DNA of 37,557 bases, taken from assembly GCA_045627965.1 (NCBI GenBank), contig JAZQOP010000083.1, positions 1 through 37,557 of the forward strand, read 5' to 3'. A program made the translations under genes and the position numbers. The stretch comes from Kiritimatiellia bacterium (GTDB taxonomy: Bacteria > Verrucomicrobiota > Kiritimatiellia > CAIQIC01 > Lenti-01). Of this stretch, positions 1 to 37,557 are shown piece after piece. Numbering within the stretch: position 1 is the stretch's first letter; each line of letters begins with the position of its first letter. The notes beneath the pieces were generated by a model. That model did no database searches, was not told the origin of the DNA, and worked only from the letters and a program-made list of their open reading frames with translations.

Positions 1-112
1 GGCTTTTCCGTCCGACGCGGGCCGTATTCGGCAGGGATCGCGGTCCCGCGGTAGCCGAATGGGGGGCCTAAGGGATGGCCATTCGGCCCCTGGCGGGCGG
101 TTCGACCGACGG

Positions 113-138
113 CGGGCCGCTCGGAGAGCGGCCCCTAC
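113..138 (-). repeat. GTAG-type REP element
   Basis: Reverse complement reads GTAG-GGGCCGCTC-tcc-GAGCGGCCC-G: GTAG followed by a perfect 9-bp hairpin. Its + strand partner is only partly recognisable at 17-24. Confidence 0.8.
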
Positions 139-160
139 CAAAAGGGGCCTCACATGGGGG

Positions 161-207
161 GCAAAATCCGCAAAAATCCCAATGTTCAACCGAAAAATCA
201 CGGAATG
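161..207 (+). repeat. 47-bp A-rich repeat, copy 1 of 4 (others at 416-462, 1851-1897, 2189-2235)
   Basis: Approximate consensus GCAAAATnnGCAAAAAnnnnAATGTTynACCGAAAAATCACGGrATG, seen four times in direct orientation. Confidence 0.85.
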
Positions 208-254
208 TGCGGGGCGAATTTTGGGCGAGATTTTTGCGGGTTGGTGGCATTTCG

Positions 255-394
255 GTAGGGCCCGGTCTCCGAGCGGGCCGTATTCGGCAGGGATCGCGGT
301 CCCGCGGTGGCCGAATGGGGTGCCTAAGGGATGGCCATTCGGCCCCTGGCGGGCGGTTCGACCGACGGCGGGCCGCTCGGAGAGCGGCCCCTAC
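255..394. repeat. REP doublet (REPIN-like, 140 bp): inverted GTAG-REPs at 255-280 (+) and 369-394 (-)
   Basis: gtagggcccggtctccgagcgggccg at 255-280 and cgggccgctcggagagcggcccctac at 369-394 are imperfect inverted copies, each GTAG plus a hairpin. Confidence 0.8.
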
Positions 395-519
395 CAAAAG
401 GGGCTTTCACATGTTGCAAAATGTGCAAAAAATCTAATGTTTAACCGAAAAATCACGGGATGCTGGGCGGCTTTTCCGGGCGGGGGGCGAGGGCTTGCTT
501 TCGCATTCAGCGGATACGT

Positions 520-558
520 TGTGGACAAAATTCAAGTTGGACTTGAAATTTGTCCACA
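520..558. promoter_or_regulatory. 18-bp inverted repeat, putative operator overlapping the -35 box
   Basis: tgtggacaaaattcaagt-tgg-acttgaaatttgtccaca; the arms match at 17 of 18 positions. Confidence 0.7.
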
Positions 559-571
559 CATGGGCTAGGCT
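543..571 (+). promoter_or_regulatory. Sigma70-like promoter of the ATPase gene
   Basis: TTGAAA (543-548), 17-bp spacer, TAGGCT (566-571). SD-like GAGG before ATG 605. Confidence 0.6.
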
Positions 572-604
572 CGCTCTCGACGGAAGGATGAAAGAGGTCG
601 AATC

Positions 605-1762
605 ATGATTCAACGGGCCATTGCCGATCGGGTTCGCGAGCTGGCGAAGACGTTTCCGGTGGTCACCATCGAGGGGCCGCGGCAAAGCGGGAAGACGACG
701 CTGGCCCGAATGGTGTTCCCGGACTATGCCTATGCCAATCTGGAGGATACGTCGACGCGCGCCCTGGCGGAGCAGGATCCTCGAGGTTTTTTGGAGAAAT
801 ACCCCGCGCCGGCCATCATCGACGAGATCCAGCGCGTGCCGGCCCTGCTGGGCGATTTGCAGGTGAAGGTGGACCGCCTGGGGGGAAATGGGCTCTACAT
901 CCTGACGGGTTCGCACCAGCCGCAGCTCAAGGCCGGCATTGCGCAGTCGCTGGCGGGCCGCACGGCGCTGGTGACGCTTTTGCCGCTCTCGATCGCCGAA
1001 TTGAAGGGCGCGGGGGGGGGGCTGACCCGTGACGAGTACATTTTCCGCGGCTTCCTGCCGGCCGTCTATGACCGGGCGCAGAATCCGTCGGATGCCTACG
1101 AGGCCTACTATCGGACCTATGTCGAGCGGGATGTCCGCCAGCTGATCCAGTTGACGCACCAGGGCGCGTTCGAGCTTTTCCTGCGCCTGCTGGCGGGGCG
1201 TGTCGGGCAGGTGGCCAACCTGGACGGCCTGTCCGGCGAGGTCGGGGTCAGCGGTACGACCCTGAAGGAATGGCTTTCCGTGCTGGAGGCGAGCTTTGTC
1301 ATCTTCCGTCTGCAGCCCTACTACAACAATTTCGGCAAACGCTTCGTCAAATCGCCGAAAATCTACTTTACCGAGGTCGGCCTGGCCGCGCATCTTCTCG
1401 GGCTGGATTCCGCGGAGCAGGTGGGGCGCGACCCGCTTCTCGGTGGGCTTTTCGAGAACATGGTGGTGCTGGAGGTCCTGAAGGCGTGCCACAACTTGGG
1501 ACGCGGCGGGCGGCTCTACTACATGCGCGACAAGCGGGGCGTCGAGGTCGATTTGGTTTTGGAACGGCAACGGAAGCTCCTGTTCGCCGAGATCAAGAGC
1601 GCCATGACGCCCCATGAGGAGATGGCGAAGAACATCCGCGCCATGCGGCGCGCGACCGGAGAGGGCGAGAACGCCGTCGTCATCTACAACGGCGAGCCCT
1701 GGCCCCTCCCGGGGTGCGATGGGTTCATCCCGTTCCAGGATGCCGGGACCATTGTCGGGTAA
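605..1762 (+). CDS. AAA_14 family ATPase with C-terminal DUF4143 (PD-(D/E)XK-like) domain, 385 aa
   Basis: Walker A GPRQSGKTT, Walker B IIDEIQ, family motifs LTGS, SLAGR, KSPKIYFTEVGL, LFENMV, and C-terminal EVDLVLE...AEIKS. Confidence 0.92.
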   Translation: MIQRAIADRVRELAKTFPVVTIEGPRQSGKTTLARMVFPDYAYANLEDTSTRALAEQDPRGFLEKYPAPAIIDEIQRVPALLGDLQVKVDRLGGNGLYILTGSHQPQLKAGIAQSLAGRTALVTLLPLSIAELKGAGGGLTRDEYIFRGFLPAVYDRAQNPSDAYEAYYRTYVERDVRQLIQLTHQGAFELFLRLLAGRVGQVANLDGLSGEVGVSGTTLKEWLSVLEASFVIFRLQPYYNNFGKRFVKSPKIYFTEVGLAAHLLGLDSAEQVGRDPLLGGLFENMVVLEVLKACHNLGRGGRLYYMRDKRGVEVDLVLERQRKLLFAEIKSAMTPHEEMAKNIRAMRRATGEGENAVVIYNGEPWPLPGCDGFIPFQDAGTIVG

Positions 1763-1784
1763 AGGGGCGACGGGGCCGCCCCGA

Positions 1785-1829
1785 CGCCCCCCAACGGGAC
1801 GACAGGACTCACGTGACGCACGGGATGGG
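1785..1829 (+). repeat. Short degenerate 9-mer tandem array (ACGGGACNN-like), second copy at 2122-2167
   Basis: cgccccccaacgggacgacaggactcacgtgacgcacgggatggg vs cgccccccgacgggacgcacaggacccacgggacgaacgggatggg. Confidence 0.7.
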
Positions 1830-1943
1830 CCTGCGGGGCCCTGTTTGGGGGCAAAATGCGCAAAAATGCCAATGTTTCACCGTAAAACAGCGGAATGTGG
1901 TGGGCGGGTTTGGGGCCGTTTTTTGCGGGTTGGTGGCATTTCG

Positions 1944-2083
1944 GTAGGGCCCGGTCTCCGAGTGGGCCGCATTCGGCAAAAATCGCGGGCCCGCTGGAGG
2001 TCGAATGATCGCCCAAGGGCTGTCCGTTCGGTCCCGGCCGGGCGGTTCCACCGGCAACGGGCCGCTCGGAGACCGGCCCCTGC
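1944..2083. repeat. REP doublet (REPIN-like, 140 bp), diverged copy
   Basis: gtagggcccggtctccgagtgggccg at 1944-1969 and inverted cgggccgctcggagaccggcccctgc at 2058-2083. Same span as 255-394, and the upstream flank tttttgcgggttggtggcatttcg is shared. Confidence 0.8.
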
Positions 2084-2736
2084 CAAAGGGGGCTATGATT
2101 GGACAAAATGGGGGCAATGGGCGCCCCCCGACGGGACGCACAGGACCCACGGGACGAACGGGATGGGGCGGCGGGGGGCCGATGGGGGGCAAAATGTGCA
2201 AAAAGCCCAATGTTCCACCGAAAAATCACGGGATGCGGGGGGGGGCGGGTTTGGGGGCGGGCGCGGGGTGGGTGGATGGCGGGTTTGTTGTGCCATTTTG
2301 TTGCATGTTCGATTTTGCTCAAAATGGACGAAAAACGGAAAGGGAACAAAAACGGGAATTTCCGGAAGGCGCGGCTAAAACGTTTTACCCTATTTATGCA
2401 AGAAAGTGTAGTTTTTCTTGTGCGCGAGGCCGCCGCATGTTAGGATTCCTCCAGTTCGCAGGGTGTACCTGCGGGCCGACAGAATTCGAGATTTGCCCGT
2501 TTTTGGCTGAAAATTGGCGATTTTATGAGAAAAACCTGGCATCGGTTCCGCTGCGGATCATGCCTCTCTTGCGTTGGACGCAGGGAGGACGCGAGAGGTC
2601 TGCACCCGGTTCGTGGCGGTTTTTCAAGCGAATTCAACGCCGCTGTCGCCCTTTGGGCGGAGGTGGTTTTGGCAACGGATGAAACCCTGGGCAGCACCCC
2701 GATGTTTGACGCATCGATGTTGCCGATTGCGAAACG

Positions 2737-5004
2737 ATGACGACCTACGGAAAAGCGACGCTTTCGACTGGAATCGGGTCCGGAAGGGCCTGGTTGCCGG
2801 TGCGTGCACTTCCGTGGGTTGTGCTGGTGGCGTTGTGCCTGATCCTCGGGGCGACGTATTTCGCCTATGCCCCTGTGCGGGACGCGGATTTCGTCAATTG
2901 GGACGACGGGGTCTACGTGATGGGGAACTACCGTGTCCAGCAGTGGGGCTGGGACACGATGGTCGACTATTTCCGGATGCAGCCAAAACTGGGGCCGATG
3001 CCGAATGCGCAGTACACGCCGCTGGTGGAAGTGAGCTACGCCATCGAGCATCGTCTGGCGGGGCTGGACCCGAAAGTTTATCACACGACGAACCTGCTGT
3101 TGCATTTGCTGACGACGCTGCTGCTGGCGTGGGCGGTGCGGGAGCTGTGGGGCCGTCGGGGTCGGAGCGCCGGTGAATCGTGGGGCGTTGGCCTGCTGGC
3201 GGCGCTTCTGTTCGGGTTGCATCCGTTGCACGTGGAGAGCGTGGCGTGGGTGACGGAGCGGAAGGACATGCTGAGCGGCTTGTTCTTCGTGCTGTCGCTG
3301 GGGTTGTATCTGCACGGGAAGGGGCGGAGAGCCTGGTGGGGCGCAGGCAGCGTCGTCGCGATGTTCCTGGGTGTGCTGTCGAAGCAGGTGGCGGTGATGG
3401 TGCCGGCATGCCTGGTGCTGTGCGACTGGCTGGCGGAGGGGCGGTTCACGGTTCGGCAGGTCGTGTCGAAATGGGCTTGGTGGCTGGTGTCGGCCTTCGG
3501 GGTCTGGGCGGCGCTCTATTCGCATACGTTGGGCGGGGCATTCACGGGCGGGACGGCGTTCCATCCGGTGGAGAACGTGCTGGTGGCAGGCCGCGGCGTG
3601 GTGCAGTATGTGTGGACCTACGTCTGGCCGTTCGCGCTGAGCACGTTGTACACGCTGCCGGACTGGGCGGAAATCCCGAAACTGGCGTTTGCCGCGTGTG
3701 CGCTGGGCACGGTGCTGGCGACGGTCGGCGCGTGGGCGTTGCGCAAGCGGGTGCCGGAGGTGTTCTTCGGGTGGATGTTCTTCCTGCTGGCGCTGGCGCC
3801 GAGCTCCCGCCTGGTGCCGGTGGGCATCCGCTTCCTGTCGGCGGACCGCTTCTTCTACGTGCCGGGCATCGGCCTGCTGGTGCTGACGGCGTGGGGGCTC
3901 GCGAAGCTGGCGGCGTGCGGCGGCGGATGGGCGTGGGGCACGGCGGCGCTGGCGGCGGTGTTGTGCCTGGCGTGGGGATGGGGAACGCGCGCCCGCACGG
4001 GCGTGTGGCAGAACGACGCCGCGCTGTGGGAAAGCATGGCGGCGACGGCGGAAGATTCGTCGATCCCCCTGAACGGGCTGGGGTGGCAGGAGTTGTTGGT
4101 CAAGCATTCGCCGAGCAATGCGGTGAAGAAGGCGTTCGCGGCGCTGGAGAAGGATTCGCTGGATGCGGGGGCGCTGAGCTTGCTGTCGGAAGTGGCCTAC
4201 CAGAACGGGGAGCTGAACAAGTTCCTGAAATTCGCGAGCTATGCGGAAGAGGCTTCCGGGGGCGATGTGATGCAGAGCCGTCCGCGCGTGTCGTGGGCGC
4301 TGACGTTGCAGGGGAAGGAAGAAGAGGCTGCGGCACTGCTGGAGAGCGTGCTGGAGAAGCAGCCGTTGGCGGCCCCGTACTGGGCGCAGCTGGGCTGGAC
4401 GAAATGGCACGGCGGGGACGAGGCCGGGGCGGCGGCGGCGCTTTCACGCGCGAAAGAACTGGACGCGGGCGCGCGCGAACTGTATCGGGTGCTTTGGGGC
4501 GAAAAGGGCGAGAAGGGGGCGGGGTATGGCGAGTGGGAAAAGCTGGCGGCGGCGAGCTCGGGCTGGTTTGTGTTGCAGTATACGGCGGGACAGGATGCGC
4601 ATTTGACGCTGGACATGGCGCTTGGTGCACAGGCGGAGGAGGAGCGGCTGACGGCGGCCATGGAGCGCCTGCTGCCACCTTGGGACGCCGTGATGAACGA
4701 CGAAGACGCTCCGTTGGACGCCCGCATCTGGGCGGCGGACGTGCACCGGAAGACGGCGGTGACGGAGTACAATTTGGCCTGCCTGCTGTGCAAGGCGGGG
4801 AATTTGACGGGGGCGGCGTCGCGCTTGGAGCGGGCGATGGATTTAGACGAAACCTTGCGCGCCAATGCGCAGGAGGACGAAGATTTACAGGCCATCCGAG
4901 GCCGTTTCTTCCCCGAAGAGGCGGATTTGGAGGCCGAGGAAAAAGAGGAAGGGGACGCGGACGCCGCGTTGGCCTTCCCGCAACCATGCGAGGTGGCGAT
5001 ATGA
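2737..5004 (+). CDS. TMTC-like GT-C protein O-glycosyltransferase (putative mannosyltransferase) with C-terminal TPR repeats, 755 aa
   Basis: Multi-TM N-terminal half with FVNWDD acidic motif after TM1, YHTTNLLLH, LFGLHPLHVESVAWVTERKD, LSKQ, ADRFFYVP and RTGVWQND, followed by TPR-like helices (YNLACLLCKAGNLTGAASRLERAMDLD). Start codon uncertain. Confidence 0.85.
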   Translation: MTTYGKATLSTGIGSGRAWLPVRALPWVVLVALCLILGATYFAYAPVRDADFVNWDDGVYVMGNYRVQQWGWDTMVDYFRMQPKLGPMPNAQYTPLVEVSYAIEHRLAGLDPKVYHTTNLLLHLLTTLLLAWAVRELWGRRGRSAGESWGVGLLAALLFGLHPLHVESVAWVTERKDMLSGLFFVLSLGLYLHGKGRRAWWGAGSVVAMFLGVLSKQVAVMVPACLVLCDWLAEGRFTVRQVVSKWAWWLVSAFGVWAALYSHTLGGAFTGGTAFHPVENVLVAGRGVVQYVWTYVWPFALSTLYTLPDWAEIPKLAFAACALGTVLATVGAWALRKRVPEVFFGWMFFLLALAPSSRLVPVGIRFLSADRFFYVPGIGLLVLTAWGLAKLAACGGGWAWGTAALAAVLCLAWGWGTRARTGVWQNDAALWESMAATAEDSSIPLNGLGWQELLVKHSPSNAVKKAFAALEKDSLDAGALSLLSEVAYQNGELNKFLKFASYAEEASGGDVMQSRPRVSWALTLQGKEEEAAALLESVLEKQPLAAPYWAQLGWTKWHGGDEAGAAAALSRAKELDAGARELYRVLWGEKGEKGAGYGEWEKLAAASSGWFVLQYTAGQDAHLTLDMALGAQAEEERLTAAMERLLPPWDAVMNDEDAPLDARIWAADVHRKTAVTEYNLACLLCKAGNLTGAASRLERAMDLDETLRANAQEDEDLQAIRGRFFPEEADLEAEEKEEGDADAALAFPQPCEVAI

Positions 5005-5102
5005 TGACGAAACGAAGCAATACCGGATGGACGGCGTTTTTCGGGCGGTGGATTGCGCTCGGAGCGCTGGTGATGGGATTTGGAGCGTCGGTGGCGCAAG
5101 GC
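5001..5102 (+). other. Sec signal peptide of the giant protein
   Basis: Basic N-region (KR), hydrophobic IALGALVMGFG, and a putative AQG|A cleavage site. Confidence 0.75.
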
Positions 5103-8100
5103 GCCATTAAGGAAAACTTCGAAGTTTTGGGAACTGGTTTCGGGACCACCAGTTGGCGGACCTATACCGGGACGGCGACGCTGACCGTCAAGACCGGCCG
5201 CTATTATTCGACTTCCGGTGCCGCGGTGGGAACGAAGGCGGCGAACTTCTCGTCCAAGGGCGGTCTTGTGGCCTACAACGCGAACGGCATCGGGAGCGTG
5301 AGCTTCTACTACAAGAATTGGTCGACCAAGAGCACCGTCACCTTGCGGATGGTGGCGACGTTGGGCGGGAAGAGCACTTATAAGACGTTTTCGTTCACTA
5401 CGACGGGATGGGTGTCCACGAGCTGGACCCCCGGGCTGACGGGGACGGGAGCGGCATCGTTTTCCGTGACGAACTCGGCGAACGCCTACCGTTTCTTCAT
5501 CGACGAGTTCACGTTGACGGATGGAGCGGTGGCCCCCGTGGAAGGCGACGTCTGGATTTGCCCGGAGACGACGGGGAACCTGGGGACGTACGAGGTGGGG
5601 TCGACATTGGGGGATATGTGGCTGAACTGCCAGATCGGGCAGCAGAGCTGGAACATGTCGCAGGTGGGGATTGGGCTTGCGGGGACGGAGAACACGTGGC
5701 AGAGCTGGTATACGCTGTCGTGGTATGCGGACGGGGACGGGAGCAACAAGAAGGTCCATGCGAACCTGAACGGGTACCAGTTCACGTCGGTGGGACAGTA
5801 TAACATTATTTACCAGGCGAACAACGGCGGGACGACGACGAGCTGGTCCGGGGACGGGTGGACGAATGCAGGGGCGTATCCTCCGGCGAGCATCGGGGCG
5901 ACGTATTTCACGGTGACGGCGGTGGGGGTGCCGACGGGGTGCTCGGTGTCGGGGGCGACGACGACGTCGCTGACGGTGAACTGGACGAAGAACTCGTATA
6001 ATGACAAGGTGATGGTCGTGCGCTGCGCGAGCGGTGCGACGGCGCCGACGCCGGTGAACGGGACGTCGTATGCGGCGGGGGCGTCGATCGGTTCGGGGAC
6101 GGTCGTCTATCCGGCGGGGACGGGGACGAGCAAGACGGACACGGGGCTGTCGGGGGCGACGACGTATGACTACTATGTCTTTTCGTGCAACAACAACTAC
6201 TATTCGTCGGGCGTGAAGGTGTCGGGGACGACGCTGACGCCCGAGACGCCCCCGTCGTGGAGCGCGTCGACGGACACGGCGACGGGGACGGCGGGCGTGG
6301 CGATGACCTACACGCCGAGCGGAGCGAGCGGGTCGCCGACTCCGACGGTGACGTTGCAGTCGAGCAGCGCGGCCGCTTCGACGTATTCGTTCACGGGCGG
6401 GAAGCTGACGTTTACGCCGGCGGCATCGGGGAGCTATACGTTCACGTTCCGGGCGACGAACTCGGCGGGCACGGCGGACAAGACGTTGACGGTGACGGTA
6501 AAGCCGGCGGCGCCGGCGGTGGCGGTCAACAACACGACGGGGAGCACCATCGGCGGGACGATTTCGGGGCTGGAGCCGGGGGCGACGGTGATGCTGCGGA
6601 TGTATGATTCGCTGTCGGCGGCGAATTCCGACACGACGGGGACGAGCGGGACGGATGTTTCGGCAAACGTGACGGTTTCGGGGACGTCGGGGACGTGGAG
6701 CGTGTCGGGCGTGGACGGCTGCACGGCGCGGTCGTTCAAGGCGTGGCAGACGGTCAACGGCCAGAAGAGCGCCGGGTCGGCCGGGGTGACGGGCACGACG
6801 GTGACGCCGGACGCCCCGAGCGTGATCCCGAGCGCGACGCCGACGTCGGTCACCCTCTCCTGGGCGGCCGTCGCCGGGGCGACCCACTACATCGTCAACG
6901 TCTGCCCGGCGAGCGCTTCGTCGAGCGCCAAGGCGGTGGCGCGGGGGACGACGACGGATACGCTGACGCGGGACACTACGGGCATCACACAGACAAGTTA
7001 TACTGCTTGGAGCGGGAAGACCGTTTCCTCGGAGGCGGTCTATGCCGGCACATCGGCGGGCGGCAACACTTCCATTCAGCTCCGTACCAGTTCCAACACG
7101 GGTGTGTACACGACAAGCAGCGGCGGAAAAGCTCTCAAGGTGACCGTTGTGTGGAATACTTCCACTTCGAGCAATCGTGGCCTTCAGGTCTATGGGAGGA
7201 ACACGGCATATACTTCCATTGGCGATGTCTGGGGATCGGCCCCAGGAACGTTGCTGGGCACGATTTCCTACACGAGTTCCAGCTCGTATGACACGGAAGT
7301 GACGATTTCCGGCGATTACGAATATATCGCCTTGAAGCCGACGGGGGGCGCGCTCTATCTGACATCTATCACGATCGACTGGGAGACGGGCGGGGCGAGC
7401 TGCCTGGCGCGCGACGAGGAAGTGGCGGGGACGAGCTGGACGGCGAGCAGCGGGGTGGTGCAGGGGACGACGTATGACTGGAGCGTGGTGGCGGTGGGCG
7501 GCACGGCGCAGTGCGTGAGCGACGCGGCGACGGGCACGGTGACGGCGGGGGCGGAGGACCAGGCGCCGACGTTCGCGGAAGCGAGCGTGAGCTTGACGGG
7601 GACGACGGGGACGGCGGTGACGCATACGCAGACGGCGACGGGGTATCCGGCGGCGATGACGTACAGCATCACGAGCGGGAGCGGGGCGACGGTGAGCGCG
7701 GCGGGCGAGTTCAGCTTTACGCCGAGCGCGGCGGGGACGTATGCGTTCACGGTGCAGGCGGCGAACGGTGTCTTGCCGAATGCCACCTATGCGATCAATG
7801 TGACGGTGAAGCCGGCGACGCCTGTCGTGGCGGTGACGACGGAAGGGGCGGGGAGCCTGTCGGGTACGGTGACGGGGACGGAATCCGGCGCGACGGTCAA
7901 CCTGCGGCGCTATGACACGCAGGAGGCGGCGGATGCGGACACGACGGGGACGGGCGGCTCGGCGGTGACGGTTTCGGGCGGCGCGTTCGACGACACGGGC
8001 CTGGCGGGTTGCACGACCTATTATTATAAGGCATGGCAGACGGCGGGTGGCCAGACGAGCGCCGGCAGCGCCGTCGCCAGCGGCACGGCCGGGCTGGCGG

Positions 8101-11100
8101 GCCCGGCGGTGAGCGTGAGCGCCCAGACGGAATCGAGCTTCACGATGCAGTGGGGCGCGGTCGCCGGCGCATCCAGCTATCTTGTGCAGGTCGCGACGGA
8201 TGACGAGTTTTCGTCGGGGAGCGCTACGGTGCTGGAAGAGGACTTCAGCGGGTTCGGCACGGCCGGCGGGAGCGACGGAACGACGGATATTTCGGCGTCC
8301 CTCGACGGGAAGACCTCGACGCGCGGGTGGTGGGGGAGCAAAATCTACACGGGCGGCGGACGTGCCAAACTGGGAAGCAGCTCCGCCATCGGCTACATTT
8401 GCACGCCTCCGATGAGCCTGCCGAACGGCGGCACGGCGACCTTCTCGCTGCAGAAGTACGGCACGGACACGGGGTCCGTGAAGGTGGACGTGACGACGGA
8501 TGACGTGGACAACAGTCCGACGTGGACGACGTTGACGACCATCGCTCCGCAGTCGACGGAGACGGAATATACGGTGACGTTGCCGGCGGGGGCGACGGTG
8601 ACGCTGTCGTTCGAGACGACGACCAAGCGCGCGTATGTGTGCTCGCTGACGGTGGAGGGCGGTTCCGGCAGCGGAAGCCTCATCTATTCGGCGGCGGGGA
8701 CGAGCCCGACGACGGTGTCGGACCTGGAGCCGGGGACGTACTACTACCGTGTGCAGTCGGTCGGCGGGAGCTGCGAGACGTGGAGCACGATCGGGAACGT
8801 GACGCTGGAGGCGACGTCGCCGGCGCTGGTGGTGAAGGACGGGGCGACGACGCTGTCGACGGGGGCGACGGTGGCGCTGGGGAACGCGGACCGCGAAGGT
8901 GCGGCGGTGACGAAGACGATCACGCTGGACAACACGGCGGGGACGGCGGCGCTGACGGTTTCGGGGATTGCGGCGACGGGGGACGGGTTCTCGGTGGCGA
9001 ACGTTCCGGTGACGGTGGCGGCGGGGGCGACGGCGACGTTCACGGTCCAGTTTGCGGCCGGGACGATGAACGAAGGGGACCGGTCGGGGACGGTGACGAT
9101 TTCGAGCAACGACGGGACGACGCCGGAGTTCGTCCTGAACGTGACGGCGCACGTGGTGCCGGGCGCGCCGACGGCGGGGACGCCGGCCGTGTCGGGGCTG
9201 TCGGCGAGCGGGGCGACGGTGACGCTGGGGACGATCCACATGCACGGCGGCGCGGCGAGCGCGGCGACGTTCGAGTACGGGACGACGGATAGCTACGGGA
9301 CGACGGTGACGCTGGGGCATGGCGCGCTGACGGCGTCGACGACGAGCGGCACGTTGAGCCAGGCGCTGACGGGGCTGTCGGCCTACACGACCTACTACTA
9401 CCGCTTTACGGTGGAGAACGCGGGCGGGTCCTGCGTGAAGACGGGCTCGTTCCAGACGCAGGGGATCGCCCCGGTGTGGACCTCGTCGACGCTGTCGGCG
9501 CGGACGTTGAAGTATTCGTCGTCGCTGGGAATCGGGTTGACGACGTATCTGAGCGAGCTGGGGACGCCGGCGGCGACGTTTACGATGGCCTTGGTGGGGG
9601 GGGATGCGCCGGCGGGGACGTATAGCGTGACGACAGACGGGACGTTTACGATCAGGCCGGCTCCGGCGGACGCGGGGAAGACGTTCACGTTCGCGTTCAC
9701 GGCGTCGAACGCGGCGGGGAGCGCGACGGCGACGCTGCAGGTGACGGTGACGAAGGGGACGATCGGCGTGGTCGGGAGCGGTGCGTTCGAGGCGACGGCC
9801 GGGACGACGGTGACGCGCGAGTTCACGATCAACAACTCGGGCGCGACGACGCTGATCGTGAGCAACATCGTGGTGGCGGGGACGGGCTTCTCGCTGGCCG
9901 ATGCCTGGTCGAAGACGACGATCCAGGCGGGCGGCTCGGCGACGTTCACGGTGGCGTTTGCGCCGGCGACCGAGGGAAGCTACACGGGGACGGTGACGCT
10001 GAAGAGCGACGACCCGGCGAGCTGGGACTATGTGCTGAACCTGACCGGGACGGGCACGAGCGCGAGCTGCGTCGAAGGCAGCACGAACGAGTTCAACCAC
10101 CTGCCGGCATCCTACGCGACCGTGGTCAACGACGGCGGGACCTGGGAGGAAGGGGGCTACGCGCTGGGCATGTGGGCGCACAACGGGAGCGTCAACCAGG
10201 TGTCGGCGTTCCGCAAGTTCACGACGACGGGACTGAACAGCGGGACGGCGCGTCCGCTGGCGGTCGGCGACGAGTTCACGATCTGGACGAAGGCGGACGG
10301 GGCGCCGTATTCGGACGGGTATGCGGGGATCAGCTTCAACGACAGCCTGTCGTTCAGCGCGCATAGCGGCGTCTACGATGTGCGGCGCGGCGCGATCCAG
10401 CTGTGCGGCGACGGGCACTACAAGGTGTTCGACGCGGACCACCCGGACGGCGAGGACACGGGCAAGACGGCGGGGCAGTGGCGGAAGATCCGCTTCAAGG
10501 TGACGAGCTCGAGCACGTTCACGGCGGCCATCACGGACGACGGCGGCGCGAACGAATACGTCTACAGCGACCGGCCGATGATGAACGGGCCGACGGCGAG
10601 TTCGCGGATCCAAAGCTACGCGGTCTACCTGAAGAACGACGGCGGGCACAACAACTACTGGCAGGACGGGAAGGTCACGGATACGGGCTATGTGACGTTC
10701 GGCTCGGACGACAACTCGATCCCGCGGACGATCTCCGGCGTGATCAGCGACGGCGTGCCGGCGAACTGCGCGAACGGGTCGCGGACGAACCGGGTCTACA
10801 AGAAGGGGACGGGCATCATCGCGCTGACGGGCGTGAACACGTTCAGCGGCGGCGTGGAGATCCAGGGCGGCATCCTGCGGGTGGGCGCGGACAGCGCGCT
10901 GGGCGCGGTCCCGGCGAGCGTGTGGCCGGCGGTGGTCATCCTGACGAACGCGGCGCTGGAGGCGACCTCCACGTTCGAGATGAGCGCGCTGCGCGGCGTG
11001 CAGGTGGCGGGTCCCGGCGCGGGCCTGACGGTCGACGCGTCCCAGACCTTGACGATCGCGGGCCCGTTGAGCGGGAGCGCGACGTGGAACAAGTTCGGCG

Positions 11101-14100
11101 ACGGCACGCTGCGCCTGACGGGCGTGAACACGTTCACGGGCGGCGGCTATGTGAGCAACGGGACGGTGACGGCGGCCAGCGCGCTCGCCCTGGGCGGCTC
11201 GACGAGCGGGCAGATCACGGTGAACGGCGGCGCGACGCTGCGCATCGAGGAGAACACCTCGGCGCAGAAGCTGGTGGCGCAGGCGGGCTCGACGTTCGCG
11301 GTCGTGGCCGGCAAGGCCCTGACGGTGGCGGCGGCGAGCGACATTTCGTCGAGCACGGTGCAGTTCGACCTGTCCGGCGATGCGACGTTCGACGGGGCGG
11401 CGGCGGCCGAGTGGGCGATCATCAAGGGCGCGACGACGACGACGAACGGCGCGACCCTCTCGCTGCAGAACCTGCCGGCGGGCGCGAACGCGAGCTGCTT
11501 CTCGTTCGCGAAGAGCGGCACGACGCTGAAGGTGACCTATGCGCCGCCGGCGGCCAGCGGCAACGACGTCTACTGGCGCGCGGAGGCCGATGACGGGCAC
11601 TTCGTCCTGTCGAGCGGGCACGGGAGCGTCCAGCCTTGGTGGTACAAGATGGCCAACGGCGCGGGCTACGCGAACGCGAACATGACGGACAACGGGCCGA
11701 ACAACCTGTTCTTCAACAACGGGAACCAGGTGGCCATGACGAACGACGTGGCGAGCACGGTCGCGACGATCGCCTTCGTGAGCGGGAACTCTTCGCGGAC
11801 GATCTACGGGACGGCGCCGCTGACGGTGCTGGACGCCATCACGAACAAGGCGGGCGCGAACCACTTTGCGGTGCCGCTGGCGACGGATGCGGACGGGCTG
11901 CTGGTGACGAACACGTCGTCCGCGAGCATCTACTTCGATGGCGGGTTCACGGGCGGCGACATCACGAAGAAGGGCGCGGGGACGCTCTACATCGCCTCGG
12001 AGATGGGCGTGGGCGTGGACTTTGACGTGCAGGCCGGCGCGCTGCAGTTCAACAGCGGCGCGGCGGTTCCGGGGAACGTGCAGGTGGCCTCGGGTGCGAG
12101 CGTGAAGGCGAACGCGACGGCGATGACCTACGCCGGGACGATCAGCGGGGCCGGCTCGCTGTTGAAGCAGGGGACCGGCACGTTCGTCGTGACGGGCGAG
12201 AACACCTTCGGCGGCGGGACGACGGTCAGCGGCGGGACGCTGCAGGTCGGCAACGGCGGGACGTCCGGGACGCTGCCGGGCGACGTGGCGCTGTCGGCGG
12301 GCACGGCGACGCTGGCGTTCGACCGCAGCGACGCCTGCACCTTCGCCGGCGCGGTGTCCGGCACGGGCAAGCTGGTCCAGAGCGGGACGGGGACGCTGAC
12401 GCTGAGCGGCACGAGCACGCTGACGGGCGCGACGACGGTCTCGAACGGGACGCTGGTCGTGAGCGGTTCGATCGCTTCGAGCGCGACGACGGTGGCTTCG
12501 GGCGCGACGCTGTCCGGCACGGGCACGGTCGGCGCCCTGGCGGTGAACGGCACGGTGGCCCCCGGCGCGAGCGCGGCGGCGGGCACGGCCGGCACGCTGA
12601 ACGTCTCCGGCGCGGTGGCGCTGAACGCGGGCGGCGCGCTGGCGGTCGACCTGGCGACGACGACGTCGGCGGACAAGATCGCGGCGACGGGCGCCATTGC
12701 GGCGAATGCGAGCGGCATCTTCACGGTGGCGGTGCGCGGCGCGTGCACGGGCTTCGACAAGACGCAAGCCTACAGCTGGACGATCGTCGACGGCAACGGG
12801 ACCCTGACGGGCTTCGATGCCTCGCGGATGACGGTCGACGCGTCCGCCTTCGGGCCGATGGTGGCCGACGCGGATGGCGCCTTCGCGCTGACGGCGGAGA
12901 ACGGCGACATCGTGCTGTCCTGGAACCCGCGCCCGGCGGCCCCGACGCTGTCGGTCGGCGCGCCGGCGGCGGATTCGATCCCCGTGACGGTCGGCAACGC
13001 CCCGACGGGCGGCTCGCTGGTCGTGGTGGTCAAGCCGGCGGCCGATGCATGGACGATTGCGGCGAACGAGTATCCGACCGGTTCCCTGCCGAGCGTCGGC
13101 GACAGCTTCGTCGGCGGCACGGTGAAGTATGTCGGCGGCAACGCGACGGCCCAGTCGCTGGCCGGCCTGCTGAGCTGCTCGGCCTACGACATCCGCGTCT
13201 ACAGCTACCTGGACGGCACCTGGTCGGCGGCGACGGCCTCCGATGAGTCCGTCGAAACGACCGCGCCGGCGGCCCCGACGTCGCTTGCGCACGGCACGCT
13301 GACGGCGACGAGCGCCGACCTGAGCTGGGCGGCCGTCCCGGGTGCGGCCAGCTACGTCCTCGATGTCGCCGTCGGCGAGTTCGGGACGGGCGGCAGCGGC
13401 ACGCCGGGCGAGAGTGTGACCATCCTGACGAACGCCGCGACGAGCTACTCGTCGGTCCCGACCGGCTGGACCTACAACCACCTCAGCGGTTCGTCCTACC
13501 TGATCATCGGCTATTCGGATGGCTATGTCCAGACGCCGGAGTTCAGCGCGGCGACCTACACGGGCCTGACCCTCAAGTTCTTCATGCGCACGTATGGCGG
13601 CCCGTCCGAGGCGGGGAAGACGCTGACCATCCAGGCCTCGCTCGACCACGGTTCGACCTGGTCCGACGTGGGGTCGGCCAGCGCGAGCTCGACGACGCTG
13701 ACGGAGAAGACGGTCGACCTGAGCTCGTTGGACCGCCAGGCGAGCGTCATCCTGCGCCTGGTCGACAAGGGCGCGGCCAGCAACAAGGGCGTCGGCGTGA
13801 AATCTATCTCCCTGACCGGCGAGAACACGCCGGTCCCGACGACCTACCTGGTGGCGAACGGGATCACCTACAGCAACTACGACGTCGGGAACGTGACGAG
13901 CTATGCGCTGACGGGCCTGGACGAGACGAACACCTACACCTGGCGCCTGCGCACGCAGGGGGCAGGGGATTGCCAGAGCGAGAACAGCGTCGAGGACACC
14001 TTCACGACGCCGCAGGACGCGAGCATGGGAACGGTGGTCGTGGCCGATTTCGCGACGGCGGGCCAGGTCGCGGCGCAGCTGGCGACGGCGGGCTCGACGA

Positions 14101-17100
14101 AGGTCGTCGTGCAGCGCATGCAGGTGACGGTCACGGACGCGGCGGTCGAGCTGACGGGCGCGGCCTTCGACCTGGGCGGCACGGCGGTCGCGGGCGACCT
14201 TGCCGGCTATAAGCTGTGGGTGGGGACGAGCGAGGACATCGCCTCGGCGACGCAGGTCGGCGCGGCGAGCGCGACGGGCGTCTGGACGGGCCTGTCGAAG
14301 TCGCTGGCGCTGGGGACGCACTACGTCTTCCTGACGGCGGACATCCAGGCGGCGGCGGTCGGCGGGCACACGATCGAGCCGGCGGCGTTCGCGGCGAGCA
14401 GCCTGTCGTTCACGAAGGCGCGCAAGAGCGGCTCGGCGACGGCGGCGGGCGCGACGACGATCGGCAAGGCGCCGGTGGTCAGCGTCGTGGACGGCGTGGT
14501 CCGCTACAACTGGGCGGCGGGGACGGGGCACACGATCGACTTGACGTCCGGGTCGGCCTATCCGGTCGACGACCTGGAATGGTCGATGGTCCACGGGACG
14601 ATCGGCGGGTCGCCGTACATCACGCCGGACGGCACGAACGCGGTCTTCCACTGGGCGCCGACGGTGAACGAGGTCGGCCAGACGGTCGGCTTCAGCTTCA
14701 CGGCGGAAAACTCGGTGGGCGTCTCGGCGCCGTGCATCGTGCAGGTGACGGTGGGCATGGGGTCGCTGTCGGCCTTCTCGGCGACGCCGGTGGAAGGCAA
14801 TGCGGGCGCGATGGACCTGGCGTGGACGCCGTTCGGGGCGGACACGAGCGTCCGGATCCGCTACACGGAATACGCGGGCGAGGAGCTGACCTACGCGAGC
14901 GGCGGGGCGATCGCCTACGAAGGGCCGGCCAGCGCGCTGACCTATCGCATGACCAGCGGCATCACCGCGTGCAAGACCTACTACTTCAAGGCCTGGGAAG
15001 TCACTGGCAGCACCTACTCGCCGGAGGCCCTGGAAGACACGGCGACGGCGCCCGCCCCGGCGGCGCCGGAGAATCTCTCGGTCGCCAATCTCGACTATAA
15101 TACGTTCCAGGCGAAGTGGAACGCGGTCTCGGGCGCGGCGAGCTACCTGCTGAACCTCTACGAAGGGCAGGCGGGCGGCACCTTGGCCATCCAGGACTTC
15201 GAGACGCCGGCCGGCACGCCGACGCTGGCCTACGAGAACACGGGCGCCACGATCGGTGCGCAGAGCTACAGCTATCCGTCCGGCGGCACGACCGGCGTGG
15301 GCGGGAGCGCCGGGGCCTACGTGGTCAACGGCACGGCCGAAATCGACTTTGGGCCGTTCGACCTGACGGGCATCGAAGGCGCCCGGTTCGAGGTCGAGGT
15401 GGCCTCGTTGAGCTCGTCGAGCGGCAACGGCGCCGACACGGGGGACACGGTGACCATCTATGTGGAGCCTGGCGACGGGACCCTCTATCCGCAGGTGTGC
15501 ATCGCCGGCGCCGGCAATTCGCAGTGGAAGTACGGCTCCGGGGCCGACGTCGCGGTGGCCTATGCGCCCAACGACAGCGTGGGCAAGACGACCCATGGCA
15601 GCCTGGGCAAGCTGGTGGTCAGCAACCTTCCGGCGGTGGCGGGCGTGACGATCCAGGTCGAAATGGTGAACAATGCGAGCGCCGAGATCTGGGCGATCGA
15701 CAACGCGGCGATCGTCGCGGACGAGACGCGCGTGCCGGTGTCCGGGCAGCAGAACATCTCGACGACGAACCTGAACTACACCTTCACGGCCCTGACGGAG
15801 CAGACGAGCTACTCCTACACGGTGCAGGCGGTGGGCGCGACGGCGGAGTGCACGAGCCCGGCGTCGGCGCTGCAGGTGACGACGCCGGAGCGGTGCGCCT
15901 CGCCGGCGAACGTGCAGGCGACGGACGGGACGTTCTGGGACAAGATCCAGGTGACGTGGGCCTCCCGGAGCGACCGCGGCGCGACCGGCTACAAGATCTA
16001 CCGCGCGACGACCGAGGACCCGGAGGACGCGGTCCTGATCGGGACGGTGAGCGGCGGGTCGACGACCTCCTACGACGACGTCCATGACGCCTCGACCAAC
16101 CCGCTGGCGCTGGGCCGGACCTACTACTACTGGGTGACGTCCCTCGCCGGCGACAGCGAAAGCCAGTTCCTGAACAAGGACGGCGGCTATCGCGCCGGCC
16201 TGCTGATGCGGACGGGCTTCGAAGGCGATGCGTCCGTCGAGACGTGGAACCTGGCCCCCGAGACGGCGTTCGACGACGACGCGCTCGACGCGCCGCGCAC
16301 GATGCTTTCGACCGTCACGAACGGCATCGAGGGCACCTACGCCCTGCGCCTGGCCCCGAACGAGCCGGCGACGCTCGACACGGTGGGCATCCCCTCCACG
16401 GCGCAGAACCTGGCCGTCGCCTTCACGGCGGCCTACGGCGACCTCAAGGGCCAGACGGGCGGCCCGAAGAACAACGACAACTTGACGATGAGCGTCAGCT
16501 ACGACGGCGGCGCGACCTGGCAGACGCCGCAGGTCGTCATCGCCGGGACGGGCACCGCCGCCGGGCGCGGCACCTTCGCCGAGCACAGCTTCGAGCTGCC
16601 GCTGGATGCGGCGGCCGCGGCGGCGGCCGGCCAGCTCTCCGTCCGCTTCATGTATGCGGCCGACGGGACGGGCGGCGGCTGCTACTGGATCGACGACCTG
16701 CGCCTTCTGGGCGACGCCTCGCTGCCGACGGTCTCCTTCGTCGGCGCGGCCTATGACGACGTCGTCGAGGGCGACTCGGCCGTCCAGGTGACGGTCCCGG
16801 TGAAGATTTCCTCCGCGGCGGCCGCGACGGTCGGCATCGCCCTGAAGGGGACGGCGACCGAAGGCACGGACTACACGCTGTCGGCGACGACCGTGGAGTT
16901 CGCGGCCGGCGGCGCGACCAGCCAGGACGTCACGGTGACGATCGCCGCCGACGACCTGCCCGAAGGCACGGAAAGCATCCGCCTGATGCTGACGGGCGCG
17001 ACCGGCGCCTTGGTCGGCCCGAACAGCCTGCATACGATCTTCGTCCGCGACCCCGACGCCTTCGAGGTCGGCACGGCGCGCCTCGGCGGCAACGCCGAAG

Positions 17101-20100
17101 CGGACCGCATCTTCGCGACGATCCGCCCCGACGTCCTCGCCCTGGAGAATGCGACGAACGTGACCCTGCCCAGCGGCTACACGCTGTCGTCGAAGGCCGG
17201 CACCGGCGAACATTCGCTGGTGGTGGCTTCGCGCTACCCGATCAAGGGGCAGGGGACGATGTCGCTGACCGGCGGCACGGCCCACTGGGTGCACCTCGAC
17301 CTGCCCGACGCGCTGTCGGCGGAAGACCTGGTGCTCTTCCACGTCAAGATGACGAACACGGTGGCCGGACGCGCCTCGCAGGCGACGGCGCTGGCGTCCG
17401 CGATCGCCACGGTCGTCACGGAGAACGGGTTCGAGGACGAGATGCAGGCCATCGTCGGCCCGCTGGCCATCGAGCGCGGCGACGCCGAGGCGGCGCTGGC
17501 GACCCTCGTCGGCGCCGGGTTCTACGACACAAGCGTGCCGCGGGACAGCGCCGCCCTGGAGGGCAGCTCGCTGGATGGCACGTCGACCATCGGCTACATC
17601 CTGGCCAACCAGGCCCTCGAACGGCGCACGGCCCCGTTCGTCTACGCCGACCGCACCTTCTCCGGCGGCCAGATCTACGACACGCGCGACTGGAACGGCC
17701 ATGATCTGCCCGCCCTGGTGCAGGACATCACGGCGTGGAGCGACAGCAAGAGCAGCCGCCCCGTCCTCAAGCTCTTCACCCTCGGCAAGGTCGTCCAGGC
17801 CCCGGCCCTCGAGGTCGTGACGCACCAGTCCGGCGGCGTCGATTCCGCGACGGAGATCGACTGGACGGTGACGCCGAACGTCGACGGCGACGCGTGGGTC
17901 CTGGTGGTGAACCAGACCGGCGTCTTCCTGTCCCCGGCGGCCGGATCGGCGATTCCGGCGGCGGGCGAGACCTTTGCGGGCGGCACGGTCGTCGCGAGCG
18001 GCGCCGCGGGCGGCACGGCGGCGGTTTCGGATACGCTCGACGAGCTGACGGCCTGCTCGACCTACTACTTCGCGGCGTTCTCGAAGGATGCCGACGGGCT
18101 CTTCTCTCGGGCGTCCGAGGCGTCGGCCATCACGGCCGAGCCGATGGCTCCCGAGGGGCTCGTCGCCTCCGACGTCGAGGCGGCCTCCTTCACGGCCACC
18201 TGGACGGAGCCCGCCGGCAATGGCGCGGCCTTCTACGAACTGCGCGTCTCCACCGAGAACCCCGGCACCCTCGACCTGCAGGACAAGCTCCCGCTCGCGA
18301 GCGGCTACGGCATCGAGCCCCTGACCTCCGGCAGCGCCTCGACGCGCGCCAGCGGCTGGACGACGGGCGGCTCGACCGCCTTCGAGGCGACCGGTTTCAA
18401 GATGGGCAGCGGCAAGGCCATCGGCTCGATCACGACGCCCGAAATGGACCTGCTGGCCAACAACGGCACCGCGACCCTGACGTTCGACGCCAAGGCCTAC
18501 AACACCGACAGCGGCTCGGCCTTGGAGATCGCCGTCATCACGGGCGCCGGCACGACGACGGCTTACACGACGCCGACCCTGGGCACCGACGACTACGCTA
18601 CCTACCAGGTCGAGCTGGCCGGCTGCACGGCTGAGACGCGCATCCGCTTCGAGACGCTGGCCTCCGGCAAGCGCGCCTACCTGGCGAACGTCCGCGTCCA
18701 GCAGGGGAGCGCGGCGGTCGAATACGTCCCGGGCTACGACCACCTCGACACGGGCTCGATCGCCGGCGGCGGCGAGCACAGCGTGGCGGTGACCGGCCTG
18801 GTCGAGTCGACGAAGTACTACTGGCAGGTCCGCGCCCGCGGCGCCAGCTGCGACAGCGAATGGGTGACCTACTGCTACACGAACGCCACGCCCGAAGTGG
18901 TCGACTATGTCGAGACGCTCGGCGCGCCGATCATCAGCGTCAACCCGATCGCCTACGCGTTCGGCATGGTCGCGAAGGACAGCGCCGTCACCGGCACGGT
19001 CTGGGTCGCGAACATCGGCCATGACGACCTGTCCGTCTCCTCCATCACCTTCGCCGGCACCGGCAGCGGGAACTTCAGCGCGACGCCGACGAGCATCGCC
19101 ACGATCGCCCGGCCGTCCGGCGAGACGGTCTACTCCAACGCCATCCAGGTGGTCTTCGCCCCGACGGTCGGCGGCACGTTCAACGTCAACATGGTCATCG
19201 CCAGCAGCGACCCGGCCACGCCGACGGTCAACGTCGCCCTGACGGGCTCCTGCAACGACCCCGAGACGGCGCTGCCGACGATCCTGGGCTACGGCGTGAT
19301 CGACGAGTTGGGCACGACGAACCGCGTGACCGACCACTCGATGGCGCTGGAAAGCGACGCCCCGACGGTCCGGATCTACGCCTACCACGTCAAGGGCGTG
19401 GAATCGGCGTCGGCGCGCTGGCGCCTGCTGGGCCTGGACGGCAACGTCCTGGCGGTGGCGGACAACGAGACGTTCACCTCGTGCGAGCCGGCGACCTACA
19501 GCGGCCGCGCGGCGCAGTGCTTCACGGCGACGATCCCTGCGCTGGGCGCCGGGCAGGCGGCGCTGGGCCAGTACAAGCTCGAAGCGACCTTCACCAGCTC
19601 CAACGGCTACACGACCTCCTGGTATGGCTACTTCGACCCGAACGGCCAGACCTGGATCATGGACGACTTCAACCGCGGCGACGCCCAGGGCGCCCAGATG
19701 GGCGGCGGCTGGAACCAGTGCTACAGCGGCGCCGTCGCCAACGAGGCGGCGGTCGCCAACGAACGCCTCGAGTTCTTCGGCCCGAACACCGGCAACGGCG
19801 GCGGCAACGGCTACATCGGCGTCTACCAGGACGTCTCGCACCTGCCCTACAATGCGCAGCTCAGCGGCAACGACTCGACGCTGACCTGGGGCTTCGACTT
19901 CCTGCCCGGCCATTCGCTGGCGGACTTCGCCTCCGGCCACTACGCGGCCGCCTTCGTCCTGGGCTCCACCGCGGGCAACTACGCGACCGCCACGGAAGGC
20001 CAGCGGGGCTTCGCGGTCATCGCGACCAACGGCACCATCCGCCTGGCGAGCTTCAGCGGCAGCCTGACGGCCAACGCCAACATCAAGGCCCTCGGCGACG

Positions 20101-23100
20101 GCTTCGCCTATGACAGGACGTCGCCCGTCGCCATCCGCGTCGACTATGTGCCGTCGCGCTCCGAGAACGTCCTGAACGACGACAACGAGACCTACTCGAC
20201 GGCCACGACCGACGCCTACCTCGACCTCTACATCCGCACGCTCGCCGACGCCGCGGCCATGGCCGACGACAACCCGACCGAGGGCTTCACCACGGCCGAC
20301 CGCGTCACCCGCGTCGACCTGACCGCCATCGCGGCCACCAACGCCGCCCTGGTCCCGGACAACCTCGAACTGAAGTATGCCGGCGCGTTCTGGTCGCACG
20401 CCAAGGTCACGACCCCCGATGCCGGGACGTGCGCCCTCTTCGACAACTTCTACTTCCCGCGCGCCTCCGGCCAGCCGGTCGTGATGAGCTTCGACGTGGT
20501 CGACGAGGACACCGAGCCGCCGGTGCACAGCGACTTCAACGTCCGCGGCGCCATCCCCTACGACGACATGGCCGGCGGGCTGTCGGTCACCGGCCTGGTG
20601 ACGGACCTCTCCGGCGTCTATGCCGCGAGCAACACCTGGCGCCTGCTGAGCAACGGCATCGAGATCGCCAACGGCGTCCTGGCGGCCTCGCCGGCCGAGG
20701 ACGGCGCCGCCCAGGTCGTCGGCCTGTCCTGCACGATCCCGCAGAGCACCTTCGTCAAGGGCAACTGCGACGGCTTCGTCTTCGAGGTCGCCAGCACGGA
20801 CTACGACCGCGACCACGCGGACGACTGCCTGTCGTCGACGGCCTCCTATCCGTTCTCCGTCACCGAGCAGAACCTGCACACGCCGACCTACTTCGCCGTC
20901 GAGCCCGACGGCGAGGAAATGGTCGTCGCCCGCTGGAACAACTCCGGCGAGTGGGTCGTGATTGTCCGCTCCGACGATCCGATCGACGAGACCGTCTGCC
21001 CCGAGCAGGGCGTCGCGGTCACGAACGGGCAGTGGCTGGCGGGCATCGGCCAGGTCGCCTACATCGGCAACAACCACGCCCAGCAGTACGGCGACGGCGT
21101 GGCCGAGCTCATCGTCGCGCCCGGCTCGACGAACTACTTCCGCATCTTCGGCACGGCGAACAGCTACTTCACCGCGAGCCTGGCCCCGTCGACGAACGAC
21201 CCGTGCGCGACGCCGGCCTACGAGCCGAACGAAGGCGTCGACTCGTTCCTCTACGCCACGTCGATCCCCGACTACGGCGACACGAACCAGGCCGCTTACG
21301 CCACCGCGTTCGACGACAGCAAGTACTACGTGCCCGGCGGCACCACGCGCCCGGCGACCGGCAGCGGCTGGGGCGAGGACAACTCCTGGACCGGCGACAT
21401 CTCCAAGTGGCACATCCACGACGGCAACCTGCCCGTCGGCCCGACGACCTGCTACCCCGACCCCGTCGGCAACAAGCTCTACTGGCAGGATACCTCCAGC
21501 TACACGGATGAAGGCGCGACCCTGGTCCGCACCTTCGAGCGTCCGATGAGCGGCGACGTCTTCGTGGCCTTCCTGATGAACTACCAGTACGGCGGCCCGC
21601 ACAAGTATGCGAGCATCGCCCTGCTCGACGCCAACGGCGACGAGATCGTCAGCTTCGGCAAGCAGGCCGGCTGGGACCAGTATGCCAGCGACGACTGGCA
21701 GAACGCCGCCGCCATCTACGTGCCGGCCCGCTACGACGGCTACGAGCACTACATGGCCAACCGCGCCGGCGAAAGCCACAGCACCTTCGTCCTGACCCCG
21801 GGCGAGTTCCAGGACTACGCGCTCGTCGGCCAGGTCTCCGCGGCGGACCACATGTTCCGCCTGTGGGCCTACTCCTGCCGCGAGGACGCCGGCCACGCGA
21901 TAGACCAGATCTACACCAACGCGCTCCAGAACACGGTGCACCTGGTGGCGTCCTGGTCCAACGCGAACATCGGCACGGCATCCGTCGCCGCCATCCGCGT
22001 CCAGGCCGGCTCCGGCGCCGGGGCGGGCGGCGACAGCAAGTGTGAGCTGGGCCACGTCTACTTCGACGAAATCCGCTTCGGCTCCACCTGGGACGAGACC
22101 CTGCTGTTCAACAAGCCCGAGGTCTTCGTCTACGAGATCGGCGAGCAGTACGGCACCGACCCCGAAGGCCGTCCGCTCTACTGGATCAGCGACGGCGAGC
22201 TGGCGCACGACGACATCCCGTTCGACATCAGCTTCAACCTCTACCACCGCACCGGCGTCAACTCCGCCGAGTTCACGATCCTCGACCCGACGAACGGCGC
22301 CGTCCTGCTGTGGACGAACCGCCTGGCGGATACGACCACCGTCGGCCTCGTCAGCACCAAGATCGGACAGTACTCGACCTGGTCGCAGCACGTCCAGGGC
22401 GTCGCGATGAAGACCAACGACATCATCATCGGCACGAACAACGTCTACACGCTCCAGGTCCACATGGTGGCCCAGGGCGGCAAGGAGGACACGGTCACCA
22501 GCGCGGCCGAAGGCGGCAAGGGCGCGAACGACCTCTTCTTCGGCGAGTTCGGCGAAGGCAACAGCTACGACAAGTACGTCGAGCTCTACAATGGCACGGG
22601 CCAGGCGATCGACCTCAGCCAGTACATGATCTGCTGCGTCATGAACCCGAAGGGCGACGACAAGGAGGACTACTATTCCGCCATGCGGAACTGCACGGTC
22701 CGCTACTCCTACATGCTCGATGCGGACGGCAACTCGATCATCCTGCCGCACCACGAGACGGTCGTCGTCCTCAACGGCGGCCCGAACGGCAAGGCGAACG
22801 CGGCGATGGCCCAGGCCCTGGAGGCCCAGGGGCGCAACTACGTCTACGCAACGAACGACGTGCTGAACGTCTCCGGCGACGACCCCGTCCTGCTGTTCCA
22901 CCTGCCCGATACGAACAACTGGATCGACGCCTGCGGCATCGCCGAGGGCATCACCGACCAGCGCTACATCATGACCCGCTATGCCGAGTCGGAAGTGCCT
23001 CGCCCGGCGCCCCTGGTGGTCGACACGGACGAATGGTTCTTCCGCCAGTGGGACAAGACGAGCACCCCGCCGACCGAAAGCGAGAGCTACACGAACTTCA

Positions 23101-26100
23101 TGGCGACGGCCGGCATCTACGACCTGAACATCGGCCTCGGCGGCGAGATGCAGTTCAGCGTCTACGACGACGACATCGACGCGCCGGTCCTCGGCGACGA
23201 GGGCGGGCTGGAAGTCAACGGCGAACGGGTCGCCGCCGTCCCCGGCGAGCGCGAGTTCGTCATCGTGGGCTGGAGCTTCACGAACAACAGCGACGGCGTC
23301 GAGAGCGCGCGCCTGCCGTGGCCGGCCGGCCTGACGACGAACGCGTGCATCACCTGGACGCCGACCTACAGCAACGAGATGGTCGTCGTCGGCGGCGGCT
23401 CGCACCCGGGCAACGTGGTCTTCGGCTCCGAGCCGCAGGTCCAGCGCGGCATGCTGGAAATGGTCAACATCGGCAGCTACTTCCCGAGCCATACCGAGGC
23501 GGCCTGGATCAAGTTCGAGACCGACCTCGTCGGCGCGAACAACATGGTCCTGAGCTTCATGGAGGCGGGCGGCAAGAACACCTGGCTGGCCGCGCAGCTG
23601 CAGTGGAGCCTCACCGGCGGCGACGACGACGCCGAATGGCACTCGCCCGCCAGCGGCTGGGCCTGGTCGCCGAACACCGGCGGCGCCGACACCTGGGCGG
23701 AGCGCTCCTTCGACCTGGCCGACGCGGGCCTGCCGGACAACCTCGGCCACCTGTACCTGCGCATCCTCCTCGGCCCGGACTACGGCGGGAACAACGGCAC
23801 CTACCGCCTGGACAACATCCAGCTGACCGGCTACCCGACCGAATACCGCCTGTATGACGCGGACATCCTCGGGAAGACCTTCAGCTTCCTCGGGAACGTG
23901 TTCGACACGAACTCCGGCATCGACCCGAACTCCGCGCAGCTGCGCATCGGCACCTACGGCGACGGCGACTTCAGCCTGTCCACCGCCGGACTGGTCGACG
24001 GCGGCCGCGGGACGAACTCGCTGCTCACCTGGACGACGCTCGCGGCGCTGGACAAGGCGGGCGTGACGGAGTGGTACGAGGCGTCGGCCGAAGGCCTCCC
24101 GATCCACCTCGAGGTCAGCGACGCCGACGACGACCGCCCGTTCGACCAGACGCCCCTGAGCGGCGACTTCGGCACGCTGGTCGTCCTCGACGACGACGAG
24201 GAGCCGCCGGCGATCGACATGTCGAGCTTCCGTCCCGTCCTGGGCGGCGTCATCGCCGAGTGGTCGTTCAAGGATAAGTCGACCTACGAGCCGTCGAAGC
24301 ACGATGCGAACGTCTTCGTCGGCGCGCTGGGCACCGTCACGACCAACGCGACGGTCTCCCGTCCGAAGTTCACGCTCTACGACCCGTCCGTCCCGAACGA
24401 CTACGCGGTCTACCACAGCGGCTTCCACTTCGACAACAAGTACTGGTATGCCGACCTGCAGGCGACGGCCGACAAGACCGTCACGAACCTGACGTTCGAG
24501 ACCAAGGTCTCCTCGACCAACGCGCCGCAGGACTTCGTGCTCTACCTGGTCGTTCCCGAAGAGGGGACCAACTGGGTCGCGATGCCGACCGGCACGAACG
24601 TCCTCTACCAGCAGACCGTCCACCTGGCCGACACGGCCGCCGGCTGGAGCACCAACGCCATCAAGACGTGGTCGACGATCAGCGTCAACTTCGATGACGA
24701 CTTCATCCTGCCCGCCGACCTCCCCGTCCAGCTCCGCCTGCTCGGCACGAACGCCAACCGCGAGCTCGGCGTCGGCGCCACGTGGGCCATCTACGACCTG
24801 ACGCTCAGCGGCGTCGACACCGACACCGCCAACGCCGAGATCGTCGTCGACCACGACCTGGCCGCCGGCGGGTCCCTCAGCGCGATGAGCGGCTACCTCT
24901 GGGACGCCGGCAGCGGCCTCTACTACAACGAGTCCGATCCCGACGACACGAACAACCCGTCCTTCACCCTCCGCACCCCCGACAAGCACGACTTCGCCGG
25001 CGGCGCCCTGACCTTCGCGACCCCGCTGGTCAACGGCGGCGCCAAGGAGAAGGAGGACGGAGCCTTTACCGCCACGCTCCCGACCATGCCCTACACGAAT
25101 CGCCTGCTCGGCACCTACAGCGGCGAAATCTTCGCCTGGGATGCCGACGACGACCGCTATGACGACTCGACGCAACTGCGCGGCGACATCGGCTTCATCC
25201 TCGTCGACCAGGACATCGGCGTGCCGTCCCCCGTCGGCCAGGTTCGCGTCAACGGCGAGCCGGTCAGCCTGTCGACGGCGCCGGACCGCTACACGGTCGC
25301 CTGGACGAACACGCCCGAGTTCCTCGTCACGTTCGACGAACCCGCGATCGACCTGGAGCCGGAACAGAGCGTGCTGGACGAGTATCCCGAGGCCTACCGC
25401 TCGAAGATGACGAATGTCACGCAGATCGGCGAATACCGCGTCGCGCTGGCGAACACGCCGTCCGCCCGCGAGGCCGCCGTTCCGGTCTCCGTCGCCGTCA
25501 CCAACGGCGCCCTGGCCAACTACGGCTTCGAGATGCTCCAGCCCGCCGGCTGGTCCTTCGAGGGCAACGCCTCGATCGTGACGGCCGCCTCCGGCAAGCC
25601 GGTCATCGAAGGGACGAACAGCCTCTACCTGGCCGCCGGCGGCAGCGCCACGGCGCCGACCGTCTACGCCTGGCAGGCGATCGCCTTCGAGCCGACGCTC
25701 GCGGGGCAGATCCGCATCGGCGGCTCCGCCTGGACCTACAAGAACGGCTCCAGCTCCTCGCTCCGCATCCGCATCGAGGGCTACACGGACTCCGCGATGA
25801 CCAACCTGGTCACCAGCAAGAACATCGTCATGAGCAAGTCGGACGACCCGGCCAAGGAGTGGGTCCATAGCGCAATCGCGACGAACGCGCTGACCGGCCT
25901 GGACGTCGGCTGCCTGAAGATCATGGTGGTCTCGACCGGCGCGGCCGGCTATGTCGACGACATCCGCCTGGGCGTCTTCCTGCCCGACACCGTCAAGCCT
26001 ACCATGCGCTACCTGGCGCAGGGCAAGGAGGCGCAGGGCCTGGCGCTGAAGTACGTCTTCGCCGTCGATGCGGACAACGATCGCCCGGACGACCGCCTGG

Positions 26101-27902
26101 GCGGCGAGATGGCCCCGTTCTACACGGCCTACGACATCACGCCGCCGACCGCCGTCGGCATCAACGCCGCCAAGGGCGCCAGCACCGAGAACGTCGACGA
26201 CCCGACGACGCAGTTCGACGTCGACTGGTCCTCGGCCAACAGCGGCACGCCCGCCGGCGAAATCGGCCCGGACGATCCGTCGAGCGCGAACTACCCGACG
26301 GGCGCCTCCGGCAACGACGTCCTGTCGCCGTGGTCGACCTACAAGATCTACTACGGCACGTATGACGCGCTGGATTGCGAGCAGGCCGTCGCCGCCGGGG
26401 TCTATCCCGACAGCGCGAGCTACATCGTCGGCGAGTTCATCAACAGCGGCACGACCAACGACTACAAGAACTGGGAGTTCGTCACCGCCACCAACGAGAT
26501 CGAGGATCCTTCCGCCGCCAGCGCCAGCTACTTGGCGCTGACCAACGCCGCGACCCGCAAGATCCGCCTCTACGACCTCGACTTCGACCAGGACTACGTG
26601 GTCGTCGTCGTCGGCGTCGACAAGGCCGGCAACGAAGGCCCCGCCAGCAGCTACTCCTGGGCGACGAACAACACCATCAAGTTCGCCATCACCCAGGGCG
26701 TCATGCGCGCCAGGGCGTTTGTCGAGGAGGCTTGGGGCGACAACCACAACATGAAGGAAGGCGACCGCGAGTCCGCCGCCCTCTACTGGAACGCCGCCGC
26801 CAACGGCTCCGGCGAGGTCAAGCGCGACTACGACCTGATCTTCTGGGATGCCAGCAGCTTCAACGAGAGCCCCGACAACACCTGGTCGCTCGTCGGCACC
26901 GTCCGCTCGAACTGGTTCACCGACGCCGGCGCCCTGACGAACTCGCCGACCCGCCTGCGCTTCTACCGCGCGGCCTACAAGGACCGCTGGCGCACGATCA
27001 ACCCGACGACCGGCCTGGAGCAGCGCCCGCTCGTCAGCGAGGATGTCTACGCCATGTCCGCCGTCCAGCTGACCGAGGAGGCCAACTACGTCTCGCTGCA
27101 CGGCTACGCCTACACGAACACGCTGGCCGGCATCTTCGGCACCGATCCGACCATCTGGCCGGCCGGCGAGGACGCCACCGAGTCGACCCGCATCGAAAGC
27201 TACGCCCAGGGTGCGCGCGGCGCCGTGGCCTCGAACGAGCTGCCTCGCCCCGCCCGGACCTACTGGCTCGGCAGCGACGGCATCTGGTATGACAGCAACA
27301 ACCAGAACGCGAACGACATGATCGACACGAACCTGTTCCTCTACGGCTGCAACATCGTCCTGCCGACGTTGTCCGCGGAGCAGCGCCAGTTCGCCGTCAC
27401 GAACGGCAGCCGCGTCCTCGGCGGCATCTACTGGCACCCGATCCTGCGCGTCCCGACGAACAACATCATCGAGGAGATCCAGGGCCAGGCCCAGCCGGGC
27501 GAGGAGTTCACGATCGTGATCCAGCCGGGCGGCGGCCGCCGCGGCGCCTCCTGGAACTTCTGCTCGTTCATGCTGCCGGTCCAGTGCCATCCCTCGGCCC
27601 TCGGCCTCGAATCGACGGAGTTCACGCCGTCCAAGAGCACCCGCCTGGACGAGACGTGCTCGATCCTCTACGCCTACGATTCGCTCGGCAAGAAGGTCCG
27701 TTCCGGGAGCGGCATGTTCCTGGGCAGCGACGGGCAGTGGCGCAGCATCTACGGGAGCTTCGCGCCGATCCAGGGCTACCCGTTCCGCGTGAACGACGTC
27801 CTGATCATCGTCGAACGCAACGCGGCGAAGACGGCGGCCTGGGAGTGGATCTACAGGGCCAGCGACTTCTACGAGTTCCCGACCCGGTGGTCCGGCTGGT
27901 AA
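5001..27902 (+). CDS. Giant secreted/surface multi-domain protein, 7,633 aa (FN3, Ig/ASH-like, passenger-associated repeats, Calx-beta, degenerate EEP, lamin-tail)
   Basis: Uninterrupted frame. True start inferred at ATG 5001: SD GAGGTGG at 4990-4996, ATGA overlap with the upstream stop, and a Sec signal peptide (MMTKR...IALGALVMGFGASVAQG). Ser/Thr/Ala/Gly-rich beta-sandwich repeats. Followed by a terminator. Confidence 0.93.
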   Translation: MMTKRSNTGWTAFFGRWIALGALVMGFGASVAQGAIKENFEVLGTGFGTTSWRTYTGTATLTVKTGRYYSTSGAAVGTKAANFSSKGGLVAYNANGIGSVSFYYKNWSTKSTVTLRMVATLGGKSTYKTFSFTTTGWVSTSWTPGLTGTGAASFSVTNSANAYRFFIDEFTLTDGAVAPVEGDVWICPETTGNLGTYEVGSTLGDMWLNCQIGQQSWNMSQVGIGLAGTENTWQSWYTLSWYADGDGSNKKVHANLNGYQFTSVGQYNIIYQANNGGTTTSWSGDGWTNAGAYPPASIGATYFTVTAVGVPTGCSVSGATTTSLTVNWTKNSYNDKVMVVRCASGATAPTPVNGTSYAAGASIGSGTVVYPAGTGTSKTDTGLSGATTYDYYVFSCNNNYYSSGVKVSGTTLTPETPPSWSASTDTATGTAGVAMTYTPSGASGSPTPTVTLQSSSAAASTYSFTGGKLTFTPAASGSYTFTFRATNSAGTADKTLTVTVKPAAPAVAVNNTTGSTIGGTISGLEPGATVMLRMYDSLSAANSDTTGTSGTDVSANVTVSGTSGTWSVSGVDGCTARSFKAWQTVNGQKSAGSAGVTGTTVTPDAPSVIPSATPTSVTLSWAAVAGATHYIVNVCPASASSSAKAVARGTTTDTLTRDTTGITQTSYTAWSGKTVSSEAVYAGTSAGGNTSIQLRTSSNTGVYTTSSGGKALKVTVVWNTSTSSNRGLQVYGRNTAYTSIGDVWGSAPGTLLGTISYTSSSSYDTEVTISGDYEYIALKPTGGALYLTSITIDWETGGASCLARDEEVAGTSWTASSGVVQGTTYDWSVVAVGGTAQCVSDAATGTVTAGAEDQAPTFAEASVSLTGTTGTAVTHTQTATGYPAAMTYSITSGSGATVSAAGEFSFTPSAAGTYAFTVQAANGVLPNATYAINVTVKPATPVVAVTTEGAGSLSGTVTGTESGATVNLRRYDTQEAADADTTGTGGSAVTVSGGAFDDTGLAGCTTYYYKAWQTAGGQTSAGSAVASGTAGLAGPAVSVSAQTESSFTMQWGAVAGASSYLVQVATDDEFSSGSATVLEEDFSGFGTAGGSDGTTDISASLDGKTSTRGWWGSKIYTGGGRAKLGSSSAIGYICTPPMSLPNGGTATFSLQKYGTDTGSVKVDVTTDDVDNSPTWTTLTTIAPQSTETEYTVTLPAGATVTLSFETTTKRAYVCSLTVEGGSGSGSLIYSAAGTSPTTVSDLEPGTYYYRVQSVGGSCETWSTIGNVTLEATSPALVVKDGATTLSTGATVALGNADREGAAVTKTITLDNTAGTAALTVSGIAATGDGFSVANVPVTVAAGATATFTVQFAAGTMNEGDRSGTVTISSNDGTTPEFVLNVTAHVVPGAPTAGTPAVSGLSASGATVTLGTIHMHGGAASAATFEYGTTDSYGTTVTLGHGALTASTTSGTLSQALTGLSAYTTYYYRFTVENAGGSCVKTGSFQTQGIAPVWTSSTLSARTLKYSSSLGIGLTTYLSELGTPAATFTMALVGGDAPAGTYSVTTDGTFTIRPAPADAGKTFTFAFTASNAAGSATATLQVTVTKGTIGVVGSGAFEATAGTTVTREFTINNSGATTLIVSNIVVAGTGFSLADAWSKTTIQAGGSATFTVAFAPATEGSYTGTVTLKSDDPASWDYVLNLTGTGTSASCVEGSTNEFNHLPASYATVVNDGGTWEEGGYALGMWAHNGSVNQVSAFRKFTTTGLNSGTARPLAVGDEFTIWTKADGAPYSDGYAGISFNDSLSFSAHSGVYDVRRGAIQLCGDGHYKVFDADHPDGEDTGKTAGQWRKIRFKVTSSSTFTAAITDDGGANEYVYSDRPMMNGPTASSRIQSYAVYLKNDGGHNNYWQDGKVTDTGYVTFGSDDNSIPRTISGVISDGVPANCANGSRTNRVYKKGTGIIALTGVNTFSGGVEIQGGILRVGADSALGAVPASVWPAVVILTNAALEATSTFEMSALRGVQVAGPGAGLTVDASQTLTIAGPLSGSATWNKFGDGTLRLTGVNTFTGGGYVSNGTVTAASALALGGSTSGQITVNGGATLRIEENTSAQKLVAQAGSTFAVVAGKALTVAAASDISSSTVQFDLSGDATFDGAAAAEWAIIKGATTTTNGATLSLQNLPAGANASCFSFAKSGTTLKVTYAPPAASGNDVYWRAEADDGHFVLSSGHGSVQPWWYKMANGAGYANANMTDNGPNNLFFNNGNQVAMTNDVASTVATIAFVSGNSSRTIYGTAPLTVLDAITNKAGANHFAVPLATDADGLLVTNTSSASIYFDGGFTGGDITKKGAGTLYIASEMGVGVDFDVQAGALQFNSGAAVPGNVQVASGASVKANATAMTYAGTISGAGSLLKQGTGTFVVTGENTFGGGTTVSGGTLQVGNGGTSGTLPGDVALSAGTATLAFDRSDACTFAGAVSGTGKLVQSGTGTLTLSGTSTLTGATTVSNGTLVVSGSIASSATTVASGATLSGTGTVGALAVNGTVAPGASAAAGTAGTLNVSGAVALNAGGALAVDLATTTSADKIAATGAIAANASGIFTVAVRGACTGFDKTQAYSWTIVDGNGTLTGFDASRMTVDASAFGPMVADADGAFALTAENGDIVLSWNPRPAAPTLSVGAPAADSIPVTVGNAPTGGSLVVVVKPAADAWTIAANEYPTGSLPSVGDSFVGGTVKYVGGNATAQSLAGLLSCSAYDIRVYSYLDGTWSAATASDESVETTAPAAPTSLAHGTLTATSADLSWAAVPGAASYVLDVAVGEFGTGGSGTPGESVTILTNAATSYSSVPTGWTYNHLSGSSYLIIGYSDGYVQTPEFSAATYTGLTLKFFMRTYGGPSEAGKTLTIQASLDHGSTWSDVGSASASSTTLTEKTVDLSSLDRQASVILRLVDKGAASNKGVGVKSISLTGENTPVPTTYLVANGITYSNYDVGNVTSYALTGLDETNTYTWRLRTQGAGDCQSENSVEDTFTTPQDASMGTVVVADFATAGQVAAQLATAGSTKVVVQRMQVTVTDAAVELTGAAFDLGGTAVAGDLAGYKLWVGTSEDIASATQVGAASATGVWTGLSKSLALGTHYVFLTADIQAAAVGGHTIEPAAFAASSLSFTKARKSGSATAAGATTIGKAPVVSVVDGVVRYNWAAGTGHTIDLTSGSAYPVDDLEWSMVHGTIGGSPYITPDGTNAVFHWAPTVNEVGQTVGFSFTAENSVGVSAPCIVQVTVGMGSLSAFSATPVEGNAGAMDLAWTPFGADTSVRIRYTEYAGEELTYASGGAIAYEGPASALTYRMTSGITACKTYYFKAWEVTGSTYSPEALEDTATAPAPAAPENLSVANLDYNTFQAKWNAVSGAASYLLNLYEGQAGGTLAIQDFETPAGTPTLAYENTGATIGAQSYSYPSGGTTGVGGSAGAYVVNGTAEIDFGPFDLTGIEGARFEVEVASLSSSSGNGADTGDTVTIYVEPGDGTLYPQVCIAGAGNSQWKYGSGADVAVAYAPNDSVGKTTHGSLGKLVVSNLPAVAGVTIQVEMVNNASAEIWAIDNAAIVADETRVPVSGQQNISTTNLNYTFTALTEQTSYSYTVQAVGATAECTSPASALQVTTPERCASPANVQATDGTFWDKIQVTWASRSDRGATGYKIYRATTEDPEDAVLIGTVSGGSTTSYDDVHDASTNPLALGRTYYYWVTSLAGDSESQFLNKDGGYRAGLLMRTGFEGDASVETWNLAPETAFDDDALDAPRTMLSTVTNGIEGTYALRLAPNEPATLDTVGIPSTAQNLAVAFTAAYGDLKGQTGGPKNNDNLTMSVSYDGGATWQTPQVVIAGTGTAAGRGTFAEHSFELPLDAAAAAAAGQLSVRFMYAADGTGGGCYWIDDLRLLGDASLPTVSFVGAAYDDVVEGDSAVQVTVPVKISSAAAATVGIALKGTATEGTDYTLSATTVEFAAGGATSQDVTVTIAADDLPEGTESIRLMLTGATGALVGPNSLHTIFVRDPDAFEVGTARLGGNAEADRIFATIRPDVLALENATNVTLPSGYTLSSKAGTGEHSLVVASRYPIKGQGTMSLTGGTAHWVHLDLPDALSAEDLVLFHVKMTNTVAGRASQATALASAIATVVTENGFEDEMQAIVGPLAIERGDAEAALATLVGAGFYDTSVPRDSAALEGSSLDGTSTIGYILANQALERRTAPFVYADRTFSGGQIYDTRDWNGHDLPALVQDITAWSDSKSSRPVLKLFTLGKVVQAPALEVVTHQSGGVDSATEIDWTVTPNVDGDAWVLVVNQTGVFLSPAAGSAIPAAGETFAGGTVVASGAAGGTAAVSDTLDELTACSTYYFAAFSKDADGLFSRASEASAITAEPMAPEGLVASDVEAASFTATWTEPAGNGAAFYELRVSTENPGTLDLQDKLPLASGYGIEPLTSGSASTRASGWTTGGSTAFEATGFKMGSGKAIGSITTPEMDLLANNGTATLTFDAKAYNTDSGSALEIAVITGAGTTTAYTTPTLGTDDYATYQVELAGCTAETRIRFETLASGKRAYLANVRVQQGSAAVEYVPGYDHLDTGSIAGGGEHSVAVTGLVESTKYYWQVRARGASCDSEWVTYCYTNATPEVVDYVETLGAPIISVNPIAYAFGMVAKDSAVTGTVWVANIGHDDLSVSSITFAGTGSGNFSATPTSIATIARPSGETVYSNAIQVVFAPTVGGTFNVNMVIASSDPATPTVNVALTGSCNDPETALPTILGYGVIDELGTTNRVTDHSMALESDAPTVRIYAYHVKGVESASARWRLLGLDGNVLAVADNETFTSCEPATYSGRAAQCFTATIPALGAGQAALGQYKLEATFTSSNGYTTSWYGYFDPNGQTWIMDDFNRGDAQGAQMGGGWNQCYSGAVANEAAVANERLEFFGPNTGNGGGNGYIGVYQDVSHLPYNAQLSGNDSTLTWGFDFLPGHSLADFASGHYAAAFVLGSTAGNYATATEGQRGFAVIATNGTIRLASFSGSLTANANIKALGDGFAYDRTSPVAIRVDYVPSRSENVLNDDNETYSTATTDAYLDLYIRTLADAAAMADDNPTEGFTTADRVTRVDLTAIAATNAALVPDNLELKYAGAFWSHAKVTTPDAGTCALFDNFYFPRASGQPVVMSFDVVDEDTEPPVHSDFNVRGAIPYDDMAGGLSVTGLVTDLSGVYAASNTWRLLSNGIEIANGVLAASPAEDGAAQVVGLSCTIPQSTFVKGNCDGFVFEVASTDYDRDHADDCLSSTASYPFSVTEQNLHTPTYFAVEPDGEEMVVARWNNSGEWVVIVRSDDPIDETVCPEQGVAVTNGQWLAGIGQVAYIGNNHAQQYGDGVAELIVAPGSTNYFRIFGTANSYFTASLAPSTNDPCATPAYEPNEGVDSFLYATSIPDYGDTNQAAYATAFDDSKYYVPGGTTRPATGSGWGEDNSWTGDISKWHIHDGNLPVGPTTCYPDPVGNKLYWQDTSSYTDEGATLVRTFERPMSGDVFVAFLMNYQYGGPHKYASIALLDANGDEIVSFGKQAGWDQYASDDWQNAAAIYVPARYDGYEHYMANRAGESHSTFVLTPGEFQDYALVGQVSAADHMFRLWAYSCREDAGHAIDQIYTNALQNTVHLVASWSNANIGTASVAAIRVQAGSGAGAGGDSKCELGHVYFDEIRFGSTWDETLLFNKPEVFVYEIGEQYGTDPEGRPLYWISDGELAHDDIPFDISFNLYHRTGVNSAEFTILDPTNGAVLLWTNRLADTTTVGLVSTKIGQYSTWSQHVQGVAMKTNDIIIGTNNVYTLQVHMVAQGGKEDTVTSAAEGGKGANDLFFGEFGEGNSYDKYVELYNGTGQAIDLSQYMICCVMNPKGDDKEDYYSAMRNCTVRYSYMLDADGNSIILPHHETVVVLNGGPNGKANAAMAQALEAQGRNYVYATNDVLNVSGDDPVLLFHLPDTNNWIDACGIAEGITDQRYIMTRYAESEVPRPAPLVVDTDEWFFRQWDKTSTPPTESESYTNFMATAGIYDLNIGLGGEMQFSVYDDDIDAPVLGDEGGLEVNGERVAAVPGEREFVIVGWSFTNNSDGVESARLPWPAGLTTNACITWTPTYSNEMVVVGGGSHPGNVVFGSEPQVQRGMLEMVNIGSYFPSHTEAAWIKFETDLVGANNMVLSFMEAGGKNTWLAAQLQWSLTGGDDDAEWHSPASGWAWSPNTGGADTWAERSFDLADAGLPDNLGHLYLRILLGPDYGGNNGTYRLDNIQLTGYPTEYRLYDADILGKTFSFLGNVFDTNSGIDPNSAQLRIGTYGDGDFSLSTAGLVDGGRGTNSLLTWTTLAALDKAGVTEWYEASAEGLPIHLEVSDADDDRPFDQTPLSGDFGTLVVLDDDEEPPAIDMSSFRPVLGGVIAEWSFKDKSTYEPSKHDANVFVGALGTVTTNATVSRPKFTLYDPSVPNDYAVYHSGFHFDNKYWYADLQATADKTVTNLTFETKVSSTNAPQDFVLYLVVPEEGTNWVAMPTGTNVLYQQTVHLADTAAGWSTNAIKTWSTISVNFDDDFILPADLPVQLRLLGTNANRELGVGATWAIYDLTLSGVDTDTANAEIVVDHDLAAGGSLSAMSGYLWDAGSGLYYNESDPDDTNNPSFTLRTPDKHDFAGGALTFATPLVNGGAKEKEDGAFTATLPTMPYTNRLLGTYSGEIFAWDADDDRYDDSTQLRGDIGFILVDQDIGVPSPVGQVRVNGEPVSLSTAPDRYTVAWTNTPEFLVTFDEPAIDLEPEQSVLDEYPEAYRSKMTNVTQIGEYRVALANTPSAREAAVPVSVAVTNGALANYGFEMLQPAGWSFEGNASIVTAASGKPVIEGTNSLYLAAGGSATAPTVYAWQAIAFEPTLAGQIRIGGSAWTYKNGSSSSLRIRIEGYTDSAMTNLVTSKNIVMSKSDDPAKEWVHSAIATNALTGLDVGCLKIMVVSTGAAGYVDDIRLGVFLPDTVKPTMRYLAQGKEAQGLALKYVFAVDADNDRPDDRLGGEMAPFYTAYDITPPTAVGINAAKGASTENVDDPTTQFDVDWSSANSGTPAGEIGPDDPSSANYPTGASGNDVLSPWSTYKIYYGTYDALDCEQAVAAGVYPDSASYIVGEFINSGTTNDYKNWEFVTATNEIEDPSAASASYLALTNAATRKIRLYDLDFDQDYVVVVVGVDKAGNEGPASSYSWATNNTIKFAITQGVMRARAFVEEAWGDNHNMKEGDRESAALYWNAAANGSGEVKRDYDLIFWDASSFNESPDNTWSLVGTVRSNWFTDAGALTNSPTRLRFYRAAYKDRWRTINPTTGLEQRPLVSEDVYAMSAVQLTEEANYVSLHGYAYTNTLAGIFGTDPTIWPAGEDATESTRIESYAQGARGAVASNELPRPARTYWLGSDGIWYDSNNQNANDMIDTNLFLYGCNIVLPTLSAEQRQFAVTNGSRVLGGIYWHPILRVPTNNIIEEIQGQAQPGEEFTIVIQPGGGRRGASWNFCSFMLPVQCHPSALGLESTEFTPSKSTRLDETCSILYAYDSLGKKVRSGSGMFLGSDGQWRSIYGSFAPIQGYPFRVNDVLIIVERNAAKTAAWEWIYRASDFYEFPTRWSGW
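6250..8090 (+). repeat. Internal duplication in the giant protein (Ig-like plus FN3-like unit, period about 1.3 kb)
   Basis: VTVKPAAPAVAV..EPGATVMLRMYD..DTTGT..GCTARSFKAWQTVNGQKSAGSA vs VTVKPATPVVAV..ESGATVNLRRYD..DTTGT..GCTTYYYKAWQTAGGQTSAGSA. Confidence 0.8.
8820..9150 (+). other. ASH / choice-of-anchor-D-like Ig domain (further copies at about 9755-10055 and 18924-19255)
   Basis: Pattern T-I-x-N-x-G...L-x-V-S-x-I...F-x-V-x-F...G-T-V-T-I-x-S-(N/D)-D-(P/G) occurs three times. Confidence 0.65.
10790..12930 (+). other. Autotransporter passenger-associated (PATR-type) beta-strand repeats
   Basis: KKGTGIIALTGVNTFSGGVEIQGGIL, KFGDGTLRLTGVNTFTGGGYVSNGTV, KKGAGTLYI, KQGTGTFVVTGENTFGGGTTVSGGTLQV, QSGTGTLTLSGTSTLTGATTVSNGTLVV. 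Confidence 0.85.
16725..17055 (+). other. Calx-beta domain
   Basis: PTVSF...VVEGD...GTATEGTDY...VEFAAG...VTVTIAADDLPEGTESIRLML. Confidence 0.85.
17061..17778 (+). other. Degenerate endonuclease/exonuclease/phosphatase (EEP) domain
   Basis: Scaffold motifs in EEP order (IRPDVLALE, VASRYPI, AIVG, YILAN, RPV), but catalytic residues are substituted. Confidence 0.65.
22530..23050 (+). other. Lamin-tail (LTD)-like domain
   Basis: DLFFGEFGEGNSYDKYVELYNGTGQAIDLSQY...VSGDDPVLL...WIDACG matches the bacterial LTD signature. Confidence 0.8.
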
Positions 27903-27914
27903 GCTTGGCCGAAC

Positions 27915-27946
27915 GGCGGCCCCGGAACCCCGGGGCCGCCTTTTTT
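27915..27946 (+). terminator. Rho-independent terminator after the giant gene
   Basis: Perfect 11-bp stem GGCGGCCCCGG-aacc-CCGGGGCCGCC followed by TTTTTT. Confidence 0.92.
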
Positions 27947-27960
27947 GCAAGGAGCGGACG

Positions 27961-28845
27961 ATGGGACCTTTCGTTGTGGTAGCCGGGACGGCGGGGCTGG
28001 ACCGCATCCGCCGGGCCGACGGGACGGATTCGGGCTGGCGGCCGGGCGGTTCGGCGACGTATGCGGCCGTGGCGGCGGCGCAGGCGGCGGCCGGGCGGTG
28101 CGCCGTCGGGATGCTGGGCGTCGTCGGCGACGATTTCCCGGACGAGGCCGGGGTGCGGTTGCTCGGGGCCGGCGTGGACTTGGCGGGCCTGGAACGCCGT
28201 CCGGGGCCGACGTTCCGCTGGGAGGCGGCCTATGGCGAGGACCCGGACGACCGCCGGACGCTCGCCACGCGCCTCGGCGTCCAGGCCGGGGCCCCGGCCC
28301 AGGTCCCCGCCGCGTGGCGGAAGGGGGCCGTCGAGGCGTTGCTGCTCGGGTGCGACGACCCCGTCCGGCAGCGGGGCTTTCGCGAGGCCTTCCCCAAGGC
28401 GGGTTTTGTCGCCCTGGACACGATGCGGATGTGGATTCGCGGGGCGCGCGACGTCTTGCTGGACCTGGTGCGCTCGGTCGACCTCTTCCTGCTGAACGAC
28501 GCCGAGGCGCGGACCTTGGCCGGCGCGGGCGCGGAGGCCGGCCCCGAGGCGTTGGCCGGGGCCGTCCTGGGGCTCGGGGCGCGCCGCGTGGTCGTCAAGC
28601 GCGGGGCTTCGGGGGCGCTGTATGCCGATGCCCGGCGCGCCGTGGCCGTCCCGGCGGCCGCGTTGGGACCGGGCGGGCTGGTGGATCCGACCGGGGCAGG
28701 GGACTCGTTCGCGGGGGCCTTGTGCGCCGCCGTCGCGGCGGCCGTCGCCACGGACGGCGCCGACCTCGACGAGGCCATCGTCGCGGCGCTCCCCGCCGCG
28801 GCCGCCGCCGGGGCCGCCGCCTGCCGGCATTTCGGCGCCGTCTAG
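27961..28845 (+). CDS. PfkB/ribokinase-family carbohydrate kinase, 294 aa
   Basis: PGGSATYAA, GVVGDDF, LNDAEA, VVKRGASGA and the signature VDPTGAGDSFAG. SD AAGGAG upstream. Confidence 0.9.
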   Translation: MGPFVVVAGTAGLDRIRRADGTDSGWRPGGSATYAAVAAAQAAAGRCAVGMLGVVGDDFPDEAGVRLLGAGVDLAGLERRPGPTFRWEAAYGEDPDDRRTLATRLGVQAGAPAQVPAAWRKGAVEALLLGCDDPVRQRGFREAFPKAGFVALDTMRMWIRGARDVLLDLVRSVDLFLLNDAEARTLAGAGAEAGPEALAGAVLGLGARRVVVKRGASGALYADARRAVAVPAAALGPGGLVDPTGAGDSFAGALCAAVAAAVATDGADLDEAIVAALPAAAAAGAAACRHFGAV

Positions 28846-28886
28846 GGGCGTGGAGGGGGGCCGTGGGGAGACAAAATGGCGCGGGG

Positions 28887-28915
28887 TTGCTGTTTGGCAT
28901 GGAATCTGCTATTCC
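28887..28915 (+). promoter_or_regulatory. Putative sigma70 extended -10 promoter of batA
   Basis: TTGCTG (28887-28892), 17-bp spacer, TATTCC (28910-28915) preceded by TGn. ATG follows at 28925 with no SD. Confidence 0.45.
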
Positions 28916-28924
28916 CCATGTGCC

Positions 28925-29923
28925 ATGTTTTCCTTTCGTCAACCGCTTCTGTTGCTGCTTTTGCTGGCCGTTCCGCTGGTGGTGCTCTATGTGCGGATGC
29001 GGCGGCGGGCGCCGACGGTGGCGACGTCGGATGCGGCGTCGCTGGCGGGGCTTCCTCGGTCGCCGTGGGTGCGGATGCGGTTCGTGGTGCCGGTGTTGCT
29101 GGGGCTGGCGGGCGTCTTGCTGGTTGTGGCGGCGGCGGGGCCTCGCGAGGGGATGACCCGGACGCACGCCGAGACGGAGGGGGTTGACATCGTGCTGCTG
29201 GTCGACACGTCGACCTCGATGAACGCGACCGACCTGGCGACGGCGGCCGCCCCCCGCCTTTCGCGCCTCGACGCCGCGAAGTCGGTCATCCGCCGCTTCG
29301 TCGAGGAGCGTCCGGACGACCGGATCGGGATCGTGGCGTTTTCCGCGATGCCGTTCACGCTGGCCCCGCTGACGACGGACCACGCCTGGCTCGGATTGCA
29401 GATCGACCGCCTGCAGACGGCGATGCTGCCGGAGGACGGGACGGCGATCGGGGACGCGATGGCGTCGGCGGTCAACCGGCTCCGGGCTTCGCAGGCGAAG
29501 AGCAAGGTCGTCATCCTGCTGACCGACGGCATCCATAACCGGGGGCGCCTGAAGCCGCTCGACGCGGCGCAGGCGGCCAAGGCGCTGGACATCAAGGTCT
29601 ACACGGTGGGGGCGGCGTCGGACCGGCCGCAGCGCGTCTCGGGGCTCTTCGGGATGAGCGTTGCGTTGCCGGGCGATGAAATCGACGAGGAGACGCTGAA
29701 GAAGGTGGCGGAGACGACGGGGGCGCAGTATTTCCGGGCGACGGACCTGGATGCGCTGCAGGCCGTCTATGACCGGATCGACGAGCTGGAGAAGACGGAG
29801 ATCGAGCTGGATTCCTACACGCTCTACAAGGATTGGTTCATGCCGTTCGCCGTGGCGGCGGCCGCGTGCCTGGCGCTGGCCCTGGCCCTCCAGGCGACGC
29901 GAATCGCGAGGTTGCCGCTATGA
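28925..29923 (+). CDS. batA: BatA-like vWA domain membrane protein, 332 aa
   Basis: N-terminal MFSFRQPLLLLLLL, MIDAS DTSTSM, DRIGIVAFS, APLTTD, GTAIGDA, ILLTDG, IKVYTVG, IDEETLKKVAETTG, IDELEKT, and a C-terminal TM. Start reassigned from the ORF track. Confidence 0.88.
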   Translation: MFSFRQPLLLLLLLAVPLVVLYVRMRRRAPTVATSDAASLAGLPRSPWVRMRFVVPVLLGLAGVLLVVAAAGPREGMTRTHAETEGVDIVLLVDTSTSMNATDLATAAAPRLSRLDAAKSVIRRFVEERPDDRIGIVAFSAMPFTLAPLTTDHAWLGLQIDRLQTAMLPEDGTAIGDAMASAVNRLRASQAKSKVVILLTDGIHNRGRLKPLDAAQAAKALDIKVYTVGAASDRPQRVSGLFGMSVALPGDEIDEETLKKVAETTGAQYFRATDLDALQAVYDRIDELEKTEIELDSYTLYKDWFMPFAVAAAACLALALALQATRIARLPL

Positions 29924-30924
29924 TGACGTTTGCCCATTCGGGGGTGCTCCCGTATCTGCTGCTGCTGGTGCCGGCCGGCTGGGCCGTGCTGGCGCTGGTG
30001 CGGCGCCGCCAGAGACAGCTGTCGCGGCTGGCCGAGGAGCCGACGCTGGCGGCGCTGGCGCCAGAGGCGCGCTCCTCGCGCCCGGTGCGCCGGACGCTCT
30101 GGCTGCTGGCGGCGCTGGCGCTGACGCTCCTGGCGGTGGCGCGCCCGCAGTGGGGGGCGCGCTGGGAGGAGGTCTCGCGCAAGGGGCTGGACATCGCCAT
30201 CGTGCTGGATACGTCGCGGTCGATGACGGCGTCGGACCTGCCGCCGTCGCGCCTCCAGCAGGCCAAGTGGGGGGTCCGCGACCTGCTGGCCTCGCTGCAT
30301 GGCGACCGCGTGGCGCTGATCCCGTTCGCGGGGGCGTCGGTGCTGCAATGCCCGTTCACGACGGACTACGCGGCGTTCACGATGACGCTCGACGACGTCT
30401 ACGCGGGCATCATCCCCAAGGGCGGCACGGCGATCGAGCAGGCCTTGCGGACGGCCCTCGACGCGTTTCCTGCCCCCGCGGAGGAGGGCGGCGAGCCCGA
30501 GGCGGACCGCGTCGTGCTGCTGATTACCGACGGCGAGGACCACGTGGGCGACCCGATGGCCCTGGTGCCGGCGCTGCAGGAGGCGCACGTCAGGGTCTAC
30601 ACGATCGGCATCGCGACGCTGGCGGGGGAGATCCTCCCGGGGGACGAGGGCTCCGGCGACGCCTATTTCAAGGATCGCCAGGGGCGCGTCGTCCAGAGCA
30701 CGCTGCACGAGGAGGTCCTTCAGAAGCTGGCCCTGGCGACGGGCGGCACCTATGTCCGGTCGGCGCCGGGCGATTCGGGGCTGGAGAGGATCTTCCACGA
30801 GTCGATCGAGTCGCTGCATCGCTCCAGCCAGGAGGCGCGGCAGACGTCCGTGAAGATCGAACGCTTTCCGGTGCCGCTGCTGCTGGCGCTCGGGGCGCTG
30901 CTGCTGGCGGTGCTGCAGAAGTAG
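29920..30924 (+). CDS. batB: BatB-like vWA domain membrane protein, 334 aa
   Basis: ARPQWG, LDTSRSM, PSRL..AK, DRVALIPFAG, CPFTTDY, GTAI, LITDGEDH, VQSTLHEEVLQKLA. ATGA overlap with batA. Confidence 0.88.
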   Translation: MMTFAHSGVLPYLLLLVPAGWAVLALVRRRQRQLSRLAEEPTLAALAPEARSSRPVRRTLWLLAALALTLLAVARPQWGARWEEVSRKGLDIAIVLDTSRSMTASDLPPSRLQQAKWGVRDLLASLHGDRVALIPFAGASVLQCPFTTDYAAFTMTLDDVYAGIIPKGGTAIEQALRTALDAFPAPAEEGGEPEADRVVLLITDGEDHVGDPMALVPALQEAHVRVYTIGIATLAGEILPGDEGSGDAYFKDRQGRVVQSTLHEEVLQKLALATGGTYVRSAPGDSGLERIFHESIESLHRSSQEARQTSVKIERFPVPLLLALGALLLAVLQK

Positions 30925-30942
30925 GGGCGCGGCGCATCCCCG

Positions 30943-30973
30943 AAACACGTTTCCATTCAATGGAAACGTGTTT
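30943..30973. repeat. Perfect 15-bp inverted repeat (hairpin, terminator or operator)
   Basis: aaacacgtttccatt-c-aatggaaacgtgttt, located between the batB stop and the next promoter. Confidence 0.75.
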
Positions 30974-30976
30974 TGG

Positions 30977-31005
30977 TTGCGCGGACGTGGGGCGAAGGGT
31001 AGGAT
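30977..31005 (+). promoter_or_regulatory. Sigma70-like promoter of the methyltransferase gene
   Basis: TTGCGC (30977-30982), 17-bp spacer, TAGGAT (31000-31005). ATG lies 9 nt further on. Confidence 0.55.
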
Positions 31006-31014
31006 GGGGGCGCC

Positions 31015-31779
31015 ATGAGCAAGACCGATCCGAATTGTCCGTTTCCCGAAAGTGCCGACATCCACACCTCGACCGACGAATACGCCGGCCGCTTCGCAGG
31101 CCCGTGGGGCGAGTGGATGCTCGGCGTGCAGGAAAAGCTGACCCTGCGCCTGCTGCGCGACATGCCGAAGGGGACGACCGTGCTGGACGTCGGCGGCGGC
31201 CACGGGCAGCTGGCCCACCCGATGGTGCGCGACGGCTACGCGGTGACGGTGCTCGGCTCGGACGAAAGCTGCCGGCACCGGGTCGAGTCGCTGGTGGAGT
31301 CGGGCCGCGCGCGTTTCCTCGTCGGGTCGGTCGTCGCCTTGCCGTTCGCGGACAAGTCGTTCGACGTGGCGGTCTGCTTCCGGCTGCTGACGCACTGCGA
31401 GATGTGGCACGTGCTCGTCAAGGAGCTCTGCCGCGTCGCGCGCAAGGCGGTCGTGGTGGACTACCCGACCAGCCAGTCGGCGAACGCGATCGCCCCGGCG
31501 TTCTTCGGCGCCAAGAAGAAGTTCGAGAAGAATACGCGGACGTGGACCCTCTTTCGGCACCGCGAGGTGGCCGCGGCGTTCGCGGATTGCGGCTGGAAGC
31601 GCGCCGGCATGGCCAAGCAGTTCTTCCTGCCGATGGTCATCCACCGGATGGCCAGGTCGAAGGGCCTGAGCGCGGCGATGGAGGGCGTCTGCCGGGGCCT
31701 GGGACTGACGGCGCTGGCCGGCTCGCCGGTGATCGCGCGGTGGGAGCCGGAGGAAATGCCCCGGGACCGGGGCGTGTAA
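31015..31779 (+). CDS. Class I SAM-dependent methyltransferase, 254 aa
   Basis: Motif I VLDVGGGHG, LPFADKSFDVAVC, KELCRVARK. Confidence 0.88.
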   Translation: MSKTDPNCPFPESADIHTSTDEYAGRFAGPWGEWMLGVQEKLTLRLLRDMPKGTTVLDVGGGHGQLAHPMVRDGYAVTVLGSDESCRHRVESLVESGRARFLVGSVVALPFADKSFDVAVCFRLLTHCEMWHVLVKELCRVARKAVVVDYPTSQSANAIAPAFFGAKKKFEKNTRTWTLFRHREVAAAFADCGWKRAGMAKQFFLPMVIHRMARSKGLSAAMEGVCRGLGLTALAGSPVIARWEPEEMPRDRGV

Positions 31780-31848
31780 CCGGCGGGCGGGGGCAGGCGA
31801 CAAGAGTTTTCGTGCGGCGGCGAACGTCCGCCCAGGAAGGAGCCCTGA

Positions 31849-32421
31849 ATGAACAAGATGAAGATGGCGGTTGTGGCGGCGGTCGGAGCGTTGGCGCTGA
31901 CGGCGACGTCGTTCGCCGGCGACTGGCACACGGTGGCGCGCCTGCAGACCGGCGGCGGAGCCAAGGAAATCTCGGCGGTCTACGACAACGCCGAGACGGT
32001 CCAGATCGAATGCACCGACGGCCAGATCAACGTCCAGACGCTCTGGGTGCGCAACGGCGGCCAGAAGCGCGAAATCCGCGTCGCCCGCACGCTGGCGCGC
32101 GGCCAGAAGGTCGAATTTCCCCTGAACGGCTCGATTACCGGCTTCCGCATCAGCGACAGCGGGAACGGCAGCTACAAGATCCACGTCAAGACCGGACACG
32201 GCTCGCGCGACCGCGACCGCGACCGCCGCTATGATGACCGCGACCGCCGCGACCGCTACTACGATGACCGCTACGACCGCCGCGACCGCTACTATGACGA
32301 CCGCGACCGCTACTACGATGACCGCTACGACCGCCGCGGCCGCTACTATGACGACCGCGACCGTCGCGACCCGCCGCCGCGCCGCGACTCCGGCAGCTGG
32401 CTCGATTGGCTCTTCGATTGA
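31849..32421 (+). CDS. Secreted hypothetical protein with a small beta-rich domain and an R/D/Y low-complexity tail, 190 aa
   Basis: SD AAGGAG, signal peptide MNKMKMAVVAAVGALALTATSFA, YYDDR repeats, C-terminal SWLDWLFD. Confidence 0.8.
   Translation: MNKMKMAVVAAVGALALTATSFAGDWHTVARLQTGGGAKEISAVYDNAETVQIECTDGQINVQTLWVRNGGQKREIRVARTLARGQKVEFPLNGSITGFRISDSGNGSYKIHVKTGHGSRDRDRDRRYDDRDRRDRYYDDRYDRRDRYYDDRDRYYDDRYDRRGRYYDDRDRRDPPPRRDSGSWLDWLFD
32206..32370 (+). repeat. Coding tandem repeat (DR / YYDDR units)
   Basis: Repeated gaccgc and tactacgatgaccgc units encoding RDRDRDRRYDDRDRRDRYYDDRYDRRDRYYDDRDRYYDDRYDRRGRYYDDRDRRD. Confidence 0.85.
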
Positions 32422-32495
32422 CCGGGCGGACGGGGGCGAGGGCGGAACACGGCCCGGAAGCGGGCGGAAAAAAGGACGAGAAAGGACGGTTGGCG

Positions 32496-33953
32496 ATGGA
32501 TATCCGGTTGCAGGACGTGGCGGCGGCGTTTCCCCAGGCGTGGAGCGCGGAGGACGTGGCGGGCGCGAAGACGATCTTCTTCAAGCGCCTCGCCTTGGCC
32601 GCGCACCGCTTCTACGGCGGCAAGATCCAGGTTTTGCCGCGCGCCGGCCTGCCGGGATATGGCTGGTTCAACGCCTGGTATACGCCGGGCGTCAGCGCCG
32701 TCTCCACCGCCATCCGCGACGACAACGACGAGTCGTTCGAGCTCTCGTGGCGCGGCAACCTCGTCGCCGTCGTCAGCGACTCGACGCGCGTCCTCGGCGA
32801 CGGCGACGTGACGCCGCCCGGCGGGCTCGGCGTCATGGAGGGCAAGGCCTTCCTGATGAAGATGCTCGGCGGCGTCGATGCCGTCCCGCTCTGCATCGAC
32901 AGCCGTGGCCCCGACGGCCGCAACGACCCGGATGCCATCATCGAATGGGTGCGCCGCGCCGCCCCCTCGTTCGGCGCCGTCAACCTCGAGGACATCAGCC
33001 AGCCGAACTGCTTCCGCGTCCTCGACGAGCTGCGCGACAGTTGCGGCATCCCCGTCTGGCACGACGACGCCCAGGGGACAGGCTGCGTCACGCTCGCCGG
33101 GCTCCTGAACGCCCTCAAGGTCGTCGGCAAGGACATCGCGGATTGCCGGATGGTGTTCATCGGCGCGGGGGCGTCGAACACGACGATCGCACGGCTGATC
33201 TTGCGCGCGGGGGCCGACGGCGCCAAGGTCGCGATGTTCGACTCGAAGGGCGGCCTGCACGCCGGGCGCGCCGACATCGAGGCGGATGCCCGGTTCTATC
33301 GCAAGTGGGAAATCTGCCAGGCGACGAATCCCGGCCGCATCGACCGCGTGGAGGAGGCCGTCAAGGGCGCGGACGTGCTCATCAGCCTCTCGAAGCCCGG
33401 TCCCGGCACCGTGCGCGCCGAATGGGTCGCGAGCATGGCACCCCGGGCCATCGTCTTCGCCTGCGCGAATCCCGTCCCCGAAATCTATCCCTACGAGGCC
33501 AAGGCCGCCGGCGCGGAGGTCGTCGCGACGGGCCGCGGCGACTTCCCGAACCAGGTCAACAATTCGCTCGGCTTCCCGGGCATTCTCAAGGGCGCCCTCC
33601 TCGTGCGTGCGCGGACGATCACCGACGACATGGCCATCGTCGCGGCGCGGACGATCGCCGGATATGCGGAACGCAACGGCGGCTTGTCGGCGGACCGCAT
33701 CATGCCGCTGATGACCGAGGAAGGCGTCTTTGCGGAAACGGCCGCCGCGGTCGCGGAACAGGCCGTCAGGGAAGGCGTCGCCCGGCGGCAGCTGACGGCG
33801 GACCAGGTGCTCGCCAAGGCGCGCGCCGACATCGCCGATGCGCAGAAGGCGCTGGGGCTGCTCGTCTCCTCCGGCCTGGTCGCCGAGCCGCCGCAGGAGC
33901 TCCTCCGCGAATGCCTGGAGGCGACGGTCGCCGAAGTGGAGTCGCGCAAGTGA
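32496..33953 (+). CDS. mae: NAD(P)-dependent malic enzyme (short form, no PTA domain), 485 aa
   Basis: YTPGVS, RVLGDGD, VMEGKA, VNLEDISQPNCF, WHDDAQGTG, GAGAS, FACANPVPEI, TGRGDFPNQVNNSLGFPG. Start ATG 32496 chosen after AAAGGA. Confidence 0.92.
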   Translation: MDIRLQDVAAAFPQAWSAEDVAGAKTIFFKRLALAAHRFYGGKIQVLPRAGLPGYGWFNAWYTPGVSAVSTAIRDDNDESFELSWRGNLVAVVSDSTRVLGDGDVTPPGGLGVMEGKAFLMKMLGGVDAVPLCIDSRGPDGRNDPDAIIEWVRRAAPSFGAVNLEDISQPNCFRVLDELRDSCGIPVWHDDAQGTGCVTLAGLLNALKVVGKDIADCRMVFIGAGASNTTIARLILRAGADGAKVAMFDSKGGLHAGRADIEADARFYRKWEICQATNPGRIDRVEEAVKGADVLISLSKPGPGTVRAEWVASMAPRAIVFACANPVPEIYPYEAKAAGAEVVATGRGDFPNQVNNSLGFPGILKGALLVRARTITDDMAIVAARTIAGYAERNGGLSADRIMPLMTEEGVFAETAAAVAEQAVREGVARRQLTADQVLAKARADIADAQKALGLLVSSGLVAEPPQELLRECLEATVAEVESRK

Positions 33954-35134
33954 GTCCGCATCCGCTGTCGCGCCACCCGTCGGAGGACCGCCCGCTGCGC
34001 ATCCTCTTCGTGAACCGCATGGCCTGCATGGAGCGCGGCGGCGGCGAGACGTTCGACCTCGAAATCTCGAAGGAGCTCCGTCGCCTGGGCGCGGAGGTCG
34101 GCCTGCTGAGCGGCTCCCCGCTGTTTGGCCGCGTGCCGCGCCCGGTCGAAGGGGCGATGGTCGTGCGCTCGCCGTGGCTGAAGTGGTTCCCGTGGGACAA
34201 GGTGCGCGGGGGATGGCGCGTCCGCGAGGGCGAATTTGCCTGGTGGCAGCGCTTGGCGGCGAAGGCGGTGGCGCGCGTGGCGGACCGCTACGACGTGATC
34301 CAGGTTTGCGAACTGTGCGGCCTGGTGGCCAACCTGCGCCGGATGGGCGTGAAAAAGCCCGTCATGATGCGCATGACGGCGCCGAACTACTACGACCCGC
34401 ACGACGCGGTGCACCAGGCGTCGGCCCTGATGGCCAGCGGCATGTCGATCGCCCTGATGCGCAGCCGCGGACTGGACGTCCACGACGTGCCGAATTCGGT
34501 CGACGTCGCCCATTTCAAGCCGGCGACCCCCGAAGGCCGGCGCCTCGCCCGCGAACGGCTGGGGATCGCCGAAGGGACGTTCGTCGCCGTCTATGCGGCG
34601 CGTTTGCAGGGCTTCAAGAACCACGCGATGCTCCTGGAGGCCTGGCGGAAGTTCGCCGCGGCGCGCGGGAGGGACGACGTCCTCCTGCTGCTGGCGGGGC
34701 AGGGGCCGCTCGAAGCGGAGCTGAAGCGCTCCTCGGAGGACCTGGCCCGGCGCGGCCTGGTCCGCTTCCTGGGCGAAGTGCCCTACGCGGACCTGCCGGG
34801 CATCTACGCCGCCGCCGACCTGGGCGTGATTTCCAGCGAATACGAATCGTTTTGCTTCGCCGCGATCGAAAAGATGGCGGCGGGCCTGCCCGTCCTGACA
34901 ACGGACTGCGGATGGGTCCCGCGCCTCGTCGAGGACGGCGCAGGCGTCGTCGTCCCCGTCGGCGATCCCGCGGCCTTTGCGGATGCCCTGGCCCGCCTGG
35001 CCGGCGATGCGGACGCCCGCCGCCGCCTCGGCGAAACCGGCCGCCGCCTTGCAGTCGAGCGCCATACCTGGGAAGCCTCGGCGACCAAGCTGCTCGGCAT
35101 CTACCGCGACCTGGTCGCCAAGCCCTCCGCCTAG
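33950..35134 (+). CDS. GT4 family (GT-B) glycosyltransferase, about 394 aa
   Basis: LRILFV...GGGE, VPNSVDVAHF, ARLQGFKNH, AGQGP, FLGEV, and the E-x7-E motif ESFCFAAIE-KMAAGLPV. GTG start overlaps the malic enzyme stop (GTGA). Confidence 0.88.
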   Translation: MSPHPLSRHPSEDRPLRILFVNRMACMERGGGETFDLEISKELRRLGAEVGLLSGSPLFGRVPRPVEGAMVVRSPWLKWFPWDKVRGGWRVREGEFAWWQRLAAKAVARVADRYDVIQVCELCGLVANLRRMGVKKPVMMRMTAPNYYDPHDAVHQASALMASGMSIALMRSRGLDVHDVPNSVDVAHFKPATPEGRRLARERLGIAEGTFVAVYAARLQGFKNHAMLLEAWRKFAAARGRDDVLLLLAGQGPLEAELKRSSEDLARRGLVRFLGEVPYADLPGIYAAADLGVISSEYESFCFAAIEKMAAGLPVLTTDCGWVPRLVEDGAGVVVPVGDPAAFADALARLAGDADARRRLGETGRRLAVERHTWEASATKLLGIYRDLVAKPSA

Positions 35135-35217
35135 CGCCCGCCGCCGCCGGGGCGTCGGCCGGGAGGGGGACGGCCGCCGGGACGGCGCATCTGTTCACCC
35201 CCTGAAAACGCAAGAAG

Positions 35218-35328
35218 CCAATGGAGATGGCACTATTTGCGCATTTTGGAGGCCATTTCCCACCACGTTTGTACAAAGGTGGTGCTTCCGCGGCCGTAAA
35301 AAACGTCAAAATAGCCCGATTCCATTGG
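35218..35328. repeat. About 110-bp imperfect palindromic intergenic element
   Basis: Central caccacg-tttgtacaaa-ggtggtg (35261-35284), with symmetric ctattt/aaatag and terminal ccaatgga/tccattgg about the same centre (~35273). Confidence 0.55.
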
Positions 35329-35449
35329 GCGAAAGGCGCTCTTGAGGACCTGCTTGTCCGGCCGATTTCCGGACGGGCGGGGCAGGGGGATTGGCCGAAG
35401 GGCAACTATTGGCTTTTCCGAAGGGGGGGCTTGGGCTATTCTTCGGGCG

Positions 35450-36721
35450 ATGAACATGTATGCTTTGAATCGTTTTCTTGTCGTGGCGCTGGTGGCCGGG
35501 CTGGCCGCTGGGATGGCGTCGGCGCAGACGCGGATGCAGGTGACGGCGGCGACGCCGATCCGGGCGCGGGCGGAGGTGTCGTCCCCGGAGCTGGGGACGG
35601 CGAATCCGGGCGAGATCGTCTTCGTCCTGTCGACGTCCGGGACGTTTTCGGCGATCGAGCCGCCGGAGCGCGTCGGCCTTTGGGTGAACCGCGATTTTAT
35701 CGAAGGCAACCGCGTCATCGCCAAGTCGGTGCAGCTGCGCACGGGGCCCGGGCTGGAGCATGACGTGGCGGGCTCGCTGTCGCGCGGGGCCGCCATCATG
35801 AAGCTTTCGGAGCAGGGCGAATGGCTGCAGATTTCGCCGCCGTCGTCGTCGCAGGTCTACGTCCTGTCGTCGATGCTCAAGGCGGTGCCGGTGGCGACGG
35901 AGCCGATCGGCGAGGTCGAGACGGTCGGCTACGCTCCGGCCGCCGCGTCCGAACCGGTGCCCGCGGCCCTGCCCGCCGCGGCCCCCGTCACGGCCCCGAT
36001 CGCCGCGGCCCCGGTCGTCGCGGCCCCTGCGGCCCCCGCCGTGCCGCCTGTCGCGGTGGCGGCGCCTCCTCCGACGCCCGCCCATGCCGCAGCCCCGACG
36101 CCGAAGATCGCCCCCTCGGTCCCCGGTACCGAGCCTGTGAAGAAGCCGATCGAACTGCCCGCGCCGATTCCGCCGGAGAGGGTCGTGGCGACATCGAAGA
36201 CGCTGCCGGCCGCCCCCGCCTCCGCACCGCAGCCCGCCGCGCACACGGCGGCGCCGACGCGCCCGATCCGTCCGGCGGTGGCCGGCAAGTCGCCCGCGCA
36301 GCCGGTGCGCCCCGCGGCGCAGCCGGTGCGCCCGCCGGCGCAAGGCGTCAGCGTGCCCGGCGCCGTCTTGCGGCCGAATCCTCCGGCGGCCTCCGCGCCC
36401 GCGGCGGCCCCCTTGCCGGCGGTCGACGAGGCGCTGGTGAGGCAGCTCTCGCTGGATCCGGCGGCGAAGAACCAGGGCAAGCGCGTCCGCGTCGCGGGCG
36501 AGCTGCGCCAGGATCCGTTCCGTTCGAAGTCGCCCTCGCGGTTCCGGCTGCTGTCGCGCGACGGCGGGAGCCTGGAAGTGTTTTGCGACGTCCACGGCGA
36601 TTCCAACCAGCTGCGCCCGTTCATCGGGAAAAAGGTGACGCTCCGCGGGCAGGCCTATCGGATCGAGGACTCGGACGTCCCCGTGGTGGTCGTCGGACAG
36701 GTCCTGCCCGATGCCGAATAG
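35450..36721 (+). CDS. Secreted tandem bacterial SH3 domain protein with Pro/Ala linker and C-terminal beta domain (CT017/Ctad1-like), about 423 aa
   Basis: Signal peptide (FLVVALVAGLAAGMASA), two SH3b-like repeats (IRARAE..GEIVFVL..IEPP..LWV; VQLRTGPG..GSLSRG..GEWLQISPP..VYV), long P/A linker. Start reassigned to 35450. Confidence 0.8.
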   Translation: MNMYALNRFLVVALVAGLAAGMASAQTRMQVTAATPIRARAEVSSPELGTANPGEIVFVLSTSGTFSAIEPPERVGLWVNRDFIEGNRVIAKSVQLRTGPGLEHDVAGSLSRGAAIMKLSEQGEWLQISPPSSSQVYVLSSMLKAVPVATEPIGEVETVGYAPAAASEPVPAALPAAAPVTAPIAAAPVVAAPAAPAVPPVAVAAPPPTPAHAAAPTPKIAPSVPGTEPVKKPIELPAPIPPERVVATSKTLPAAPASAPQPAAHTAAPTRPIRPAVAGKSPAQPVRPAAQPVRPPAQGVSVPGAVLRPNPPAASAPAAAPLPAVDEALVRQLSLDPAAKNQGKRVRVAGELRQDPFRSKSPSRFRLLSRDGGSLEVFCDVHGDSNQLRPFIGKKVTLRGQAYRIEDSDVPVVVVGQVLPDAE

Positions 36722-37403
36722 CGCGGTGCCGGCGCCGGGGAGGGGCCTGCGGGTAGGGCTCTTCGGGGGGACGTTCAACCCCGTGCATCGCGGGCACGTG
36801 GCCATTGCCGAAGATGCCTTGCGCCTGTTCGGCCTCGACGAGGTCTGGCTCCTGCCGGCGGCCGTCCCGCCGCTGAAGCCGACGGCGGGGCTGGCATCGA
36901 ACGCCGACCGCCTCGCGATGCTTGAACGGGCCCTTGCGGAGCACGGCGACCCTCGCCTGAAGGCCTGCGACATCGAATACGGCCTCCCGCCGCCCTCCTA
37001 CACCATCCGGACCGTCCTGGCCTTGCAGGACCGTTTCCCGGAAACGTCGTTTTCGTTCATCGTCGGCGCCGACTCCCTGACGACGCTGCACCTGTGGCAC
37101 CGCGTGCCGGAATTGCTCGAGCTGCTGCCCTTCCTTGTCCTGGCGCGCCCGGGCTACGAGCCGACGGAAGGGGACATCCACCTGCCGCCGCCCTATCCGG
37201 CGCGCCTGCTGGCGAACCTGCGCACGGCGACGCTTTCCCCGGCGGCCTCCTCCGCCATCCGCGAAGAGCTGGCGCGGACCCGGACGTCGGCGCATCTTGC
37301 ACCGTCGGTGCTCGAATATGTCCGGGCGCACGGCCTCTATCTCGGGGCCCGGTCCGCGCCCGGCTCCTCCGGGGCGGGCGCGGGGGCGGTGAATTGCAAC
37401 TGA
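36711..37403 (+). CDS. nadD: Nicotinate-nucleotide adenylyltransferase
   Basis: GLFGGTFNPVHRGH (HxGH), LDEVWLLP..PPLK, RLAML, SYTIRT, FIVGADS, SSAIRE, VLEYVRAHGLY. Confidence 0.93.
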   Translation: MPNSAVPAPGRGLRVGLFGGTFNPVHRGHVAIAEDALRLFGLDEVWLLPAAVPPLKPTAGLASNADRLAMLERALAEHGDPRLKACDIEYGLPPPSYTIRTVLALQDRFPETSFSFIVGADSLTTLHLWHRVPELLELLPFLVLARPGYEPTEGDIHLPPPYPARLLANLRTATLSPAASSAIREELARTRTSAHLAPSVLEYVRAHGLYLGARSAPGSSGAGAGAVNCN

Positions 37404-37441
37404 AAAGGGACACGGAATCTTGTGGTGCGTGGGATATGGGA

Positions 37442-37557
37442 TTAGGCGACGGAAGTCTGGTAGGCGATGGCGGCCTGTCCGCCGAGCGATTCGCGATGGA
37501 TGGAGTTGAGCCAGGCTTCGAGGTTGCGGATGCGCCTGACGGGCACTTTTGAGAAGT
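37442..37557 (-). CDS. Possible 3' end of a convergent gene (partial, product unknown)
   Basis: The minus frame is open from the window edge (FSKVPVRRIRNLEAWLNSIHRESLGGQAAIAYQTSVA) to TAA at 37442-37444, with mostly C/G-ending codons. Confidence 0.4.
   Translation of the reverse strand, partial: FSKVPVRRIRNLEAWLNSIHRESLGGQAAIAYQTSVA

Follow-up and report, generated by a model that had tools for sequence, protein, structure and literature searches.

A giant, predicted Sec-exported protein of a gut Verrucomicrobiota bacterium with five split-FN3 modules and apparently exchangeable jelly-roll inserts

The window analysed here is a stretch of 37,557 nucleotides from a metagenome-assembled genome of an uncultured Kiritimatiellia bacterium (Verrucomicrobiota; 368 contigs, 89% complete), and the sequencing runs that bear the locus are animal gut metagenomes. 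It contains a giant gene (Table 1), the likely start of which lies in an ATGA that overlaps the stop of an upstream TPR gene (2737-5004). The listed open reading frame (3180..27902, forward strand) opens at a GTG (3180) that was rejected as the start, the additional part being high-GC read-through, and the alignment of the orthologue P0002 (7,630 aa) begins at residue 2 of the window protein, with numbering from M608. Cys is scarce in the protein, with 56 in the 7,633 residues from residue 608 onward. The sole Pfam fn3 match in the whole protein is an intact FN3, which has no insert and is instead followed by a jelly-roll-like domain (77.5% probability in hhalign against the insert profile); this pair serves as a contrast case to the modules described below.

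Table 1. Features of the giant gene and of its five modules (window coordinates)
Feature	Position	Strand	Remarks
Giant gene	5001..27902	+	7,634 codons; likely start ATG 5001 (MMTKRSN...)
Sec signal peptide, predicted	5001..5102	+	by eye: hydrophobic core, ...SVAQG/A
N-terminal beta-rich domain	5103..5543	+	ENFE... to ...IDEFTLTDG; no FN3 around it
Module 1, preceding FN3-like domain	6501..6800	+	Cys 6720-6722 directly precedes strand F; block pLDDT 93-98 over residues 1-100 of model m49beee3df5e1
Module 1, split FN3, N-terminal half	6801..6908	+	strands A, B, C; W 6861
Insert i1, CBM-like jelly roll	6909..7400	+	swapped cassette is the core, 6969-7374
Module 1, split FN3, C-terminal half	7401..7550	+	strands C', E, F, G; Cys 7512-7514 in FG loop
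Module 2, preceding FN3-like domain	7812..8096	+	Cys 8010-8012; model mc14ccd931b20 residues 1-95, block pLDDT 92-98
Module 2, split FN3, N-terminal half	8097..8195	+	strands A 100-105, B 110-114 with W 8151, C 122-128
Insert i2, jelly roll	8196..8678	+	swapped in P0002
Module 2, split FN3, C-terminal half	8679..8816	+	strands C' 290-294, E 300-302, F 308-318, G 321-332; Cys 8772-8774 in FG loop
Module 3	12936..14057	+	FN3-like (Cys 13176), split FN3 (W 13326), i3 ~13371-13838, Cys 13971
Module 4	14757..15935	+	FN3-like (Cys 14970), split FN3 (W 15117), i4 ~15162-15725, Cys 15849
Intact FN3 and second jelly-roll-like domain, contrast case	15894..16739	+	residues 4241-4328, then 4335-4520
Module 5	17817..18929	+	FN3-like (Cys 18054), split FN3 (W 18201), i5 ~18252-18722, Cys 18849

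All 15 Trp and Cys positions named in the first-pass annotation were recovered in the frame of one forward-strand open reading frame. The five Trp codons lie, in module order, in the motifs WAAVAGATHY, WGAVAGASSY, WAAVPGAASY, WNAVSGAASY and WTEPAGNGAAFY, and the spacings between upstream and downstream Cys (792, 762, 795, 879 and 795 nt) hold, all ten positions being Cys codons. A profile made from modules 2, 3 and 5 only recovers both module 1 (E 1.4e-12, profile positions 4-367 of 373) and module 4 (E 4.6e-14, positions 54-371), without a sixth match in the open reading frame. The five modules are homologous cassettes. The insert limits taken from the structural models fall near the earlier estimates of 6945-7390 for module 1 and 8220-8660 for module 2.

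The proposal that the inserts interrupt FN3 domains is borne out by AlphaFold2 models of modules 1 (pLDDT 85.2, pTM 0.63) and 2 (pLDDT 90.5, pTM 0.64), by structure alignments and by two-half matches in a PDB profile search, all of which agree, with pTM values that make the inter-domain geometry less certain than the single domains. In both models, strands A-B-C precede the insert and C'-E-F-G come after it, and single solved FN3 chains span the insert, with 79-96 residues aligned at an rmsd of 1.6-2.8 over model ranges 94..336 and 99..359. Examples are 7y8h_B for module 1 (90/93 aligned, rmsd 2.2, model 99..352) and, for module 2, 6x39_A (87 aligned, rmsd 2.1, model 95..334) and 6m76_A (80 aligned, rmsd 1.6); insulin-receptor chains are also in the Foldseek list, 4zxb_E being among the module 1 alignments. 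The tandem FN3 structure 1qr4_B aligns with 169/175 residues to the module 1 model and with 167 residues (rmsd 4.1) to that of module 2. In the PDB search, profile positions 99-141 match FN3 residues 2-44, and positions 295-347 match residues 46-109. As modelled, the FN3 domain of modules 1 and 2 is split in the C-C' loop by a complete jelly roll of ~160 aa that resembles CBM and cleaved-adhesin domains.

The earlier description of the inserts as jelly-roll, lectin-like domains fits the structural matches of the two that were modelled, i1 and i2, which share one predicted jelly-roll fold. The i2 model matches reelin (2e26_A, Z 14.2, rmsd 2.1, 122 aligned), the Kgp K1 cleaved adhesin (4itc_A, Z 13.7, 125 aligned, 25% identity), 8x8h_A (Z 12.8), 1wcu_A (Z 12.5) and 5l73_B (Z 11.2), with CBM29, CBM22, CBM4 and MAM also among its matches, and i1, for which pLDDT per block is just 48-89, aligns with 8x8h_A (Z 10.7, rmsd 2.8, 127 aligned, model 148..296). 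Contrary to the first-pass view, the inserts do not each represent a different domain: three of them are related, with clear homology between i2 and i5 (blastp 1.8e-8) and a marginal match between i2 and i3 (0.001-0.01), and i1 and i4 form separate sequence families. None of the five inserts in the window matches Pfam Cleaved_Adhesin, MAM or any CBM at E<=0.01. The i3 insert has a weak Reelin_subrepeat-B match below the cut-off (E 0.0014). For i4 there are two distant homologues and weak cleaved-adhesin leads (0.88-0.89).

In 5/5 modules, the two conserved Cys occupy columns 76 and 348 of the profile. C348 is the FG-loop Cys, and its partner lies either in the EF loop of the preceding domain (C76) or in the linker (C~103); Cys1611 and Cys1865, in P0001 numbering, are one example of the pair. 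Among 63 non-redundant modules, 32 have C76 and C348, 27 have C~103 and C348, and four have none, with no module unpaired and none with both partners; the partner class follows the type of preceding domain, of which there are two, and the modules are related to one another, so that independent switches may be few. The 40 full modules from 14 library proteins comprise 30 with C76 and C348, seven with C~103 and C348, two with none and one unpaired, and an unpaired C348 occurs in 2/50 library modules. At the level of sequence, these counts establish the pair as evolutionarily coupled. The pair lies where two successive FN3 domains are expected to meet, EF loop against FG loop, and is most likely a disulfide, that is, a covalent staple.

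It is fairly unlikely that the two Cys are coupled by other means, such as a shared metal ion, another cross-link or packing, in a strict anaerobe devoid of envelope disulfides. This explanation would suit the animal gut origin of the runs and the lack of matches to DsbA (PF01323), DsbB (PF02600) and VKOR (PF07884) in any of 26 related genomes (completeness 90% or higher for 16), and to Thioredoxin_4 in the 89%-complete own genome; because of these negative results and the habitat, enzymatic disulfide formation is unsupported by the genomes searched. However, a strict one-partner rule with a movable partner is typical of disulfides, metal sites made from just two thiols are rare, and oxidation of an exported protein could be spontaneous or be catalysed by an oxidase that is not recognised. 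Other Cys, moreover, come and go in pairs: the neck Cys of module 1 (6903-6905, at the end of strand C, and 7401-7403; residues 1242 and 1408) are both present in 3/6 aligned homologues and both missing in the other three, and Cys 1741 and 1821 differ as a pair between the window protein and P0002. Module 3 has only its two conserved Cys, whereas modules 4 (residues 4107 and 4239) and 5 (5149 and 5232) have two extra Cys each, so that other pairings are possible there. Of the inter-domain disulfide suggested earlier, the coupling of the pair and its predicted placement at the EF/FG junction stand, whereas the searches for oxidation enzymes in relatives lend the bond itself no support.

Over 7,644 alignment columns, the window protein and P0002 are 96.35% identical, and their differences are almost confined to the N-terminal beta-rich domain and the i1 and i2 cores. 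Identity falls below 98% in 15/152 windows of 50 columns, all within residues 608-798, 1249-1445 and 1546-1892. The N-terminal domain is 32-70% identical over residues 608-798, compared with at least 98% elsewhere, and the two insert cores are ~50% identical, with sharp edges; in i1, P0002 differs over residues 1264-1395. Single contigs from two runs of independent gut studies, X1 and X3, join position 6968 to 7375 with 394 other letters replacing 406, the X1 contig having three mismatched letters in the 1,425 nt preceding the joint, and a contig from a third study, X5, has a loose end at 7375. Before position 5544, the X1 and X3 contigs continue unlike the window: the N-terminal domain, too, is replaced in other strains. 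Conserved FN3 flanks around swapped inserts, as anticipated, are what the comparison of orthologues and contigs reveals, and these data indicate that cassette replacement occurs in natural samples.

The data for X1, X3 and X5 are Logan contigs, not raw reads, and such contigs can be chimeric; the window itself comes from a 368-contig genome in which paralogues occur for the i1, i2 and i3 types (32-54% identity), so that the apparent swapping could be an assembly artefact, with reads of paralogous modules, or of distant strains living side by side, merged into chimeric contigs. We consider this very improbable: the same 6968-7375 joint appears in two studies, at depths of 8.85 and 6, its flanks are at least 99% identical to the window over stretches of 1.4 and 1.6 kb that greatly exceed read length, the independently predicted P0002 has the same edges, and no paralogue in the own genome beats the window's own locus in matching the alternative alleles. 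With replacement of the cassettes preferred, we infer from the mosaic identity alone that homologous recombination, with the conserved flanks as anchors, is the most likely mechanism. A search of the own genome (89% complete) gave no donor for the alternative cassettes, and the exchange may be between strains, not programmed within a cell. Such exchange would alter the binding targets of the fibre or its recognition.

The module is present in 34/41 related genomes, including 24/24 of the own family, often with many copies per giant open reading frame (up to 13,557 aa), and the own genome has 25 domain matches on 9 contigs. A library of 1.84 billion proteins yields 8,504 proteins at E<=0.001, many of which match the generic FN3 part only. 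Among 73 inserts from split FN3s, four LTD and one CBM_4_9 exceed Pfam cut-offs. The split FN3 acts as a socket that, in relatives, holds other jelly-roll families, LTD and CBM4/9. The i1-type domain is also found free-standing, with no FN3 around it, on contigs C139 and C250 of the own genome.

Overall, the giant protein is probably, with some reserve, a Sec-exported, fibre-like protein with five split-FN3 display modules, a Cys-stapled hinge and exchangeable binding inserts. Located at the surface or outside the cell of this gut bacterium, it would carry, five times along a rod, an FN3-like domain followed by an FN3 with a jelly roll of 160-195 residues, of the CBM, cleaved-adhesin, MAM or reelin-B type, in its C-C' loop. 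Since this loop is at the C-terminal pole of the FN3, the jelly roll would bud sideways off the rod axis. The EF-loop Cys of the first domain and the FG-loop Cys of the split FN3 would face each other across the junction, forming a disulfide staple that presumably stiffens the hinge beneath each binding domain, and the cores of some inserts are replaced wholesale between near-identical strains. A shared fold shows no function, but the inserts presumably bind ligands, and the protein is most likely an adhesin or a polymer-binding protein.

It is unlikely that the inserts, instead of being adhesive lectins, are modules of an extracellular degradative or nucleic-acid-handling machine that target substrates, for example, DNA or polysaccharide, for enzymes carried by the same fibre. 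Both i5 (positions 51-175, E 9.1e-18) and i2 (positions 15-169, E 1.1e-7) match the N-terminal region, 15-175 of the 251 positions, of NF052644, a family of T9SS-dependent surface endonucleases, and LTD, a usual component of secreted nucleases, ExeM (a weak match here) among them, fills the socket in relatives and is also found in the C-terminal part of the giant protein. However, the NF052644 matches are far under the cut-off (64.5 bits for i5, against 260) and cover the non-catalytic part only, Pfam and NCBIfam searches recognised no catalytic domain in all 7,634 residues, and the best structural matches of i2 are CBMs and adhesin domains.

An adhesive or polymer-binding fibre of this kind has several counterparts. 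The cleaved-adhesin domains of Porphyromonas gingivalis Kgp/HagA (4itc), CBM families 4, 22 and 29, MAM and reelin subrepeat B have the same jelly-roll fold but are usually strung in tandem, not nested in FN3. The insulin-receptor FnIII-2 domain tolerates a long insertion in the same C-C' loop; that insert, however, is for the most part disordered and acts as a processing site instead of folding into a binding domain, and the protein is eukaryotic, with a single copy. In bacterial surface proteins, segmental gene conversion and allelic cassette exchange are familiar from pilE/pilS and MgpB/MgPar, where, as here, an exposed segment is replaced with sharp edges while the rest of the gene stays identical, whereas silent donor copies were not found in this 89%-complete genome.

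Graham et al. 2024 (Proteins 92:933) is reportedly a source on the “split domains” of RTX adhesins. These adhesins are likewise giant multi-domain bacterial surface proteins, in which the chain leaves a beta-sandwich rod domain to form an entire ligand-binding domain (in many cases a CBM) pointing away from the fibre axis, and then returns to complete the sandwich. According to PMC12077191, ligand-binding domains of Aeromonas hydrophila AhLap, Vibrio cholerae FrhA and others project from such “split domains”, for which PMC10865825 is a further source; projection of this kind was therefore already known, contrary to the first-pass view that the architecture was undescribed. The host domain in RTX adhesins is a BIg-type extender, the ligand-binding region is distal, and many bound Ca2+ ions are described (PMC12077191), whereas here an FN3 is split at C-C', five sockets lie along one protein and the hinge bears a coupled Cys pair. 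The protein in the window also differs in its predicted N-terminal signal peptide, with no RTX repeats or T1SS-type features recognised by Pfam and NCBIfam, in its host phylum, Verrucomicrobiota, and in the apparent natural exchange of insert cores. Although split-domain display itself is known, the combination of an FN3 split at C-C' by a jelly roll, a hinge Cys pair and strain-exchanged insert cores appears, against the sources available, to be new.

The giant protein lies in an open frame on the forward strand (3180..27902) in which the DNA is 63-71% G+C. Because the Met start at 5001 leads into a signal-peptide-like sequence and the near-identical orthologue P0002, a library protein, aligns with the window protein from this start onward, we put the gene product at ~7,634 residues; residue numbers below count along the entire open frame, in which this start is residue 608. 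The 607-codon upstream extension of the frame (3180-5000, +) is most likely high-GC read-through and no gene, and an antisense ORF of 7,922 codons (4239-28007, -) is most likely a by-product of the same base composition and of codon bias. The Pfam and NCBIfam matches of the protein comprise scattered PATR/autotransporter beta-strand repeats, HYDIN/choice-of-anchor-D Ig domains, Calx-beta, one LTD and one intact fn3, with no catalytic domain among the matches over the whole protein. A beta-helix-like stretch containing 4-6 of the PATR/autotransporter beta-strand repeats lies between modules 2 and 3 (10760-12900, +; residues ~2540-3250). The neighbouring genes are ordinary ones (see table), and no secretion or sorting gene adjoining the giant gene was recognised by Pfam in the window, which is contig C83 of a 2.33-Mb assembly (368 contigs, 89% complete). 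The sequencing runs containing the locus are animal gut metagenomes from four studies.

Coordinates of the giant-gene start, neighbouring genes, additional Cys residues and Pfam domains found in the FN3 socket of related ORFs (L numbers)
Feature	Position	Strand	Basis
Met start with signal-peptide-like sequence (MMTKRSNTGWTAFFGRWIALGALVMGFGASVAQG)	5001	+	N-terminus read by eye
TPR gene upstream, its stop overlapped by the start at 5001	2737-5004		
PfkB kinase	27961-28845		Pfam
BatA/VWA protein	28622-29923		Pfam
GT1 glycosyltransferase	32231-35134		Pfam
Cytidylyltransferase	36711-37403		Pfam
AAA_14/DUF4143 ATPase	605-1762		Pfam
Extra Cys, module 4	15498, 15894 (residues 4107, 4239)		
Extra Cys, module 5	18624, 18873 (residues 5149, 5232)		
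LTD in FN3 socket	L028:1706-2251		Pfam, above cut-off
LTD in FN3 socket	L028:4958-5452		Pfam, above cut-off
LTD in FN3 socket	L024:136-663		Pfam, above cut-off
LTD in FN3 socket	L037:4844-5392		Pfam, above cut-off
CBM_4_9 in FN3 socket	L024:1654-2115		Pfam, above cut-off

Modules 1-5 each combine an FN3-like domain with a split FN3 domain that carries an insert (i1-i5). The five Trp, the five upstream and five downstream Cys, and the spacings from which the first-pass annotation had derived a repeated module are all in frame and in the motifs it described, and the five regions can be aligned over their entire length. With modules 2, 3 and 5 alone as its basis, a profile recovers module 1 (E 1.4e-12, profile positions 4-367 of 373) and module 4 (4.6e-14, positions 54-371) and finds no further copy in the giant ORF; identity to module 2 is only 20-28%. 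The conserved Cys pair assigned to each module likewise holds, profile columns 76 and 348 being occupied in 5/5, and such sharing is not due to chance because the whole protein contains only 56 Cys. Beyond this protein, 34 of 41 related genomes have the module, and within the same family every one of 24 genomes has it, often many times per ORF and in ORFs of up to 13,557 residues; the genome of the window itself gave 25 domain matches over 9 contigs. The search for related loci based on the module alignment A1 returned only two, both from Verrucomicrobia/Verrucomicrobiota MAGs. In a search of 1.84 billion proteins, the top of the results was crowded by many-repeat FN3 proteins that match only profile positions ~50-165, that is, the FN3 part, so that the totals overstate the frequency of the full module. 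With the split FN3 of module 2 as the query, 7 proteins were retrieved, and with i4, two; the only names among these homologues, “choice-of-anchor D domain-containing protein” and “caspase family protein”, are uninformative.

The proposal that the FN3 domain is interrupted by the inserted domain, as opposed to a series of independent complete domains, is borne out by models, structure alignments and sequence profiles, which all agree. Confident AlphaFold2 models of modules 1 and 2 were obtained from alignments of 42 and 47 modules, with a mean pLDDT of 90.5 and pTM of 0.64 for module 2, and 85.2 and 0.63 for module 1, where the insert blocks reach only 48-89. In both models, the chain runs through an N-terminal FN3-like sandwich, strands A, B and C, a beta-rich domain of ~160 residues, and then strands C', E, F and G. 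Thus placed, the FN3 fold is present in two pieces, and single FN3 chains align with 79-96 residues across the insert at an rmsd of 1.6-2.8. For module 2, VIA-align matched 6x39_A (87 aligned, rmsd 2.1, model 95..334), 2ibg_A (89 aligned, rmsd 2.6) and 6m76_A (80 aligned, rmsd 1.6), and for module 1, 7y8h_B (90/93 aligned, rmsd 2.2, model 99..352) as well as 6m76_A and 6bt9_A. The tandem FN3 of tenascin, 1qr4_B, spans the preceding domain together with the split FN3, with 167 and 169 of 175 residues aligned (rmsd 4.1 and 4.9). Compared with solved FN3 structures, the profile of A2, the 42-row module alignment, falls into two halves, columns 99-141 corresponding to FN3 residues 2-44 and columns 295-347 to residues 46-109, and the insertion point is the C-C' loop. 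Pfam fn3 (PF00041) gave no above-threshold match to any of the five split copies; the sole fn3 match in the protein is an uninterrupted FN3 (residues 4241-4328), which is followed by another jelly-roll-like domain placed after rather than inside it.

Structure comparison of the modelled inserts points to carbohydrate-binding and adhesin folds. The i2 domain (model 139-284) matches reelin subrepeat B (2e26_A; Z 14.2, rmsd 2.1, 122 aligned), the K1 cleaved-adhesin domain of Lys-gingipain (4itc_A; Z 13.7, 25% identity) and a pectate-lyase CBM (8x8h_A; Z 12.8), along with CBM29, CBM22, CBM4, Eph ligand-binding domains and the neuropilin MAM domain, Z ranging from 11 to 14 over several jelly-roll chains; i1 matches 8x8h_A as well (Z 10.7, rmsd 2.8, 127 aligned). 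Given these matches of the models, i1 and i2 are CBM/adhesin-type jelly rolls, with putative ligand binding. Profiles for Cleaved adhesin (PF07675), CBM and MAM domains matched 0 of the 5 window inserts at E<=0.01. At the sequence level, i2 and i5 are homologous (1.8e-8) and i2 and i3 marginally so. Homology of all five was rejected because hhalign gave i1 and i4 only 9% probability against the i2/i3/i5 profile; the 99% for i3 in the same run is circular, i3 itself being part of that profile. The description of five different inserted domains therefore stands insofar as the inserts belong to three or more sequence families, and fails insofar as i2 and i5 are homologous and the two modelled inserts, i1 and i2, share a single fold. 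Homologues of i4 are distant and number only two, found in choice-of-anchor-D/T9SS-type proteins, and its language-model leads to Cleaved_Adhesin are weak (scores 0.88-0.89). Both i5 and i2 match NF052644, the T9SS-dependent surface endonuclease (AS87_RS02955) family, at 64.5 and 31.5 bits, respectively, against a cut-off of 260 bits, and the matches span only profile positions 15-175 of 251, the non-catalytic N-terminal part; membership in this family was rejected, and the similarity is that of a shared domain only.

Among 73 inserts cut from split FN3 domains of the window and its relatives, four LTD and one CBM_4_9 domain scored above the Pfam cut-offs, about a dozen were sub-threshold matches to Reelin-B, and the others had no match. 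The i1-type domain also occurs elsewhere in the genome of the window, free-standing amid other Ig-like domains on two contigs (C139:1843-2313 and C250:1155-1622; ORFs L042 and L043) and within a Cys-less split FN3 on a third (C37:139-918; L041). Since the socket is occupied by varied domains and one of these types is also found free-standing, the inserts are autonomous domains in a conserved FN3 seat.

The Cys pair shows a strict coupling across 63 non-redundant modules that cover both columns. C348, in the FG loop of the split FN3, is accompanied by C76 in the EF loop of the preceding domain in 32/63; in 27/63, C76 is missing and the partner is a Cys at columns 99-106, in the linker or at the start of strand A. 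Four modules have none of the three Cys, and none has an unpaired C348 or both partners. Fourteen library proteins, with 40 full modules between them, show the same classes (30, 7, 2 without Cys and 1 unpaired), and the ten library matches that were C-terminal-only include nine without Cys and one unpaired. The two Cys thus co-occur and co-vanish, being paired in 59/63 modules and in 37/40 library modules. The C-terminal pole of an FN3 fold bears the EF loop, and the N-terminal pole bears the FG loop and the N-terminus; hence, either alternative partner, in the EF loop or in the linker, could face the FG-loop Cys across or at the domain junction. From this co-variation in sequence, we propose with moderate confidence that the pair is a covalent hinge staple.

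The rival that we keep is that the two Cys are in contact without a disulfide. Counting against a disulfide, DsbA (PF01323), DsbB (PF02600) and VKOR (PF07884) had no match in any of 26 related genomes of the same order (G000-G015 and G025-G034), of which 16 are at least 90% complete, in a search where control genomes gave matches; in the genome of the window, VKOR, DsbB and Thioredoxin_4 (PF13462) are all without a match. Furthermore, the two partner classes track two types of preceding domain, so that independent pairing events may be few, and modules 4 and 5 each carry two additional Cys. The hinge staple, for its part, draws on the near-invariable pairing and on the switch between two partners that could reach the same FG loop. 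Finding no DsbA, DsbB or VKOR is unexpected in a lineage with strictly paired Cys in its giant exported proteins, and paired, partner-switching Cys in such genomes bear on the formation, if any, of structural disulfides in proteins that anaerobes export.

Several other Cys residues accompany this pair. Residues 1242 and 1408 (6903-6905 and 7401-7403) form a Cys pair at the neck of i1, where strand C ends and C' begins; both are present in the window, P0002 and the more distant orthologue P0011, and both are missing in three further homologues (P0137, P0127 and P0060). Within i2, Cys 1741 and 1821 (8400-8402 and 8640-8642), possibly an intradomain pair, are E and D in the P0002 allele. Of the two extra Cys in module 4, and likewise in module 5, one belongs to the insert and the other directly follows strand G, at column 360; they might link insert and rod as an additional staple or else offer a different way of pairing.

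Comparison between strains locates the divergence in the insert cores. P0002 (7,630 aa) is 96.35% identical to the window protein, and only 15 of 152 50-column windows fall below 98%, all within residues 608-798, 1249-1445 and 1546-1892. The first of these stretches, the N-terminal domain, is 32-70% identical; in the other two, only the cores of i1 and i2 fall to ~48-62%, with flanks at 78-96%. The FN3 halves around the swapped cores are identical or nearly so, and i3, i4 and i5 are identical. The edges are sharp; in i1, identity is full up to ...TTDTLT and again from GGALYLTSI.... In two metagenome runs from different studies, X1 and X3, single Logan contigs link window position 6968 to 7375, with 394 other letters replacing 406 and at least 99% identity over 1.4 and 1.6 kb of the joint flanks. 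Hence, the expectation that orthologues would show conserved FN3 flanks with swapped inserts is confirmed for i1 and i2 by P0002, and for i1 by the X1/X3 contigs as well; in P0011, too, the flanks are kept and the i1 core is changed. A third study (X5) contributes a contig with a loose end at 7375, where its letters encode the P0002-type ...LTSIS. Run X5 also has a contig that carries, at 8323-8379 in i2, 8 substitutions and a compensated 1-base deletion/insertion, a milder i2 variant.

The X1/X3 contigs are unlike the window before 5544, yet carry the i2 allele of the window. Taken together, the patterns in the window, X1/X3 and P0002 imply at least three haplotypes, with separate assortment of the N-terminal head, of i1 and of i2; stretches of 5001-9000 that lack contig cover in some runs were not counted as absence. 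No silent donor cassette was found in the genome of the window, where tblastn of the P0002 alleles came nearest to the window's own locus (39-54%). Recombination anchored in the conserved flanks would be the simplest mechanism. Between genus-mates, the divergence is broader: the orthologous giant ORFs L027 (G009:C16) and L028 (G005:C2) are 75-95% identical over most of their length and 12-45% identical in a block at residues ~750-1850, which spans two whole modules, beyond the inserts, giving a mosaic that does not single out insert swapping.

These observations suggest a speculative scheme, to which we give a rather low probability, in which the split FN3 would have evolved into a socket for exchangeable binding heads, conferring population-level specificity or antigenic variation, with a hinge Cys-Cys link formed without known Dsb machinery. 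Under this scheme, the conserved FN3 halves and the conserved first and last strands of the insert would seat the head and also anchor recombination, and the hinge would be locked by the Cys-Cys link; the separate reassortment of the N-terminal head, of i1 and of i2 among the window, X1/X3 and P0002 haplotypes would fit it. A seat that doubles as a recombination anchor would allow gut Verrucomicrobiota to re-tool the specificity of single fibre positions independently. If true, this would amount to a population-level specificity or antigenic variation system based on domain insertion. The sharp-edged replacement of cores between 96-99% identical strains in several studies points to heads under diversifying pressure from host glycans, phages or immunity, and the swapped cores are concrete alleles for comparing binding. 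The signature W-x-x-V-x-G-A-x-x-Y, ~160 residues, T-Y-Y-[YF]-R-V-x-A-x-G-x-x-C can be used to locate putative binding heads in many unannotated giant proteins of uncultured gut Verrucomicrobiota.

The architecture, initially thought to be undescribed, follows a principle already reported for RTX adhesins: PMC12077191 describes the projection of binding domains from split domains and lists Graham et al. 2024 as its reference 36. By their titles and the beginnings of their abstracts, publications on “companion split domains” concern neither FN3 nor Verrucomicrobia, and a limited search of the open-access literature found no published account of an FN3 with an inserted carbohydrate-binding module in Verrucomicrobia. 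As in the RTX adhesins, a candidate ligand-binding domain leaves and re-enters a beta-sandwich rod domain, according to the models and structure alignments. Unlike these adhesins, the window protein has no recognised RTX nonapeptide beta-roll or type I secretion signal (RTX/HemolysinCabind is absent from the Pfam matches at E<=0.01 and the NCBIfam matches at E<=0.1 over the whole protein) and a Sec-type N-terminus as judged by eye; in place of a run of near-identical BIg extender domains, it has FN3, HYDIN/choice-of-anchor-D Ig, PATR, Calx-beta and LTD domains. The protein thus works in a similar way to an RTX adhesin but is not one. Its seat, moreover, is an FN3, and it belongs to the Verrucomicrobiota, which widens the “split domain” rule of RTX adhesins to FN3 scaffolds in another phylum; what it adds to the known split domains is a Cys pair that switches partners and an exchange of insert cores in nature.
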